Positions 1-64,000 of a DNA stretch of 64,000 nt are shown piece after piece. The position numbers and the translations under genes were made by a program. This DNA is from Clostridiales bacterium (GTDB taxonomy: Bacteria; Bacillota; Clostridia; Christensenellales; Aristaeellaceae), in NCBI GenBank assembly GCA_015056265.1, contig SVGR01000001.1:228-64227 (forward strand). Direction: 5' to 3'. The notes below the pieces were generated by a model. The model made no database searches. It was not told where the DNA came from and saw only the letters and a list, made by a program, of their open reading frames with translations. Position 1 is the first letter of the stretch. Each line of letters starts with the position of its first letter.

Positions 1-50
1 GCCCGAAACAGGCAGTGTTGTGAAAAATGTAAAATTACCGTAATCAATTT

Positions 51-80
51 TTAACAATCGGGGGGGTAGTATGATACAAT
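51..80 (+). promoter_or_regulatory. putative sigma-A-type promoter of the TasA-like gene
   Basis: TTAACA (51-56), 18-nt spacer, TG (72-73) one nt before TACAAT (75-80), giving an extended -10. It lies about 80 nt upstream of ATG 163. Confidence 0.4.
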
Positions 81-162
81 ATTTGGGAAGAATACGTCAA
101 ATGCAGAAAAATCCATCATTTTTACCTGTTTGATGTATGCAAAAATTGAGGAGGAACCATTC

Positions 163-1775
163 ATGAAACGCACATGGGTCATTTCCCTGCTGCTGGTCGC
201 GTGTATTCTCACGGCCACCGTTGGCGGCACCATCGCCTGGTTCACCGATGAGGTGAGCTCCAACGGCAACAAGATTCAGTCCGGCACGCTGGACGTTGCC
301 CTGCTGATGCACAACGGCAGCGCTTACCAGGACATCAGCGACAGCACCGCCCCCATCTTCGGCGCCGGCTCCATCGCCCAGAACAACAACGCCCAGACCC
401 TCTGGGAGCCCGGCAAGACCCAGATCGTCTATCTGGGGATCGAGAACAAGGGAACGCTGGATCTCAAGTACAACATCGAGTTGAACGTCATTGACGGCGG
501 TTTGATCGGCTCGCTGGAGTATGCCATCGTTGACGGCGCCGAATACGGCGAAATTACCGCTGATGATTGGGCTGCCCTGAAGGCAAATGCCCAGCCGGCG
601 ATATTGCCGCCGGCGCAACCGTTGCCGCTTCCAATGGCGCCATCAAGGCTAGCGAAGGCATCGATTACTTTGCCCTGGCTGTTCACATGAAGGAAGAAGC
701 CGGCAATGAGTATCAGAACAAGAGCATTACCATCGATGTGACCGTTCTTGCTACTCAGCTTGCTTCCGAGGAAGACAGCTTTGACAATCAGTACGATAAG
801 GATGCCGAGTTCGATAAGCCTGTCAAAGTCACGAACGAAGCGGAGTTAAAAGCTGCGATTGCCGAAGCATCGACTGACGCAGCCAATCCGACTGTGATTA
901 GCATTGCAAATAGCTTTGAAGTTTCCGAGCGGGTTACGATTCCTGCCGGAAAGAATGTTGTAATCAACGGCAATGGCAAGACAATCTCCAGAGCCGCTGA
1001 TTCGACAGCTAATCCTGTGATCCGCATTGAAGAAAATGCAAATATCACGGATTTGACCGTTGATGCAAAAGCTGATGCTACAAATGTTTCGCGTGCTGTA
1101 TATGTAACGGCTGATGCCGATGCCGTTTTGACGAATTGTAAGATTACAGGCGCATACAACACCGGTTACGGCGGTGCAATGCAAGTATACGGTAACGTTA
1201 CTCTGGAAAACTGAACGATTAGCGGAAATACTGCAAAAGTAGCCGCTGGTGTGAATGTCGCAAGTGGTGGTACGCTCAATGTCAAAAATACAACCATCAC
1301 CGGTAATACAAACACATCTACGGGTGGTAATAGCATTCAAGCAGCGAATGCTACGGTAAACATTTCCAACAGTACACTTGCAGACGATAATGCATTGTAT
1401 TTGCTTCCGGGGTATGCTCCTCTGACCTACACCATCTCCGGAGATGTGGCTATTGATGGCATCTATAATGCGAATAGCAATGCATCTCATCGTGATACCA
1501 GCACAGGTGTATTAACATTCGAGCCTCTGCCTGCAATTCGCGTGACTTCCGCTCTGGAAAACGATTTGGTATTCTACGTCAATGACAGCGATACTATTAT
1601 CCGTCGTACATTGCTGGAAGGCGCTGACGGCTACACTCTTACCGAAGCCGATTTGGCTCATGTAAAGGTATATTTCAAGGACGACGTAACCACAGAATAC
1701 ACTTTACATGATGCGTCCAACGTAACTTACGAATTGGTGGTTCAGGACAATCGTATTGAGTTTGTTCAGAAATAA
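163..1775 (+). pseudogene. TasA/camelysin-family N-domain (SipW-type signal peptide) fused to parallel beta-helix repeats; disrupted by one frameshift and one in-frame TGA
   Basis: GAGGAGG lies 8 nt before ATG 163. MKRTWVISLLLVACILTATVGGTIAWFTDE matches the SipW-cognate signal/TasA motif, with LWEPGKTQIVYLGIENKGTLDLKY as the core. Sensible protein sequence switches reading frame near 595-600 (...AALKANAQP / GDIAAGATV...HMKEEAGNEYQNKSITIDVTVLATQ). The new frame continues through TGA at 1212-1214 into NxxIxGN-type repeats and stops at 1773-1775. Confidence 0.7.
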
Positions 1776-1802
1776 CCAACTGCTTTTCAGCTTTTGAAGA
1801 TT

Positions 1803-1838
1803 AAAAACAGCACACCGTGCAAACGGTGTGCTGTTTTA
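1803..1838. terminator. bidirectional rho-independent terminator
   Basis: 11-bp stem CAGCACACCGT/ACGGTGTGCTG with a GCAA loop, A5 upstream and T4 downstream. It sits between convergent genes. Confidence 0.7.
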
Positions 1839-1996
1839 ATTGCCGTTCCTCAACAAAACGGATGAACAAGGCGCCAGGTTGTGTATCAATTTTCACTTAT
1901 CCACAACAGGGTGTTTCTTTTCTTTGTCCTCTGTCCCGGAAACAGTCCGCCTGTATACCGGGGGCTTTTTCTGCGGGTTTTTCGTGAAAAAACGGC

Positions 1997-3238
1997 TTAT
2001 TTTTCAGCAAAATTCAGCTTGATGCTGCCATTGGAAGTATGCACGTTCAGGGGCTTTTCTCCCGCCTGGCGGGCAGGCAGTGAATTGGAACCGTTGGAGG
2101 TGCCGCTGCAGATGGCCCAATCGGCCTGGTTTCCCGGCAGCATCCCACTGATGCCTCCGTTGGATGTGAGCAGCTCCAGGCCAGAAGCTGAAAGATCCTC
2201 CACATGGATGGCGCCGTTGGAGGTGCGCAGGGCTATCTGTCCCAGGGCAGTACAATCCGCCGCCTGCACCCGGCCGTTGGAGGTGCTCATCTCCACGTCC
2301 CCTTCCACACGGCAGCCGGTCATTTCAATGCGGCCATTGCTGGTACTGCCGGCAAGCCGACCCAGGCACTGAACCTTCAGCAGTTCCAGGCGGCTGTTGG
2401 TGGTTGTCATATTCAGTTGCTGACAGCAGGTATTATCCAGCGTGATGCGCCCGTTGACAGTGCCCAGTTCCATATGCCCCAAGGCCTGCAGCCCGCCGAC
2501 CTGAATGGAGCCGTTACTGGTTTCAACACAAAGGGAAAGAGCCGCCTGAGCGGGCACCGCCAGCTCAACCATGGGCGCTGCCTGATTCCACAATAGCTTT
2601 TCCTTGCCGAAGACGAACATGGAAAAATGGAAACTCTTTTTCTTGCCATGCCCTTGATGCTGCAGCTTCAGCACACCGTTCTCCACCCGAACAGCATATG
2701 GATCGTCCTTGCAGGAATAGTAGGTAAGATATACCCGCTCATCTTTGCTTGGCTGCACCCGCATCGGCATATCCCTGGCCTGCAGGTTTACCCCTGTTAA
2801 ATCCACTGCGGGGATGGAAAAGATGCACTGATCATATCCTCCCCTTTCCATTTTGTTGATTTCTTCCCGAATGGAACTTGCAGCAGACTGGATCGCCTCA
2901 TCCGCCTTGGCAATGGCCTTGCCCGCTGCCTTTTCCGCATTCTCCCACAATTCACCGGCGGCCTTCCAAGCATCCCCAGCCATTTGCCTGGCCTGCTTGG
3001 CAAAGGCGGCAAACAAATCGGGATCGGCTTCCTTCCCTTCCGGCGTGCCCTCGCTGCGCAGCCGCTGTGCGATGATCTCCGGCGCATCCATGGCCGCTAC
3101 CGCTGCCACTTCCTCCATGCCGTCCTCCATCCGGTCATCCAACATTTCGCTATAAAAGGTGAGGGCGGCGGCACGGGCCTCCTCCTCCATAAAATTCAGG
3201 GCCTCATTGAGCCTGGAGAGATATTCATCCCGGGTCAT
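1997..3238 (-). CDS. DUF1700-like N-terminal helical domain + DUF4097-like beta-helix repeat protein (PadR-associated)
   Basis: GGAGGAAACAGCA precedes ATG at 3238. The N-terminus TRDEYLSRLNEALNFMEEEARAAALTFYSEML is followed in the C-terminal half by about nine TSNG(S/R/A/G)I-type rungs. The gene lies directly downstream of a PadR gene. Confidence 0.75.
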   Translation of the reverse strand: MTRDEYLSRLNEALNFMEEEARAAALTFYSEMLDDRMEDGMEEVAAVAAMDAPEIIAQRLRSEGTPEGKEADPDLFAAFAKQARQMAGDAWKAAGELWENAEKAAGKAIAKADEAIQSAASSIREEINKMERGGYDQCIFSIPAVDLTGVNLQARDMPMRVQPSKDERVYLTYYSCKDDPYAVRVENGVLKLQHQGHGKKKSFHFSMFVFGKEKLLWNQAAPMVELAVPAQAALSLCVETSNGSIQVGGLQALGHMELGTVNGRITLDNTCCQQLNMTTTNSRLELLKVQCLGRLAGSTSNGRIEMTGCRVEGDVEMSTSNGRVQAADCTALGQIALRTSNGAIHVEDLSASGLELLTSNGGISGMLPGNQADWAICSGTSNGSNSLPARQAGEKPLNVHTSNGSIKLNFAEK

Positions 3239-3278
3239 TGCTGTTTCCTCCTTCTGTCCGCTTTCATCGGGTTGGCCC

Positions 3279-3590
3279 TCAGGCCTCATCCCCCATAATG
3301 AACCGATACACTTTGTTCATTTCCGCCCATTCCTGCTGAAAATCCAGGATCCGCCGACGTCCCGCCTCAGTAATGGCGTAATATTTCCGCAGCCGACTGT
3401 TATGCTCCCGGGAATAGACCGTCAGGCATTCCGCCGCCTCCAGCCGCCGCAACACCGGATACAGGGTGGACTCCGAAACGGAAAGGATGGGTCCCATATC
3501 CTTGATCAGCTGATAACCATAGCTGTCCCCCCGGACCAGCAGTGATAAAATACACACTTCGATAAGTCCTCGCTTGAGCTGTGCATCCAC
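3279..3590 (-). CDS. PadR family transcriptional regulator
   Basis: LKRGLIEVCILSLLVRGDSYGYQLIKDM...STLYPVLRRLEAAECL...RKYYAITEAGRR is a winged-HTH PadR signature. GTG at 3590 sits 8 nt after AGGAGG. The ORF-track start at 3599 overlaps the RBS. Confidence 0.85.
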   Translation of the reverse strand: MDAQLKRGLIEVCILSLLVRGDSYGYQLIKDMGPILSVSESTLYPVLRRLEAAECLTVYSREHNSRLRKYYAITEAGRRRILDFQQEWAEMNKVYRFIMGDEA

Positions 3591-3761
3591 AATGCTCACC
3601 TCCTGGCAATATTATATTTTACATAGTATTATTTGTCAAGCAATATTTTTGAAAATAAATTATATTTGCACACAGAAATAAAAAATGACCGTTATCAGCG
3701 GTCAATTTTTAATATTGCAGGATAAACGACGGTTAAATCATTGCCATGCAGCCGTCGTTGT

Positions 3762-4955
3762 TTATTGATTCATCAGTATTCGGCATGCAGCCGCCAGAAT
3801 CATTTCGCTGCCGCCCCCCTGGGCAAAGTCCTGCCGTCCGCCGCCCTTGCCGCCCAATGGCAGGGCCGCATCCCGAAGCAATTTGCCCATATCCTGCTGC
3901 ACATCCGCAGCGCAGCCGAACACATACAGGGCCTGATCCCCATTCCTGGCCCCAAGTAAGGCAATCACTCCGGGCTGCCGAATCAGATGCGCGGCCAATT
4001 GCCGCAGCTGTTGAGCGTCTGCCTCCACAAACCTGGCCACCAGCCGCTCTCCGCAGGGCAGTATCTCTGCCTCTTCCAGGAATCCTGTCCCCTGGGAAAG
4101 CAGCTGCTCCGTTTTCAATTTGGTCAGCATCATTTCCGCCCCATGCAGCTTTTCCTGCAGGGCCTTTACAGCGCCGGGCAGCTGCTCCACCGTGCTGGAC
4201 AGCAGCGCCGCCGCCTCATGGGCTGCGTCAAAACACCGGATATAATCCTGGATTGCGCGCATTCCCGCCGCAAATGCCAGCCGCATCTTGCCCCGGGCGG
4301 GGGCGGTCCACAATATTTTCACCGGGCCGATCTGCCCGGCGCTGGCGGGATGGGTGCCGCCGCAGGCCACCATTTCCTTTTCCCCTATGGCCACGATGCG
4401 CACATGACTCTGAACGGTGGGAGGCTTGCGCAGGGGCAAGGCGGGCAATTCCTCCTCCCCAGGGAACCAGCAGCGGATGGGCACATTCCGCTGGATTTCC
4501 GCATTCACATCCCCTTCAATCTCCCCGATCTGTGTCGCTGTCAAGCGGATTGCCCCGCCAGGCATGGAAACGTCAATGGTGGAAAACTCATCACTGATAT
4601 GCAGCCCGATGGTCACGCCCCCATACAGCCGGTGCAGAGCGCCTGCGATCATGTGATCGGCAGCATGCTGCTGCATATGATCAAAGCGCCGGGGCCAGTC
4701 GATCATGCCGTGAACCGATGCGCCCACCTCCAGCGGCTCAGAAAGCAGATGCCACACCTGCCCCTCCTCCGCCTGCACATCCTCTACCCTTTCTCCGCCC
4801 AGCATACCGGTATCAAATGGCTGGCCCCCGGAGGTGGGATAAAAGGCGCTGCGGTCCAGCAGCACCCAATACTTGTCCCCCTCCTGCCGGCACGCCAGCA
4901 CCCGGGCGTCAAATTCCGTCAGATAGGCATTGTCATAATACAGCCGCTCAGTCAT
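3762..4955 (-). CDS. AlaX-L-type alanyl-tRNA editing protein (AlaRS second additional domain + DHHA1-like C-terminus)
   Basis: Contains the HxxxH (HAADHMIAGALH) and CxxxH (VACGGTH) zinc motifs. The N-terminus LYYDNAYLTEFDARV resembles the AlaRS editing-domain family. Confidence 0.8.
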   Translation of the reverse strand: MTERLYYDNAYLTEFDARVLACRQEGDKYWVLLDRSAFYPTSGGQPFDTGMLGGERVEDVQAEEGQVWHLLSEPLEVGASVHGMIDWPRRFDHMQQHAADHMIAGALHRLYGGVTIGLHISDEFSTIDVSMPGGAIRLTATQIGEIEGDVNAEIQRNVPIRCWFPGEEELPALPLRKPPTVQSHVRIVAIGEKEMVACGGTHPASAGQIGPVKILWTAPARGKMRLAFAAGMRAIQDYIRCFDAAHEAAALLSSTVEQLPGAVKALQEKLHGAEMMLTKLKTEQLLSQGTGFLEEAEILPCGERLVARFVEADAQQLRQLAAHLIRQPGVIALLGARNGDQALYVFGCAADVQQDMGKLLRDAALPLGGKGGGRQDFAQGGGSEMILAAACRILMNQ

Positions 4956-4974
4956 GATTGATTTATTCCTTTGC

Positions 4975-6228
4975 TCATTCCTGCCCCTTGAGGGCGGCGA
5001 ATTTTTCGGCCATGGTGGGATTATTGCGGGTCAGGCGCTTGATGGACAGATCCTCCGCCTTGCTGTTGGCCAGGCGCAGGTTATTTTCCGAGGACAGCAG
5101 CGCCTCTTTGGTTTTCTGCAGATGATCGATGGTTTTATCGATTTCCTCAATGGCCTTATGAAATTTTTCGCTGGCCAGTCGATAATTGCGGGAGAATTTT
5201 TCCTTAAAATCGTTCATATCCGCTTCGAAATTGGATATATCGATGTGCTGATTGCGAATGACGGCCAGCTCCTGCCGATATTGCAGGGCATTCTGGGCGG
5301 CATTGCGCAGCAGGGTGATCATGGGGATAAAGAACTGAGGCCTGATCACATACATCTTGGGGTATTTATAGGATACGTCCACGATGCCCCCATTGTACAA
5401 TTCGCTGTCCGCCTCCAGCAGAGATACCAGCACTGCGTATTCGCATCCTTTTTCCCGTCGATCCTTATCCAGTTCCCGAAAAAAATCCTCATTGCGGTGC
5501 TTAACGGCGGTGGTATCCATCTCATTTTTCATTTCAAACATGATAGATAGCAATTCCGTGCCGTCGGCGGCGCATTCCCGGAAGATAAAATCCCCTTTGC
5601 TGCCGGTACGGGCGTCATTATCTTTTTCAAAATAGGCATTGGGGAAAGCGGCCATACGAATGCGGTTGAACTCGGTAAGGCAATGCTGTTCCAGGCTTTC
5701 GCCGATCATTTTGGTGGATTGGCGGGCCTTGAAATCCCGGTACTGCGCCAATTGTTCTTCCTTCATTTCCAATTCCCGCTGATGCTGCTGGCGCAAAAGC
5801 TGTTCCTGATTGCGGCGGTCATCCTTCTCATGCTGCAAATCGCCCTCCAACTGCTGGATGCGGATTTTCTGATCCTGCATGGCCAGCTGCACCGCAGTCT
5901 GGGTCTTTTCCCGCTCTGCCGCCAGCTGGCTGCGCAGGCTTTCGATGATGCGCTGTTGTTTTTCCAATTCCAGCTGGTTTTCCAGCGCTGTCCGCTGCCG
6001 ATCCGCCCGGGCATTCTGGGCTTCCGTTTCCAGCCGGGACTGAAGGGCGTGCAGCTCCTGTTCTTTCTTCTGTTCCGTCTGCGTCACCGCCAACTGCACT
6101 GCCACCGCTTCCCGCTGCTCAATTTCACGGGCAAATTCCCGATCCCTCACCTGCTTTACGATGGCGGCATATCCCGCCTCATCCACCTGGAATACTTCGC
6201 TGCACTTAGGGCAAATGATCTTTTGCAT
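4975..6228 (-). CDS. DUF2130-like protein (N-terminal zinc-ribbon, long coiled coil, C-terminal nuclease-like region)
   Basis: AGGAGGAACCCTT precedes ATG at 6228. [29 protein letters not shown] is followed by a Q/E/R-rich coiled coil and then a [10 protein letters not shown]...FEMKNE region. Confidence 0.65.
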
Positions 6229-6315
6229 AAGGGTTCCTCCTATGTTAGCCAAAGACATTTGTGAAAAATCCCGGAAGGCGATCATGCGATGCCTTCCGGG
6301 GCAAATATGCAATCA

Positions 6316-7608
6316 TTATTGCTGCATCTGGGAAAGCAGCTTTTTGGCACTGGAGATGCGTACGCAGAGGCTGAAAATCTCCATGGCGTTGGTCAAATCC
6401 GCAAGGCAGGGATAGGTGGGGGCAATGCGGATATTGGAATCCTGGGGATCCTGGCCATAAGGCCAGGTAGCGCCTGCGGGGGTCATGGTGACGCCCGCTT
6501 TCTTGGCCCGGGCCACAATATCCTTGGCACAGCCGGGCAGGCTGTCAAACATAATGAAATATCCGCCCAGCGGGCAGGTCCAGGTGCCGATTTCCAGCCC
6601 AGCCAGATTTTTTTCCAAAATGGCCTCCACCGTTTCGAACTTAGGGCGGATGATTTCGGCATGCTTTCTCATGTGCTCCACCATACCGTGGATATTCTTG
6701 AAAAAGCGCACATGGCGCAGCTGATTCACCTTGTCGTGGCCGATGGTCTGAATCCTGAGATTGGTGAGGAAATCCACCATGTTGTTGGGGCTGGTGGCAA
6801 TGGCGGCAATACCGCTGCCGGGGAAGGTGATCTTGGAAGTAGACGCAAATTTGTACACCAGATCGGGATTACCCGCCCGTTTGCATTCCGCCAGGATTTC
6901 AATCAGATGATCCTGATGATGATCATAGAGATGATGCATGCCATAAGCATTATCCCAAAAAATGCGGAAATCCGGAGCAGCGGGCTCCAGCCGGGCAAAA
7001 CGGCGCACCGTTTCGTCATCATACGATATCCCCTGGGGATTGGAATACTTGGGCACGCACCAGATCCCCTTGATGGCATCGTCTTCCCGCACCAGATTTT
7101 CCACAATATCCATATCCGGGCCGGTGGCCGTCATGGGCACAGGAATCATCTTAATGCCGAAATACTCGGTGATGGCAAAATGCCGATCGTATCCGGGCAC
7201 CGGGCAGAGAAATTTTACCTCCGGCAGCTTGCACCAGGGGGTATTGCCCATCACGCCGTGATTCCATACCCGGGCAACGGTATCAAACATCACGTTCAGG
7301 GAGGAGTTGCCGTAAATGATGATATCCTTGGGGTTGTTTTCCATCATATCTCCCAGCAGCTCCCGGGCCTCCTCAATACCCGTCAGCTGGCCGTAATTGC
7401 GGCAGTCGGTACCGTCTTCGCAGGTCAAATCGGAGGATGAATCCAATACATCCATCATCCCCATGGAAAGATCCAATTGCTCCTGACAGGGAACGCCCCG
7501 ACTCATGTTCAGCTGCATGCCCAGGGACTGCATCTTCTTATACTGCGCCTTCAGTTCCGTAATCTCAGCGGTCAGTTCTTCCGCCGTCATTTCACGATAA
7601 GGCTTCAT
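6316..7608 (-). CDS. PLP-dependent aminotransferase (class I/II fold)
   Basis: About 430 aa, with a STSKITFPGSGIAAIA Lys-containing motif and a NMSRGVPCQEQLDL N-terminal region typical of this fold. The start is taken at MKPYREM. Confidence 0.7.
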   Translation of the reverse strand: MKPYREMTAEELTAEITELKAQYKKMQSLGMQLNMSRGVPCQEQLDLSMGMMDVLDSSSDLTCEDGTDCRNYGQLTGIEEARELLGDMMENNPKDIIIYGNSSLNVMFDTVARVWNHGVMGNTPWCKLPEVKFLCPVPGYDRHFAITEYFGIKMIPVPMTATGPDMDIVENLVREDDAIKGIWCVPKYSNPQGISYDDETVRRFARLEPAAPDFRIFWDNAYGMHHLYDHHQDHLIEILAECKRAGNPDLVYKFASTSKITFPGSGIAAIATSPNNMVDFLTNLRIQTIGHDKVNQLRHVRFFKNIHGMVEHMRKHAEIIRPKFETVEAILEKNLAGLEIGTWTCPLGGYFIMFDSLPGCAKDIVARAKKAGVTMTPAGATWPYGQDPQDSNIRIAPTYPCLADLTNAMEIFSLCVRISSAKKLLSQMQQ

Positions 7609-7816
7609 GGCAATGTTCCTTTCACAATCCATCCGTTTTCCGCTCTCTTTTTCCGAAAGCAACCCACGGTATGCCCATTATATCAAATTCATGCCCGCCC
7701 TGCAATGAATTATTCGTTCCGGCTTTGTTTTTTTCCATCAATGCACACGCGCTATCCATGAACAACCTGATACAATATGAATTATTACCCACAATTTACT
7801 AAAGGGGAGAATACTT

Positions 7817-8179
7817 ATGTCAACAACCTATGGTTATGCACGCGTGTCAACAAAAGAACAAAATGAAGAACGCCAGATCATTGCGTTCCAACAATTTGGC
7901 ATACCCCAAAATCGTATATATCTGGACAAACAATCCGGAAAAGATTTTTTCCGCCCCCAATACCAGCGGTTGATTAACAAATTACAAAAAGACGATATTC
8001 TCGTAATAAAAAGTATTGATCGTTTGGGGCGCAATTACCATGATATTCTGGAGCAGTGGCGCCTTATCACTCAAGATAAGAAAGCAGATATTCTGGTACT
8101 GGATATGCCATTGCTTGATACACGAAAGGATCGCGATCTGATTGGCTCGTTAATCTCAGACAATAATACCCAATTGTGA
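7817..8179 (+). pseudogene. serine recombinase (resolvase/invertase) truncated after the catalytic domain
   Basis: YGYARVSTKEQNEERQ contains the catalytic Ser motif, followed by IKSIDRLGRN. The ORF ends at 120 aa without the C-terminal HTH. The surrounding DNA is visibly AT-richer. Confidence 0.75.
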
Positions 8180-8348
8180 TAAAATTATATTTGGCACAAT
8201 TTCCCACTAATTTGTGTTGCATCCATATAAATTTGCACCAGTTTTATGCTGAATTGGCAATCGGTTTATTGTGGTGGGAGTGGGTATCATTGTCTAATAT
8301 GTTACCCGTTGGATAATGTGTTGTACTCGGGATCGGAGGGAATCAGAG

Positions 8349-8477
8349 GTGAGTGTTTATTGCTATGAGTGCATGAATGTTTATTTCCTGGGTTATCAGA
8401 CTGATGGCCAGCAGTTGTTCATGGCCCGCATGGAAGCGGCCTTGAATGAGTATAGAAATCAGCAGGAGAAAAAATAA
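8349..8477 (+). CDS. 42-aa micro-ORF (MSVYCYECMNVYFLGYQTDGQQLFMARMEAALNEYRNQQEKK), function unknown
   Basis: GGAGGG (8335-8340) lies 8 nt before GTG 8349, with stop TAA at 8475-8477 and a strong hairpin terminator 20 nt downstream. No homology was recognised. Confidence 0.3.
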   Translation: MSVYCYECMNVYFLGYQTDGQQLFMARMEAALNEYRNQQEKK

Positions 8478-8496
8478 TTCACATTCGAAAATAGTC

Positions 8497-8528
8497 AAAA
8501 GGTGTTTGCATGCACAAACACCTTTTTT
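8497..8528 (+). terminator. rho-independent terminator
   Basis: Stem GGTGTTTG/CAAACACC is flanked by A4 and T6. Confidence 0.6.
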
Positions 8529-8536
8529 GTATATCT

Positions 8537-8567
8537 GAAAAGCCGCCCGGCATAGTGCCGGACGGCT
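8537..8567 (-). terminator. terminator of the isomerase-like gene
   Basis: AGCCGCCCGGCA-tag-TGCCGGACGGCT hairpin, followed by a T4 run on the minus strand. Confidence 0.55.
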
Positions 8568-8653
8568 GATTTTGTATCTGGAGCCAATCCCAATCGAACA
8601 GAGCATCCGACGGGAAGGAAATCCGATAGATTTCCAATAAACGAAGCAAATGA

Positions 8654-10138
8654 TTACGCGAAGGGATTTTCGGTGGGATAGGGCAGGTTCTTGGGCTGGT
8701 TGTAGGCGATATCCTGCACACCCAGGAACTTGAACACTTCGTAGAGATACTTGGCGCAATGTGCGAACGCCACGGCGCCGTGATGGGGATAGCGCTTCTG
8801 CACCAGCACATGGCGATAAAAACGATCCATTTCGGGAATGGCGAAAACGCCGATGCCACCGAAAGAACGGGTGGCCACGGGCAGCACTTCGCCCTGGGCG
8901 ATATAGGAGCGCAGCACGCCCTCAGAATCGCACTGGAGACGGAAGAAGGTAATGGGGCTGGGAGCGATATCGCCTTCCAGAGTGCCGCGGGAGATATCGG
9001 GCTCAGATCCCACAGGCTCCAGCACACGATGCTGGATCAGCTGATACTTGACAGCACGATCGGCGCACATCTTGCAGGCGGGGGTATTGCCGCAGTGGAA
9101 GCCCATGAAGGTTTCGGTGAGGGTGTAATCATGCTTGCCCTTGATATCTTCATCATAGATGTAGCCGGGCACGGAATTGTTGATATCCAGCAGGGTAACA
9201 GCATCGCCGGTGACGCAGGCGCCGATGTATTCGCTCAGGGCGCCGTAAATATCCACTTCGCAGGCAACGGGAATACCACGGGCGGCCAGGCGGCTGTTCA
9301 CATAGCAGGGTTCAAAGCCAAACTGGGAGGGGAAGGCGGGCCAGCACTTATCGGCAAAGACCACATACTTGCGGGATCCCTTGTGTTCTTCCGCCCAATC
9401 CAGCAAGGTCAGTTCAAACTGGGCCATGCGTTCGTTCAGATCGGGATAATACTTGCCTTCGCCCATTTCCTTGGCCATGTCTTCGCAGATGGCGGGGATG
9501 CGGGGATCGTTGGCATGATTCTTATAAGCCACCAGCAGATCCAGCTCGCTGTTTTCTTCAATTTCCACACCCAGCTCATACAGGCCCTTGATGGGAGCGT
9601 TGCAGGCGAAGAAATCCTGGGGACGGGGCCCGAAGGTGATGATCTTGAGGTTCTTCACGCCGATGATAGCCCGGGCAATCGGGATGAAATCGGCGATCTT
9701 ATCAGCCAGTTCATCGGCAGTGCCCACGGGATATTCGGGGATATAGCCGGTCAGATGGCGCATGCCCAGATTGTAGGAGCAGTTCAGCATGCCGCAATAA
9801 GCGTCGCCGCGGCCGTTGATCATATCGCCGTCGCCTTCGGCAGCCGCCACGAACATGCAGGGGCCGTCGAAATACTTGGCGATCAGGGTTTCAGGGGTTT
9901 CAGGACCGAAGTTGCCCAGGAACACTACAGCGGCATTGCACTCATTGGCCTTCAGTTCTTCCACGGCCTTGAGCATGTCCTTTTCATTTTCCACAGTGGT
10001 CTTGATTTCAACAATATTCAGTTCCTTCTGGCCGCACTTGGCAGCGATGGCGCCCCGACGCATCTCGGACAGGGAAATAGGAAAACAGTCACGGGATACG
10101 GCCACCAGGCCCAGCTTAACAACAGGAATGTTGCTCAT
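8654..10138 (-). CDS. L-fucose/L-arabinose isomerase family protein
   Basis: GGAGGTCGTTTCCC precedes ATG at 10138. About 495 aa, with VKLGLVAVSRDCFP...VVFLGNFGPE...GDAYCGMLNCSYNL typical of the FucI-like fold. Confidence 0.65.
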   Translation of the reverse strand: MSNIPVVKLGLVAVSRDCFPISLSEMRRGAIAAKCGQKELNIVEIKTTVENEKDMLKAVEELKANECNAAVVFLGNFGPETPETLIAKYFDGPCMFVAAAEGDGDMINGRGDAYCGMLNCSYNLGMRHLTGYIPEYPVGTADELADKIADFIPIARAIIGVKNLKIITFGPRPQDFFACNAPIKGLYELGVEIEENSELDLLVAYKNHANDPRIPAICEDMAKEMGEGKYYPDLNERMAQFELTLLDWAEEHKGSRKYVVFADKCWPAFPSQFGFEPCYVNSRLAARGIPVACEVDIYGALSEYIGACVTGDAVTLLDINNSVPGYIYDEDIKGKHDYTLTETFMGFHCGNTPACKMCADRAVKYQLIQHRVLEPVGSEPDISRGTLEGDIAPSPITFFRLQCDSEGVLRSYIAQGEVLPVATRSFGGIGVFAIPEMDRFYRHVLVQKRYPHHGAVAFAHCAKYLYEVFKFLGVQDIAYNQPKNLPYPTENPFA

Positions 10139-10340
10139 GGGAAACGACCTCCTCATTCATATCGATACGTGTATTGGGAAAAAAACGTATATATCTATAC
10201 ACGTTTCAATCATAGTGGATTTCCCTGTTTCTGTCAAGTATTTTCTTCTCATAATCTCCCCGGATTGTGCTGTTTTGCCTGCTGATTTCATGCCGGTCGA
10301 TGGCCGGGCAGCACCTTCGATTTTGTTACAATTCACCCCC

Positions 10341-10386
10341 TTGACAAGAAGTGGTAGACAAGTGTATCCTTTCGGTAGACAATTGT
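10341..10386 (+). promoter_or_regulatory. promoter with two BlaI/CopY-type ACAnnTGT boxes
   Basis: TTGACA at 10341-10346. Direct repeat GGTAGACAA occurs at 10353-10361 and 10373-10381. Boxes ACAAGTGT (10358-10365) and ACAATTGT (10378-10385, within the palindrome GACAATTGTC) lie just upstream of the blaI-like gene. Confidence 0.5.
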
Positions 10387-10415
10387 CACCAACCGAATGA
10401 AGGAGGTTATTGGCT

Positions 10416-10787
10416 ATGGCTGTGCAATGCACTGAGGCGGAATGGAAGATCATGGAGGTTTTGTGGGAGGACGCTCCCCGTACTATGCCTGAAATCACCA
10501 AAGCGCTGTTTGAAAAAACAGGCTGGAGCCGCCATACGGTGATCACGCTGCTGAAAAGAATGCAGGAAAAGGGCAGCATCCGGGTGGATGAATCAGGCCC
10601 TGTGAAGAAATACTTTCCCCTGATTTCCCAGGAGGAGGCCAGCAGCCAGGAAACCAAAAAGCTGCTTTCCCACGTATTTTCCGGCAAGGCCTCCCTGCTG
10701 GTGCAGAATCTGGTGGATTCGGGAGAAATCACCCTCAAGGAAATGGAAGAACTGATGGCCCTCATCCGAAAAGAGGGCAAAAAATGA
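10416..10787 (+). CDS. BlaI/MecI/CopY family transcriptional repressor
   Basis: TEAEWKIMEVLWEDAPRTMPEITKAL...WSRHTVITLLKRMQEKG. AGGAGG lies 9 nt before ATG 10416. Confidence 0.85.
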   Translation: MAVQCTEAEWKIMEVLWEDAPRTMPEITKALFEKTGWSRHTVITLLKRMQEKGSIRVDESGPVKKYFPLISQEEASSQETKKLLSHVFSGKASLLVQNLVDSGEITLKEMEELMALIRKEGKK

Positions 10788-10819
10788 TCTGTAACTACCG
10801 AGGATAAGGAGGGCTGTTC

Positions 10820-12424
10820 ATGCGAACTGCAACCATCTATAATTTCCTGCTGGAAGCCAATCTGATGGCCAGCATCGCTATTATACTGATGCTGGCGGTC
10901 CGAAAGCTGCTAAGAAAGCCTTTGGGCTGCGGCGCCATCCGCTTTGGATGGCTGTTGGTGGCCATCCGTCTTCTCTGTCCCCTGACCCTGCCCAATCCCT
11001 TCATTGGCACCATCCGATCCGACTATGTGAATGATCTGGCCATTCGTCCCATCGCCAGCCAGGTGCAGCGGCGGGTGGAGGATGGACTGGGCGATCTGTA
11101 TTGGGCCATGCGGAAGGGCGCAGGCATGGCGGAGGAGAATCCCGTTTCCCAAGCGGTGAGAAGTTCCTATTTGGGCATGGGCAACGGATCCTTTGCCCGA
11201 ACGATGATGATCATCTATCTGATCGGTATGGCGCTGGTAATCGGCTGGTTTATTTTTTCCAATGTGCGCTTCCGCTACCGCCTGAAGGCAGATCGGATTG
11301 AGACGCTGAACGGCGAATTGCTTTCCCACTATCATGCCCTGTGCAAGAAACGGGGAGTAAAACCTCTTCCGGTGTATCTTACCGATCCCCTGCCCAGCGC
11401 CTGCCTGGTGGGCGTATTCCGGCCCTGGATCGCCCTGCCCCTGTCCGCCTCCCCCCAGGATGCCATCCGGGTTCTGGATCACGAAATCTGCCACTACAAG
11501 GGATGGGATCATATCTGGGCGCTGCTGCGGCTCTTCTGCTGCGCCCTTCACTGGTTCAATCCCCTGGTATGGCTGGCGGCCAAATGCAGCCGTACTGACG
11601 GGGAATTGCACTGCGATGAGCGGGTCGCCAAGGATATGAACCTGGAAGAAAAGCAGCAGTATGCCGGCATTCTGGTGCTGGCAGCCGCTAAAAGAAGCGC
11701 CCCGGGGGTACCGGTGCTGGCTACCGGCATGACCATGACGGGCAGGAAACTGAAAAACCGGGTGCAGGGCATTGTATCGGGCAAAAAGCCCCTGAAGGCC
11801 CTGTCTATGGGATTCATGATCCTTGCCTCCATGCTGCTGGTATGCGCCTTTGCCACGGCGGAATACTTCCCCGTTCCCGGCATACCCGCCTTCAGGGAAG
11901 AAATGCTGCCCCCGGTTCAGCCCATCGCCACCCTGGAAGAGGCCATCATCTATGCAAAGCAAATCCCAGATCTGCCCTACATCCAATGGAATGCACAGGG
12001 CGCTGCCTGGACGGCAGATGAATTCCCCGACGCAGGAGAGGCTTTCCGGGTGTGCGCCAGAAAGGAAAACGGCAATTATCTGATTGTGGTATTGCTCAAA
12101 GAAGGAGGCATTCACAGCATCGTCCAGACCAGCCCGATTTCCTGGGCTACTGCAAAGGAGGAAAGGAAGAACGCATCCTGGGAGCCGGAGCTGATCAAAT
12201 TTGCGGCCCAGTATGTCACAGCCGCCAATCCTGCTCTGGACGGAAAGCTGAATATGGAAACCATCACCATCCGCCATATAACGGATACAGAGCATCCCGG
12301 GGCCCTCTTTGCCATGGTGGATATTTCCTACACTGAAAAGGTGAACAATTCCTGGGGCACCATTGTAGTGGTTCAATTGGCGCCGGAACTGAGGATATTC
12401 GAATGCTCCCCCGGCAACGGATAA
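10820..12424 (+). CDS. BlaR1-like M56 family membrane metalloprotease/sensor with non-PBP extracellular domain
   Basis: Has N-terminal TM helices, the HEXXH motif LDHEICHYKGWDH, and LHWFNPLVWLA. The C-terminal ~200 aa show no SxxK/KTG motifs. Confidence 0.8.
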   Translation: MRTATIYNFLLEANLMASIAIILMLAVRKLLRKPLGCGAIRFGWLLVAIRLLCPLTLPNPFIGTIRSDYVNDLAIRPIASQVQRRVEDGLGDLYWAMRKGAGMAEENPVSQAVRSSYLGMGNGSFARTMMIIYLIGMALVIGWFIFSNVRFRYRLKADRIETLNGELLSHYHALCKKRGVKPLPVYLTDPLPSACLVGVFRPWIALPLSASPQDAIRVLDHEICHYKGWDHIWALLRLFCCALHWFNPLVWLAAKCSRTDGELHCDERVAKDMNLEEKQQYAGILVLAAAKRSAPGVPVLATGMTMTGRKLKNRVQGIVSGKKPLKALSMGFMILASMLLVCAFATAEYFPVPGIPAFREEMLPPVQPIATLEEAIIYAKQIPDLPYIQWNAQGAAWTADEFPDAGEAFRVCARKENGNYLIVVLLKEGGIHSIVQTSPISWATAKEERKNASWEPELIKFAAQYVTAANPALDGKLNMETITIRHITDTEHPGALFAMVDISYTEKVNNSWGTIVVVQLAPELRIFECSPGNG

Positions 12425-12437
12425 GGAGGCAATGCAG

Positions 12438-14117
12438 ATGAAAAATGCAATTATCCTTTTGTTGTGCCTGCTTCTTTTGCCAATAGCTGCGCTGGGAGAA
12501 GGGGATGCAGCCGCAGATTTCAGGCAGCTGCTGGTTTCATCCTTTGGCTATACGGAAGAAGAAGCGGCGGATTTTCAGATAGAGCTGACCATCGAAGGCA
12601 ATAAATCCACCGTCCGGGGCTGGCCCAAGGCGCGCCCGGAATGGGTATATACCGATGAGGAAGAAATCATCAGCGATTCCGGGATGAAATCGTATAGAGA
12701 ACTAAGTCCCTTTGAGTCCGGCCTTGGCATCGGCAGAGAAGGCAGCCTGCGCCGTTTCCTGCGGGAGGAAAGGGAGCAGGGCTGGTTCAAAAACTGGGAA
12801 CAAGGGGGCAGGGAGGCCTTCTGGGCCCGGATGGAAAAGACGGACTACATCCAATATCATTTTCTTTCCAAAGAGCATCTGCATCAGATAACCCCCGGCC
12901 AGGCCCTGGATTTCCTCTTTCAGCTGATGATGAACCATCCTGTCCGCTGGACCCCCGCCCTCTGGCAATGGTATGAGGAGGAGCGGGCTGCCCGGGGAAT
13001 CAGTGAAACATCCAATGCCTATACCGCCCTGTATCTGGAAGACGGCGTGTATGCAAGAACCCCCTATGCCCTGCACCTCTTCCGGGAGGAAATCCCCATG
13101 GAATTCCAGGCGGCTTTTTCTCATCCGCAGCTGGAGGACTGGCAATTCCTCAGCGGCGCTGTTTATGAATTTGGAAAATCAGGCTCTGCCACCGGGCTGG
13201 GAGCCTTTGGCAAGGGGGAGGAACGGCTGCTGGTCATGATCAGGCGAAACAACAATGATCCGGCCTGGCGCACCTATCCCGTCGGTATGCCCCATCACCT
13301 GCAGGGAAAGGATATCCTCATTTCCTGCGCCCATGACGCGTCCCTATTCATCGTGGATTTGTCCCAGGGAACAATGAAGGAGCATCTGCTGCTGAGCCCG
13401 GAATCCGTCTCCGATACCATTGCCTATCTGCGCATTGAGGAATACAGCCAAAGCAATACGGAAACAGGGGAAGGCTTTCGGATTTACGAAAATCAATTCG
13501 TCACCTATCAGCCGGGGCAGGAACCGATATATCAAACCCTTCCCGGCTGGGTGCTGGGCTTTGCCAGCGATGAAAGGGATGCGCCTTTGCCCACAACATT
13601 TGAAGAATGCCTTGCCTATGATCTGCCCCTTCCTGAGGGATATCGAGCGGTGGGCGGCGTACATCTGAGAGAAAAAACCTCTTCCCATTCCCGGGATCTG
13701 GGAGAATTCTATACCGGCGCTCTGGTGAAAATGACGGGAACCCTTTCCGGCGATCCCTACCCCTGGTATCAGGTAGAAATCGGCTTTCTGAAAGGGTATA
13801 TGGCCAGCAACTATGCCGATCTTACCCATCGCCCGGGGGGACTCAGGCCCCAGGACTGCACCCCGCTGAAGGTGGCCCAGACCACGAAAAAAACGCCCCT
13901 CCGATGGGGCACAGGGCTGCTGGACAGAAAGAAGCGGGATGTGCAGCCGGGAGAAAGGATGCATCTGCTGGCCATGCTGGGAAATTACTATTATGTATCC
14001 ATTCCCCGCTCCGGCCAGCCCGGCCGATTCATGGATACAGAAGGGGAATACGGCTATATCCATAAAAATGACGTGAAAATCGCCGGCACCGCCCTGCAGC
14101 TGGACTGGGCACAATGA
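12438..14117 (+). CDS. secreted protein with two C-terminal SH3b-like domains
   Basis: Signal peptide MKNAIILLLCLLLLPIAALG. C-terminal YTGALVKMTG...WYQVEIGFLKGYMASNY and GERMHLLAMLGNYYYVSIP...GYIHKNDV resemble bacterial SH3. AGGAGG lies 8 nt before ATG 12438. Confidence 0.6.
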   Translation: MKNAIILLLCLLLLPIAALGEGDAAADFRQLLVSSFGYTEEEAADFQIELTIEGNKSTVRGWPKARPEWVYTDEEEIISDSGMKSYRELSPFESGLGIGREGSLRRFLREEREQGWFKNWEQGGREAFWARMEKTDYIQYHFLSKEHLHQITPGQALDFLFQLMMNHPVRWTPALWQWYEEERAARGISETSNAYTALYLEDGVYARTPYALHLFREEIPMEFQAAFSHPQLEDWQFLSGAVYEFGKSGSATGLGAFGKGEERLLVMIRRNNNDPAWRTYPVGMPHHLQGKDILISCAHDASLFIVDLSQGTMKEHLLLSPESVSDTIAYLRIEEYSQSNTETGEGFRIYENQFVTYQPGQEPIYQTLPGWVLGFASDERDAPLPTTFEECLAYDLPLPEGYRAVGGVHLREKTSSHSRDLGEFYTGALVKMTGTLSGDPYPWYQVEIGFLKGYMASNYADLTHRPGGLRPQDCTPLKVAQTTKKTPLRWGTGLLDRKKRDVQPGERMHLLAMLGNYYYVSIPRSGQPGRFMDTEGEYGYIHKNDVKIAGTALQLDWAQ

Positions 14118-14120
14118 CAA

Positions 14121-14152
14121 AGGCTGCAGCAGAAACACATCTGCTGCAGCCT
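14121..14152. terminator. bidirectional hairpin terminator
   Basis: 12-bp stem AGGCTGCAGCAG/CTGCTGCAGCCT between convergent genes. Confidence 0.6.
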
Positions 14153-14160
14153 TCCTTTAT

Positions 14161-15597
14161 TTATTTGTCCAGGCTTACTTTTTCATTTCTGATGGCGCTT
14201 ACCCATTTTCCGGTACGGTAGCGCAGGAACATACACAGGGCGCGCACCGCCTGATCCATGCACATGCAGATAACCGCTTCCGGCAGCCCCATGCCAAACA
14301 CCCGGATACACAGCACCGCCCCCAGCGCCCGGATCAGCCAGTTACCCCCAGCCGTAATGTAGAAGGGCCAGCGGGTGTCCCCTGCTCCCCGTAGAGCACC
14401 AGCCAGAATCCAGGCAATCACCTGGATGGGCTGCACAAATGCCACAATCTGCAGACATTGCTGGGCTAAAGGGATCACCTCCGGATCCGGGGTGATGATG
14501 CCCACCAGCTGCCGGGCGAATGCATACAGGCAAACGCCCGCCGCCAGCATAATCCCTATCCCGATCATGCAGGTATGCCGGGCATATTTCCGGGCCAGAC
14601 CCGGCTTATTTGCCCCCAGAGACTGGCCCACCAGGGTGGTGGCAGCAGTGGCAAAGGCAAAGGCCGGCATGAAGGAAAGGGATTCCGCCGTGGAATAAAC
14701 AGAATTGGCAGCCACTGCCACGGTTCCCAAAGAAGCAATGGATTTGGTAACCAGGATACCGGACGCAGACATGCAGAACCGTTCCAGCATGGCGGGGATG
14801 GAAAGCTTCACCACCCGGCTGAGCACGGCCTTCTCCGGTCGGAAGGAATCCCGGATAGAAATGCGGGTGGGATCCTTCTTTACAAAAAGCATCACCGCCA
14901 GCGCCGCACCCCCCAACAGCCAGGAAGCACCGGTGGAAAGGGCCGCGCCCTTCACCCCCAGTCCTGCACCGATCATGGGAATTGCCCAATGAATATTCAG
15001 GGCGTCAATATGAATATTCAGGGTGTGATTATCATGGATCAAAAGATAATTCCCGATAATATTCAGGATATTTACCACAATATTGATGCGAAGGGGAGTT
15101 TTGGTATCCCCTCTGCCCCGGAATACGGAGCCCAGCACCATCATTGCCATGGAAAAGATGCGGAAAATTGAAGTAATCAGCAGGTATTCCTGGGCCAGAG
15201 GCAAAAAATCCGCTTCCGCCCCCATCCACTGGGGAATCTGGCGGTACAGGGCCAAAGGCACCAGCGCCAGGGGCAGCCCCACCAGCAGCAACAAAATCAG
15301 CCCATGGCGAATATAATTCTTGGCGGCGTCATAATCCTTGGCCCCCACGGTGCGGGCCACATAGGCCGTAACCCCCACCCCCAGGGCCATCACCACTCCG
15401 TTGATTAAAAACACAAAGGAATTGGAAATGGATACGGCAGCAGTAGCGGTTTTACCCAATCCGCCCACCATTGCGGTATCCGCAAAGGATACCAGCGTGG
15501 ATAGAACCTGTTCCAGGAACAGGGGCCACGCCAGCCACAATATAACCTTTAATGAGGATTGATTTTCATTTGTCAGATCCAGCTTTTTTCGTGCCAT
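14161..15597 (-). CDS. MATE family efflux transporter
   Basis: ILWLAWPLFLEQVLSTLVSFADTAMVGGLG plus 12-TM-like hydrophobicity. The start is taken at MARKKLDL because a promoter-like element lies between the ORF-track start and this ATG. Confidence 0.8.
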   Translation of the reverse strand: MARKKLDLTNENQSSLKVILWLAWPLFLEQVLSTLVSFADTAMVGGLGKTATAAVSISNSFVFLINGVVMALGVGVTAYVARTVGAKDYDAAKNYIRHGLILLLLVGLPLALVPLALYRQIPQWMGAEADFLPLAQEYLLITSIFRIFSMAMMVLGSVFRGRGDTKTPLRINIVVNILNIIGNYLLIHDNHTLNIHIDALNIHWAIPMIGAGLGVKGAALSTGASWLLGGAALAVMLFVKKDPTRISIRDSFRPEKAVLSRVVKLSIPAMLERFCMSASGILVTKSIASLGTVAVAANSVYSTAESLSFMPAFAFATAATTLVGQSLGANKPGLARKYARHTCMIGIGIMLAAGVCLYAFARQLVGIITPDPEVIPLAQQCLQIVAFVQPIQVIAWILAGALRGAGDTRWPFYITAGGNWLIRALGAVLCIRVFGMGLPEAVICMCMDQAVRALCMFLRYRTGKWVSAIRNEKVSLDK

Positions 15598-15631
15598 CAG
15601 ATGCGCCTGCCTTTGTAAATCGATCCCGTTT

Positions 15632-15660
15632 ACCATATCATTTTTTCCATGATCTGTCAA
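15632..15660 (-). promoter_or_regulatory. putative promoter of the MATE gene
   Basis: On the minus strand, TTGACA (15660-15655), a 17-nt spacer and TATGGT (15637-15632). It lies immediately after the upstream operon's terminator. Confidence 0.4.
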
Positions 15661-15661
15661 T

Positions 15662-15697
15662 CAAAAAAGCCCGGCAGGGAAATCTCCTGTCGGGCTT
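15662..15697 (-). terminator. terminator of the GTPase pair operon
   Basis: AAGCCCGACAGG/CCTGCCGGGCTT hairpin followed by T6 on the minus strand. Confidence 0.7.
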
Positions 15698-15708
15698 GAA
15701 GCGATCCT

Positions 15709-16659
15709 TTATTCAAAGATCATGAATTTTTCCTTTGGGGTTTGTCCTGGGCAGCTGTCCATTTCGTCCAGCATGATTTCCACATCCAGGTCCTTACCCA
15801 CCATATGGCAAAGGGCGGTCAATTCCACAAAAGCGCCGGGAGCATAAGGCTTTTTGAACCGGCACACCCAACCCACCGGGGCGATATCATCGGCACAGCA
15901 GGTCATGGCCATGCGGCCGAAGATCATAAAGCCCTTGGGCAGGCCCTTTTCCTTAAAATACTGGCCGGTGAGGCGTACGGTTTTGCCGTCATAGCGATCG
16001 GGATGCTCCAGAGAATCCAGATAGAAGGTGCCCATATGCTCTTCCCGGATATCGATCACCGGCGCCTTCACATCATAAGGCAGATCCTCATCTGCCACCC
16101 CATCCTCCATGGAGCCGTCCAAATTTTCAAACAGCACATTGGCCCGGGGATTGATGGCCTTGATCTGCCGTCGCCAGGCACTTTTATTATGCTGAGGAGC
16201 GCAGCGATTGACCAGAATCATTTCCGATTCCTTCATGGGATCGGTGAGGAACTTGCGCATATTGGCCATGTAATTATCGAAGGTGGTGGCGTCCGCCAGA
16301 TTCACCACCTGCACGATCCGCCAGGCGGGAGGCAGGGGGGTATTGGCCAGCAATTCAATGCCCCAGACGCTGTTGTATTCCACAATCACCCGATCCAGCC
16401 GGTTCTGACTGCTCAGATCACTGAGCCGCTGGGCGGTCAGTTCCTCCGGCTCCTGTAGCTGCACCAGGAAGGAATTGCTCTTTTTCAACAGTTCCGCATC
16501 CAGCTCCACTTCCCCCTCTTCGCAGCTGAGGATCATGGTACGCTGACCGTAGGTGAACCGCTCATTACGCAGCATGTTTTCGATGAGAGAGGTTTTGCCG
16601 CTTTCCAGAAAACCGGTAATCACATAAAGAGCAACAATTTCTTCACGCTTCTGTTTCAT
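15709..16659 (-). CDS. divergent G3E/CobW-like P-loop protein lacking the CxCC motif, with a C-terminal CCxDD domain
   Basis: Walker A GFLESGKT. SCEEGEVE stands where CxCC is expected. The C-terminus reads GKTVRLTGQYF...FGRMAMTCCADDIAPVGWVC. ATG 16659 overlaps the upstream stop (ATATGA). Confidence 0.7.
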   Translation of the reverse strand: MKQKREEIVALYVITGFLESGKTSLIENMLRNERFTYGQRTMILSCEEGEVELDAELLKKSNSFLVQLQEPEELTAQRLSDLSSQNRLDRVIVEYNSVWGIELLANTPLPPAWRIVQVVNLADATTFDNYMANMRKFLTDPMKESEMILVNRCAPQHNKSAWRRQIKAINPRANVLFENLDGSMEDGVADEDLPYDVKAPVIDIREEHMGTFYLDSLEHPDRYDGKTVRLTGQYFKEKGLPKGFMIFGRMAMTCCADDIAPVGWVCRFKKPYAPGAFVELTALCHMVGKDLDVEIMLDEMDSCPGQTPKEKFMIFE

Positions 16660-17903
16660 ATTGCAAACAGCTCCCGAACAGCCTGTTCCTTCAGATGGGC
16701 GCCGATAATGCACAGCCGGCCGGTATAATCCGCAGAGCCGGGACGGATCTGGCTTTCACCGGGCACATAGTCAAACTGGAACCAGCTGCCATCCCCGGAC
16801 TGCAGCACGCCCTTGGCCCGCAGCACATGGCCAAATTTTTCTTCATTTTCCAGCTGATCCAGCATGCCCTGGATTTCCGCCTGCTCATACCGCCGGGCAG
16901 TTTCGGCACCAATGGAAACGAAGACTTCATCAGCATCGTGGCCGTGATGATGATGTCCATGATGATCATGATCGTGGCAGCCGCAGGTGCAGTGTTCATC
17001 ATGTTCGTGATGATGATGCTCGTGGTGCTCATGGCAATCGCAATGCTCTTCATGATCATGGTGATGATGATCATGGTGCTCGTGGCAATCGCAATGTTCT
17101 TCATGATCATGGTGATGATGATCATGGTGCTCATGGCAATCGCAATGTTCTTCATGATCATGGTGATGATGATCATGGTGCTCGTGGCAATCGCAATGCT
17201 CTTCATGATCATGGTGATGATGATCATGATGGCCGTGGCAGCCACAAGTGCAATGCTCATCATGGTGATGATGGTGATGCTCCATTTCCTCCCGGCTGAT
17301 GATTGGCCGGCCAGATTCGATCACTTCCAGCATTGCGTCGGAGGAAAGATCGTCCCAGGGGGTGGTAATGATCCGCACGCCGGGATGGCACTGCAGCATC
17401 AGCTGCCGGGCAGCCTCCACCTGGGCGGCGTCCATCAGCTGGGTGCGGCTGAAAATCACGGTATCAGCGGTTTTCACCTGATCCTGATAGAACTCCCCAA
17501 AGGCGCGCATGTGCATCTTGCACTTCTTGGCGTCAACCACCGTGGCGCAGCCGGAAACGGCAAGATCGGCATGCCGTTCCTTGGCCTTTTCCACTGCGGC
17601 CACAATTTCGCTCAGCTTGCCCACGCCGGAGGGCTCCACCAGCAGCCGGTCAGGGCTGTATTTTTCAATGATTTCGTCGATGGCGGCGTGCAAATCGCCC
17701 ACCAGACTGCAGCAGATGCAGCCGTTGCTCAGTTCGGTAACGGTAATGCCGGCATCCTTCATAAAGCTGCCGTCCACGCTCACATCACCGTATTCATTTT
17801 CCAGCAGCACAACCTTTTCATTTTTGATACTACCGGAAAGCAGTTTCTGGATGAGAGTGGTTTTACCCGCGCCCAGGAACCCGGAAATAATGTTAATCTT
17901 CAT
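16656..17903 (-). CDS. COG0523/CobW-family G3E GTPase (metallochaperone-type) with a giant His/Cys-rich insert
   Basis: Contains GFLGAGKTTLIQKLL (P-loop), NGCICCSL (CxCC) and a CobW_C-like end (VLRAKGVL...WFQFDYV). A ~115-aa H/D/E/C insert lies between the two domains. Confidence 0.85.
   Translation of the reverse strand: MKINIISGFLGAGKTTLIQKLLSGSIKNEKVVLLENEYGDVSVDGSFMKDAGITVTELSNGCICCSLVGDLHAAIDEIIEKYSPDRLLVEPSGVGKLSEIVAAVEKAKERHADLAVSGCATVVDAKKCKMHMRAFGEFYQDQVKTADTVIFSRTQLMDAAQVEAARQLMLQCHPGVRIITTPWDDLSSDAMLEVIESGRPIISREEMEHHHHHHDEHCTCGCHGHHDHHHHDHEEHCDCHEHHDHHHHDHEEHCDCHEHHDHHHHDHEEHCDCHEHHDHHHHDHEEHCDCHEHHEHHHHEHDEHCTCGCHDHDHHGHHHHGHDADEVFVSIGAETARRYEQAEIQGMLDQLENEEKFGHVLRAKGVLQSGDGSWFQFDYVPGESQIRPGSADYTGRLCIIGAHLKEQAVRELFAI
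17034..17237 (-). repeat. 4 x 51-bp in-frame tandem repeat encoding DHEEHCDCHEHHDHHHH
   Basis: Units start at 17034, 17085, 17136 and 17187 (plus-strand GCAATCGCAATG(C/T)TCTTCATGATCATGGTGATGATGATCATGGTGCTC(G/A)TG). Degenerate copies flank them across 16938-17283. Confidence 0.9.
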
Positions 17904-18098
17904 TGTATCTCTGCTCCTTCATCAATCCATTGATAAGCAAACACTTCCAATACATATCGGCGCCGGCTGCCCCATCCCCGGGCATTGCGCAAATTCCAGC
18001 ACCTATATTATTATATCACGCCTGTCAAGCATCAAACATTACCTTTCCCATGGTCATTTTCCATTCATTCCCTAAAAAGAACCATTCGTCAGTTTTCG

Positions 18099-18127
18099 TT
18101 GTTCCGCTTTTCCTTCCAAGATATAAT
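18099..18127 (+). promoter_or_regulatory. putative promoter of the toxin-like gene
   Basis: TTGTTC (18099-18104), 17-nt spacer, TATAAT (18122-18127). Confidence 0.4.
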
Positions 18128-18150
18128 GCAAATCGTTGGAGGGATGAATC

Positions 18151-19362
18151 GTGGCAAATGTATTACGCTATGACACCGCTGTTATCGACCAAATCGCTCG
18201 TCAATTGAAAGATTTGGGAAATGAGCTTACTTCCTGTAAAGGAACCGTTGCCGGCATTGCATCCAGCATGACCCGCAAAAGCGGCTCCCAACTGCATTAT
18301 AGCAGCACGAGCCGTCTGAGCATGGCCGGTCTTCGAGTGGGAAATGATTCCATCAAATCCTGTCTGCAGCAATATGCAAATGCGCTGAGCACTTATCAAA
18401 GCTTGGTCGGCAAACTGTCAAACCAGCTGTATCAGCTTTCTCAGAACATTGCCGATACTGAGCACAAGCTTTGCAATGCCATCCAAAAAAACGGGGCAGA
18501 CAGTCCTTTCCATGGCAATAACCATGGCGGCGGCGGAAAATCATTTGGTGATCAATCCTCCGCTGTCACACATGAAATTATTGAGTCCTTGCTGAGCATT
18601 ATTGGTGCTGCAGGTCCGCTGGGGGCGCTGGTTAGTTCCGTGATGGGCATGGGAAACAACGGCTTTGATCTGGAAAGCATTCTGAAATTTGTAGTAAGAG
18701 GCGGGGATGTGGCTATCAAATGGGCCACTGAAGGCTTCGATCTGGTCAATATGCTGGATTTGGCGCCTTATAAAGGTGCAGCTGATGCAGCAATAAAGGG
18801 GTTTGGCAGCCTTGCAAATTGGTTAACCTCCGGCATTACCAGTGCATTTAATAATTGGGAAGAACACGGGGAGCTGAGTGATCGTTTCTTTGTAGAATTC
18901 TTTTCCGAAACAGCAGCTGATGTTGCGCTTGGTACTGCTGCAACGATTGCCGGCGGTGCAATTCTGACAGCTGTAGGAGTTGCCGGAGCACCGGCGCTGG
19001 CCGCTGGCGCAATCGGCGCAGTGATTTACTTTGGTGCAGATTGCCTCTGGAAATATACCATTGGCAATGGGGACAGCATTGCGGAATCCATTGGCAACAC
19101 TGTTGGCAAAGGGTATGAGATGGCAAAGGAAGGCGTCGTTTGGGCAGGTGAAAAGATCGCCCAAGGCGCTGAGATCATCATGGAAGGTGCTTCTAACGTA
19201 GCTGAGGCTGCATTGGACGGCGCACAAAAAGTAGCGCAAGCCGCTGCTGAAGGGCTGAACAATACTGCCGAAGCCATCTGGGAAGGCGCCGCCAAGTTTT
19301 CTAACTGGTTTGGTGAAACGGTACGTGACGGCTGGAATATCTGCGCCCAGTGGGCGTCTTAA
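18151..19362 (+). CDS. toxin-like protein: helical N-terminal domain, Gly linker, glycine-zipper hydrophobic segment, C-terminal 11-mer repeats
   Basis: GGAGGG lies 7 nt before GTG 18151. See findings for the residue-level description. Confidence 0.6.
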   Translation: MANVLRYDTAVIDQIARQLKDLGNELTSCKGTVAGIASSMTRKSGSQLHYSSTSRLSMAGLRVGNDSIKSCLQQYANALSTYQSLVGKLSNQLYQLSQNIADTEHKLCNAIQKNGADSPFHGNNHGGGGKSFGDQSSAVTHEIIESLLSIIGAAGPLGALVSSVMGMGNNGFDLESILKFVVRGGDVAIKWATEGFDLVNMLDLAPYKGAADAAIKGFGSLANWLTSGITSAFNNWEEHGELSDRFFVEFFSETAADVALGTAATIAGGAILTAVGVAGAPALAAGAIGAVIYFGADCLWKYTIGNGDSIAESIGNTVGKGYEMAKEGVVWAGEKIAQGAEIIMEGASNVAEAALDGAQKVAQAAAEGLNNTAEAIWEGAAKFSNWFGETVRDGWNICAQWAS

Positions 19363-19381
19363 TTAAAAGGAGGGTATCATT

Positions 19382-19702
19382 ATGCTGACGCAGGATGTAC
19401 GGAAACTTTTGCCCATTGGATCTGTGGTTCGCTTGGTAGGCGCACAGAAATATCTGATGATCTTTGGCATTCGTCAGACGGACACGAAGGAAAACAGAGA
19501 ATATGACTATATTGCCGTAATGTATCCCGAAGGGAACCTGGGGGAAAACCTTCGTTTTATGTTTGACCATGATGCGATTGAAGAGATTCTCTTTACCGGA
19601 TACGAATCCGTCCAAAGGCAAGCGCTGCTTGATAAACTGCATACTTACTTTGAAAGCCAAAATCAACAAAAAAGAAACAATAACCCCGATAACGTAAAGT
19701 AA
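19382..19702 (+). CDS. DUF4176 domain protein
   Basis: AAGGAGGG lies 7 nt before the ATG. LLPIGSVVRLVGAQKYLMIFG...YDYIAVMYPEG...FMFDHDAIEEILFTGY matches the DUF4176 pattern, including the conserved DY. Confidence 0.75.
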   Translation: MLTQDVRKLLPIGSVVRLVGAQKYLMIFGIRQTDTKENREYDYIAVMYPEGNLGENLRFMFDHDAIEEILFTGYESVQRQALLDKLHTYFESQNQQKRNNNPDNVK

Positions 19703-19826
19703 GCAGTTTTCCTCTGTCAGTCTTTTTCTACGATCATTGAGGACGCCTGTTCAAAATGGCAAATAAGCGTATACCGCATATTTTTTGCTTTTTTCACTTG
19801 AAATCAAAAAATTGTTAAGGAAGATA

Positions 19827-19878
19827 TTGACTTTGGAGAACAAAAGAAATAATATTATATAGGTATTTATATAATATT
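19827..19878 (+). promoter_or_regulatory. promoter overlapped by an 11-bp perfect inverted repeat (candidate operator)
   Basis: TTGACT (19827-19832), 17-nt spacer, TAATAT (19850-19855). Inverted repeat AATATTATATA (19851-19861) / TATATAATATT (19868-19878) has a 6-nt spacer. Confidence 0.5.
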
Positions 19879-19946
19879 ACTTATATAAATGCTTGCATGT
19901 GCGCCGAGAATACACACCGGCTGCGCCACACGAAAGGAGATTCATC

Positions 19947-20465
19947 ATGGATTACAACAACTTCAACAACGACAAGGTGCCCAACTACAATCCCCAGTAC
20001 GCCGCCCCGGCTGCTCCCGCCCTGCCCATGAACTGGCATAAGTTCGTCATCTACTTCGTATTGTTTGCCAATGCCGTTCTGAATGTGATCAATGCAATCC
20101 AGTACTTCACCGGTTCCATATACGGCGGCGAATACGAAAAGCGTATGGTCTATACCGTTTTCAGCGGTCTTCAGACCATTGACGTCCTCATGGGGATTAT
20201 GTGCCTTGCTGTTGCTGTATATGCCCTTCTTACCCGTTTTGCTCTGGCCGGTTACCAGGCCAAGGCCCCCAAAATGATGTCCTCCATGTATCTCATCAAT
20301 GCCGGCATCGCCATTCTGTATTTGCTTCTGGCTTCCGCCTCCACCGGCATCGGCCTTGGCGATCTGATGAATGCCTCCCTGGCCACCAGCCTGGTTGTCT
20401 CCGTGATTATGTTCTTCGCCAACAAAACCTACTACGCCAAGCGCGCCGCCCTGTTTACCAAATAA
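19947..20465 (+). CDS. small polytopic membrane protein (about 4 TM), unknown function
   Basis: AAAGGAG lies 8 nt before ATG 19947. A Pro/Asn/Tyr-rich N-terminus is followed by MNWHKFVIYFVLFANAVLNVI and three further hydrophobic helices. Confidence 0.65.
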   Translation: MDYNNFNNDKVPNYNPQYAAPAAPALPMNWHKFVIYFVLFANAVLNVINAIQYFTGSIYGGEYEKRMVYTVFSGLQTIDVLMGIMCLAVAVYALLTRFALAGYQAKAPKMMSSMYLINAGIAILYLLLASASTGIGLGDLMNASLATSLVVSVIMFFANKTYYAKRAALFTK

Positions 20466-20532
20466 ACCGGGAGAAGAAACAGGCCCTGTTCCGTGCGAAC
20501 CGAACCAGTAAAAACGGACAATAGATAAAGAG

Positions 20533-20568
20533 CCCCCTGATGTAGGATCATAGAACTACGTCAGGGGG
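20533..20568 (+). terminator. hairpin terminator
   Basis: 13-bp stem CCCCCTGATGTAG/CTACGTCAGGGGG followed by TAATTTTAT. Confidence 0.55.
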
Positions 20569-20602
20569 TAATTTTATCGAGCAACGAAAATGCACAGATG
20601 TA

Positions 20603-20734
20603 TCAAAGTATATCGAAGTCATCGAGCAGCTGCGGCGAGAGGGAAAGAGCCGTCAAGAGATAGCTAACACACTTGGTCTGGCGAGGATCCAAATCAAGAA
20701 TCTGAAGCAAGAGAATTTGACAGTGCATCAGTGA
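20603..20734 (+). pseudogene. start-less HTH-domain fragment (recombinase/transposase-like remnant)
   Basis: The frame ending at TGA 20732-20734 reads ...KYIEVIEQLRREGKSRQEIANTLGLARIQIKNLKQENLTVHQ. No ATG/GTG/TTG start occurs before the upstream TAG at 20543. Confidence 0.35.
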
Positions 20735-20746
20735 TCCATGCTGCCA

Positions 20747-22081
20747 TCACCCCAAGGCCGCCGTCTCTACCGTTTCCAGATGATAACGCCTGCGCAGGAC
20801 GAGAGCAATGGCTGGAAGCAGAATCTGAAGGAATGCTGTTGCCAGCAGCAGCGTCTGGGCGTGGCCCATCCGGGTGCCGCAGAAAACCATGGAAAAATCC
20901 GGGTACGCAGCCACAAAGGCCGTTCCCAAGGATACGCCCAGAAATCCGCCCAGATTGACAACAAGGGTATAGAAGGAAACATAATTGGTCTGCTCCTCCC
21001 GGGGCGCATGAAGATAGATGACATTCTGGAAAGCGATATTATAAACTGCCCCGCAAAAATGCTGAAACAATCGCAGAATCGTCATCAGAATCAGGTAGTT
21101 TTCCGAATTGACAAAGGCATAGGCGATATTGGTGGGCGCCATCATCATATAGAAAATCACATAGCTCTTAATCCAGCCCATCTTCCCAATTGTCTGCCGC
21201 GTATAGCGGGAAAGCATAATCAAAACGATGGGATAACAGCAATTGATCACCTGAATATAGGCCAGCGATACGCCCACATCCTGCAGAATAAAGGGATTGA
21301 TCACCGCGCTGTTCACATTCATGCTGAACGCATGGAAGAACGCAATCAGCATAGTCAGCATAAATTTTTTATGCTTCAGCGGCTTCACAAAAATATCCAT
21401 GATCCGGGGCCGGCCGGTTCGGGGATAGGGAAACTCCTTGGGACGGGTAAGCAGAAGGATATCCACCAGCGCCAAGCCATAGGCAAAATATCTCAGCCCG
21501 GCAATGATTGTATAAGCGTGAGGCGTATTGGACAGCGCGTCGGCAATCAGCGCCGCCCCCAGGCCAAAGATACAGGAGATCGTTTGGGCAATGCCCTGGG
21601 ATGTGCTGAAATACCGTGCCCTGACGTCATTGGGAATGAAATTCAGATGCCAAACCGTATACCCGCTTGAAAAAAGGGCATTGATGATAGAGGCAGAAAA
21701 AGTAAGCGCCACAAAAACCAGCGTTTTCATACCCGGATCGGGGATCATGGGCGGAAGAATGGTCGTAGCCAGCAAATACAGCGAATAATAAACCAGCCGC
21801 ACCGCCGCCAGCAGTCCTTTTCTTTTCTGGAATCGCTCCAGAATATAAGGAGAAAAAATCGCAAAACAGCTGGCGATATAAGGAACAAAGGTGATAATCC
21901 CTATATTCACCAGATTGATGCCGTTATGCAGCAAAAATGTCGTAGAAAAGACAGTGCCCGTAATCCCATTGATGATATAGGTTAGAATGAGCGTTGACAG
22001 CATCACGCAGCGGCCTTTGCCCAATTCATCCTTCCAGCAAAACAACGCCTGGGATGCAGCATTCCTATGCGGATGCTTCAT
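20747..22081 (-). CDS. MFS-type transporter
   Basis: About 12 hydrophobic segments. GGAGGAAAGGTCAC precedes ATG at 22081. Substrate unknown. Confidence 0.7.
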   Translation of the reverse strand: MKHPHRNAASQALFCWKDELGKGRCVMLSTLILTYIINGITGTVFSTTFLLHNGINLVNIGIITFVPYIASCFAIFSPYILERFQKRKGLLAAVRLVYYSLYLLATTILPPMIPDPGMKTLVFVALTFSASIINALFSSGYTVWHLNFIPNDVRARYFSTSQGIAQTISCIFGLGAALIADALSNTPHAYTIIAGLRYFAYGLALVDILLLTRPKEFPYPRTGRPRIMDIFVKPLKHKKFMLTMLIAFFHAFSMNVNSAVINPFILQDVGVSLAYIQVINCCYPIVLIMLSRYTRQTIGKMGWIKSYVIFYMMMAPTNIAYAFVNSENYLILMTILRLFQHFCGAVYNIAFQNVIYLHAPREEQTNYVSFYTLVVNLGGFLGVSLGTAFVAAYPDFSMVFCGTRMGHAQTLLLATAFLQILLPAIALVLRRRYHLETVETAALG

Positions 22082-22341
22082 GTGACCTTTCCTCCGTTTT
22101 TTTCTCATAATACCACGCTTTTCACTTCTTTTCCATAGCGAAAACATTCTTTTTCTATGATAATTGTTTCTTATTTCCCTATTTATTCCCTATTTGGGTT
22201 TCCTCTTTCTTCTGCCGTCGGCGCTGCATTCAGCCTACAGTTTATTTGCTGCCGTTCAAATTCTATCCGCCAATAATATAGCATACGGAAGCTTTTCACA
22301 AATGAACACCTTCACCTAGCCAGCGTTTTTCTTTATACAAT

Positions 22342-22374
22342 AAAAAACTTTCCAGGGTGAAATTTCCTGGAAAG
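22342..22374 (-). terminator. terminator of the SBP-BNR-PHP operon
   Basis: CTTTCCAGG/CCTGGAAAG stem followed by T6 on the minus strand. Confidence 0.65.
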
Positions 22375-22385
22375 CTCAGCCTTTA

Positions 22386-23408
22386 TTATTTCAGCACCTC
22401 ATCCACAAAATAAGCATTGGTGCAGGCGTGGCGGCCCTTTTCATCCGTCACGGTAATACGGAAATAGCCATCAATCATTTCTACAGGGAAGGAGGCCTGG
22501 GTAAGGGGCTGATCCCCCTGGGGATAGGCCGCCCGATCCCGGCGGAGCGCATAGCAGCAGGTAATCTTTGCGGCGGGGGAGCATTGGATATGCACCTTCC
22601 CATCCTCCAGCCACAGGGCATGGATTTCCGGCCCCTGAGAGGCATAGAAATGACCATCCTCCAGGGCTTTGGTAATTTTACGGTATTCCAGGGCGTCCGC
22701 CTTGATCATGGTAAACGCCAGGCCGGAATCAAAGTAAGGGCTGTCCTCCGGGGCGCCGTTGTGATTATCATCGGCGCCGATACAATAGATGCGCTTGCCC
22801 TGGAACAGGAAATCATCATACACCCGGGGATTATAATCGTCATACCCGCCGGCAAGGCAGCTGCCGTTCATGATTTCAAAGGCGTGCATTTCCTCATAGC
22901 GGCTGTAATGGGGATAATGCTCCTTGGACCAGGAAGGATGATTATAGGTGACGAAGAAGCCCTTTTCCCGGGCGGTTTTCATCATGCGGTTGATGCCCTC
23001 GCCGGTGTATTCCCGCTCAAAATCCGGCGCATTTTCATCGAATTGCACCTGATCCCGGTATTTTGGCGCATTGGCGAAAAGATATTTTTCTCTATGCCAG
23101 CAGGGCTGAACGCGCTGATCCTGCTCCAGAGCGATGAAGCAGATATGACAGCATTTATTTTCCCAGGCCCCCCGATCATTTTCATTGATTTCCGCCTCAA
23201 AGCCGTTGAGCGGCAGAAAATCCGCATCCTGCAGCTCATCATGGGGAATGAAAATGTCATGATCCGTATAGGCCAGCACGGAATAGCCCAGCCTTTTGTA
23301 CAGTTCCTTCAGTTCCTCCGGGGTTTTGCGCCCATCGGACAAGGTGGAATGACAATGGAGATTGGCTTTGTAGAAATTTCCCGTTTCCGGAAGCAGATAT
23401 TTCTTCAC
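22386..23408 (-). CDS. PHP-domain metal-dependent phosphoesterase
   Basis: NLHCHSTLSDGRKTPEEL...AYTDHD is the PHP His/Asp signature. GTG start has AAGGGGG 9 nt upstream. Confidence 0.75.
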   Translation of the reverse strand: MKKYLLPETGNFYKANLHCHSTLSDGRKTPEELKELYKRLGYSVLAYTDHDIFIPHDELQDADFLPLNGFEAEINENDRGAWENKCCHICFIALEQDQRVQPCWHREKYLFANAPKYRDQVQFDENAPDFEREYTGEGINRMMKTAREKGFFVTYNHPSWSKEHYPHYSRYEEMHAFEIMNGSCLAGGYDDYNPRVYDDFLFQGKRIYCIGADDNHNGAPEDSPYFDSGLAFTMIKADALEYRKITKALEDGHFYASQGPEIHALWLEDGKVHIQCSPAAKITCCYALRRDRAAYPQGDQPLTQASFPVEMIDGYFRITVTDEKGRHACTNAYFVDEVLK

Positions 23409-23422
23409 GGTTCATAGCCCCC

Positions 23423-24679
23423 TTACTTATTGGTATACTTGGGCTTATAGCCGGAATAAGCAGGTTCGTAGGTGGTTTCATCGAAATAGTACCGCATGAA
23501 CACCAGCTTGGTGTAGCCCTCTTCGGAATTTTCATCGGGGATATTATTCACGAAATAAGCAGTTTTCCCATCGGCGGCGGCGAAGATGGCCCGGCTGTAG
23601 CCGCCGTTGGGGTTGCGGTAATTTTGGGGCTGATACCACATATCCCAGCTGTCGGGATCGCCCAGATTATCATTGACGTACACCACATTGCCCCGGCTTT
23701 GGCCAGGCACCTGGAAGCCGCAGGTCAGCAGCAGCAGGCCGTTTTCACCATAGCCGGGCACATAGGCGATATAGGGGCTGGAACCCAGTGCAGCGCCGTT
23801 TTTCAGCACGATTTTGATGCCGGGATCGGCAGGATCGCCCCAATCGATGCCGTCATAGGAGAATTTGTAATGCACGGGATTGCCGGAATTGCTATTATCC
23901 GCATCGCAGATTTCATACACCATGATGTAGCGGCCGTCGTTCATCTGGGCCACCACGCCCATGCCGGGCCGCAGGGACTGATCTTCCAAGGCCACCAAAT
24001 CGATGGCGTCGTCCGAATTCCGGGGATCGCCCCAATTGACGCCGTCGTCAGAAAGTCGCATCACCATCTTCTGGCTGTATTGGGGTTCTTCCGTGGAGTC
24101 AGAATAATAGCAGGCCAGCTGACCGTTGGGCAGCATCATGATGAAGGGCTCCCATACGCCGGTGGTCAGGCCGCCGCCGATGGCCACGGTGCCGAACTGT
24201 TCCCAGGTGTAGCCCAAGTCAAAGCTGCGGTACATGCGCAGAGCGCTCTGGCGCTGATGGCCGGAATCAATGGAGCAGGCCGCCATCAGCAGGGTGCCGG
24301 CAGGCATATCCCCCAGCTGGCAGGGCAGTTCATAGAGATGGGGATTCCATTCCGATTGAATGGCCGCCGCCTTTTCACGGACGGTGGTTACATGCTCCCA
24401 GGTGCTGCCCCCATCCCGGCTGATATAGATGGGATAGCCGGGCCTTTCCTTGTGCAGGCCGGAGGTGCCGATGGAGCAGGTGCTGATCAGCAGGCCGTTG
24501 TTTTCGCCGTTGTGCATCAGTTCAATCACCCGGGCGTAGGAAAAGGCAGAGCTCCAGTACTGGGCGTCATAATCCACCGTAGCTACGGTGACCAGTTCCC
24601 CGTATTCCGGGGCGGCCAGCGCCGGCAGAGCCATCGAGCATACCATCATCAACGCCAAAATCATCCCCAATTTCTTCAT
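23423..24679 (-). CDS. secreted BNR/Asp-box beta-propeller protein (sialidase/GH93-like fold)
   Basis: Signal peptide MKKLGMILALMMVCSMALPALA. Asp-boxes SRDGGSTW, SFDLGYTW and LSDDGVNW. Confidence 0.7.
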   Translation of the reverse strand: MKKLGMILALMMVCSMALPALAAPEYGELVTVATVDYDAQYWSSAFSYARVIELMHNGENNGLLISTCSIGTSGLHKERPGYPIYISRDGGSTWEHVTTVREKAAAIQSEWNPHLYELPCQLGDMPAGTLLMAACSIDSGHQRQSALRMYRSFDLGYTWEQFGTVAIGGGLTTGVWEPFIMMLPNGQLACYYSDSTEEPQYSQKMVMRLSDDGVNWGDPRNSDDAIDLVALEDQSLRPGMGVVAQMNDGRYIMVYEICDADNSNSGNPVHYKFSYDGIDWGDPADPGIKIVLKNGAALGSSPYIAYVPGYGENGLLLLTCGFQVPGQSRGNVVYVNDNLGDPDSWDMWYQPQNYRNPNGGYSRAIFAAADGKTAYFVNNIPDENSEEGYTKLVFMRYYFDETTYEPAYSGYKPKYTNK

Positions 24680-24721
24680 TTTTTATTTTTTCCTTTCATC
24701 TGATTTGCGTGGGAATTTTCT

Positions 24722-26053
24722 TTATTCAAATATGTCATTGGCCACATCAATGGATTGCTGCAGCAAGGGATACTGCTTTTCAACGATGGTGGGCCAGGGA
24801 ACCTCAAACTGAGATACCTCGGACAGCATATTGTAGATACCCGCGGAATCATCGCCCCAGGTGCCCACGCCGCCGGAGATCGGAATGTGCATAATGAATT
24901 TTTCCTGATCGTTCATTTCATCGATCAGCGCTTCAATTTCTTCCGGCCAATCCTGCACCTGAATGCCGGCGCGCCGCTTCAGCTCATCCGCCAGGCCTTC
25001 ATTGAGGGCCAGGGCCCGCTCGCAGGCCAGATAGGCCAGGGCGCCGTTGGGATTGGGGGAATCCTTGCCCACCCAGTACACTGCCACACGGCCATGCACA
25101 TGATATTCATCCAGGCTGTCCAGCCGGGGGGCGGGGGCCACGCCGATTTCGCCGCTGACGATCTTATCATAATATGTGCCCATCAGCCACTGCTCCTGCA
25201 GCATCATCACGCACTGCTTGGAATCAAAGCAGCTTTCCTCTTCCAGGGACATGATGCGGCTGTTGTCCCCGGCGCTGCCGGTATCATAATAGAAATTGTA
25301 GTATTCCGCCAGGGCAGGGGACCGCAGATTATTGCTGTACAGGCCCGTTTCGGGATCATAACTCACATAATCCTCGCCGGTAATCATATGGGAGCAGCCG
25401 GGGGTAATGGCAAAGCCGTAAATATCCACGATGCCGTCCCGATCAAAATCCTGGGTCAGCTCCTTGCCCAGCTCGCCCAAGGTAGAAAGGGTCCATTCCC
25501 CGTTTTCATACAGCTCCAGGGGCGTTTCCAGGCCAAGATCCTCAAAATAACTGGTCCAATAGTAGATGTAGCTGTTGTTGTATACCTTACCGGTAGGGAA
25601 GAGATAATACCGGTCCTGATAGGCATACATATCCGCCGTTTCCTTCAGCCCTGCCCACAGGGGATCGTCGAAATCCAGCCAATCCGTCACATCCGCCACC
25701 ACATCATTGCGGATGAAGGCGGGCATTTCCTGGGAGCGGAATTTGATCAAATCGGGGCTCTGGCCGGAGAGGCGCAAAGAAGCGGCCTTACTGGAAATTT
25801 CCGCATAGGTGGTGCGGATCGTCTTCAATTTGATGCCGTATACCTCCTGCATCAGCAGATTGGCCGCCCAGTTGTTAACGCTCTTCTGATTATCCCATCC
25901 AAGATAGGTGACCACATCGCTGGTAAATTCCAGCTCAGGCAGGCCCAGGGCCTCCCGGGTGATCACAAATTCCTCTTCAGCAGAAGCGCCGAAGCATCCC
26001 AGCGTACCCAGCATCAGCAGCAGAGCCATGAGAAGCGACAACCCTTTTTTCAT
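24722..26053 (-). CDS. ABC transporter extracellular solute-binding protein (sugar type)
   Basis: GAAGGAGGAAGTAAA precedes the ATG. Signal peptide MKKGLSLLMALLLMLGTLGCFG contains a lipobox-like LGC. Size is about 440 aa. Confidence 0.75.
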   Translation of the reverse strand: MKKGLSLLMALLLMLGTLGCFGASAEEEFVITREALGLPELEFTSDVVTYLGWDNQKSVNNWAANLLMQEVYGIKLKTIRTTYAEISSKAASLRLSGQSPDLIKFRSQEMPAFIRNDVVADVTDWLDFDDPLWAGLKETADMYAYQDRYYLFPTGKVYNNSYIYYWTSYFEDLGLETPLELYENGEWTLSTLGELGKELTQDFDRDGIVDIYGFAITPGCSHMITGEDYVSYDPETGLYSNNLRSPALAEYYNFYYDTGSAGDNSRIMSLEEESCFDSKQCVMMLQEQWLMGTYYDKIVSGEIGVAPAPRLDSLDEYHVHGRVAVYWVGKDSPNPNGALAYLACERALALNEGLADELKRRAGIQVQDWPEEIEALIDEMNDQEKFIMHIPISGGVGTWGDDSAGIYNMLSEVSQFEVPWPTIVEKQYPLLQQSIDVANDIFE

Positions 26054-26163
26054 TTTACTTCCTCCTTCAATTGTGCTTTCTTGTTTGTTTTTCGTCGCAA
26101 TACGCCGCATACAAGATAGATTACTTTTTTATCATATCATTTCCCCCGCAATTATTCAATGGA

Positions 26164-26220
26164 AATTCGTACTTTTTGGGATAATTCGTACTTTTTTTGA
26201 TGGATCATTCCGACTTTTTT
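26164..26220 (-). repeat. three direct repeats upstream of the SBP gene (candidate regulator sites)
   Basis: Plus-strand AATTCGTACTTTTT (26164), AATTCGTACTTTTTTT (26183) and CATTCCGACTTTTTT (26206). They lie 110-165 nt upstream of ATG 26053. Confidence 0.4.
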
Positions 26221-26247
26221 GCAGGACTTCCCGCCGCTTTCATTCCC

Positions 26248-26276
26248 AAAAAAATCCCGGCGCATCGACGCCGGGA
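26248..26276 (-). terminator. rho-independent terminator
   Basis: TCCCGGCG/CGCCGGGA stem followed by T7 on the minus strand. Confidence 0.65.
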
Positions 26277-26296
26277 CTGAATCCATTCTTACTTTT

Positions 26297-26500
26297 TTAC
26301 AAATGCACAATATCGAAGGACGCCGCCCGGGCCAACCGGTTCATCACTGCCAGTGCCTCCCCTTCCGCCTCCCAGCCTTGGGCCAGGATAAAAGTCGCCC
26401 CCTTTTCATCCAGTTCCCCATATTCCGGGGCTGCCAGCCCGGGCACGGCAATCGCAACAGACAGCATCAGACACAAGAAAATCAACCATCCTTTTTTCAT
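26297..26500 (-). pseudogene. 67-aa chimeric ORF: BNR-type signal peptide joined to a duplicated Sua5/TsaC C-terminus
   Basis: Residues 1-30 (MKKGWLIFLCLMLSVAIAVPGLAAPEYGEL) parallel the N-terminus of the 23423-24679 protein. Residues 28-67 (ELDEKGATFILAQGWEAEGEALAVMNRLARAASFDIVHL) copy the last 40 aa of the 28434-29450 protein. DNA 26297-26419 matches 28434-28556 with about 10 mismatches in 120 nt. Confidence 0.7.
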
Positions 26501-26566
26501 TCTTTTTTGATCCTTTCATTGTTTTTCTTATTCTTGTTTTGAGAAAACCAGTATACAAATCCGCTT

Positions 26567-28252
26567 TTATTTCACCACGTGAAGGGTCAGCTCAAATTGA
26601 TTCTTTTGCTTAAAATACTGATTGCGCACGGTAGAATAATATTCCACCGTTGCCTGGCTGCCGCCATCCCGCAAGTACATCATGGCCACCATCCCGGTAG
26701 CCCCGATCCGGGCGTCCAGATCCTGGGGATCGATGAGCATCTGGGTGACAATATTGCCGTGGTCGCCGGGGGTCTGGGTCACCACCACGTCGTCGGTAGA
26801 AATATGCCCGCTGATCACCAGCACAATATTTTCATGCTTACGGATCAGCTTATCCCACATTTCATCCCCGTCGTTGAGCCATGCACCGTTGAGGGAGGCG
26901 GCTACGGGATCCCCCGCCTCCAGCACGGTGCCATCCCAGTCCAGATAGGCATGGGTGGTGATGATCACATTATGATCGGGATGGGCGGCGATCACCTGAT
27001 CCGCCCACTGCAGCACCTCGTCCACGGCGCCGTAGTCCAGCACCATGATCAGGTATTTCAATCCGCCGGCTTCCACTGTGCGCCAGGCATTATCGATCTG
27101 GTCTTTGGAATACAGGCCCTCCAGGCTGGCTGCATAAGCCCCCGCGCCGAAGGCGTCGTTATAGAAATTGGAGCTGTCATGATTGCCCCGGCACAGGGTA
27201 TAGGGCACCACGCCGTCCATCTTGGCAATCTGCTCCTTGGCGGCCGTCCATTCCCGGGGCCGGTCGCCGTCGGTAATGTCCCCCAATCCCAACACGCAGG
27301 CCATCTTCTTTTCTGCTGCATTTTCTACAATCCAATCGTAAATGCAGGCAAGCTGATCGGTATAATGCCGGGTCACGGTCTGGGTATCCCCGATCAGAGC
27401 GAAGGAATAATCATACTCCGGGATATCCGGCCTTTGGGAAAACCAGTCTTTGCTTTCCGGATATACCCTGGGGGCTGCGGAATCCTTCTTTTTTTCTTCC
27501 GTTATTTCTTCTTCCGGGTTCTCCGCTTCTTCCACCGTAGGCAGCTGCACGTTATATGCCCGCAGATTGGTCACCGTCACATTGGTTCGATCCCAGGAAG
27601 TAAATTTGGCCCCCGGCAGGGCGGCCCAATCTGCCTTGGGAACAGCATAGGTAAGCAAGGGACGGCCCATGGTCATCCCTTTTTCCTTGATCCAGATTTT
27701 CACGGTTGTGTTCACATCGTCAATTACCCGTTCAACCCGCATGGTATAATCAGTGCGCATCTTCAGGCCGTTGAAGGATGTACCCGCCACATACAGCCAA
27801 TCGCTGCCGCCCTTACCTTTGTTGCCTTTATAAATCCCTATGCCGTATTTTTCCACATCCAGTTTCTGGCCGCTGCTGTTCCAGGCGGAATCATTGCCCG
27901 TCAGCCGGATCTGATAGCCTACCTGCGGGCTGAAGGAGCGATTATCAAAATAAAAGATAAACTGGCCCCAATTGCTCAGCTCTGTCACATTGAAATCGAA
28001 TTCCAAGGTTAAAATGGGATCAAAGTTTTTGTAGCTGTTTGTTCCGGATTTTTGCCGTGAAATATAGGCCTCGCCTTCGCCCCAGGCGGCATTATTGGAA
28101 CTGATCACCCGGATGGGGCCGGAAACGGTAAAAAGCGGCGCCGCCATGGCAGACAGCCCCCCGCCGTTTCCATTATCCTCCATCTGTGCAAAGGCAGAAA
28201 CCGCTGCCAGCGACAACATCAGCGACAACATCATAGCTACCATCCTTTTCAT
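26567..28252 (-). CDS. secreted calcineurin-like metallophosphoesterase with an N-terminal lectin/jelly-roll-like domain
   Basis: Has a signal peptide. ALIGDTQ, GLGDITDG, CRGNHD, TTHAYL and SGHIS are metallophosphoesterase motifs. The N-terminal ~240 aa form a beta-rich domain. Confidence 0.75.
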   Translation of the reverse strand: MKRMVAMMLSLMLSLAAVSAFAQMEDNGNGGGLSAMAAPLFTVSGPIRVISSNNAAWGEGEAYISRQKSGTNSYKNFDPILTLEFDFNVTELSNWGQFIFYFDNRSFSPQVGYQIRLTGNDSAWNSSGQKLDVEKYGIGIYKGNKGKGGSDWLYVAGTSFNGLKMRTDYTMRVERVIDDVNTTVKIWIKEKGMTMGRPLLTYAVPKADWAALPGAKFTSWDRTNVTVTNLRAYNVQLPTVEEAENPEEEITEEKKKDSAAPRVYPESKDWFSQRPDIPEYDYSFALIGDTQTVTRHYTDQLACIYDWIVENAAEKKMACVLGLGDITDGDRPREWTAAKEQIAKMDGVVPYTLCRGNHDSSNFYNDAFGAGAYAASLEGLYSKDQIDNAWRTVEAGGLKYLIMVLDYGAVDEVLQWADQVIAAHPDHNVIITTHAYLDWDGTVLEAGDPVAASLNGAWLNDGDEMWDKLIRKHENIVLVISGHISTDDVVVTQTPGDHGNIVTQMLIDPQDLDARIGATGMVAMMYLRDGGSQATVEYYSTVRNQYFKQKNQFELTLHVVK

Positions 28253-28400
28253 ACAATTATCCTCCTGTTCAGCGATTATTTCTTCCTATACGATATACAT
28301 GCTTCAAATCTGTTTTTATTTTACTCAAATCCATCAAAAGATACAATAGAAAAATACGATCATTTGATAGATTATTTCAACATCTCCCATCTCCGTACAA

Positions 28401-28428
28401 CAATCCCGGCAGATGCCTGCCGGGATTG
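28401..28428. terminator. 12-bp hairpin just after the tsaC stop
   Basis: CAATCCCGGCAG/CTGCCGGGATTG. The T-run lies on the plus-strand side only, so orientation is ambiguous. Confidence 0.4.
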
Positions 28429-28433
28429 TTTTC

Positions 28434-29450
28434 TTACATAGGAACAATATCAAAGGCCGACGCCCTGGCCATCCGGTTCATCACTGCCAGTGCCTCCCCT
28501 TCCGCCTCCCAGCCTTGGGCCAGGATAAAAGCCGCCCCCTTTTCATCCAGTTCCCGCAGCCGCTGAAAAAGCAGCTGCGCCCCCTCCCGGGGCGAATCCC
28601 CCAGAGAAAGACAGCGGCGGCTTCCAAAGGCCGGCAGGCAATGGGTCTGGGCCAGAATCCATCCGCCTTCACTCACATCATATCGGGCAATGATCGCTTC
28701 GATCACTTTTTCATCTTCCCCTGTGAACACCGTCATTTTCGCCTTGGGTGCGTAATGGCGATGCTTCATGCCGGGAGACGGGGCATGCTCTCCTGCCTGG
28801 AGGGGACGCATAATACTGGGGGCCAGGGTACAGTCCCCAGCAATTTGAGCAATCATTTCCCGGGTGATGGCCCCGGGGCGCAGCACGCAGGGCACATCCC
28901 CCGATACATCCAGCACCGTGGATTCCACTCCCACCCGGCAGCTGCCCCCCTCCAGAATCATGGGGATACGGCCCTGCATATCTTCATATACATGGGCGGC
29001 AGAGGTGGGGCTTGGCCGGCCCGACCGATTGGCGCTGGGGGCAGCGATGGGCAGGCCGCTTTCCCGGATCAGCTGTAGCGCCACCGGATGATTGGGGCAG
29101 CGTACCGCCACCGTATCCAGCCCGGCCGTGGTTACATCGGGCACGATGTCCTTCTTTTTCAGCAGCAAGGTCAGCGGCCCCGGCCAGAAGGCATCCATCA
29201 GTTTTTCCGCCGTTTCCGTCACCTGGCACAATTCTGTCAATTGGTTTTTATCCGCTACATGCACGATGAGCGGATTATCCGCCGGCCGCTCCTTGGCCGC
29301 AAAGATGGCTCGCACAGCATGTTCATCCAGGGCATTGGCGCCCAGGCCATACACTGTTTCGGTGGGGAAGGCCACCACCTGTCCTGCCTGCAATAGGGCA
29401 GCCGCCTGCTTCAGGCTCTCATCCCCAGCGGGATGACAAATCGTTTGCAT
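28434..29450 (-). CDS. tsaC: L-threonylcarbamoyladenylate synthase (Sua5/YwlC type, two-domain)
   Basis: VVAFPTETVYGLGANAL, PLIVHV and LTLLL motifs plus a Sua5 C-terminal domain. 338 aa. Confidence 0.9.
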   Translation of the reverse strand: MQTICHPAGDESLKQAAALLQAGQVVAFPTETVYGLGANALDEHAVRAIFAAKERPADNPLIVHVADKNQLTELCQVTETAEKLMDAFWPGPLTLLLKKKDIVPDVTTAGLDTVAVRCPNHPVALQLIRESGLPIAAPSANRSGRPSPTSAAHVYEDMQGRIPMILEGGSCRVGVESTVLDVSGDVPCVLRPGAITREMIAQIAGDCTLAPSIMRPLQAGEHAPSPGMKHRHYAPKAKMTVFTGEDEKVIEAIIARYDVSEGGWILAQTHCLPAFGSRRCLSLGDSPREGAQLLFQRLRELDEKGAAFILAQGWEAEGEALAVMNRMARASAFDIVPM

Positions 29451-29490
29451 AAATTCTCTTCCTTTTTATATATGCTTATTTTATATATGC

Positions 29491-29988
29491 TTATAAGCAT
29501 GCAGTCATTTTCCGAACTCGCTCCATCATGGGCCAGAGTACTGTTCCTACAGCCAGCCCGGCAATGGCCTGGCAGCCGTTGCCAAAGAGGCTGGTAGCCG
29601 CGGCAGCCGCGCCGTACAGCGCCGTCTCAAAGAGGAAATATCCCCCTACCATCAAGCACTCTGCCGCCGCCATGATCAGGACACGCCGCCACAGTACTTT
29701 GCTTTTGTTGCACAACACGCCGGCCATCATGCCCATCAGCCCTTTGATCACCGCCGTAGCGGGGGCATACAGCGCATATCCCAGCACCAGATCCGCAAGG
29801 GCACTGCCCGCCGCCGCTGCCGCCGCTGTCCAGGGGCCCAGCAACGCCCCGGCAGCCAGAATCAATCCGTCTCCCAGATTGCAGTAGCCTTTATCCATGG
29901 GAATGGGAATCTGTATAAATAACGTTGCAACGGCAATCAGCGCTGCCAGCATGGATGTATAAACCAGTGCTTTTATCCCCTTGTTCAC
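29491..29988 (-). CDS. ECF transporter S (substrate-capture) component
   Basis: 165 aa with about 5-6 TM segments. ...GYCNLGDGLILAAGALLGPW...ALADLVLGYALYAPATAVIKGLMG pattern. GTG start. Substrate not assignable. Confidence 0.6.
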   Translation of the reverse strand: MNKGIKALVYTSMLAALIAVATLFIQIPIPMDKGYCNLGDGLILAAGALLGPWTAAAAAAGSALADLVLGYALYAPATAVIKGLMGMMAGVLCNKSKVLWRRVLIMAAAECLMVGGYFLFETALYGAAAAATSLFGNGCQAIAGLAVGTVLWPMMERVRKMTACL

Positions 29989-30017
29989 GCTTCCTCAGCT
30001 CCTTCCTCAACGGCCAT

Positions 30018-30047
30018 ATCATAGGGCGTTTTGCATATATTTGTCAA
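30018..30047 (-). promoter_or_regulatory. putative promoter of the ECF-S gene
   Basis: On the minus strand, TTGACA (30047-30042), an 18-nt spacer and TATGAT (30023-30018). The leader is only about 20-30 nt. Confidence 0.45.
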
Positions 30048-30143
30048 GCGATTTCCCGGTTTTTTCTCTGTTTCTCTCCCATTGGCCCTTGTGCATTGGA
30101 AATGAATATGATATGATGATTTATGCAATACAGGAGGGGAAAT

Positions 30144-31004
30144 ATGGAATATTCCTTCTATTTCTATGCAAATCCATTCCAGCCCAGCAGCTTGGACGCC
30201 GCCCAAGCCCTGGAATGTGCCCTGAAGAAGAGGGGGGCGCGGGTCTATGCCCTGCCCTGGCTGTGCGAAAAGGGCGTAGGGCAGCCTGCGGATGAAAAGA
30301 TGCTGCCCGCCTCCGTTCGGGCGGTGGTGGCCTTTGGCGGGGACGGCACCTTGCTTCGCATTGCTGCCCGGGCGTCCAGGCAGAATCTGCCCCTGCTGGG
30401 GGTGCATACGGGCACAGTGGGCTTTCTCATGCCCGGGGATGCCGGCAATCCGGAGGAAACAGCGGCACTGCTGATGCAGGAGCATTATCCCCTCCGCTGT
30501 CAGCCCATGCTGGATGTAACATGGGGATCGCATCATTATCTGGCCCTCAATGACGTTTCTCTCACCCGCGGAGAGCATCCCGGCGTGGTGGAAACCAAAG
30601 TGCTGGCCGACGGAGAAACGGTATTCCGTGCCCGGGGGGATGGTGCAGTCATTTCCACGCCCCTTGGGGCCACCGCCTACGCCATGGCGGCTGGCGGGCC
30701 CATTGTGCGCCCGGATACTCCCTGCCTGCTGGCGGCGCCCTTGTGTGCGAGGGAACTGCTTTTGCGGCCGGTGGTGCTGCCCCTTACGGCAAGCATCACG
30801 CTGCAGGCCTGGGGCCATCAGCGCAGACGGCTGCAGCTGGCCATCGACGGGCAGCTGCTCTTTCCCATCGAGGATGAACTGCAGGTAGAAATCGCCCTTT
30901 CCTCCGTTCAGGCCCGGTTAATCACGCCGCCGACAAATCACGGCTTTTTCCATACCCTGCGGGTGAAGCAATTGAACTGGAACAAAGATGAAGAACAGGA
31001 GTGA
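30144..31004 (+). CDS. nadK: NAD kinase
   Basis: AGGAGGGGAAAT precedes the ATG. Contains the GGDGTLL motif (VVAFGGDGTLLRIA), and sits in the nadK-argR-recN gene order. Confidence 0.9.
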   Translation: MEYSFYFYANPFQPSSLDAAQALECALKKRGARVYALPWLCEKGVGQPADEKMLPASVRAVVAFGGDGTLLRIAARASRQNLPLLGVHTGTVGFLMPGDAGNPEETAALLMQEHYPLRCQPMLDVTWGSHHYLALNDVSLTRGEHPGVVETKVLADGETVFRARGDGAVISTPLGATAYAMAAGGPIVRPDTPCLLAAPLCARELLLRPVVLPLTASITLQAWGHQRRRLQLAIDGQLLFPIEDELQVEIALSSVQARLITPPTNHGFFHTLRVKQLNWNKDEEQE

Positions 31005-31008
31005 ACCC

Positions 31009-31458
31009 ATGAAAAACGCAAGACAAACGGCCATCCTGAGCATCATTGAGCAATACGACGTGGAGACCCAGGAAGATCTGGCCTACCGTCTCCGGGAAAT
31101 GGGCTTTGCAGTAACCCAAGCCACCGTCTCCCGGGATATCAAGGAACTGCGTCTGCTGAAGGTGCTCTCCTCCAAGGGCGGCTATAAATACGCCACCGCC
31201 GATAAAGCGGAGCACGGCCTGTCCGATCGGTTCGTGCGCATGTTTGTGGATTCTGTTTTGTCCATCACCTATGCGGGTAACATCATCGTGATCAAAACCC
31301 TGGCCGGCAGCGCCAACGTGGCCGCAGAAGCCATTGATTCCATGCGCTGGCCGGAAATCCTGGGCACCATGGCGGGGGACAACACCATCCTGGCCATCGT
31401 GCACAATGAAGTAGAGGCCGCAAAGACGGTGGATCGCTTCCAGGAAATGCTCAAGTGA
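31009..31458 (+). CDS. argR: arginine repressor
   Basis: RQTAILSIIEQYDVETQEDLAYRLREMGFAVTQATVSRDIKELRLLK together with the C-terminal GTMAGDNTILAIV. Confidence 0.9.
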   Translation: MKNARQTAILSIIEQYDVETQEDLAYRLREMGFAVTQATVSRDIKELRLLKVLSSKGGYKYATADKAEHGLSDRFVRMFVDSVLSITYAGNIIVIKTLAGSANVAAEAIDSMRWPEILGTMAGDNTILAIVHNEVEAAKTVDRFQEMLK

Positions 31459-31598
31459 AACGGCGGCAGCCGACGCCTGCTGAAATTCAGTATGCTTTTC
31501 CTCGCGGCGTATATGCCGCCGCTTCGGATTACAATGAACGGATCAACAGCCGTTTAGGCATCCAAAAGAAAAAGAACGCATGCATATGAGGTATCACC

Positions 31599-33260
31599 AT
31601 GCTGGTTTCTTTAAGCATTCGCAACATCGCCCTGATGGATGAAATGCAGGTGGAGTTTTCTAAAGGCCTGCACGTACTCACCGGTGAAACGGGCGCCGGC
31701 AAATCCATCATCGTGGACGCCATTTCCCTGCTGCTTGGGGGGCGGGCCCAGAAAGAATTGATCCGCAACGGCTGCGACAAAGCCCGGGTAGAGGGCGTAT
31801 TTGATTTATCCGATTGCCCCGGCATCCATGCCCTTTTGCAGCAACAGGAGCTGGACGAAAATGGGGAGGAACTGATCCTATCCCGGGATATCACCCTCCA
31901 GGGCCGCTCCTCCTGCCGGGTGAATGGGGCGCTGATGCCCCTGGCCCAGTATCAGCTCTTTACTGCCCTGCTGATGGATATCCACGGCCAGCACGAGCAT
32001 CAATCCCTAATGGATGAAAAGCGCCATCTGGGTTATTTAGATGCCTCCGGCGATGAAAATCACCAGGCGCTGCTGAAAACCATCCATGCTCACAGCGCCG
32101 CTTGGAAGGAAAGTAAATCCGCCCTGGAAAAGCTAAAAAAACAATCTGCCCAGGCTGCCGAGCGAACGGAGCTTTTGCGGCTCCGGCAAAAGGAACTGAA
32201 AAACGCCAAGCTCGTGCCCGGGGAGGAGGAGGACCTTTCCCGGGAGCGGGATCGCTACCGCAATGTGGAAAAGATTGAATCGGGACTGAGAGCGGCCTTT
32301 GACGCCGTATACGACGGCATGAACCCCGCCGCGGAAGCGCTCCGGGAGGCGGTGAACGCCCTCTCCCCCATCGAAAATCTGGATGATGAATATGCTGCGC
32401 TCCGCGCCCGGCTGGACGGCCTTTATTATGAAGCGGAGGATATCGGGCTGACGCTCAGGGATCTTCTTCGCAATCTGGATTCCGATCCTGACCGGCTGGA
32501 ATTTATCCAGGCCCGGCTGGATCTGATCCGCCGTCTTTCCCGGAAATATGGGGGAGCGGATACAAAAGAAATGGTGAAAAAGCTCACCGAAATTGAAGAA
32601 GAGCTTTCCGCCATGGAAAATATCGACGATCTGCTGGATGAGGCCGTCAAAAAGGAAAAGGCTGCCGCCCAGCAATATCAGAAAACTGCCCAGCAGCTGA
32701 CCCTGGCACGAAGGGCCCTGGCGCATAAATTCGAAAAAGAAATGGAAATCCAGCTGCGGGATCTGAATATGGCGGGAACAAAATTCCAGGTATCCCTGCC
32801 CCTCTGTCCCCCCGGCCCCCTGGGAAATGAAACCGCGGCTTTCCAGATCGCCCCCAATCGGGGCGAAGAAATGCAGCCCCTATCCAAAATCGCCTCCGGA
32901 GGCGAGCTTTCCCGGCTGATGCTGGCTATCAAATCCGTTGCTGCCAAACGGGATGGCGTTCCCTCCATGATATTTGACGAAATCGATACCGGCATTTCCG
33001 GCCGGGCCGCCCAGGTGGTAGGCGAAAAAATGGCCGCCATTGGCAGAGAACGCCAGGTGCTCTGCGTTACCCATCTGCAGCAGATTGCCGCCCTGGCCGA
33101 TCATCATTTCCTGGTGGAAAAATCGTTCGACGGAGAGCGTACCCGTACCCGCCTCACGCCCCTCACCGGCGAAAGCCGGGTGGCGGAAATCGCCCGAATG
33201 CTGGGCGGCGAGGATGAAAGCGCCAAAGCCCACGCCCGGGAAATGCTGAAAATAAAATAA
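31599..33260 (+). CDS. recN: DNA repair protein RecN
   Basis: MLVSLSIRNIALMDEMQVEFSKGLHVLTGETGAGKSIIVDAISLLLG, a long coiled coil, and the signature SGGELSRLMLA. Confidence 0.95.
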   Translation: MLVSLSIRNIALMDEMQVEFSKGLHVLTGETGAGKSIIVDAISLLLGGRAQKELIRNGCDKARVEGVFDLSDCPGIHALLQQQELDENGEELILSRDITLQGRSSCRVNGALMPLAQYQLFTALLMDIHGQHEHQSLMDEKRHLGYLDASGDENHQALLKTIHAHSAAWKESKSALEKLKKQSAQAAERTELLRLRQKELKNAKLVPGEEEDLSRERDRYRNVEKIESGLRAAFDAVYDGMNPAAEALREAVNALSPIENLDDEYAALRARLDGLYYEAEDIGLTLRDLLRNLDSDPDRLEFIQARLDLIRRLSRKYGGADTKEMVKKLTEIEEELSAMENIDDLLDEAVKKEKAAAQQYQKTAQQLTLARRALAHKFEKEMEIQLRDLNMAGTKFQVSLPLCPPGPLGNETAAFQIAPNRGEEMQPLSKIASGGELSRLMLAIKSVAAKRDGVPSMIFDEIDTGISGRAAQVVGEKMAAIGRERQVLCVTHLQQIAALADHHFLVEKSFDGERTRTRLTPLTGESRVAEIARMLGGEDESAKAHAREMLKIK

Positions 33261-33364
33261 GCATGCCTCTCAAAATCATGATAGACAGCGCCTGATTGGG
33301 AAATGATCGAAATATCTCATCGGGACCGCCGCCCTCTCATTACAATCAATGAAAAGTTCTGCCG

Positions 33365-33394
33365 AAAAAAGCCTTGGTAATCAGGGCTTTTTTT
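33365..33394 (+). terminator. recN terminator
   Basis: AAAAAAGCCTTG-gtaat-CAGGGCTTTTTTT. Confidence 0.7.
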
Positions 33395-33996
33395 ATGTGC
33401 AGGTTTATTCACGATGGCTTTCAATATTTTGTATAGAACATCGCATTACGTTGAAAAGCTGCAGTGGATTCTCTCAAAACGCAGTCTGCGTATCGGATGT
33501 AGGAACCACCAGGCATATTCCTTTTTCCTGCGGAATATATATGCGTTGTCTCGTCGGCTCAGCCTTTCATATTGTTTTTTTGCTGTTTTCATTCCATTTT
33601 GGCCATTCAAAAAAAGAAAAATATTTGGTCATTTTGACGGCTTGTCATTTGTTATATATATAATTAATTATTCCAGAAAATCAATTATCCGGACGTTTTT
33701 GCATTTTCTGAACGATTTTACCTTGAAAAAATGGTTTTAACAATTATTATTAATGTAACTTATGTTGATCAGATTGATCAATGCGTTCTTTTCCTTTTGT
33801 TCCTCTCTTCCCATCAGACTGAACACATCCGTTTTTTCCTGGCACGTTTAGTTTTCCCATCCCTGGCGGCTTCCCCGCCCAAGAGCCGCCGGAAGCAAGA
33901 TCATTCTTCGTTTTCAGGAAAAAGCCCGGATGTGATCGTTCCCCTGAAGGCGGTCTTCAGGGATAAAACCCAAAAACAAGAAAGGATGGTAGACCT

Positions 33997-35670
33997 ATGA
34001 AAAAACTGCTTGCTATGCTGCTGGCCCTCATGATCGTTCTCCCCCTGTGCGCCGTGGCAGAAGGCACCGACTGGACCACCCCCTACGATGAACTGGTAAC
34101 CGTTTCCGTTGGCCGTCCCGACCAGGGATTCATCTATCCCGGCGAAGGCGAAAACTACATGAACAACCCTTATCACAACTGGATCCGTGACACCTTTAAC
34201 TTCCAGCTGGATCCCTACGGCGAATTTGGCTGGCTGGCCCTGGAAGGCCACGGCCAAAAGGTCACCCTGGCCATCACCTCCCGCGAAATGCCTGACATCC
34301 TGCAGGTAGACCAGAAGCAGCTGCAGGATCTGCTGGGCTCCGATCTGATCGTGGATCTGGCCCCCTACATCGAAGAATATGCCAGCCCCATGGTCAAAGA
34401 TGTGATCGCTGCCCACGGCGGCATTCAGAACTATTTCTTCAAGAGCTATTATGAAGGCGGCGTATACGCTATCAGCGGCGCTGAACCCTCCTACCAGGAT
34501 TCCCTGCTGTGGATCCGAATGGACTGGCTGGAAAAGGCCGGCATGGAAGTTCCCACCAATCTGGAAGAACTGACCGCTGTGGCCCGCAAGTTCAAGGAAC
34601 TGGATCTGGCCGGCGGCGGCCGCACCGTGCCGATCGAAATCCAGACCTCCTCCTGGGGCTTCTATGGCGCCTACAATACCCCCTGCGCCGTTGACCCCAT
34701 CTTCAACAACATGCAGGCCTATCCCCGCCTCTGGTACAAGAATGACGAAGGCAAGTTCGTCTACGGTTCCGTTCAGGAAACCATGAAAAAGCCCCTGAAG
34801 CTATTGGCTGACTGGTACGCCGAAGGCCTGCTGGCCATCGACTTCGCCTCCCGCGATCACGTGGCTTCCCTGGCCGCCGGCAATTCCGGCATCACCTTTG
34901 GTCCCTGGTGGTCCAATGGCTGGCCGCTCTATGACTCCATGGCCAACAACGAAGGCGCCCTGTGGATGCCCATTCCCTTCCAGTTCTCTGAAGACGGCAC
35001 TTACTACTCCTTCGGTGTGGATCCCTCTGCCGGCCGCTATTTCGTAGTCAGCGCCAACTGCGAGCATCCCGAAGTTGCTGTAAAGCTGCTGAACATCATG
35101 ACCGAAAAGAACGTTATTGCCAACTTTGGTGAAGCGCTCAACGTCAACGGAAAAGTGTATGAACGCACTCTTCCCGCCGATGTTTATCATGCTTATGATG
35201 GCGTGGCCGGCGTGGGCAACGCTTCTTGGCCCATCGAAATCTATGCCACTTTCCCCGACGGCACGCTGCAGAGCTACAAGCGCAGCAACGCCAACTGGGA
35301 AGGCTGGTACAATGATGGTATCGTGCCCGAAGGTGCCACCGAAAGCACCATCATGAATTATGAAAAGCGCAAGGCCTGGTATGCCGGCGAAGACACCTCC
35401 ATCGGCACCTGGCAGAACGTAACCAATCTCGAAGCTCAGAATCTGAATGTTAAGTACGCTGAGAATTATAACCTGCTCAACAACGTATATCCCCTGCCCA
35501 CCCGCACCATGAACTCCCGCTGGGGTGATCTCGGCGCTTTGGAAATCACCACCGTGCTTTCCATCATCAAGGGTGAAAAGCCCATCGAATACTTTGATAC
35601 CTTCGTCAAAGATTGGATGAGCCAGGGCGGCGAACGCATCATTAATGAAGTCAACGCCGCTTTCCAGTAA
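33997..35670 (+). CDS. large (LplA-like) ABC sugar-binding lipoprotein
   Basis: Signal peptide MKKLLAMLLALMIVLPLCAVAEG. 557 aa. Followed by two sugar-type permease genes. Confidence 0.8.
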   Translation: MKKLLAMLLALMIVLPLCAVAEGTDWTTPYDELVTVSVGRPDQGFIYPGEGENYMNNPYHNWIRDTFNFQLDPYGEFGWLALEGHGQKVTLAITSREMPDILQVDQKQLQDLLGSDLIVDLAPYIEEYASPMVKDVIAAHGGIQNYFFKSYYEGGVYAISGAEPSYQDSLLWIRMDWLEKAGMEVPTNLEELTAVARKFKELDLAGGGRTVPIEIQTSSWGFYGAYNTPCAVDPIFNNMQAYPRLWYKNDEGKFVYGSVQETMKKPLKLLADWYAEGLLAIDFASRDHVASLAAGNSGITFGPWWSNGWPLYDSMANNEGALWMPIPFQFSEDGTYYSFGVDPSAGRYFVVSANCEHPEVAVKLLNIMTEKNVIANFGEALNVNGKVYERTLPADVYHAYDGVAGVGNASWPIEIYATFPDGTLQSYKRSNANWEGWYNDGIVPEGATESTIMNYEKRKAWYAGEDTSIGTWQNVTNLEAQNLNVKYAENYNLLNNVYPLPTRTMNSRWGDLGALEITTVLSIIKGEKPIEYFDTFVKDWMSQGGERIINEVNAAFQ

Positions 35671-35691
35671 TTTCTCAATTGCATAATCAAA

Positions 35692-35719
35692 GGAATGGGC
35701 GGCGCAAGCCGCCCATTCC
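35692..35719 (+). promoter_or_regulatory. intercistronic 12-bp stem-loop with GCAA tetraloop
   Basis: GGAATGGGCGGC-GCAA-GCCGCCCATTCC. A T7 run starts 12 nt later. Confidence 0.6.
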
Positions 35720-35815
35720 CGCAATCCGGCCTTTTTTTCCTATTTCTTCCGATTATCTTTTGCCGAGAGAGCATCGCCCTCCTTCTGATACCAAGCCAAC
35801 GAAAGGATGAAATGC

Positions 35816-36754
35816 ATGAAAGAAATGACCATGAAAATGGCTGAAAAAGCCATAAAAAAGAGGAAACCATTCACAAAAAATGAATGGATTTATTTCGGGA
35901 TGCTCTCCCTGAGCCTCGTCTATATCTTTATTTTCAATTATATCCCCATGTTCGGCGTTATTATCTCCTTCCAGGATTTTAATCCTGCCCGCGGCTTTTT
36001 GAAATCCGAATGGGTAGGCTGGTACAATTTTGAAATGGTGTTCACCTCCTCCAAGATCGGTCAGGTATTCCTCAATACGGTGATCCTGTCCGTAACCAAA
36101 ATGTTCTTCAATTACACCATTCCCATTCTCTTTGCCATTCTGCTGGACGAAGTATTCCACGTGCGCTACAAGCGCTCCATCCAGACCATGGTATATCTGC
36201 CCAATTTCCTCTCCTGGGTTATCCTAGGCTTCACGTTCAAGCAAATGTTCGGCTATAACGGCTTGGTGAACAATATCATCACCTTGTTTACAGATAAACC
36301 CATCCTATTCTTTGAAGACAACACCTGGTTCCGAATCATGGTTATTGCCACCGATGCCTGGAAGGATTTCGGCGCCGGGGCCATCATCTACATCGCCGCC
36401 CTGACCAACGTCAACCCCAACCTTTTTGAAGCGGCGGAAATGGATGGCGCCTCCCGCTTCCAGCGCATTATTCACGTATCCCTGCCCGCCCTCAAGCCCC
36501 TGATGCTGCTGAATCTGACCCTCTCCCTGGGCGGCGTGCTCAATTCCGACTTTGGCCAAATCTTCAACCTTTATAACCCCACAGTGTATGAAAGCGCCGA
36601 CGTATTGGCTACATATGTGTACCGCATGGGCCTTGTGGGCGGCGAAATGGGATACTCCGCGGCTGTTGGCCTGCTTAATTCCGTCATTTCCCTGGTGCTG
36701 GTGCTCACCTCCTGGTGGCTGGCCCAGAAATATTCCGACTATCGTATTTTCTGA
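35816..36754 (+). CDS. ABC sugar permease (LplB/MalF-like)
   Basis: Six TM-like segments and an EAAxxDGA-type loop (FEAAEMDGASRFQRIIHVSLP). The start could be 35807 or 35816. 35816 has better AAAGGA spacing. Confidence 0.8.
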   Translation: MKEMTMKMAEKAIKKRKPFTKNEWIYFGMLSLSLVYIFIFNYIPMFGVIISFQDFNPARGFLKSEWVGWYNFEMVFTSSKIGQVFLNTVILSVTKMFFNYTIPILFAILLDEVFHVRYKRSIQTMVYLPNFLSWVILGFTFKQMFGYNGLVNNIITLFTDKPILFFEDNTWFRIMVIATDAWKDFGAGAIIYIAALTNVNPNLFEAAEMDGASRFQRIIHVSLPALKPLMLLNLTLSLGGVLNSDFGQIFNLYNPTVYESADVLATYVYRMGLVGGEMGYSAAVGLLNSVISLVLVLTSWWLAQKYSDYRIF

Positions 36755-36771
36755 GAAGGGAGGCATCATAA

Positions 36772-37698
36772 ATGGTACATACAGCGAAAAAGAAAAAAGA
36801 AATGCTGGTTATCAATGGCCGGCGGATGCGCATGGATTTTCCCCTGGTCATTATCTATATCCTGCTGGGCATCATGGGCTTTTCCTGTCTTCTTCCCCTG
36901 ATCAATATGGTGGCCATTTCCTTTTCCGACGCCTCCGCCGTAAATGCCGGCGCCGTCGCCCTTTGGCCCATCAAGCCCACCCTGGCCGCCTATGAACATC
37001 TGGTGAAGGAAGGCGTATTCTTCAATTCCTTCTTCATCTCCGTCAAGCGCGTGATCCTGCGGGTGCCTCTGTGCCTGTTCATGCAAATCATGATGGCCTT
37101 CCCCCTGAGCAGAAGCGAAAAGCATTTCCGTATCCGGGGCAAGATCATGATCTACTATATCATTCCCCTACTCTTTGGCGGCGGTCTGATCCCCTCTTTC
37201 CTGATCAATAAGACCTTGGGCTTCTACAACAATTTCTGGGTGCTGATCATTCCCGGCTGTCTGGATATCTGGGGCGGCATTCAGATGATGAACTTTTTCC
37301 GCAATATTCCCCGGGAAATGGATGAAGCGGCCTTCATTGACGGCGCCGGCCCCTGGGCGCTGCTGGTACGGGTATACCTGCCCATGTCCATCGCCTCTAT
37401 TGCCACCTTTACCCTCTTTTGCATGGTGGGCACCTGGAATGAATGGTTCACCGGCGTCATCTACTTCAACCGGGTGGAACGCTATCCCTTGCAAACGTAT
37501 CTGAATGCCCTGAACCTGAAGATGCAGACTCTCAGCGACACTTCCGATATCGAAGCCATCCTGGCCAGGGCCAAGCTGAACGGTATGAATTTCAACGCCG
37601 CAAAGATCGTGCTGGCCACCGTGCCCATTCTGGTGGTCTATCCCCTGCTGCAGCGCCACTTTACCAAGGGTATTGTGGTGGGCGCACTAAAGGAGTAA
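36772..37698 (+). CDS. ABC sugar permease (LplC/MalG-like)
   Basis: GGGAGG lies 8 nt before the ATG. Contains the loop DEAAFIDGAGPWALLVRVYLP. Confidence 0.8.
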   Translation: MVHTAKKKKEMLVINGRRMRMDFPLVIIYILLGIMGFSCLLPLINMVAISFSDASAVNAGAVALWPIKPTLAAYEHLVKEGVFFNSFFISVKRVILRVPLCLFMQIMMAFPLSRSEKHFRIRGKIMIYYIIPLLFGGGLIPSFLINKTLGFYNNFWVLIIPGCLDIWGGIQMMNFFRNIPREMDEAAFIDGAGPWALLVRVYLPMSIASIATFTLFCMVGTWNEWFTGVIYFNRVERYPLQTYLNALNLKMQTLSDTSDIEAILARAKLNGMNFNAAKIVLATVPILVVYPLLQRHFTKGIVVGALKE

Positions 37699-37747
37699 CC
37701 CTCAGGCCCGGCCCTCTCCGATCATGAAGAAAGGGGCATCAGCCGTC

Positions 37748-39700
37748 ATGAAGAAGCAATCACCCGTTGATTTTTCCAATGTACGCATCACCGGCGGCTA
37801 TTGGGAAAAGCGCCAACGCCTGAATGAAGAGGTCACCATCGAAGAATGCAAGCGCATTTGGGAATATCAGGCGGGCAATCAATCCCGACTGAAGAAAATC
37901 TATCCCGACCGAAAAACCGTTGATTTGCCTAAGGAATGGGAAAACATCACCCTGACGGAGCGGATCCTGTGCTGGTACGATTTTGAAAAGTGGATCATGG
38001 CCGTCAGTCAATCCATCCTCTGCGGCCATGAGGACAGGGTGGCCCATTTTATCCCCTTCTGCGATCTGCTGATCGATAAGATTGAAGAAATGCAGCAGCC
38101 GGATGGGTATTACAACCGCTTTGTGATGGCCACCACCCATCCATTGAAAAAATTCCAGAACCGCAATGCCTGCGAATTGATGCTGATGGGTCACCTGATC
38201 GAGGGGGGCATCGCCTATTACCATGCCACCGGCAAGCGAAAGCTGCTGGATTGCGCCATCCGCATGGCGGACTGCATCGAAAAGAATGTAAGGATCGATA
38301 AAACCGCCGCATATATCACCGACGGCCATCAAGGCATCGAGCAGGCGCTGGTGGATCTGTACCGAGAGACGGGCGATGAGCGGTATCTGAACCTGTGCAG
38401 CTACTGCATAGAAGAGCGTGGCCGCCACCTTGACGTGGATAAACCCCTTAGCCATTGGTTTAATAACCGTTTGGATCAGTCCCACCTGCCGGTGCGGGAG
38501 CAGCTCACCGCAGAAGGCCACGGCGTCCGGGCGCTGTTCATGTACAACGGCATGGCCAATCTGGCCTATGAAAACGGGGATGAAAGCCTGGTTCGGGCCT
38601 GCAAAACCCTATTTGAAAGCATTACCGAAAAGCGGATGTACCTCACCGGCGGTATCGGATCCACCCATTTGGATGAGGGCTTCACCTACGATTACGATTT
38701 GCCCAATGATAAGGCCTATTGTGAAACCTGCTCCAGCTATTCCATGATCATTTTCTGCATGAGCATGCTGCTGCTGGAAAATGACAGTCGCTATGCGGAT
38801 ACCCTGGAAAGGGTGCTGTACAACGCCTTCCTTTCCGGAAACTCTCTGGATGGGAAAAAATTCTTCTATGAGAATCCCCTGGAAATGGATCCCAAAATGC
38901 TGGGGCAGGAAATTTTCAAAAAAATCCCCTTTGACAACCGCACCCATATGTGGCAGGAACGGCGAAACGATACAAACATCTGCTGCCTGACCAATGTGGC
39001 CCGGCTGGTGCCCATTGTTGGGGGCTTCGCTTACACCCGGGATGCGGATACCCTGTATGTGCATCAGTATCTGGAAAGTGATGCACGCATCTCGCTGGAG
39101 CAGGGGGAAATGCATATCACCCAGCAGACTCAATATCCCGCAGACGGCCAGATCACCCTGGAGATCCGAGGCGCCAGTCCCGGCCGCATCGCCCTGCGTA
39201 TCCCAGGCTGGTGCCAGAATTGGGCCATCTTTGCCGACGGAAAGTGTGTAACCCCGGAAATCATCAAGGGCTATGCCTATCTTTCCCTGCCGGCAAACAC
39301 CATCACCCTGAACCTGGATATGCCCCCCTTCCTGGTGGAAGCCCACCCCTTTGTGCATGAGGATGGCGGCCTGGTAGCCGTACAGCGGGGGCCAGTGGTC
39401 TATTGCATGGAAGAAATGGATAACGGCCCCTACCTCAAGGATATCCGGCTGGACCCCAATGCCCCCATCACTCCGGAAGAAAACGCCCTTTTCCCCTTCC
39501 CCGTACTGAAAGCCACCGGTTTTCGCCGGGACAAAAACCGTTTCTCCGGGTTGTATCAGCGCTATACCGATGCGCGCTCTGCTCAGGATTTGACCCTCAT
39601 CCCCTATTTCACCTTTGCCAACAGAGGAAAGAATGAAATGCTGGTTTGGATGGATCATGTACCCTCCAAAGCTACTAAAAGGAGGGAAGGCAATGAATAA
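37748..39700 (+). CDS. GH127 family protein (beta-L-arabinofuranosidase-like), paralog 1
   Basis: MKKQSPVDFSNVRITGGYWEKRQRL aligns with the paralog 3 N-terminus. Also HLIEGGIAYYHATG, TGGIGS..DEGFTYDYDLP..YCETCSS and ICCLTN. Confidence 0.8.
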   Translation: MKKQSPVDFSNVRITGGYWEKRQRLNEEVTIEECKRIWEYQAGNQSRLKKIYPDRKTVDLPKEWENITLTERILCWYDFEKWIMAVSQSILCGHEDRVAHFIPFCDLLIDKIEEMQQPDGYYNRFVMATTHPLKKFQNRNACELMLMGHLIEGGIAYYHATGKRKLLDCAIRMADCIEKNVRIDKTAAYITDGHQGIEQALVDLYRETGDERYLNLCSYCIEERGRHLDVDKPLSHWFNNRLDQSHLPVREQLTAEGHGVRALFMYNGMANLAYENGDESLVRACKTLFESITEKRMYLTGGIGSTHLDEGFTYDYDLPNDKAYCETCSSYSMIIFCMSMLLLENDSRYADTLERVLYNAFLSGNSLDGKKFFYENPLEMDPKMLGQEIFKKIPFDNRTHMWQERRNDTNICCLTNVARLVPIVGGFAYTRDADTLYVHQYLESDARISLEQGEMHITQQTQYPADGQITLEIRGASPGRIALRIPGWCQNWAIFADGKCVTPEIIKGYAYLSLPANTITLNLDMPPFLVEAHPFVHEDGGLVAVQRGPVVYCMEEMDNGPYLKDIRLDPNAPITPEENALFPFPVLKATGFRRDKNRFSGLYQRYTDARSAQDLTLIPYFTFANRGKNEMLVWMDHVPSKATKRREGNE

Positions 39701-41540
39701 GCAACCCACCGTTTCCGCCTGCCAGGCATCCCTTCGCCCCGGCTATTGGGATATGCGTACCCGCACCCTTGCAGATCAGCTGACGGCTGCCATCAAGCTT
39801 GCCTATGAGAAAAAAGGATGGAATGCGGCGCTGGACGGCGGCCAAGGCCCCTGGTCACTGGGCCCGGAAACAAACGATTGGTATGCAGAGGCGGAAATGT
39901 TTATCGAAGGGGTTGCCGGGTTGACCCAATCCGGTTATAATGATCAGATCTCCGCGCTCGTTCCGCTCATTGACAGCATGATCGATTCCATTGTTGCCCA
40001 CCAACAGGAAAACGGCTATTATAACCGTGGAAATCCAGCTCCCAACCAAATTTTTTCTCATCGTACCCATCATGAATTGATCGCTGCCGGCAAGCTGATT
40101 GCCGCCGGTGTCGCCCATTATCAGGCTACCGGCAGCCAGAAGTTGATTGATTGTGCGATTAAGCTGGCGGATTTCATTGAAAAATGCTTTTGTACCGAAG
40201 GAACCGCCGCCTTCTGCACCGATCCCAATGTGGGCATCGAACAGCCGCTTCTTGCGCTGTACCGGGTAACCTGTGATGACCGCTACCGTCGGCTAACCCG
40301 CTTTTTCGTGGAAAAGCGGGGCAATAACCTCAAGGACAAGCCGGAATTTGACTGGGCGAGCCCGCTTTTCGATCAGACGCATTTGCCCGGACTGGAGCAA
40401 AAAGAAGCTGCAGGATATGCCGTAGGCGCTCTGCGGCTATACAGTGCCATCGCCCAACTGGCAGCTATCGAAGGAAATGATGCGCTGACGGCACAGGCAA
40501 AAGCCCTGTTTGAAAATATCGAAACCCAGCACATGTACATCACCGGCGCTGTAGGATCCACAGGGCGCTGCTTCACCGTGCCCTATGATCTGCCCCATTA
40601 TTTCCCCTACTGCGAACTGGAAGCTGCCGCTAAATTTCTGGATTTTTCCTGGGATATGACCCTGCTGGAAGCGGATGGCCGCTACGGCGATGCATGGGAG
40701 CGAACGCTGTACAATGTGTTCCTGGCATCCATTTCCCTGGATGGCAGTTCCTTCTTTTCCGCCAATCCTCTGGCAGTTGATCCTGCGCTCATCGATCGGC
40801 AGATCTTCTGCGCCACACCCGGCGGTTTGCATGCCCTGGAAAGATGGGGAACGGACGCCATCAATGACCGGCGCATGTTCTATGCCTGCCGTGTTCTGGC
40901 TCAACTGGGCAGCCGGCTGTATTCTATCCGCGGCCGCACCCTATACGTGCATCAGTTCATGGCAAGTGAAGGCGATCTTGGAGATTTGGGCCGCATCACT
41001 GTGGAAACCGATTATCCCCTTTCCGGCGCCATTCATTTCGGCTTGAATGGACTGCATGCCGACACCCTTGCCCTGCGCATTCCTAGCTGGTGTGCTTCCT
41101 TTACCGTCACCGCCAAAGGTGCGTCCCTGCCCTGCCGCATGGAAAAGGGATACGTCTATATCCAATTGCCTCAGGATGAAATCACACTACAGTTGGATAT
41201 ATCCCCCTTCCCAGTGGAAGCCGATCCCCGTATCAGGGAAACTGCCGGCTTTGCTGCGCTGCAGCGCGGGCCCATGGTCTACTGCCTGGAGGAAATCGAC
41301 AACGGCAAGCATCTGAGGGATATCACGCTGGATCCTTTCCATCCCATCAAAGAAGTATCTGGCGATCTCATCCCGTTCCCCGTCCTGGAAACCAGAGGCT
41401 TCCGTCGGGAGGCAAGCCGCTATCCCGGGCTGTACCGCTTCTATACTGAGGATAAATCCCCCTGCACGCTTCGGTTCATCCCCTATTTCGCCCATGCCAA
41501 TCGAGGCGTTAACGAAATGATGATCTGGATTAAAACCTGA
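39693..41540 (+). CDS. GH127-like paralog 2, catalytic and zinc motifs not conserved
   Basis: AGGAGGG lies 6 nt before the ATG. The start overlaps the paralog 1 stop by 8 nt. Fold motifs are retained (GVAHYQATGSQKLID, TGAVGS), but it reads GRCFTVPYDLP..YCELEAA and FYACRVL. Confidence 0.75.
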   Translation: MNKQPTVSACQASLRPGYWDMRTRTLADQLTAAIKLAYEKKGWNAALDGGQGPWSLGPETNDWYAEAEMFIEGVAGLTQSGYNDQISALVPLIDSMIDSIVAHQQENGYYNRGNPAPNQIFSHRTHHELIAAGKLIAAGVAHYQATGSQKLIDCAIKLADFIEKCFCTEGTAAFCTDPNVGIEQPLLALYRVTCDDRYRRLTRFFVEKRGNNLKDKPEFDWASPLFDQTHLPGLEQKEAAGYAVGALRLYSAIAQLAAIEGNDALTAQAKALFENIETQHMYITGAVGSTGRCFTVPYDLPHYFPYCELEAAAKFLDFSWDMTLLEADGRYGDAWERTLYNVFLASISLDGSSFFSANPLAVDPALIDRQIFCATPGGLHALERWGTDAINDRRMFYACRVLAQLGSRLYSIRGRTLYVHQFMASEGDLGDLGRITVETDYPLSGAIHFGLNGLHADTLALRIPSWCASFTVTAKGASLPCRMEKGYVYIQLPQDEITLQLDISPFPVEADPRIRETAGFAALQRGPMVYCLEEIDNGKHLRDITLDPFHPIKEVSGDLIPFPVLETRGFRREASRYPGLYRFYTEDKSPCTLRFIPYFAHANRGVNEMMIWIKT

Positions 41541-41565
41541 ATCACATCCTGAAGGAGGCACAGCT

Positions 41566-43431
41566 ATGAATAAGAGCAAGCCCGTTGCATTCACCAATGT
41601 TCACATCAATGAGGGCTTTTGGCAGCACCGCCAGCGGCTGAATGCCGAAAAAACCGTTCATGCCGTCAAGAATCGCTTTATGGATACCGGCCGCTTTGAT
41701 GCTTTCCAGGGCAATTGGCGGGAAGGCATGCCCAACAAACCCATCTTCTGGTGGTCCAGCGATATTGAAAAATGGATTGAATCCGTTTCCTATATCCTAA
41801 TGGGCGAGCATCGGGATAAAGCCGAAATGTATATCCCCCTGTGCGATCAGATCATTGACCTGATTGAAAAGAATCAAAGTGTCGACGGCTATTATCAGAT
41901 GTGGATTCTGCAGTTTGAACCCACCACCCGTTGGAATGACCGTAACCGGCATGAGCTCTATTGTCTGGGGCATCTGCTGGAAGGGGCCATCGCCTATTAT
42001 CAGGCCACCGGAAAAAAAAAGATGCTGGATTGCGCCATCCGCATGGTGGACTGCGTAGAAAAGGTGTTCCTGCAGGAAAACTCCGCCGCCTTTATCACCG
42101 ACGGCCATCCGGAAATCGAATTGGCGCTGGTGAAGATGTATCGTTTCACCGGTGAAAAACGCTATCTGGATCTGAGCCGCTTCTTCATCGATCAGCGGGG
42201 CAATAACGATAAAGATAAGCCCATTCTGGATTGGGGCACGCACCGTATGGATCAATCCCATCTGCCCGTCCGGGAACAGGAGACCGCCGAAGGCCATGCG
42301 GTGCGGGCGGGCTATCTGTACAGCGGCATGGCGGATGTGGCCTATGAAGATGAGGATGAAGCGCTGCTCAACGCCTGCCGGAAGCTGTTTGACAACATCA
42401 ACGACAAGCGGATGTACATCACCGGCGGCATCGGCTCCACCTTCCGCTGTGAAGGCTTTACCGTGGATTACGATTTGCCCAATCAGACCGCCTATTCTGA
42501 AACCTGCGCCAGCATTTCCCTGATGATGTTCGCCAAGCGCATGCTGATGCTGGAGCCTGACAGCAAATACGGTGACACCTTTGAGCGGGTGCTTTACAAC
42601 GGCTTCCTCTCCGGCACCTCCCTCACCGGCGACGCCTTCTTCTACGAAAATCCCCTGGAAATCGACCCCAAGCAAACCGGCAAGGAAAAATTCGCCAAGG
42701 ATTCCACCCGGATGCCTGCCATGCAGCGTGCCACCGTATTCCATACCTCCTGCTGCCCGCCCAATATCACCCGCTTCATCGCCTCCCTGGGGGACCACAT
42801 CTATTCCTGGAATGAGGATACCCTCTTCATCCACCAGTACATCCCCAATGAGGCCTGCTTCGACGCGGATGGGGCCGACATCCATGCCGCTATCAGCACC
42901 CTCTATCCCCAGGATGGACTGGTAAAAATCAAGGTGGGCGGCGGACAAAAGAGGCTGGCCCTGCGCATCCCCGCCTGGTGCCAGAAATACACCATCACCC
43001 GCTCTGGCAAGGCGGCAGCCTATACCCTGGAAAAAGGATATGCCTATCTGGACGCCTGGGACGAAGAGATCGAAATCAATTTTGATATCCAGCCCTATGC
43101 GGTAGAGGCTTCCCCCCATGTGCTGGATGACGCCGGCCGCATCGCCATTATGCGGGGCCCCGTGCTTTACTGCCTGGAAGGAGTGGACAACGGCTGCGAT
43201 CTGAGGGATCTGCACATTCGCCTGGATCAGCCCATTACCGCGGAAGAGAGCAAGGAATTCATCCTGCCCGTGCTGAAGGCCGAAGGATGGCGGAGAGCAG
43301 CGGAAAAATTTGATACCCTGTACCGCATCTATAATCCCAATGACCGAAAGCCCCAGTCCCTTACCTTCATCCCCTATTACGCCTTCGCCAACCGGGGCGT
43401 AACGGAAATGGTCATCTGGATCAACCCCTGA
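41566..43431 (+). CDS. GH127 family protein, paralog 3
   Basis: AAGGAGG lies 7 nt before the ATG. Contains TGGIGSTFRCEGFTVDYDLP..YSETCAS and SCCPPNITRF. Confidence 0.85.
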   Translation: MNKSKPVAFTNVHINEGFWQHRQRLNAEKTVHAVKNRFMDTGRFDAFQGNWREGMPNKPIFWWSSDIEKWIESVSYILMGEHRDKAEMYIPLCDQIIDLIEKNQSVDGYYQMWILQFEPTTRWNDRNRHELYCLGHLLEGAIAYYQATGKKKMLDCAIRMVDCVEKVFLQENSAAFITDGHPEIELALVKMYRFTGEKRYLDLSRFFIDQRGNNDKDKPILDWGTHRMDQSHLPVREQETAEGHAVRAGYLYSGMADVAYEDEDEALLNACRKLFDNINDKRMYITGGIGSTFRCEGFTVDYDLPNQTAYSETCASISLMMFAKRMLMLEPDSKYGDTFERVLYNGFLSGTSLTGDAFFYENPLEIDPKQTGKEKFAKDSTRMPAMQRATVFHTSCCPPNITRFIASLGDHIYSWNEDTLFIHQYIPNEACFDADGADIHAAISTLYPQDGLVKIKVGGGQKRLALRIPAWCQKYTITRSGKAAAYTLEKGYAYLDAWDEEIEINFDIQPYAVEASPHVLDDAGRIAIMRGPVLYCLEGVDNGCDLRDLHIRLDQPITAEESKEFILPVLKAEGWRRAAEKFDTLYRIYNPNDRKPQSLTFIPYYAFANRGVTEMVIWINP

Positions 43432-43527
43432 TCCGCATTCATTGAAGAAATGTTTCTCTTATGCGCTGGCATCCTTTTGGGGCTGCCAGCGCAATCCATA
43501 GGTCATCCGAGGCATGCGATTTATATT

Positions 43528-44877
43528 ATGAAGAAAGATCTGACCACCGGTTCTCCTCTGCGGCAAATCATCCTGTTTACCATGCCTCTGTTTCTGGGCA
43601 GGCTGCTGCAAAACGCCATGAGCTTTGTCAGCACCGTGGTAATGGGGCGATTTGAAGGCCTGGCTTCCCTGACGGCTGTCAGTTCTACTGCCCCCGTCAT
43701 CTGGCTGATTGTAGGCTTTGCCACCAGCGCAGCCGCCGGTTTCGGTATTCCCGTGGCCCGCCATTATGGCGCCAATAATCCCGACGGCGTCCGTAAATCC
43801 ATCGGGAATACGCTTACCCTCACCCTGATTATTTCGCTGGTCATTTCCGGCCTATCCATGGCCCTCACCCGGCCCATTCTGCAATGGATGCAGACGCCGG
43901 AGGTATATATCGACGACGCCTATGATTATCTTTTCGTTTATTTTGCCGCCACCGGCCTGATCATGCTGTTCAATGTGCTGTGCAATGTGCTGTGCGCCGT
44001 GGGCTCCAGCAAAACCCAGGCGCTTTTCGTCACGGTGCTGGCCATCCTCAATCTTGTTTTCCATGTGCTGTATGTGGGCTTCCTGCGGCTGGGGGCCAGG
44101 GGAGCGGGGCTGGCCATTTTCTCCTCCTATCTGGTGACGGATCTGTGCTGCATTGTTTTTACTGTGAGCAGACACCGGGAAATCCTCCCCCGCCGGAAGG
44201 AACTGCGCCTGGAATGGAATATCACCCAAGGCCTGCTCGGCGCCGGCATGCCCATGGGCATCCAGGGATGCTTTACCTCCTTTGCCCATATCATCACTCA
44301 GGTGACCGTCAATCTCTGCGGTCCGGTGGCCGCCTCGGCGGTTGCATCCGGCAAAAAGGTGGAAAACCTGCTCACTGCGATCTTCTTTTCCCTGGGTACA
44401 GCCATGTCCGTCTATGCCGGGCAGAATATCGGCGCCAAACGGCCCGATCGCATCCGCAAAGGCGTGAATGCCTCCCTGATCTTCGGTCTGGCCGTTTCCA
44501 TGATCATGGGGCTCATCGCCATTACCCTGGGCACGCCCTTTAGCCGGCTCTTTGTCATCACGGATGATATGGCTGTTTATGACGGCATCCAGGCCTATCT
44601 GCAGGCAGTGAGCATCGGCTTTTTCTTCTTCGCGGTGCTAATGGTTTTGCGCAATACCATCCACGGCATGGGCTATTCCTCCATCGCCATGTGGGCCGGG
44701 ATTTTTGAATTGATCGCCCAGGTGATCATCTCCTATCTGGCTTATCGGCATTTCGGGTTCCAGGCCGTGATCTATGCCAATACCGCCGCCTGGGGGCTGT
44801 CCATGCTGTTCCTGATCCCGGCGTATGCCGTTGCGTCCCGTCGGATGAACACCCGTCAGCTGAAGGGCGCCATGTAG
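43528..44877 (+). CDS. MATE family efflux transporter
   Basis: MKKDLTTGSPLRQIILFTMPLFLGRLLQNAMSFVSTVVMGRF plus 12 TM-like segments. Confidence 0.8.
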   Translation: MKKDLTTGSPLRQIILFTMPLFLGRLLQNAMSFVSTVVMGRFEGLASLTAVSSTAPVIWLIVGFATSAAAGFGIPVARHYGANNPDGVRKSIGNTLTLTLIISLVISGLSMALTRPILQWMQTPEVYIDDAYDYLFVYFAATGLIMLFNVLCNVLCAVGSSKTQALFVTVLAILNLVFHVLYVGFLRLGARGAGLAIFSSYLVTDLCCIVFTVSRHREILPRRKELRLEWNITQGLLGAGMPMGIQGCFTSFAHIITQVTVNLCGPVAASAVASGKKVENLLTAIFFSLGTAMSVYAGQNIGAKRPDRIRKGVNASLIFGLAVSMIMGLIAITLGTPFSRLFVITDDMAVYDGIQAYLQAVSIGFFFFAVLMVLRNTIHGMGYSSIAMWAGIFELIAQVIISYLAYRHFGFQAVIYANTAAWGLSMLFLIPAYAVASRRMNTRQLKGAM

Positions 44878-45054
44878 CGCCCGCGCCTGGAAATTTGGGA
44901 TTGCAGTCCATAAAATACAGCGGAAACTCCTATCATTTCGCCTGTATGCGAGCTATAATGAGGGCGAGTTAATCGTTTTTTTCTCCATGTTTCGCGGCAA
45001 ATGCGCCGTCAATCCCCGAAAACACCCTGCATTTGTTTGAAAGGAGACCGTCTT

Positions 45055-46107
45055 ATGCGTTATAAGGAAGATTGGCCCAAAGCCCAGCAACGCCTGACCG
45101 CATTCTGGAATCAGGAGGTTCTGGACCGCTGCTGTGTCAGCATCCGTGCCCAGGATTTCAGCGTCATCCCGCCCCCCGACCGCAGCGATCTGTTCCGTTA
45201 TTGGACGGATCCGGAACTGATCATCCGCTATAACCGGGGCATGATGGAGCGCTCTGCTTATCTGGGGGAAGCATTCCCCTGCATCATGCTCAATCTGGGC
45301 TCCGCCGGCCATGCCGGCTTTTTCCGCGGGGCCAAGCCCGTATATGAGCCCACCACCGTATGGTTTGAGCCTTCCCTGGAAGACGTATCCGATCTGGTAT
45401 TTGAGGAAAGCAGCTTCCTCTACCAAAAAACCCTGGAACTGGCCCGCGCCCTTTCCCAGGACAGCCGGGGCGATTACCTGGTGGGCATGTGCGATGACCA
45501 GGGCAATGCGGACGCCCTGGCCCATCTGATGGGATCGGAAGAAATGCTGATCGCCCTGACGGAAGAGCCGGAAATCATGGGCGACGCCCTGAAAAAAATC
45601 CAGCCTGTCTATGAGCGCATTCATTCCCAGGTCTATGATATCGTTAAAGGCGTAAACGGCGGCAGCTGCCTGGATTGGCTGAATACCTGGGCTCCCGGCT
45701 TGCATGCCATGATGCAGTGCGATCTTTCCGTGATGATCTCCAAGGGTATGTTTGATGAATTTATTCTGCCCGAACTGCAGGCCCAGTGCCGTTTCCTGGA
45801 ATATCCCCTGTATCATCTGGACGGGGTGGAGCAGATCCGCCATCTGGACAGCCTGCTGTCCATTCCCGAATTGAAGGCCATCCAGTGGACTCAGGTAGTA
45901 GGACAGAAGCCCTGCACCGAGTATTTGCCGGAGCTCAGACGCATCCAGGCCGCCGGCAAAAGCCTGATCATCATCGCCGAGCCCCATCAGGTGCCGGTGC
46001 TGATGGAACAGCTGTCTTCCCGGGGCCTGTATCTGATCGTCCACACCCGCACCCGGGAAGAGGGCGAGGCCATCCTGAAAACCGTAGAAAAGGGTACCCA
46101 CGACTGA
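45055..46107 (+). CDS. conserved cytoplasmic protein of unknown function (possibly URO-D-like TIM-barrel family)
   Basis: AAAGGAG lies 9 nt before the ATG. The N-terminus is KEDWPKAQQRLTAFWNQEVLDRCCV. The family assignment comes from memory of similar sugar-locus proteins and is not verified. Confidence 0.5.
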   Translation: MRYKEDWPKAQQRLTAFWNQEVLDRCCVSIRAQDFSVIPPPDRSDLFRYWTDPELIIRYNRGMMERSAYLGEAFPCIMLNLGSAGHAGFFRGAKPVYEPTTVWFEPSLEDVSDLVFEESSFLYQKTLELARALSQDSRGDYLVGMCDDQGNADALAHLMGSEEMLIALTEEPEIMGDALKKIQPVYERIHSQVYDIVKGVNGGSCLDWLNTWAPGLHAMMQCDLSVMISKGMFDEFILPELQAQCRFLEYPLYHLDGVEQIRHLDSLLSIPELKAIQWTQVVGQKPCTEYLPELRRIQAAGKSLIIIAEPHQVPVLMEQLSSRGLYLIVHTRTREEGEAILKTVEKGTHD

Positions 46108-46141
46108 TCCGTATTCCCCAGGAAAAGTTCACACATCCCTG

Positions 46142-46171
46142 CGGCTGTTGTTTTTTCCGACAGCCGTTTTT
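46142..46171 (+). terminator. terminator
   Basis: CGGCTGT/ACAGCCG stem followed by T5. Confidence 0.5.
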
Positions 46172-46184
46172 CTTGTATAAAAAT

Positions 46185-46210
46185 AAAGCGCAGGCAAATA
46201 CCTGCGCTTT
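46185..46210. terminator. bidirectional terminator
   Basis: AAAGCGCAGG-caaata-CCTGCGCTTT between convergent genes. Confidence 0.65.
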
Positions 46211-46237
46211 TAACGTCCCGACGGACTGAATAATGGC

Positions 46238-47347
46238 TTATTCAAAACGAATTTTTGCAATCCAGAGGGAATTATCGCTGCCATATTTTTCGCATCCGCT
46301 GGGCTGCATCCATTCCGCCGTGGACAGCCAGAATTCATTTTCCGAAAGCTCTGTCACATTGAAATTGCCCAGCCTGGCCCCTAATTCAGGCACTAGAATC
46401 ACCTCGGAATCCTTAACCAGGCACATCCTTTCCTCATCAAACCGCGCCATGAAGAGGGGCGCCCTGTGGCGGAATACATGATCGTTATTGGCCCCTCGCC
46501 GGGTATAGGCCAGATACAGCCCGTCCTTATGCCGGATCCACCGCTGCATGGTATTGTAGTTTTCAAGAATGCTGCCGTCATCCCATTTCCACGGGATAGG
46601 CGCAGAATAGGTAAGCCCGTTATCGCTTACTGATATCATCCCCTGTTCATCGGTTCTCAGCGTCATATAATATCGATTGCCCAATTTGGCCACCGATGGC
46701 TCATCCAGGCCCCGGCCTGCCTCCGGATACGCCAGCGCTTCCCCCGCCTGGGCAATGGTAATCACACCGTTTTCGTACCGATACCGCACCGCCACCGCCC
46801 TCGATTTGATTTTTCCTGCCGGCGTGGCATAGAATGTCAGCAAAAAATCTCCGTTTTCATATTCCACAATCTGCCCAAAAGGCGTGGCAGAAACCGTATC
46901 AAAGGGCATGGGCAGCGGACGTACTTTTTCCACATAATGGCCGTTTTCCGGACTGCGCAGCGTATATCCCGCCTCGCCAATGGCAATGCCGCCAATCATG
47001 ATGGGCTCCCGATCATTTTCATAGCTGGTGTGCCTGCCAAAGACAAACCACTTTTTGTGGTACTTACTGTAAAATTCCAGCCCCGGCATGAAAATTGTTC
47101 GCACGCCGTTTTCTTTTGTTTCTATTTTTTCCAGCATTTCGGGCAGTCCAAAGGTCTTTCCGCCATCCGTGCTTTTTACAAAGAAGATATCGTTAACCAC
47201 GTCGATCCCCGAAAGTAACAGCATGGTGTAGGTCATGAATATCCCTTGTTCGGTTTTAACGATCTGCGGGCAGATTTTGCACTCTTTGCCATCAAAGCCG
47301 CCCATCATCCGAATGCGTTCATACGTAAAGCGCGTTCCGTTTTCCAT
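46238..47347 (-). CDS. cytoplasmic BNR/sialidase-fold beta-propeller protein
   Basis: No signal peptide. Asp-box STDGGKTF and a second degenerate SVSDNGLTY. 369 aa. Confidence 0.6.
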   Translation of the reverse strand: MENGTRFTYERIRMMGGFDGKECKICPQIVKTEQGIFMTYTMLLLSGIDVVNDIFFVKSTDGGKTFGLPEMLEKIETKENGVRTIFMPGLEFYSKYHKKWFVFGRHTSYENDREPIMIGGIAIGEAGYTLRSPENGHYVEKVRPLPMPFDTVSATPFGQIVEYENGDFLLTFYATPAGKIKSRAVAVRYRYENGVITIAQAGEALAYPEAGRGLDEPSVAKLGNRYYMTLRTDEQGMISVSDNGLTYSAPIPWKWDDGSILENYNTMQRWIRHKDGLYLAYTRRGANNDHVFRHRAPLFMARFDEERMCLVKDSEVILVPELGARLGNFNVTELSENEFWLSTAEWMQPSGCEKYGSDNSLWIAKIRFE

Positions 47348-47411
47348 CCTTTATTTCATTCTCCTTTATTCGTCAGTTTTGAATTGATTCTACCACACGT
47401 TCAACATCATA

Positions 47412-47986
47412 TCAAGCATCATCCTTCCTTTCCGTGAAAAGAATGGCCTGCTTGCCCTGCTCATCGGCTGGAACGCCTGCGTATTTCATCCCACCAGTGC
47501 CGCGGAGGAGCCGTATGGACGGCGTATTCTCAATCAGATGGCGGCTGACGGAGCCATTTAGACAGTCCGCCTCTACACGATATTTGAAGATATTTGCTCG
47601 ATTATCTGATGGAAAAAGGACACGATCTGCTCTTTTCCTATGCGGGGATTCCCGATTGTATCGGCTTCTCAGTCCAAAATACAACCACCTGCACAAAAAG
47701 TAAAACGCATTACATAAGAAAAAAATGTGGAATATCTCCCCTCCCCATAACTACGCACTATGGGAAGAAATATGTTATTGCTATCCATGCCCACAATACC
47801 GAGGACGATCTTGTCTGCGATGGTCATGGCGGCGCCGCTAGTGCATTTCTTGGCGGAATGCCCATCCGCCGCTATACGGACGCGGAAATTTCCGGTGAGG
47901 CATGGTCGCACATACGCCAATTGCATTACAGGTGCGCTGACATGAGGCACAATTGTGGGTATTCTTCCGGCGTTCCCCATAGGCAC
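47412..47986 (-). pseudogene. possible frameshifted GNAT N-acetyltransferase remnant
   Basis: Two overlapping minus-strand ORFs (47669-47986 and 47412-47696). The second contains ENTPSIRLL..GMKYAG, which resembles a GNAT C-terminus. The region is AT-richer. Weak call. Confidence 0.3.
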
Positions 47987-48218
47987 GACGCCTGTTTTCG
48001 CCTGCAGGGCGCCGGTATCAGCAAGGGATTTTCACGTTCTTCATTTCGTCGGCATGAATACACTGCTTGCTATAGTTTCCAACGCATCAAAAGCAAGAAA
48101 AAAGGGCTTGCCGTCTGCCACACGCGGACAACAAGCCCTTTAGACCGGTTCATTTTTCCATCTTCCTTTGGCCGGTACTGTATATATCAGCCCCAGCCAA
48201 GAGGCTTGATTCATGCAA

Positions 48219-48467
48219 TTACTTGAGAATCTTGAAATAATCCAGGCAGGAAATCACGATGCCTGCCAGCACATACAGATCAACCAAACCGCCCACGATG
48301 CCAACAATCACGCCGACAATCGGAATCTTGGCCAGCACGCCGATGAGAACGCCGGCAACGATGCCTACCACCAGGTAGATCAGCACGTTAATGACCAGCG
48401 CAGCAACATCCTTCTTCTCAACAAAGGAGAAGGGGAAAACCGTCTTCAACAGAGCCAGAGCATTCAT
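48219..48467 (-). CDS. 82-aa membrane protein (2 TM)
   Basis: AGGAGG lies 8 nt before the ATG. The segment VINVLIYLVVGIVAGVLIGVLAKIPIVGVIVGIVGGLV is hydrophobic. It lies downstream of the XRE gene. Confidence 0.65.
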   Translation of the reverse strand: MNALALLKTVFPFSFVEKKDVAALVINVLIYLVVGIVAGVLIGVLAKIPIVGVIVGIVGGLVDLYVLAGIVISCLDYFKILK

Positions 48468-48549
48468 GACATACGCCTCCTAATCAAATACTCGCCATCA
48501 TTATACGCATTTTGGGTAGAATTTGCAATAGATTTGCCAAAATTCATTT

Positions 48550-48765
48550 TTATTTGATGCGTTTTTTCTCCAGACCCAGGACATAATCGGCGCTGACGCC
48601 GTAAAACCGGCACAGGGTTTTCAAGTGCCGGATGGGCATTTCATTGATGCCGTTCTCATAGCGGGAATACACCTGCTGGGTGGTGTGCAGAACCGCCGCA
48701 ATGTCCGCCTGCTTCAAATCCCGATCCTCTCTCAGCTCCCGGATGATCTCCCAATATTCCTTCAT
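48550..48765 (-). CDS. XRE family HTH transcriptional regulator
   Basis: LRELREDRDLKQADIAAVLHTTQQVYSRYENG. GGAGGAAGAC precedes the ATG. Confidence 0.85.
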   Translation of the reverse strand: MKEYWEIIRELREDRDLKQADIAAVLHTTQQVYSRYENGINEMPIRHLKTLCRFYGVSADYVLGLEKKRIK

Positions 48766-48828
48766 GTCTTCCTCCGATGAAAATACAAATTGAATGCAAT
48801 TTAGTATATGTACATCAGAAGTGGCGTA

Positions 48829-48858
48829 TTGACATTTACACCATATTTGGTGTATAAT
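48829..48858 (+). promoter_or_regulatory. strong promoter with embedded palindrome (candidate XRE operator)
   Basis: TTGACA (48829-48834), 18-nt spacer, TATAAT (48853-48858). The palindrome ACACCA-tatt-TGGTGT (48838-48853) sits inside the spacer. Confidence 0.55.
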
Positions 48859-48916
48859 GTTTCCAGCATCGATGCCTACTCATGAAACTTGAGAGAAAGA
48901 GAGAGAGGTAATTTAA

Positions 48917-49396
48917 ATGAAGAAACTGTTTTCCTTGCTCCTGGCCCTGTGCCTGATGGTTTCCTGCTGCGCTGTTGCAATGGCGGAAAGTGATGCCCTA
49001 GAATTTGATCCCGGTCTGACCAACGCGGCAGAATACTCTACTTCCGAATGGTGTGAAAGCGCTAAAAATCGTGCACTCCTGTATGGTTGTCTTGTTTTCG
49101 ATATGTACATGGCTGATGTACTTGATGAACAGTTTGAGTTGTCTCTGGCACATGACGTATATGTAGGCCGCACTGCGTCGGAAATTGTCTTGTTCTTTTG
49201 CAATGATGAGACCCTACTTACCCTCATCTATTCTCCAGTGCTGGGCACTGCCTACTATATGTTAACTGAAACGACCAGTGCTGAACTTTATGCTGAACTT
49301 GCTTGTGATGAAATTTGTCTGAAAAGCTACACCATTTCTCAGCTCGACCAAGCTGACGCGCTGGAAGAGTTATTAAGCGCATTGAAAAACCTGTAA
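48917..49396 (+). CDS. secreted Cys-containing protein, unknown function
   Basis: Signal peptide MKKLFSLLLALCLMVSCCAVAMA. 159 aa. AT-richer codon usage. Confidence 0.6.
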   Translation: MKKLFSLLLALCLMVSCCAVAMAESDALEFDPGLTNAAEYSTSEWCESAKNRALLYGCLVFDMYMADVLDEQFELSLAHDVYVGRTASEIVLFFCNDETLLTLIYSPVLGTAYYMLTETTSAELYAELACDEICLKSYTISQLDQADALEELLSALKNL

Positions 49397-49466
49397 AAAG
49401 CGTTTCGGGTCATCAAAATCCCGAAACATTCAGTTTTTTACAGAAGCCGTTTTTTCTTATTTCCCC

Positions 49467-49495
49467 TTGAAATTCCTGCTCACTTCCTGTATAAT
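49467..49495 (+). promoter_or_regulatory. promoter of the proS T-box leader
   Basis: TTGAAA (49467-49472), 17-nt spacer, TATAAT (49490-49495). Confidence 0.6.
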
Positions 49496-49501
49496 AAATG
49501 C

Positions 49502-49767
49502 AATTGCAAAGGCATTCCGGGGGAATGGAGAGCCGATTGGCAGAGAGCGCGTCCTTGGCTGAAAGATGCGCGCAGGCCCTTTACCCGCCCCTGTGGCAGC
49601 GGCCAATCACCGCCGGGTGCTCCCGTTACAGGGCGTGAAAGATGGGCGCATGGATGCGTGGATTTCTGAAACTCCGTTATGGATTTCAGAAGGAAAGGCT
49701 GCGCCAAGCAAGGTGGTACCGCGAAGCTTCCCTTCGTCCCTGCAAAGGACGGAGGGCTTTATTTTTT
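49502..49767 (+). promoter_or_regulatory. T-box riboswitch leader (tRNA-Pro sensing inferred from the downstream gene)
   Basis: AGAGAG box, F-box CCGTTA (49623-49628) and T-box AAGGTGGTACCGCG (49710-49723). The terminator stem spans 49730-49756 (CCCTTCGTCC.../...GGACGGAGGG) and is followed by CTTTATTTTTT just before the proS RBS. Confidence 0.85.
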
Positions 49768-49782
49768 GAGGAGGGAATACCC

Positions 49783-51225
49783 ATGGCCAAGGAAAAGAAA
49801 CAGGAATTTGTGCAGCACATTACCCCCCGGGATGAAAATTTCTCCCAGTGGTATACCGATGTGGTCACCCAGACCGATCTGATGGATTACACCCCCGTCC
49901 GGGGCTGCATGGCCTTAAAGCCCTACGGCAACCGCATTTGGGAATTGATCCACGATCAGCTGGATCAGATGTTCAAGGAAACGGGCCACGAAAACGTATC
50001 CATGCCCATGCTGATTCCCGAATCCCTGCTACTGAAGGAAGCGGATCATGTGGAAGGCTTTGCCCCCGAAGTGGCCTGGGTCACCCAGGGCGGCAACGAA
50101 CCTCTGCAGGAGCGGCTGGCCGTACGCCCCACCAGCGAAACCATTTTCTGCACCATGTTCTCCAAGTGGGTGCAGTCTTACCGCGATCTGCCCATGAAGT
50201 ATAATCAGTGGTGCTCCGTGATGCGCTGGGAAAAGACCACCCGCCCCTTCCTGCGCACCGCTGAATTCTGGTGGCAGGAAGGCCACACCGTCCACGCCAC
50301 CGCCGAAGAAGCAGAAGAAGAAACCCAGATGATGCTGAAGGTTTACCAGAAATTCTGCGAAGAAAACCTGTCCATCCCCGTCTACGCCGGCCAGAAATCC
50401 GATAAGGAAAAGTTCGCCGGCGCCCGGGCCACTTATTCTGTGGAAGCCATGATGCAGGACGGCAAGGCCCTGCAGGCCGGCACCTCCCATAACTTCGGCA
50501 CCAATTTCTCCGTGCCCTTCGAAGTGCAGTATCTGTCCAAGGAAGGCAAGCTGGAATACTGCCATGAAACCAGCTGGGGCGTATCCACCCGCCTCATCGG
50601 CGCCATCATCATGACCCACGGCGACGAGCGCGGCCTGAAGCTGCCCCCCAAAATCGCCCCCTTCCAGGCGGTGATCCTGCCCATCGCCGCCCACAAGGGC
50701 GGGGTTATGGAAAAGTGCGAAGAGGCTTTCCAGACCCTGAAGAATGCCGGCGTCCGGGTGAAGCTGGACGACCGGGATAACGTATCCCCCGGCTGGAAGT
50801 TCAACGAATGGGAGCTGAAGGGCGTGCCTGTCCGCGTTGAAATGGGCCCCCGGGATATCGAAAACGGCGTGGCTACCGTGATGCGCCGGGATACCTTCGA
50901 AAAGACCACCATTTCCCTGGATAATCTGGCGGAAGAAATTCAGAAGCTGCTTGACGATATCCAGAAGAATATGTATACCATCGCCAATGATTTCCGTCTC
51001 TCTCATACCAAGGATGTTTTCACCTATGAAGAGCTTACGGAACAGGTGAACGGCGGCTACGCCCGGGCCATGTGGTGCGGCGATCGTGCCTGCGAGGATA
51101 AGATCAAAGAAGAAACCGGCGCTACCTCCCGCAATATGCCCTTCGATCAGACCCCCATCGGCGATACCTGCGTCTGCTGCGGCAAGAAGGCCGATAAGGT
51201 AATGTATTTCGCCAAGGCCTATTAA
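49783..51225 (+). CDS. proS: proline--tRNA ligase, archaeal/eukaryote-like type (no INS editing domain)
   Basis: GAGGAGGG lies 7 nt before the ATG. Contains FSQWYTDVVTQTDLMDYTPVRGCMALKPYG, RPTSETI and the C-terminal zinc motif CVCCGKKADKVMYFAKAY. Confidence 0.9.
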   Translation: MAKEKKQEFVQHITPRDENFSQWYTDVVTQTDLMDYTPVRGCMALKPYGNRIWELIHDQLDQMFKETGHENVSMPMLIPESLLLKEADHVEGFAPEVAWVTQGGNEPLQERLAVRPTSETIFCTMFSKWVQSYRDLPMKYNQWCSVMRWEKTTRPFLRTAEFWWQEGHTVHATAEEAEEETQMMLKVYQKFCEENLSIPVYAGQKSDKEKFAGARATYSVEAMMQDGKALQAGTSHNFGTNFSVPFEVQYLSKEGKLEYCHETSWGVSTRLIGAIIMTHGDERGLKLPPKIAPFQAVILPIAAHKGGVMEKCEEAFQTLKNAGVRVKLDDRDNVSPGWKFNEWELKGVPVRVEMGPRDIENGVATVMRRDTFEKTTISLDNLAEEIQKLLDDIQKNMYTIANDFRLSHTKDVFTYEELTEQVNGGYARAMWCGDRACEDKIKEETGATSRNMPFDQTPIGDTCVCCGKKADKVMYFAKAY

Positions 51226-51255
51226 TCGGGATCATCCGGTGTAAATCCACAATAG

Positions 51256-51297
51256 AAAAAAGGGGCTGCTGCGGAAAAATTCTGCAGCAGCCCTTTT
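51256..51297. terminator. bidirectional terminator
   Basis: A6, GGGCTGCTGC ... GCAGCAGCCC, T4. It sits between convergent genes. Confidence 0.7.
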
Positions 51298-51307
51298 GAA
51301 TGGAGCA

Positions 51308-52624
51308 TTAAGTGAGCACCCGCCAGATGCAAAGCAGCAATATGGACATGGCAAAGCTGCCAAACCACACAAAACAAAGGAGAAATACGCGCAGGCAGCC
51401 ATACCGGGAGTTGTTTAGAATCAGCATCCGCTCTTGATAAGCGTTGATTTGCTTGATATAGCGGAAATGGCGCCAGAAGGGTAAGCCGCAGCCTGCAAAA
51501 TAGACCATTGTTAGCAGCAACTTCCAATACCAGGCAACATCCCGGGGTTCGCTGAGCCAGGAAGAAGAATTCTCCAGCGCATTGATCCGAAACATCATGA
51601 TGACGCTCAGCACGATGCATACAATAGTTACGGCAACGGCAATCCACAGCAGGGTCATGGCCCTTTGGCTCCAGCTGTTGATTGTGGGCTGCATGGCTTC
51701 CGCTTCCTCCGGGGAAAGCTGGATTTTTTCTTTATGGGCGGCAAGCCGCGCCTTGGCGTTTTCCAATTCTTCCTCCATGGTGAGCGGCTTGCCTGTCAGC
51801 GCTGCATCACGCTTGAGCATTTCCTTCAGCTGGGCGTCCAGAGGATTTTTCTCGGCGCGATAGGCGTTGACCGCCTCCATTATTCCTTTACGGTTCTTGC
51901 GCAGAACCACATAAAAATCCTTGCCGCTCTCCGCAATGGCAAATTGATTTTGGGAGGTTTTCAGTTTATAGCGGCCGTGCTCATCATGACAATTGAAATA
52001 CAGATACCATTCATAGGTGGTGGTATCGCCGGTGGAATCTTCTTCCTCTTCCTTATCGATCAGGGGAGAGCAGATCAGATGGAAATCCCCCTGCTGCAGC
52101 TCTGCTTCCAGCTTCCGGCCTTTGATCTGTGCACGAATGATGAAAAAAATGCACAGCGCAGCCAACGGCCCAAACAGCCACCAGAGGTTCAGAATGCCTT
52201 CCAGTCCATTGGCTGGTATGCCGCACACGGCAACGGCCAATGTGAAAAAAAGGAAAAACCAGCCTATAGATCCTTTCTTTCCCTTGGCACAATCCCGGGC
52301 AATGCGATCTGCCGTCAGGAATTCCTCCGGCACGTCCGCCACTTTTTTCGGCTTCACCGCCGGCAGATACTGCCCCAGGGCCGCCCCTGTCATGGAGATG
52401 GCGAAGCCGCTGATAACCACGCACCAGAAGGCCGCCATGGAGACCTTGCTTAACGCTGCGCCCCCCAGCAGCACCAATGTGCCGCCGAGGATCAGCCAAA
52501 GTTTCAGTTTCTCCCGCTTGCGGATCCAATGATCCCGGAATTCCTCATATTCACTTTCCTTGATATCCGGATATTTGGCATGCAGTATACGGTCCAGACG
52601 CGCAGTTTTTTCTTTGTCCGTCAT
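51308..52624 (-). CDS. multi-pass membrane protein with a central soluble/coiled-coil region, unknown function
   Basis: GGGAGG lies 9 nt before ATG 52624. Hydrophobic blocks flank a charged middle region (EEEEDSTGDTTTYEWYLYFNCHDEHGRYK...). Confidence 0.6.
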   Translation of the reverse strand: MTDKEKTARLDRILHAKYPDIKESEYEEFRDHWIRKREKLKLWLILGGTLVLLGGAALSKVSMAAFWCVVISGFAISMTGAALGQYLPAVKPKKVADVPEEFLTADRIARDCAKGKKGSIGWFFLFFTLAVAVCGIPANGLEGILNLWWLFGPLAALCIFFIIRAQIKGRKLEAELQQGDFHLICSPLIDKEEEEDSTGDTTTYEWYLYFNCHDEHGRYKLKTSQNQFAIAESGKDFYVVLRKNRKGIMEAVNAYRAEKNPLDAQLKEMLKRDAALTGKPLTMEEELENAKARLAAHKEKIQLSPEEAEAMQPTINSWSQRAMTLLWIAVAVTIVCIVLSVIMMFRINALENSSSWLSEPRDVAWYWKLLLTMVYFAGCGLPFWRHFRYIKQINAYQERMLILNNSRYGCLRVFLLCFVWFGSFAMSILLLCIWRVLT

Positions 52625-52682
52625 GCTGTCGTCCTCCCTTTTCAATGGGTACACACATCAGCTGTGTGATTTCAGCGGACGA

Positions 52683-53612
52683 TTATTCGATGGTCTGGAC
52701 GATTTCGCCGTCCTTTTCCGTGAAATCCACCTGACCGATGACGGTGCGGCGGTTGGCGCTGGGATGGGCGGGATCGGTCTGGATATGGAAGGAGGTATAC
52801 AGCTTTCCATCTTTGCCAGTGAAAAATGCATTATGACCGGCGCCGAAGAGATCACCCCGCCTGGAGAGCACCGGATTATGGGCGGATTTTTTCCAGGGCC
52901 CCATGGGATGATCGGCCGTGGCCACGCAGATGGAGTAATCATTGGAGCCGAAATAATTGGCGGAATAATTCATGATATATTTGCCGTCCCGGAAGATGAC
53001 GCAGGGGCCTTCATTCCACAGCATGGGATGGGTCCAGCCGTAATCTTCAAATTTCAGTTCCTTTGATTTCATTTCCCAGGGCTGATCGGGGGTGGTCATG
53101 AGGCGATGCTCGCCCACGGTGTTGGTCAGGGTATCATCCAGCTGCACGCAGTACACCTGGCTGGCCTTCACATCGCCCACCACGTTTTCCCCGCAGTCCC
53201 GGGAATAATAGAAGAAATTGCCTTCGGGGCACTTGAGCACAGAGCCGTCGATGGTGGCATAGCCCAGATCGAACATGGGCCGGTTATGCACGTCCACAAA
53301 GGGGCCCTTGGGATGATCCGCTACGGCAACGCCAAGCCGCAAGGATTTGCTTTCCCGGCTCAGGCCGGTATAGTGCATATAAAATTTCCCCTGATGCTCC
53401 ACCACTTCCGGAGCCCAGAAATGGGACTGGGCCCAATAATCCGTGCCCTTGAAGCACAGAACGGGATCCTGCCAATGCACCAGATCATCGCTTTCCCACA
53501 CCATGAATCCTTCGTCATGGCTGGTGGCATAGCAATAATAAACTCCGTCATACAGCAGAATCTGCGGATCACCGATCTTTGTAATTTCCGTTACGATCAT
53601 ATGGATTTGCAC
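52683..53612 (-). CDS. GH43 family glycoside hydrolase (cytoplasmic)
   Basis: GDPQILLYDGVYYCYAT, HFWAPEV, TIDGSVL and LWNEGPCV supply the Asp/Asp/Glu triad context. The start is either GTG 53612 or ATG 53600. Confidence 0.8.
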   Translation of the reverse strand: MQIHMIVTEITKIGDPQILLYDGVYYCYATSHDEGFMVWESDDLVHWQDPVLCFKGTDYWAQSHFWAPEVVEHQGKFYMHYTGLSRESKSLRLGVAVADHPKGPFVDVHNRPMFDLGYATIDGSVLKCPEGNFFYYSRDCGENVVGDVKASQVYCVQLDDTLTNTVGEHRLMTTPDQPWEMKSKELKFEDYGWTHPMLWNEGPCVIFRDGKYIMNYSANYFGSNDYSICVATADHPMGPWKKSAHNPVLSRRGDLFGAGHNAFFTGKDGKLYTSFHIQTDPAHPSANRRTVIGQVDFTEKDGEIVQTIE

Positions 53613-53786
53613 CGTCCTTTATCTTTTAATGGGTTTTCCATCGGCTGCATTATAGCACAGTCCCGTTTACATAACAAGGCGAAAATTGGGAAATGTAGGC
53701 TTGACAAAGTGCAGGGGAGCGCCTATGATGAACTAGATTTGACGCTGCACACATATGATTTCTGACGGGGAAAGGATGGCGACACC

Positions 53787-54635
53787 GTGAAATTCAAAAA
53801 TGATAAATTGATGGATACCTCCGCCCATTATTATGTGCCCCTGCCTGAAAAGATGAAGCATCTGCTCTATTATCCCATCAGCGTGGGGTATTTCGATTGC
53901 CTTCCCTCCTATTCTGTGGAGCGCAATGTGTTCAGCAGTTTCCTGCTGCTGGTGATGATGCAGGGGGATCTGGTGTATCAGGTGCGCCGGGGCAGCGGGG
54001 TGGTGCATGCCGGGGAGGCGTTGCTGCTGGACTGCAATCAGCCCCATTTCTACAAGGCCAGCGGCCCCTGCTCCTTCACCTTTATCCATTTTGACGGCGC
54101 CCAATCCCGGGAAATTTTCGACGATATTGAAAACCGCTGCGGGAATGTAGTCCGCACCCACGACGCCGCCACCCTGTTGGATATTATCAGCACCATCATG
54201 CAGGATATCAAGCGGCAAAAACGCATTAATGAAGCCCGTACCTCCGTGATGCTCTACAGCATGCTGCTGCGCCTATTGGAAAACAGCGGCGGCACAGGAG
54301 AAGGCCTGAGCGGTACGGAGGTGGTGGATCAGGCCATTTCCTATATCCAGCAGCATCTGACAGATAACCTGGATGTAGAAAATATCGCCGCGCACGTGGG
54401 CTACAGCCCCTCCTATTTTTCCCATGTGTTTTCCAGGAAAATGAATATGTCGCCCTATCAATTCGTGATCATCAGCCGCATTGAAAAGGCCCAGCACCTG
54501 CTGCAGACTACCGAAATGTCCGTGCAGGAAATTGCCTTTCAAACGGGATTCACCACTGTGGCCCACTTCAGCCACACCTTCCGCAAGCATGTGGGCAAAA
54601 CGCCTCAGGCCTATCGCAAGCTGCCAATGATGTAA
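53787..54635 (+). CDS. AraC family transcriptional regulator (cupin-type sensor + HTH)
   Basis: The C-terminus reads AAHVGYSPSYFSHVFSRKMNMSPYQF...IAFQTGFTTVAHFSHTFRKHVGKTPQAYRK. GTG start has GAAAGGATGG upstream. Confidence 0.85.
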   Translation: MKFKNDKLMDTSAHYYVPLPEKMKHLLYYPISVGYFDCLPSYSVERNVFSSFLLLVMMQGDLVYQVRRGSGVVHAGEALLLDCNQPHFYKASGPCSFTFIHFDGAQSREIFDDIENRCGNVVRTHDAATLLDIISTIMQDIKRQKRINEARTSVMLYSMLLRLLENSGGTGEGLSGTEVVDQAISYIQQHLTDNLDVENIAAHVGYSPSYFSHVFSRKMNMSPYQFVIISRIEKAQHLLQTTEMSVQEIAFQTGFTTVAHFSHTFRKHVGKTPQAYRKLPMM

Positions 54636-54691
54636 TTTTTACTTCCTCTTCCGCCGGGGCATGCAGGCCAAATCTCTTCCCCTGCCGATAC

Positions 54692-54724
54692 GCAGCCGTG
54701 AGAAATATTCTTCTCACCGGCTGC
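54692..54724 (+). terminator. araC-family gene terminator
   Basis: GCAGCCGTGAGAA-atattc-TTCTCACCGGCTGC followed by TTATTTC. Confidence 0.6.
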
Positions 54725-54927
54725 TTATTTCTGTACAATTCCAGCCATTTTTGCATAAAACAGGTGCGTTTTTTTCCAAAAATTCGTTTGAATTTTCCCA
54801 TTTTTTCACTTGTTTAATCTGGTATTTTTATATACATCCCCAGACTCGTATGCGCAAAAAAGTCCAAATAGAGCAGTTTTACGATAAAACATAATTGAGA
54901 ATCCGATATCTTTTTTATAAATATATA

Positions 54928-54936
54928 TGGTATAGT
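54928..54936 (+). promoter_or_regulatory. extended -10 element (TGG-TATAGT) for the second sugar operon
   Basis: TGGTATAGT lies in an AT-rich tract about 145 nt upstream of ATG 55081. The -35 is poor. Confidence 0.3.
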
Positions 54937-55007
54937 AATTACATCGGTGGGGTTACCGGCGCAATCGTTCCCGCTCCGTTAAACATCCGCCACTCGTTTT
55001 TTGAAAC

Positions 55008-55067
55008 TATACACGCCTCCCCCCAATGGGCACCATTGGATGAGTGCGTGTATAAGAATATTTTTTT
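55008..55067 (+). promoter_or_regulatory. leader stem-loop followed by a T7 run (possible attenuator or operator)
   Basis: Outer arms are TATACACGC (55008-55016) and GCGTGTATA (55046-55054). Inner arms are CCAATGG (55023-55029) and CCATTGG (55033-55039). T7 lies at 55061-55067, immediately before the AAGGAGG RBS. Confidence 0.45.
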
Positions 55068-55080
55068 AAGGAGGCACCTC

Positions 55081-56784
55081 ATGAAGAAACTGTTTGCGGC
55101 TCTCATGGTCCTGTGCATGCTGCTGGGTAGCAGCGCCCTCGCTCTGGAAACCGGCGTAGAAGAATTCTACAACCCGGTTTACGAAGGCGAGTACTTCGCT
55201 CCTGTGGCTGACACCCTCACCGAACTCACCATCGGTAAGTGCGTCCGCACCTCCATCTCCTACATCGACGGCGACACCGTGGAAGACAACTTCTGCACCC
55301 GCTACTTCGAAAAGACCCTGAACGTGAAGTACATCCACGATTGGCAGTCTGACGAAGGCGCCTACACCGAAAACGTGAACCTGATGATCGCTGAAGCCGC
55401 TTGGGATCTGGATATCATGCCCGACGTCTTCACCGTCAACTACGATCAGCTGACCCAGCTGGCCGAAGCCGGCATGATCGCTGACCTGACCGACGCCTAC
55501 GAAAAGTATGCTTCTCCCAACCTGAAGGGCGCTATGGATTCCTCCAGCGGCCTGGCCCGGAACCTGGTTACCTTCAATGGCCAGATGCTGGCTATCCCCT
55601 CCGGCGACTGCGGTGAAAACTCCTGCGGTCTGTACTGGATCCGTAAGGACTGGGTTGAAAAGCTGGGCGCCAAGATGCCTGAAACCCTGGACGAACTGAT
55701 CACTCTGGCCCGCCGCTTCATCGCTGAAGATCCCGATGGCAACGGCGTTGATGATACCATGGGTATCTGGGCTGGCAACAACGTATTCGCTGTGAACAGC
55801 GGCGTGGGCGTTATGAACCAGCTGACCAGCGCCATGAACGCTTATCCCGAATACTGGTACTGCGACGAAGAAGGCAAGGTTCTGTACGGCTCCGTGCAGC
55901 CCGAAATGCGCGTTGCCCTTGAAAAGCTGGCTGGCTGGATCAAGGAAGGCGTCATCAACCCCAACTTCGTGGCCGGCGATGACTTCGCTGCCAAGGTTCA
56001 GGGCCCCGAAAACAAGGGCGGCACCTGCGGTATCGTTTCCATGCCCTGGTGGAATGCTTCCGTTCCCGCTTCCATGGTTATCGCCAACCCCGAACAGGTT
56101 CGTTGGGATGTTGCCATGATCCAGGATGCCAACGGCGTCATCAATATGCCCATGATGAACCCCGCCAGCGTTTACCTGGTAGCCAAGGCCGGCATCAGCG
56201 ATGAAAAGCTGGAAGCCATCATCAAGACCATGAACCTGCAGCTGGAAACCGACCTGGCTGTTGGTATGAACCTGTACTACAGCGGCACCGCTCATAACCC
56301 CTACGGCACCTACATGATGCCCTTCTCCATCCTGGTTACCTACTACAACCAGAAGGCTCTCCAGGGCGCTCATGCCATCCAGGCCTACAACGGCGAAATC
56401 GATATGAACACCCTGTTCGGCGAAGACTACAACACTGCTGCCGCTTACAAGCGCTTCAAGGATGGCGGCTCCACCTTCTCCATCGCTGCTCAGGATCCCG
56501 ATATGTGCTACATGATGCACTTCTTCGTAATCGGCGCCGGTTCCTTCAACCGCAATGCTGATAAGATCAACTGGATCCTGCCCGCCACCGAAGCCACCAC
56601 TGCTACCATGCAGACCAAGTGGGCCACCCTCCAGACCATGGAAGATCAGACCTTCATGCAGATCCTCAATGGCGAAAAGGGTATCGAAGCCTTCGATCAG
56701 TTTGTTGAAGACTGGTACAGGCTGGGCGGCACCGATGTCATCGCTGAAAAGCAGGCCATCGTGGATGCTCAGAAGGCCAAGTAA
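55081..56784 (+). CDS. large ABC sugar-binding protein
   Basis: AAGGAGG lies 6 nt before the ATG. Signal peptide MKKLFAALMVLCMLLGSSALA. 567 aa. Confidence 0.8.
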   Translation: MKKLFAALMVLCMLLGSSALALETGVEEFYNPVYEGEYFAPVADTLTELTIGKCVRTSISYIDGDTVEDNFCTRYFEKTLNVKYIHDWQSDEGAYTENVNLMIAEAAWDLDIMPDVFTVNYDQLTQLAEAGMIADLTDAYEKYASPNLKGAMDSSSGLARNLVTFNGQMLAIPSGDCGENSCGLYWIRKDWVEKLGAKMPETLDELITLARRFIAEDPDGNGVDDTMGIWAGNNVFAVNSGVGVMNQLTSAMNAYPEYWYCDEEGKVLYGSVQPEMRVALEKLAGWIKEGVINPNFVAGDDFAAKVQGPENKGGTCGIVSMPWWNASVPASMVIANPEQVRWDVAMIQDANGVINMPMMNPASVYLVAKAGISDEKLEAIIKTMNLQLETDLAVGMNLYYSGTAHNPYGTYMMPFSILVTYYNQKALQGAHAIQAYNGEIDMNTLFGEDYNTAAAYKRFKDGGSTFSIAAQDPDMCYMMHFFVIGAGSFNRNADKINWILPATEATTATMQTKWATLQTMEDQTFMQILNGEKGIEAFDQFVEDWYRLGGTDVIAEKQAIVDAQKAK

Positions 56785-56813
56785 TCCATAACCCATCATA
56801 CTAACCTTACTGG

Positions 56814-56837
56814 GGGGGAGGGGGCAACCCCTCCCCC
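56814..56837 (+). promoter_or_regulatory. intercistronic 10-bp G/C stem-loop with GCAA tetraloop
   Basis: GGGGGAGGGG-GCAA-CCCCTCCCCC. Confidence 0.6.
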
Positions 56838-56876
56838 ATCTTCCTTTCAGGATAAAGCAGAGAGGAGCACAGATAT

Positions 56877-57842
56877 ATGCAATTATCAAAGAAAAAAGGC
56901 ATATCCACGGGCGTTCCCCGGGATGTAAAAAGAAGAATGAGTCAGGTTACCCTGAAAAATACATGGCCGTTGCATCTAATGCTGCTTCCCTGCATTATCA
57001 TGATGCTAATTTTCAACACCCGTCCCCTGTTCCAGGGCGTTCGGATTGCTATGCTGAACTACAAGCCTGCCCTGGGCTTTGAAAAATCTGCATATGTGGG
57101 CTTAGATAACTTCAAGTTCATTTTCGAACTGCCCACCACTGCTACCCTGCTGCGCAACACGGTTGTCATGGCCGTGGGCAAGATCCTGCTGCGACAGTTC
57201 CTGGCCATTATGTACGCACTGATGCTGCATGAAATGGCCAATCGCCGCTGGGAGCGCATTTCCCAGACCATCGTTTACCTGCCCCATTTCCTCTCCTGGG
57301 TTATTCTGGGCGTGGTTGTCCGCACCATTCTGGCCAATGACGGCCCCGTCAACAATATCCTTACCGGCTTGGGCCTGACCCAATCCCCTATTGGTTTCAT
57401 CACAAGCAACCATTACTTCCAGGGAACAATGATCGTAACCGACGCCTGGAAGGAATTCGGATACGCTGCCGTTATCTACATCGCCACTCTTGCCGGCGTT
57501 AATCCCGAACTTTACGAAGCCGCTTCCATCGACGGCGCCAGCCGCTTCCAGCGCACCCGCTACATCACCCTGCCCAGCATTTCCACCACCATCATGCTGG
57601 TCATGGCCCTGCAGATTGGCGGCATCCTGAATGCGGGCTTCGATCAGATTTTCAATATGTATACTCCTGCCGTATATGAAACCGGCGACGTCCTGGACAC
57701 CTACGTATACCGCATGGGCTTCCAGAGCGCTCAGTATTCCATCTCCACTGCCATCGGCTTTATGACCGGTATCGTGGGCATGGTGCTGACCCTGATTTCC
57801 AACTTCCTGGCGTCCAAGTTTGGCAACCGCCGCTTGTTCTAA
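56877..57842 (+). CDS. ABC sugar permease (LplB/MalF-like)
   Basis: GAGGAG lies 9 nt before the ATG. Contains the loop YEAASIDGASRFQRTRYITLP. Confidence 0.8.
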   Translation: MQLSKKKGISTGVPRDVKRRMSQVTLKNTWPLHLMLLPCIIMMLIFNTRPLFQGVRIAMLNYKPALGFEKSAYVGLDNFKFIFELPTTATLLRNTVVMAVGKILLRQFLAIMYALMLHEMANRRWERISQTIVYLPHFLSWVILGVVVRTILANDGPVNNILTGLGLTQSPIGFITSNHYFQGTMIVTDAWKEFGYAAVIYIATLAGVNPELYEAASIDGASRFQRTRYITLPSISTTIMLVMALQIGGILNAGFDQIFNMYTPAVYETGDVLDTYVYRMGFQSAQYSISTAIGFMTGIVGMVLTLISNFLASKFGNRRLF

Positions 57843-57861
57843 GGAAAGGAGGAAGAAGAAA

Positions 57862-58749
57862 ATGATTAAAAGCCGTTCCTTAGGTGACCGCATTTATCTT
57901 GGCATTATCTGGGGCATCGTCATTTTCCTGACGCTGCTGTGTCTGCTGCCCCTGATCCATATGGTGGCCCTTTCCTTCAGTTCCCGCATTTATGCAGAGG
58001 CCCGCCAGGTATCCTTCTGGCCCATGGGATTCCATCTGGAAGCCTACAAGGCCGTTGTGGCCGATGGTCAGTATCTCCGCTCCTTTGGCATTTCCGTGGC
58101 CCGCGTGACGGTGGGTACCTTCTTCAACCTGATCGCCCTTTTCCTGATGGCCTTCCCCCTCTCCCACGACAAGAAACGCTTCCCCTCCCGCAACATTTAC
58201 ATGCTCTACACCCTGTTCTGCATGATGTTCGGCGGTGGCCTGGTGCCCTGGTATTTCACCATGCGCGATGTGGGCTTTGTGGGAAATTTCTGGGGCCTGG
58301 TCATGCCCTGTATTCCCTTTGGCAATATGATCCTGATGATGAACGCCATGCGCAATATCCCCAAGCCCCTGCGCGAATCGGCGGAACTGGACGGCGCGGC
58401 CAACATGCGTCTCTTGTTCAACATCTATATCCCCCTTACCATTCCCACGCTGGCAGTTATCATCCTCTACTCCGTAGTAGGCCACTGGAATGAATTCTTC
58501 GCTGCCCGTATTCTGATCAAGAAGACCAAGGATCTGCCCCTGATGAGTTACATCTATTCTCTGCGAATGACTGACACTCAACTTTCCTCCACCTTGACAG
58601 TTGAAGAAATCAAGCGTATGCAGAACCTGGGCAGCATCGGTTTTGAATCTGCAAAGATCGTGGTTGCCTCTGTTCCTCTGCTGCTGATCTATCCTTTGAT
58701 TCAGCGCTATTTTATCGGCGGTATACAATTGGGCGCCGTGAAGGAATAA
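57862..58749 (+). CDS. ABC sugar permease (LplC/MalG-like)
   Basis: AGGAGG precedes the ATG. Contains the loop RESAELDGAANMRLLFNIYIP. Confidence 0.8.
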   Translation: MIKSRSLGDRIYLGIIWGIVIFLTLLCLLPLIHMVALSFSSRIYAEARQVSFWPMGFHLEAYKAVVADGQYLRSFGISVARVTVGTFFNLIALFLMAFPLSHDKKRFPSRNIYMLYTLFCMMFGGGLVPWYFTMRDVGFVGNFWGLVMPCIPFGNMILMMNAMRNIPKPLRESAELDGAANMRLLFNIYIPLTIPTLAVIILYSVVGHWNEFFAARILIKKTKDLPLMSYIYSLRMTDTQLSSTLTVEEIKRMQNLGSIGFESAKIVVASVPLLLIYPLIQRYFIGGIQLGAVKE

Positions 58750-58833
58750 CAGTATATTCTATCGAATTATTTCCCTGCATGCCTGATTTTTCGGCCTCTG
58801 CAGGGAAATATTCACATGAGAGGAGATAATCGT

Positions 58834-60300
58834 ATGAAAAAGATGTTCATTTTGCTGCTGGCCCTGATGATGATTGCCGCTTCCTGCGCCTTTGCTCAAG
58901 AATTTGAAAAGCTGGACACCCTGTCCATTACCGAATTTTCCGACCGTTTTTATAAAAATCCCAGCGGTCTATCCGGCTTGGGCGATCCCCATGTTTTCAA
59001 GGTGGATGATACCTATTACTGCGTGGCCACCGGCGGCGGGAAAGGATTTTACGTCTATCAGACCAAAGATCTTTCCGATTGGCTGTCTACCCGCAATCAA
59101 CGGGTGCAAGCATTTACCGGCACCTCTTGGGCCCACACAAATTATTGGGCGCCCGAAATCCACAAGTACGGTGATCAATGGGTGATGCTGTATTCTGCTC
59201 AAGAGGGCGCTGATTATGATTTGCGCCTGGGCATCGCCTTTGCCAAATCGCCCCTTGGCAACTTCTACGATCCCCTGCGCAAGCCCCTTCTGGATACCGA
59301 TTACTGCGCCATCGACGCCCATCTTTTTGTGGATGACGACGGAACACCCTATCTCTTCTACGTCCGGGATAATTATGATAATGTAAAGACCATCAAGGAG
59401 CCCGGCATGAAATTCGGCGGTAAGGTACATAAGGTGAGCGAAACCTACGGCGTGCAGCTGACCCCTGATCTGCTCTCCACCGTGGGCGAGCCTGTTCTGC
59501 TGACTACCCCTTCCGAAGAATGGGAAATGCTCTCCGGATATTATATCTGGAATGAAGGCGTGTGCGTACAGAAGCACGACGGCAAATATTATCTCTTCTA
59601 CAGCGCCAACTATACCTCCACCCACAATTACTGCGTGGGCGCGGCTGTATCCGATTCGCCTCTGGGCCCCTATGTGAAGCAGGCCAATAACCCCATCCTG
59701 GCCCCCGCGACCAGCATGAATACCGACGCTGTTATCGTATCCGGCCCCGGCCATCACATGTATTTCACCGTCGGGGACGAGCTGTTCACCTCCTACCATG
59801 TGAATACCTCCAACACCAATCCCACCATGGACCGTACCCTGTGCATTGACCGTGCAGGCTACCATGCCGACGGCACCGCCTACATCAACGGCGTTTCCCT
59901 GCGCCGGCAGCTTCTGCCCCTGGCCGATCTGAATCTGAAGGATGGCACCAAGCTGGCCAAGGCAGAATCCGATGGCGACACCGGGCTTTTGCTGGATGGC
60001 GACTATTGCATCGCCGCCTCCTCCGCCGCTTATCTGTGGCAGGGAACCCAGGCCAGCCTTACCTGGGATGAACCCATCGTATCCGATATGATGATGATTT
60101 ATCCGGAACGGGGCAACACGGGCACCGGCCGGGTGATCTTCAATGAACAATATGTGCATGAAGTGAACCTGGATAAAGTGAGCACCATGCCCGGCGATTC
60201 CGTGATCATTTGTTATGAACCGATGGAGATTTCTTCCGTGCGTATCGAATGGGATCAGGAAACCAAGATTGGCGAAGTGATCGTGCTTGCCAATCCCTGA
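58834..60300 (+). CDS. secreted GH43 + C-terminal discoidin/CBM-like domain, paralog A
   Basis: Signal peptide MKKMFILLLALMMIAASCAFA. Contains GDPHVFK, YWAPEI, AIDAHLFVDDDG and IWNEGVCV. The C-terminus reads LLDGDYCIAASS...VRIEWDQETKIGEVIVL. Confidence 0.8.
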   Translation: MKKMFILLLALMMIAASCAFAQEFEKLDTLSITEFSDRFYKNPSGLSGLGDPHVFKVDDTYYCVATGGGKGFYVYQTKDLSDWLSTRNQRVQAFTGTSWAHTNYWAPEIHKYGDQWVMLYSAQEGADYDLRLGIAFAKSPLGNFYDPLRKPLLDTDYCAIDAHLFVDDDGTPYLFYVRDNYDNVKTIKEPGMKFGGKVHKVSETYGVQLTPDLLSTVGEPVLLTTPSEEWEMLSGYYIWNEGVCVQKHDGKYYLFYSANYTSTHNYCVGAAVSDSPLGPYVKQANNPILAPATSMNTDAVIVSGPGHHMYFTVGDELFTSYHVNTSNTNPTMDRTLCIDRAGYHADGTAYINGVSLRRQLLPLADLNLKDGTKLAKAESDGDTGLLLDGDYCIAASSAAYLWQGTQASLTWDEPIVSDMMMIYPERGNTGTGRVIFNEQYVHEVNLDKVSTMPGDSVIICYEPMEISSVRIEWDQETKIGEVIVLANP

Positions 60301-60318
60301 CGAATAAAGGAGAAACTG

Positions 60319-61755
60319 ATGAAAAAAGGATTGCTGCTGGTCTTGGCCCTGATGCTGCTGACTTCGTCCTGCGCTTTTGCTCAGGAGTATGAAGCATTGC
60401 CTACTGTTTCTATTACTCAGTTCAAGGATCGATTCTATAAAAACACCGATGGCCTTTCGGGGCTGGGGGATCCCCAGATCTATGTGGAAGGGGATACTTA
60501 CTACCTGATTGCTACCGGCCTGGTAGCCAGGGGATTTTCCCTCATTGCCTCTGACAAAGTGGATGCGTGGAAGGAAAACAGCAGCAACAGAAAATGGGTA
60601 TTCAAAGGAAATGAATGGGCGGATATGAATTATTGGGCGCCGGAACTGCATAAGTACGGCGATCAATACGTGCTGATGTATTCCGCTCAGTACGGCCCGG
60701 AATATAACCTTCGGCTGGGTATCGCTTTTGCCGATTCTCCTATGGGGCCTTTCAAGGATCCCTTGGGCAAGCCCCTGCTGGATACCGATTATTGCGCCAT
60801 CGACGCCCATCTTTTTGTGGATGACGACGGTACGCCCTATCTTTTCTATGTACGGGATAATTATGACAACGTCATCGGCAATCATAAGGTGAGCCAGACC
60901 TACGGCGTGCAGCTGACCCCCGATCTGCTTTCTACCGTGGGAGAGCCTGTGCTGCTGACCACCCCCAGCGAAGATTGGGAACTGAAATCCGGCTATTACA
61001 TCTGGAACGAGGGCGTATGCGTACTGAAGCATGAAGGAAAATACTATCTTTTCTTCAGCGCCAACTATACCTCCACCCATGATTACTGTGTGGGCGCAGC
61101 CGTATCCGATCATCCCCTGGGCCCCTATGTCAAGCAGGAAAACAACCCCATCCTGGCCCCGGAAGTGGATCTGGCCAATGGTTCAGTGATCGTATCCGGC
61201 CCCGGCCATCATTCCTATTTCACCGTTGGGGATGAATTATTCGCCTCCTATCACGTGAACACATCCAATACCAGGCCCACCATGGACCGAAAGCAGTATA
61301 TTGACCGCGCCGGCTTCCATGCCGACGGCACCGCCTATATCAACGGCGTCTCCCTGGTACGGCAGCTGCTGCCCCTTGCCGATATTGGTTTGGCCAACGG
61401 CACGAAGAACGCTTTCGTTTCCTCTGACGGGGAAACCGGGCTGCTGACGGACGGGGACTACTGTATCGCTGCTTCTTCTGCCGCATACCTCTGGCAGGGT
61501 ACAGAATGCACCCTCTCCTGGGATGAGCCCATTACATCCGATATGGTGCTCATTTACCCCCAGCGCGGCGAACCGGGAACCGGCCGGATCATCATCAACG
61601 AAACTTATGTCCATCAGGTGAACCTGAAAACCATCGGCACTCTTCCCGGAAGTTTTGTCTTGATCGGTTTTGAACCCATGGAAATCTCCTCCATCCGCAT
61701 TGAATGGGATCAAGATACCAAGATCGGCGAAGTAATCGTGCTGCAGAATCCATGA
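60319..61755 (+). CDS. secreted GH43 + C-terminal domain, paralog B
   Basis: Signal peptide MKKGLLLVLALMLLTSSCAFA. It carries the same motifs as paralog A and lacks the 12-aa KTIKEPGMKFGG insert. Confidence 0.8.
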   Translation: MKKGLLLVLALMLLTSSCAFAQEYEALPTVSITQFKDRFYKNTDGLSGLGDPQIYVEGDTYYLIATGLVARGFSLIASDKVDAWKENSSNRKWVFKGNEWADMNYWAPELHKYGDQYVLMYSAQYGPEYNLRLGIAFADSPMGPFKDPLGKPLLDTDYCAIDAHLFVDDDGTPYLFYVRDNYDNVIGNHKVSQTYGVQLTPDLLSTVGEPVLLTTPSEDWELKSGYYIWNEGVCVLKHEGKYYLFFSANYTSTHDYCVGAAVSDHPLGPYVKQENNPILAPEVDLANGSVIVSGPGHHSYFTVGDELFASYHVNTSNTRPTMDRKQYIDRAGFHADGTAYINGVSLVRQLLPLADIGLANGTKNAFVSSDGETGLLTDGDYCIAASSAAYLWQGTECTLSWDEPITSDMVLIYPQRGEPGTGRIIINETYVHQVNLKTIGTLPGSFVLIGFEPMEISSIRIEWDQDTKIGEVIVLQNP

Positions 61756-61819
61756 CCTGCCTGCACATCAGACCATGCAAATCATCCATTCGCATACAAT
61801 ACAAAAGGAGATGAGCATA

Positions 61820-63199
61820 ATGAGCTCGAACAGCCCCTTTACCCCTCTGAAGGCCCTGGCCCCCGAAGCGTATTCCCACCGTTTCTTCCGCAATCCCAGC
61901 GGCCTCTCCGATCTGGGCGATCCCATGATCTACAAAGAAGGAGATACCTATTATTGCTACGCCACCGGTGCCGGCAAGGGTTTCTACGTCTATCGGACCA
62001 AGGATCTTTCCGATTGGAGCCGGGCCGACGCGGAAAAAACCCTGTGCTTTGCTGGAAATAACTGGGCCGAATGCAACTACTGGGCCCCTGAAATGTACAA
62101 ATATCAAGATAAATATGTGCTTTTCTACTCTGCTCAGTACGGCCCCAAATATGATCTGCGGCTGGGTATCGCCTTTGCCGATTCCCCCATGGGTCCCTTC
62201 GTGGATCCCCTGGGTCATCCCCTGCTGGATACCCCCTACTGCGCCATCGACGCCCATCTGTTCGTGGATGACGACGGCACCCCCTATCTGTTTTACGTCC
62301 GGGATAATTATGACAACATAATCGGCGATCATAAAGTGAGCCAGACCTTCGGCGTGCAGCTCAGCCCCGATCTGCTCTCCCCCGTTGGCGAACCCGTGCT
62401 GCTTACCACTCCCCAGGAACCATGGGAACTGCTTTCCGGTTATTTTATCTGGAATGAAGGCGTCTTTGTGCTGAAAAACAAGGGCAAGTATCATCTGTTC
62501 TTCAGCGCCAATTACACCTCCACCCATGATTACTGTGTAGGCGTGGCCGTGGCCGATTCCCCCCTGGGCCCCTACAGCAAGCTGCGCCAGAACAATCCCC
62601 TGCTGGCCCCGGCCTCCAGCCTGGAAACGGGCAAGGTGATCGTATCCGGCCCCGGCCATCATGCCTATTTCACCGTGGGCGATGAATTGTTCACCTCCTA
62701 TCATGTGAACGCCGATATCGAAAACCCCACCATGATCCGCACCCTGTGCATTGACCGTGCAGGCTTCCATACCGACGGCACCGCTTATATCTGCGGCGGC
62801 ACCCAGGCCCGGCAATTGCTGCCCCTTCAGGATTTGGGCCTGAAAAATCTGCTGAAGGATGCCCGGATTCTTTCCGACGGCAATACCGGCCTGCTCACCG
62901 ACGGGGATATCTGCGTAGCCGAAACCTCTTCCCTCTATCTGTGGCGGGGTAAGGAAATCCGCATCTCCTGGCCGGAAGCAGTAAAAGCCGATATGATGAT
63001 GATCCATCATCGGCGTGCCGAAAAGGGAACCGGCCGTATCATCATCAACGAACAATATGAATACAGATTCAATTTTGCCGATATCGGTTCCCTGCCCGGC
63101 GCCGCCGTGATCGTGGGCTTCGAACCCATGGAGATCACCTCCTGCCGCATCGTTTTCGATCAGGATACCTGCATCGGCGAAATCCTGGTTGTGGGCTGA
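61820..63199 (+). CDS. cytoplasmic GH43 + C-terminal domain, paralog C
   Basis: AAGGAG lies 9 nt before ATG 61820. No signal peptide (MSSNSPFTPLKALAPEAYSHRFFRNPSGLSDLGDP). Confidence 0.8.
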   Translation: MSSNSPFTPLKALAPEAYSHRFFRNPSGLSDLGDPMIYKEGDTYYCYATGAGKGFYVYRTKDLSDWSRADAEKTLCFAGNNWAECNYWAPEMYKYQDKYVLFYSAQYGPKYDLRLGIAFADSPMGPFVDPLGHPLLDTPYCAIDAHLFVDDDGTPYLFYVRDNYDNIIGDHKVSQTFGVQLSPDLLSPVGEPVLLTTPQEPWELLSGYFIWNEGVFVLKNKGKYHLFFSANYTSTHDYCVGVAVADSPLGPYSKLRQNNPLLAPASSLETGKVIVSGPGHHAYFTVGDELFTSYHVNADIENPTMIRTLCIDRAGFHTDGTAYICGGTQARQLLPLQDLGLKNLLKDARILSDGNTGLLTDGDICVAETSSLYLWRGKEIRISWPEAVKADMMMIHHRRAEKGTGRIIINEQYEYRFNFADIGSLPGAAVIVGFEPMEITSCRIVFDQDTCIGEILVVG

Positions 63200-63339
63200 T
63201 TCCCGTCCCCTGAAAGAGCGGAATAACGAAAAATTAGCCTCCATTTATCGATACTCTGTCATGCCGAATGGGTGCTATACTTAGCTTGCAGGAAAACAAT
63301 AATACAATCACCGATTCTTTCCATCAGGAGGTACGGCAT

Positions 63340-64000
63340 ATGTATACCCCCCTCAAGCTGAACCCATTTGAGCATTACGCCCATCGATTTTTCTGTAATC
63401 CCAGCGGTCTTTCCGGCATCGGCGATCCCTTCATCCGCAAGGATGGCAATGTATACCACTGCTATTCCACCGGCACCGGCGATGAATACAAGGGTACCGG
63501 GAAAAGAGATGAAGAGATCAAGGGCTTCCGGGGCTGGCGCACCGATACCCTTGCGGATTGGAGCAAGGCGCACCGAGTGAAATTTGAGGCGTTTACCGGC
63601 TCTTCCTGGACGTATCCGAATTGGTATCAGGGCTGTTACTGGGGCCCGGAAGTGCATTTTTACCAGGGAAAATATGTGATGCTCTTCAATGCCAAATACG
63701 GCGAAGGAAAGCTGGAGGACGGGACGCTGAAAATCCGCCTGGGCATTGCTTTTGCCGATTCTCCGGAAGGCCCCTTCACGGATCCTCTGGGGCATCCCCT
63801 GCTTCAGGTGGATTACTGCTGCATCGATGCCCATCTTTTTGTGGATGACGACGGCACCCCTTATCTTTTTTACGCCCGGGATAATTATGATAACTGGATT
63901 GGTGAAAACCAGGTGAGCCAGATCTGGGGCGTACAGCTAGCCCCCGATCTGCTCTCTCCCGTGGGCGAACCCCGGATGCTCACCACCCCGGAGCATGATT
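63340..64000 (+). CDS. cytoplasmic GH43 paralog D (3' end beyond the window)
   Basis: AGGAGG lies 9 nt before ATG 63340. MYTPLKLNPFEHYAHRFFCNPSGLSGIGDPFIRKDGNVYHCYSTG...CIDAHLFVDDDGTPYLFYARDNYDN. The frame stays open to position 64000. Confidence 0.75.
   Translation, partial: MYTPLKLNPFEHYAHRFFCNPSGLSGIGDPFIRKDGNVYHCYSTGTGDEYKGTGKRDEEIKGFRGWRTDTLADWSKAHRVKFEAFTGSSWTYPNWYQGCYWGPEVHFYQGKYVMLFNAKYGEGKLEDGTLKIRLGIAFADSPEGPFTDPLGHPLLQVDYCCIDAHLFVDDDGTPYLFYARDNYDNWIGENQVSQIWGVQLAPDLLSPVGEPRMLTTPEHD

Follow-up and report, generated by a model that had tools for sequence, protein, structure and literature searches.

A probable type VII secretion effector of an unannotated family and its small DUF4176 partner in uncultured Clostridia

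Genes at the locus and their composition

The window analysed here is a stretch of 64,000 nucleotides (64 kb), in which a 403-aa open reading frame (the effector gene), a gene for a small DUF4176 protein and a gene for a small membrane protein with four transmembrane segments (the 4-TM gene) follow each other on the forward strand (Table 1). The original prediction, made from the sequence alone, saw in these three genes an AT-rich islet encoding a toxin, its chaperone and its immunity protein. The 403-aa frame with its GTG start and good GGAGGG ribosome-binding site (RBS) was found as described, and the NCBI annotation gives the same 403-aa product. The stop codon of the effector gene lies 19 nt ahead of the DUF4176 start, and on its upstream side a 247-nt spacer is followed by a divergent cobW gene. 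Further downstream, the predicted small 4-TM protein does have four hydrophobic segments in 172 aa. It was also said to stand under its own operator-bearing promoter, and a promoter-like site (19827-19855) and AT-rich palindromes (19847-19888), both consensus or palindrome matches only, are present upstream of it. The start-less HTH fragment noted near the end of the islet is there as well; it ends at 20734, and Pfam yields for it no more than a weak HTH_38 match (E 0.0023).

Table 1. Features of the effector gene, its DUF4176 partner and the adjacent 4-TM gene (window coordinates)
Feature	Position	Strand	Basis and remarks
RBS GGAGGG	18138..18143	+	Read from sequence; 7 nt ahead of the effector GTG start
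Effector gene (family X), 403 aa	18151..19362	+	ORF; probable T7SS substrate with predicted membrane-inserting C-terminal domain
WXG100/EsxA-like helical hairpin, residues 1-116	18151..18498	+	AF2, hhalign, Foldseek; beta-hairpin replaces the WXG turn
Gly-rich linker HGNNHGGGGK, residues 121-130	18511..18540	+	Sequence
Amphipathic helical region, residues 137-254	18559..18912	+	AF2 helices, pLDDT 60-77
Hydrophobic Gly/Ala-zipper helical hairpin, residues 255-296, with A-P281-A turn	18913..19038	+	Hydropathy, small-xxx-small runs
Seven 11-residue amphipathic repeats, residues 323-399	19117..19347	+	Periodicity and hydrophobic moment
Small DUF4176 protein, 106 aa, Ltc-type cognate chaperone candidate	19382..19702	+	PF13780; RBS AAAGGAGGG upstream
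Promoter-like site TTGACT-17-TAATAT with overlapping AT-rich palindromes	19827..19888	+	Consensus/palindrome matches only; 35% G+C spacer
172-aa 4-TM membrane protein	19947..20465	+	Four hydrophobic segments; ATG 19947; probably resident, outside the module
Terminator-like hairpin, 14-bp G+C-rich inner stem, then UAAUUUUAU	20524..20578	+	-32.8 kcal/mol, z -8.9

The GC3 of the effector and DUF4176 genes amounts to 0.483 and 0.477, respectively, and that of the flanks to 0.59-0.73. This codon usage (GC3 0.48) indicates that the segment 18151-19702 is a horizontally acquired module. The predicted AT-richer islet is thus real for these two genes and not for the 4-TM gene, whose GC3 of 0.705 is that of the host genes; the islet therefore comprises two genes and not three. 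A tblastn search against plasmids and phages returned no match, so nothing points to known mobile replicons as carriers.

[quoted passage not shown] A local HMM search detected no WXG100-like ORF in the window, and the Lap gene pair (DUF3130/DUF3958 or DUF5344/DUF5082) is absent upstream; a TIGR04197 match at E 0.91 inside the 403-aa protein is the only Lap-like trace in the window. A reading as a defence system was also considered and rejected, as PADLOC returned only sub-threshold ZorA noise.

Family and domain architecture of the 403-aa protein

No entry of Pfam, NCBIfam or the PDB is matched by the sequence of the 403-aa effector. A word-indexed protein search with this single query recovered only the query itself, and 11 more proteins when the family profile was used; the family was detected because a full HMMER scan of 1.84 billion proteins was run, the word-indexed single-protein search being insufficient. 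The scan delivered 76 cluster representatives at E<=1e-3 (15 at E<=1e-10), which share a length of approximately 380 aa and common motifs and stem from metagenomes or metagenome-assembled genomes (MAGs) in all cases. Against the GTDB genomes, the single protein gave no match and the family alignment (A3) pointed to one MAG. As judged from these sequences, the family (family X) is rare but real and unannotated, being absent from Pfam, NCBIfam and the PDB, in line with the suggestion that it might be undescribed. Of the profile HMM searches that had been proposed as a check, those for LXG, the WXG100 Pfam model and colicin gave no significant match and the one for DUF4176 did. Counts of motif residues given below were taken over 68 family members.

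The first ~115 residues had been described as helical and as a possible LXG- or WXG-type targeting domain. AlphaFold2 (AF2) was uninformative when run on the single sequence (mean pLDDT 42), and adding the family alignment made the N-terminal domain alone confident (pLDDT 93-98), with a helix at residues 9-39, a beta-hairpin at 49-67 and a second helix at 68-116, which agrees with the described helical N-terminus. In hhalign, this domain was aligned end to end with 14 WXG100 proteins at a probability of 96.6% (E 5e-10), compared with 0.4% for the C-terminal domain as a control. The family profile also matched EsxB and EsxA in the PDB, EsxB end to end at E 3.8e-5, a value to be read with the similar scores of coiled-coil proteins. 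The proposed Foldseek comparison was favourable in that EsxA (3zbh) was the best structural match of the N-terminal domain (TM 0.76, with a non-significant E of 1.3) and unfavourable in that the whole effector model gave no significant match. The LXG model PF04740 was matched neither by the 403-aa protein at E<=1 nor by any of the 68 family members at E<=0.01, so that part of the targeting-domain proposal fell away; the more general part, a helical domain of the T7SS kind, is upheld by profile, hhalign, AF2 and Foldseek comparisons. On these profiles and models, the N-terminal ~115 residues are a predicted WXG100/EsxA-like hairpin and not an LXG domain.

Like EsxA and EsxB, this hairpin has a helix-turn-helix plan of about 100 residues and a C-terminal Yxxx[D/E]-like motif. 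Unlike in those proteins, W-x-G is absent from the turn region (residues 40-67), where a beta-hairpin is predicted instead in the subclade of the window protein, which on its own stays below the PF06013 threshold (no match at E<=1) and carries a C-terminal extension of ~290 residues. The domain ends with IADTE (I100-A-D-T-E104, residues 100-104) at the position of the family's [YF]xx[TA]E motif, a putative export motif whose role in export is predicted. The aromatic residue of this motif is present in 58 of the 68 members and the E/D in all 68; the window protein has Ile in place of Tyr/Phe, and counting the window protein, four of the five closest homologues in alignment A3 carry an aliphatic residue there.

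The Gly-rich linker was identified exactly where it had been placed; it coincides with a stretch of AF2 pLDDT below 50 (residues 124-135) and varies in length and sequence within the family. The amphipathic region that follows is closed by the most conserved family motif, comprising W224 (63/68), N235-[YFW]-x-E238 (N235 in 68/68), R245 (62/68), E249 (67/68) and E253-T254 (E253 in 67/68). The Gly/Ala segment after it shows the small-xxx-small spacing that had been reported, in the form of seven [GAS]xxx[GAS]xxx[GAS] runs that overlap, and its Kyte-Doolittle hydropathy peaks at 1.93. Its description as an uncharged segment of ~42 aa was not correct, as D257 lies inside and the charge-free part covers residues 258-296; family-wide, the uncharged stretch has a median length of 38 residues, and P281 at the turn is kept in 63 of the 68 members. 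The C-terminal tail, which had been called repetitive and amphipathic, resolves into seven 11-residue repeats with a lag-11 identity of 0.27, equalled in 0 of 5000 shuffles, and a hydrophobic moment peaking at 98 degrees. This repeat region is ~45 residues longer than in the closest homologues (the insertion is visible in alignment A3), and TRF found no DNA-level tandem repeat beneath it.

AF2 modelled the C-terminal domain with low confidence (pLDDT 35-60), and its profile had no detectable relative among the solved structures of the PDB (best E 0.26; no colicin match). In its general plan, namely amphipathic helices around a hydrophobic helical hairpin of ~40 residues, the domain resembles the pore-forming colicin domain (PF01024), from which the family differs in having no significant sequence match to it. 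Two sub-threshold hits, Synuclein for the 403-aa protein (E 7e-4) and Colicin for one of the 68 members (E 0.0017), were read as an effect of composition and periodicity and not of homology.

The DUF4176 partner and the genomic context of relatives

The ORF downstream of the effector gene had been assigned to DUF4176 from its sequence pattern, and it indeed matches PF13780 (E 8.9e-23) as well as the crystal structure of a small DUF4176 protein (PDB 9dcs, E 3.4e-6). By its profile match, its 106 aa and its place beside a predicted T7SS effector, it is assigned to the small class. The effector gene is directly followed by a DUF4176 gene in each of the 9 further family members that were inspected. 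The window's DUF4176 protein shares 43-70% identity with the other partners compared, against 23-43% for the corresponding effectors. The partners of Gly-zipper-type effectors are 47-70% identical to it, and the lowest value (43%) belongs to the partner that accompanies the alternative C-terminus, i.e., the DUF4176 type covaries with the C-terminal type of the effector.

DUF4176 proteins have been described as toxin-specific chaperones, the small ones being associated with toxins that depolarise membranes (PMC12478183), and in S. suis the DUF4176 groups match the C-terminal toxin types one-to-one (PMC12482557). The window's protein is a probable candidate chaperone that would bind and stabilise the effector. 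It shares with these DUF4176/Ltc chaperones (PMC12478183; S. suis, PMC12482557) the small size class, the gene position directly 3' of the effector and, within its family, a sequence type that follows the effector C-terminus; it differs in that its partner is a non-LXG protein. The Ltc proteins dissected so far belong to the large class and bind a disordered middle domain; a binding site for the small class is hypothetical, and what small DUF4176 proteins bind is posed as an open question in PMC12478183.

At three loci from three lineages (L002, L012 and L014), the effector-DUF4176 pair is found inside WXG100 gene clusters that also hold a Ser/Thr kinase gene and/or genes with PP2C or FHA domains. 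EssC (FHA+FtsK) was seen in L002 and L012 and YukD in L002, and the EssB, EsaA and EssA Pfam families were not detected within 10 kb of the effector gene at the T7SS-linked loci. L002, L008 and L010 come from one species and have flanks that are 99% identical; the first 91 effector codons are identical and the C-termini are unrelated. Here, the C-terminal domain and the DUF4176 gene were exchanged together, with no third gene in the swapped segment. Such a joint swap is a polymorphic-toxin signature, in that a constant N-terminal trafficking domain is combined with interchangeable C-termini. The other trait of polymorphic toxins, an immunity gene directly 3' that moves with the toxin domain, is absent from the contexts examined, where the genes 3' of DUF4176 are non-homologous or missing. 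The reading as a housekeeping envelope protein was rejected, as neither the synteny with T7SS genes nor the exchange of C-termini fits it.

The same contexts bear on the question whether the pair is a weapon at all. The effector might instead be an accessory or structural T7SS substrate (e.g., a WXG100-like protein that inserts into the membrane as a part of the export conduit or of the cell surface), for whose assembly DUF4176 would act as chaperone. Such a role would suit the position of the pair in WXG100 clusters of three lineages, with EssC visible near two, and the lack of an immunity gene conserved with the effector; moreover, no EssB, EsaA or EssA families occur within 10 kb, and therefore unrecognised membrane components must exist. 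We nevertheless consider it improbable, since the orphan pairs (window, L013 and L023) lie far from T7SS genes and are surrounded by metabolic genes, including those for glycoside hydrolases, the replacement by an unrelated C-terminus at the same site in the same species is what effectors, not parts of a machine, typically show, and the codon usage of the module indicates horizontal transfer.

An orphan pair could also be a stranded, non-functional remnant in a genome without a T7SS, from which nothing is exported. The 64 kb free of T7SS genes, the Ile at the aromatic position of the motif and the absence of the upstream WXG100 partner gene that L002 and L012 possess would all be in keeping with this, and the first two also count against the reading as a functional effector-chaperone module. 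A remnant is, however, very improbable: neither ORF is disrupted and each is preceded by a strong RBS, all nearly invariant family residues are kept, an aliphatic residue at the motif position is shared among the closest homologues (four of five, as above), and a large distance from the ess locus is on record for genes of known T7SS toxins, e.g., TspA (PMC11322744). Furthermore, a JGI metagenome contig repeats the gene calls of 403, 106 and 172 aa, with identity established for the 172-aa product.

The three-gene cassette of the original prediction, finally, assumes that the 172-aa 4-TM protein shields the producer's membrane from the secreted toxin. The 4-TM gene does follow directly downstream on the same strand, and no significant terminator hairpin precedes it: the spacer after DUF4176 folds no better than shuffled sequences (z -1.2 and -0.55), and the hairpin at 20524-20578, the only strong one found downstream of the module, comes after the 4-TM gene. 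Two metagenome contigs of the same species (L016 and L018) keep all three genes together, non-homologous membrane proteins follow DUF4176 in L001 (4 N-terminal TMs) and L014/L015 (2 TMs), and orphan membrane immunity genes without a toxin do occur (ExiCD, PMC12744356). On the other hand, a GC3 of 0.705 in the 4-TM gene stands against 0.48 in the module genes, and the 4-TM protein (172/190 aa) has no Pfam (including DUF443), NCBIfam or PADLOC match at E<=1. The neighbours of its homologues (54% and 36% identity) are metabolic or housekeeping genes and include neither family X nor DUF4176, and no homologue was found downstream of other effector-family members; no membrane protein follows DUF4176 in L002, L012, L013 and L023, and the L002/L008 allele swap took place without a third gene. 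Because of its host-typical GC3, the contexts of its homologues and their absence beside other family members, the 4-TM gene was rejected as the immunity gene in the best reading. Most likely, it belongs to the resident chromosome, and the cassette of three genes is unlikely.

Proposed mechanism and comparison with known toxins

We therefore favour, with a probability of about 0.65, the reading of 18151-19702 as a horizontally acquired two-gene module consisting of a T7SS-type effector of an unannotated family and its cognate small DUF4176 chaperone. What is kept from the predicted toxin-chaperone-immunity cassette is the T7SS effector anatomy, the genomic associations and the DUF4176 partner; the immunity gene is given up. 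We infer that the effector is a toxin, and its membrane depolarisation, toxicity and T7SS-dependent export are predicted.

According to this model, the N-terminal ~115 residues would fold, as homology and structure prediction suggest, into an EsxA-like hairpin with the family's [YF]xx[TA]E motif. The hairpin would serve as the export signal: it would form a pair, either with itself or with a WXG100 protein, and an EssC ATPase, whose gene would lie in another part of the genome, would recognise it. In the producer cytoplasm, DUF4176 may bind the conserved amphipathic and hydrophobic C-terminal part, by analogy with Ltc/DUF4176 proteins, and thereby keep the effector soluble, stable and off the producer's own membrane. 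After export, the 11-residue amphipathic repeats would attach to the surface of the target membrane, into which the Gly/Ala-zipper hairpin could then insert and oligomerise to an ion-conducting pore that dissipates the membrane potential. The C-terminal domain, with its low-confidence model and no relative in solved structures, and the lack of a conserved immunity gene speak against the module reading.

A bolder proposal, which we regard as doubtful, is that the family represents a distinct class of T7SS effectors, in which the payload is fused to one WXG100-like hairpin that replaces the tripartite LXG-plus-Lap signal and the small DUF4176 protein, at once chaperone and cytoplasmic antitoxin, is the sole dedicated partner. 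The unit of exchange would be the C-terminus plus DUF4176, with no membrane immunity gene, in a clostridial T7SS variant for which no EssB, EsaA or EssA was seen within 10 kb. If true, these would be pore-formers that are unable to attack kin and thus target other species or eukaryotic gut microbes, or an undescribed protection mechanism would have to operate.

Work on T7SSb toxins comes almost entirely from Bacilli (Staphylococcus, Streptococcus and Bacillus) and is centred on LXG proteins. The effector family would extend the same logic to uncultured Clostridia, where an EsxAB-type domain would target a membrane-active payload and a DUF4176 chaperone would be specific for the C-terminus; new would be the shorter hairpin as targeting domain and the lack of a linked immunity gene. 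The ~76 clusters, the conserved motifs and the natural allele swap offer material to test what small DUF4176 proteins bind, and in genome annotation a pair of 'hypothetical proteins' becomes a recognisable effector-chaperone module.

The closest known counterparts are the glycine-zipper T7SSb toxins TspA and EsxX of S. aureus, TelE of S. gallolyticus and TelD of S. intermedius, to which the effector is likened by description, as no Pfam/NCBIfam model or PDB chain matched. Toxins of this kind depolarise membranes (PMC12744356, PMC10434224), and small DUF4176 genes accompany TspA and TelD (PMC11322744, PMC12478183). Like them, the effector has an EsxAB-type helical N-terminal domain and a hydrophobic Gly-zipper in its C-terminal part (the repeated small-xxx-small spacing of residues 255-296), has a small DUF4176 gene alongside, and belongs to a group that can be encoded apart from the secretion locus. 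Unlike them, its N-terminal domain is a single hairpin of ~115 aa and not an LXG domain of ~200 aa, it has neither Lap1/Lap2 genes nor a conserved DUF443 or ExiCD-like immunity gene, and its family comes from uncultured Clostridia and not from Bacilli. A non-LXG precedent is YfjB of B. subtilis, a T7SS-dependent toxin whose delivery needs the WXG100 protein YfjA (bioRxiv 10.1101/2023.08.02.551746). YfjB pairs with the EspG-like chaperone YfjC and the membrane antitoxin YfjD and not with DUF4176; again by description, it resembles the effector in its C-terminal half, where a two-helix region of weak hydrophobicity contains GxxxGxxxG motifs.

The effector candidate and its family

All three open reading frames of the original prediction are present as stated (see the table below), and its interpretation as a toxin, chaperone and immunity cassette is mostly correct. 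The feature is genuine, although it has to be trimmed to a two-gene module consisting of an effector candidate (gene 1) and a DUF4176 protein (gene 2), from which the third gene drops out. This module is unannotated, but it is not a new kind of system. In the NCBI annotation (MAG: Clostridiales bacterium, 88-kb contig), gene 1 (E7324_00085) and gene 3 (E7324_00095) are both listed as 'hypothetical protein', and the preferred start of gene 3 matches that of the NCBI product.

Features of the window and of loci from metagenomes or MAGs that hold homologues (L-numbers, in locus coordinates)
Feature	Position	Strand	Description
Gene 1, effector candidate	18151-19362	+	GTG start, 403 aa; GGAGGG 7 nt upstream
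Gene 2, DUF4176	19382-19702	+	106 aa; begins 19 nt past gene 1 stop, preceded by AAAGGAGGG
Gene 3, 4-TM protein	preferred start ATG 19947	+	172 aa; RBS AAAGGAG
Nested AT-rich palindromes	19847-19888		15-nt arms 93% complementary; overlap -10 of gene 3 promoter-like site
Start-less frame	20570-20734	+	...IEVIEQLRREGKSRQEIANTLGLARIQIKNLKQENLTVHQ*; between gene 3 and convergent MFS gene
CobW/COG0523-type GTPase	16656-17903	-	long internal His/Asp/Glu/Cys-rich tandem repeat, HHDHHHHDHEEHCDCHE..., four to five times
Second CobW-domain gene	15709-16713		DUF1980 C-terminal domain; overlaps end of 16656-17903 GTPase gene
GH127 region	37724-43431	+	three consecutive beta-L-arabinofuranosidase paralogues, then MatE transporter; GH43 and solute-binding genes beyond
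L002-L005, L008-L011	~3000-18000		Band_7/double-zinc-ribbon protein, EssC, YukD, three WXG100, effector, DUF4176; then PP2C, Ser/Thr kinase (624 aa), TPR, zinc-ribbon protein, YARHG protein
L012			EssC, five WXG100, WXG100-like 99-aa gene immediately upstream of effector, DUF4176, kinase
L014			five WXG100, FHA protein, PP2C-like protein, effector, DUF4176
Alternative C-terminal domain	L008 10275-11230; L010 10275-11389		Gly/Lys/Asn-rich repeats, without Pfam match
Repeats past DUF4176 (MAG SIG366 contig)	L023 11557-12100	+	translation gives repeats of '...PPKGSLPEGAVAARRLREC...'

The two-gene module is foreign in composition, with GC3 values of 0.483 (gene 1) and 0.477 (gene 2) next to 0.705 for gene 3 and 0.59-0.73 for eight flanking genes. 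The residue-level description given earlier was upheld except in two respects: the AT-rich islet takes in the spacers and the first two genes but not gene 3, and the 42-residue Gly/Ala segment said to be uncharged contains one Asp (D257).

Sequence searches of Pfam, NCBIfam, PADLOC, and the PDB gave the gene 1 protein no match above threshold. When 1.84 billion cluster representatives were scanned in full with HMMER, 76 proteins were retrieved at E<=1e-3, 15 of them at E<=1e-10, and gene 1 clearly belongs to this family (family X), which, judged by its sequences, is real and unannotated. All 10 family clusters checked are metagenomic in origin. The 68 aligned members (median length ~380 aa) show no convincing match to LXG or another Pfam family and share a common plan: an N-terminal hairpin is followed by a variable Gly/Ser linker, amphipathic helices, a conserved block, and a Gly/Ala stretch. 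The strongly conserved block contains W224, N235, E238, R245, E249, E253, and T254, with N235 kept in 68/68 and E249 and E253 in 67/68 each. The Gly/Ala stretch around P281 (63/68) is uncharged in the family, with a median of 38 residues, and conservation extends to D297, E312, and W401, a C-terminal Trp. Alignment A3 with the four closest homologues shows two length differences in the window protein: ~25 residues (YL.NPST...FGENF) are missing ahead of the conserved block, at 18820-18912, and ~45 residues (four 11-mers) have been gained in the tail.

This tail had been described as repetitive and amphipathic, and its regularity exceeds that description: it is built from seven consecutive 11-residue units (residues 323-399), with a lag-11 identity of 0.27, a value that 0 of 5000 shuffles reached. 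The hydrophobic moment has its maximum at 98 degrees, which is the 3-11 helix geometry known from lipid-surface-binding repeats; a sub-threshold Synuclein match is explained by this geometry.

EsxA-like N-terminal domain and T7SS synteny

The fold of the N-terminal domain is EsxA-like and not LXG. AF2 with the family alignment models residues 9-116 as helix, beta-hairpin, and helix (pLDDT 93-98), and in hhalign the profile of residues 1-118 aligned end-to-end with one built from 14 WXG100 proteins of related loci (probability 96.6%, E 5e-10), the C-terminal part giving 0.4% as a control. Positions 1-92 of the whole-family profile also align with residues 1-94 of EsxB in the PDB (E 3.8e-5), a score similar to that of coiled-coil proteins. 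The structures nearest to the domain model are EsxA, EsxB, GBS1074, and PE25 (target-normalised TM <=0.78), with Foldseek E-values that are non-significant because the remainder of the gene 1 model is poor. At the end of helix 2, in a position corresponding by hhalign to the WXG100 C-terminal motif region, the family carries the motif [YFW]xx[TA]E (aromatic in 58/68, E/D in 68/68), of which the aromatic is replaced by Ile or Val in the window protein, as in most of the proteins closest to it. Neither a WXG nor an LXG motif occurs in the domain, and of the LXG/WXG-type targeting domain originally proposed, the WXG100-like hairpin stands while LXG does not.

A small DUF4176 gene lies directly downstream in 9/9 other family members with contigs examined, and both the DUF4176 identity of gene 2 and its obligate adjacency to the effector are firmly established. 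The relatives of gene 1 are likewise syntenic with type VII secretion system (T7SS) genes: in three lineages the pair lies amid WXG100 gene clusters, with EssC visible in two, though not on the 7.9-kb L014 contig. EssC of the L002-type loci (L002-L005, L008-L011, all of one metagenomic species) has 1498 aa, with FHA and two FtsK_SpoIIIE domains, and no EssB (YukC), EsaA, or EssA Pfam family was found within 10 kb on each side of the effector. Such a locus may represent a variant T7SS of clostridia, with other membrane components and phospho-regulation. The window was correctly said to have no T7SS core: it holds no EssC-sized ORF, and local HMMs detected no further ORF of the WXG100-like, family X, or DUF4176 type within the 64 kb. 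Orphan copies resembling that of the window are found next to a GH26 gene (L023) and ahead of a convergent AraC-type regulator gene (L013). The sequence past DUF4176 in L023 looks like repeated non-coding DNA elements rather than a gene.

Joint exchange of C-terminus and DUF4176

The loci L002, L008, and L010 represent one species because their flanks are 99% identical. Their effector genes share the first 91 codons without difference (up to '...ALKYDTAENSILGL'), after which DNA identity is lost and regained only past the DUF4176 gene. In the allele for protein P0078 the C-terminus is of the Gly-zipper type found in the window's family; those for P0083 and P0085 encode a Gly-rich repeat domain unrelated to it, together with a divergent DUF4176. 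C-terminus and DUF4176 are thus exchanged as a module, which is a polymorphic-toxin signature. P0085 has an additional 53-residue internal duplication.

The DUF4176 partners of Gly-zipper-type effectors from different lineages share 47-70% identity with that of the window, against only 23-43% for the effectors themselves. In Streptococcus suis, DUF4176 groups pair one-to-one with C-terminal toxin types, with which the covariation seen here agrees (PMC12482557). Small DUF4176 genes have been reported to occur with membrane-depolarising toxins, and their products were proposed to shield the membrane-inserting helices; the pairing in family X is consistent with the role as chaperones demonstrated for Ltc proteins (PMC12478183).

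The gene 1 protein would be exported by a T7SS encoded elsewhere, with DUF4176 presumably bound to the conserved amphipathic and hydrophobic region of the effector. The 11-mer repeats would then bind the membrane surface, and the Gly-zipper hairpin may insert and oligomerise, depolarising the target membrane. This last step is modelled on TspA, TelE, EsxX, and YfjB (PMC10434224, PMC12744356, bioRxiv 10.1101/2023.08.02.551746); the C-domain profile had no match in the PDB, so that the analogy is without sequence-homology support.

The third gene and the surrounding chromosome

The 4-TM protein had been put forward as the immunity gene of the cassette, which is now improbable. Its product has four hydrophobic segments and no family match in Pfam, NCBIfam, or PADLOC. 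The absence of a significant terminator between DUF4176 and gene 3 would fit such a role, as the only strong hairpin (-32.8 kcal/mol, z -8.9) is located 3' of gene 3, and immunity genes can exist without toxins (PMC12744356), but the composition of gene 3 is that of the host genome, and its only detectable homologues have unrelated neighbours with no effector or DUF4176 nearby (one, 54% identical, follows a GFO/IDH/MocA oxidoreductase gene; another, 36% identical, lies between EF-P and NUDIX genes). Moreover, tblastn found no homologue in any locus holding another family member, where DUF4176 is followed by non-homologous proteins (704 aa with four N-terminal TMs, 190 aa with two TMs, PP2C, or a kinase) or by none. 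The two-gene module has one oddity, namely that no immunity gene travels with the putative toxin domain.

The palindromes upstream of gene 3 are not conserved upstream of its homologues in L020, L021, and L022. The start-less frame past gene 3 has weak similarity to HTH_38 and HTH_7 (E 0.002-0.03) and may be left over from the N-terminus of a transposase or resolvase.

The surrounding 64 kb are ordinary chromosome, and plasmid and phage searches gave no match. The window also encodes a BlaR1-type M56 peptidase, MatE, two CobW-type GTPases, MFS, PHP, BNR, solute-binding proteins, a RecN-like protein, three GH127, GH43, and ProRS. The repeat in the CobW/COG0523-type GTPase suggests a metal-binding insert, and the GH127, GH43, and solute-binding genes suggest a region for plant-polysaccharide utilisation.
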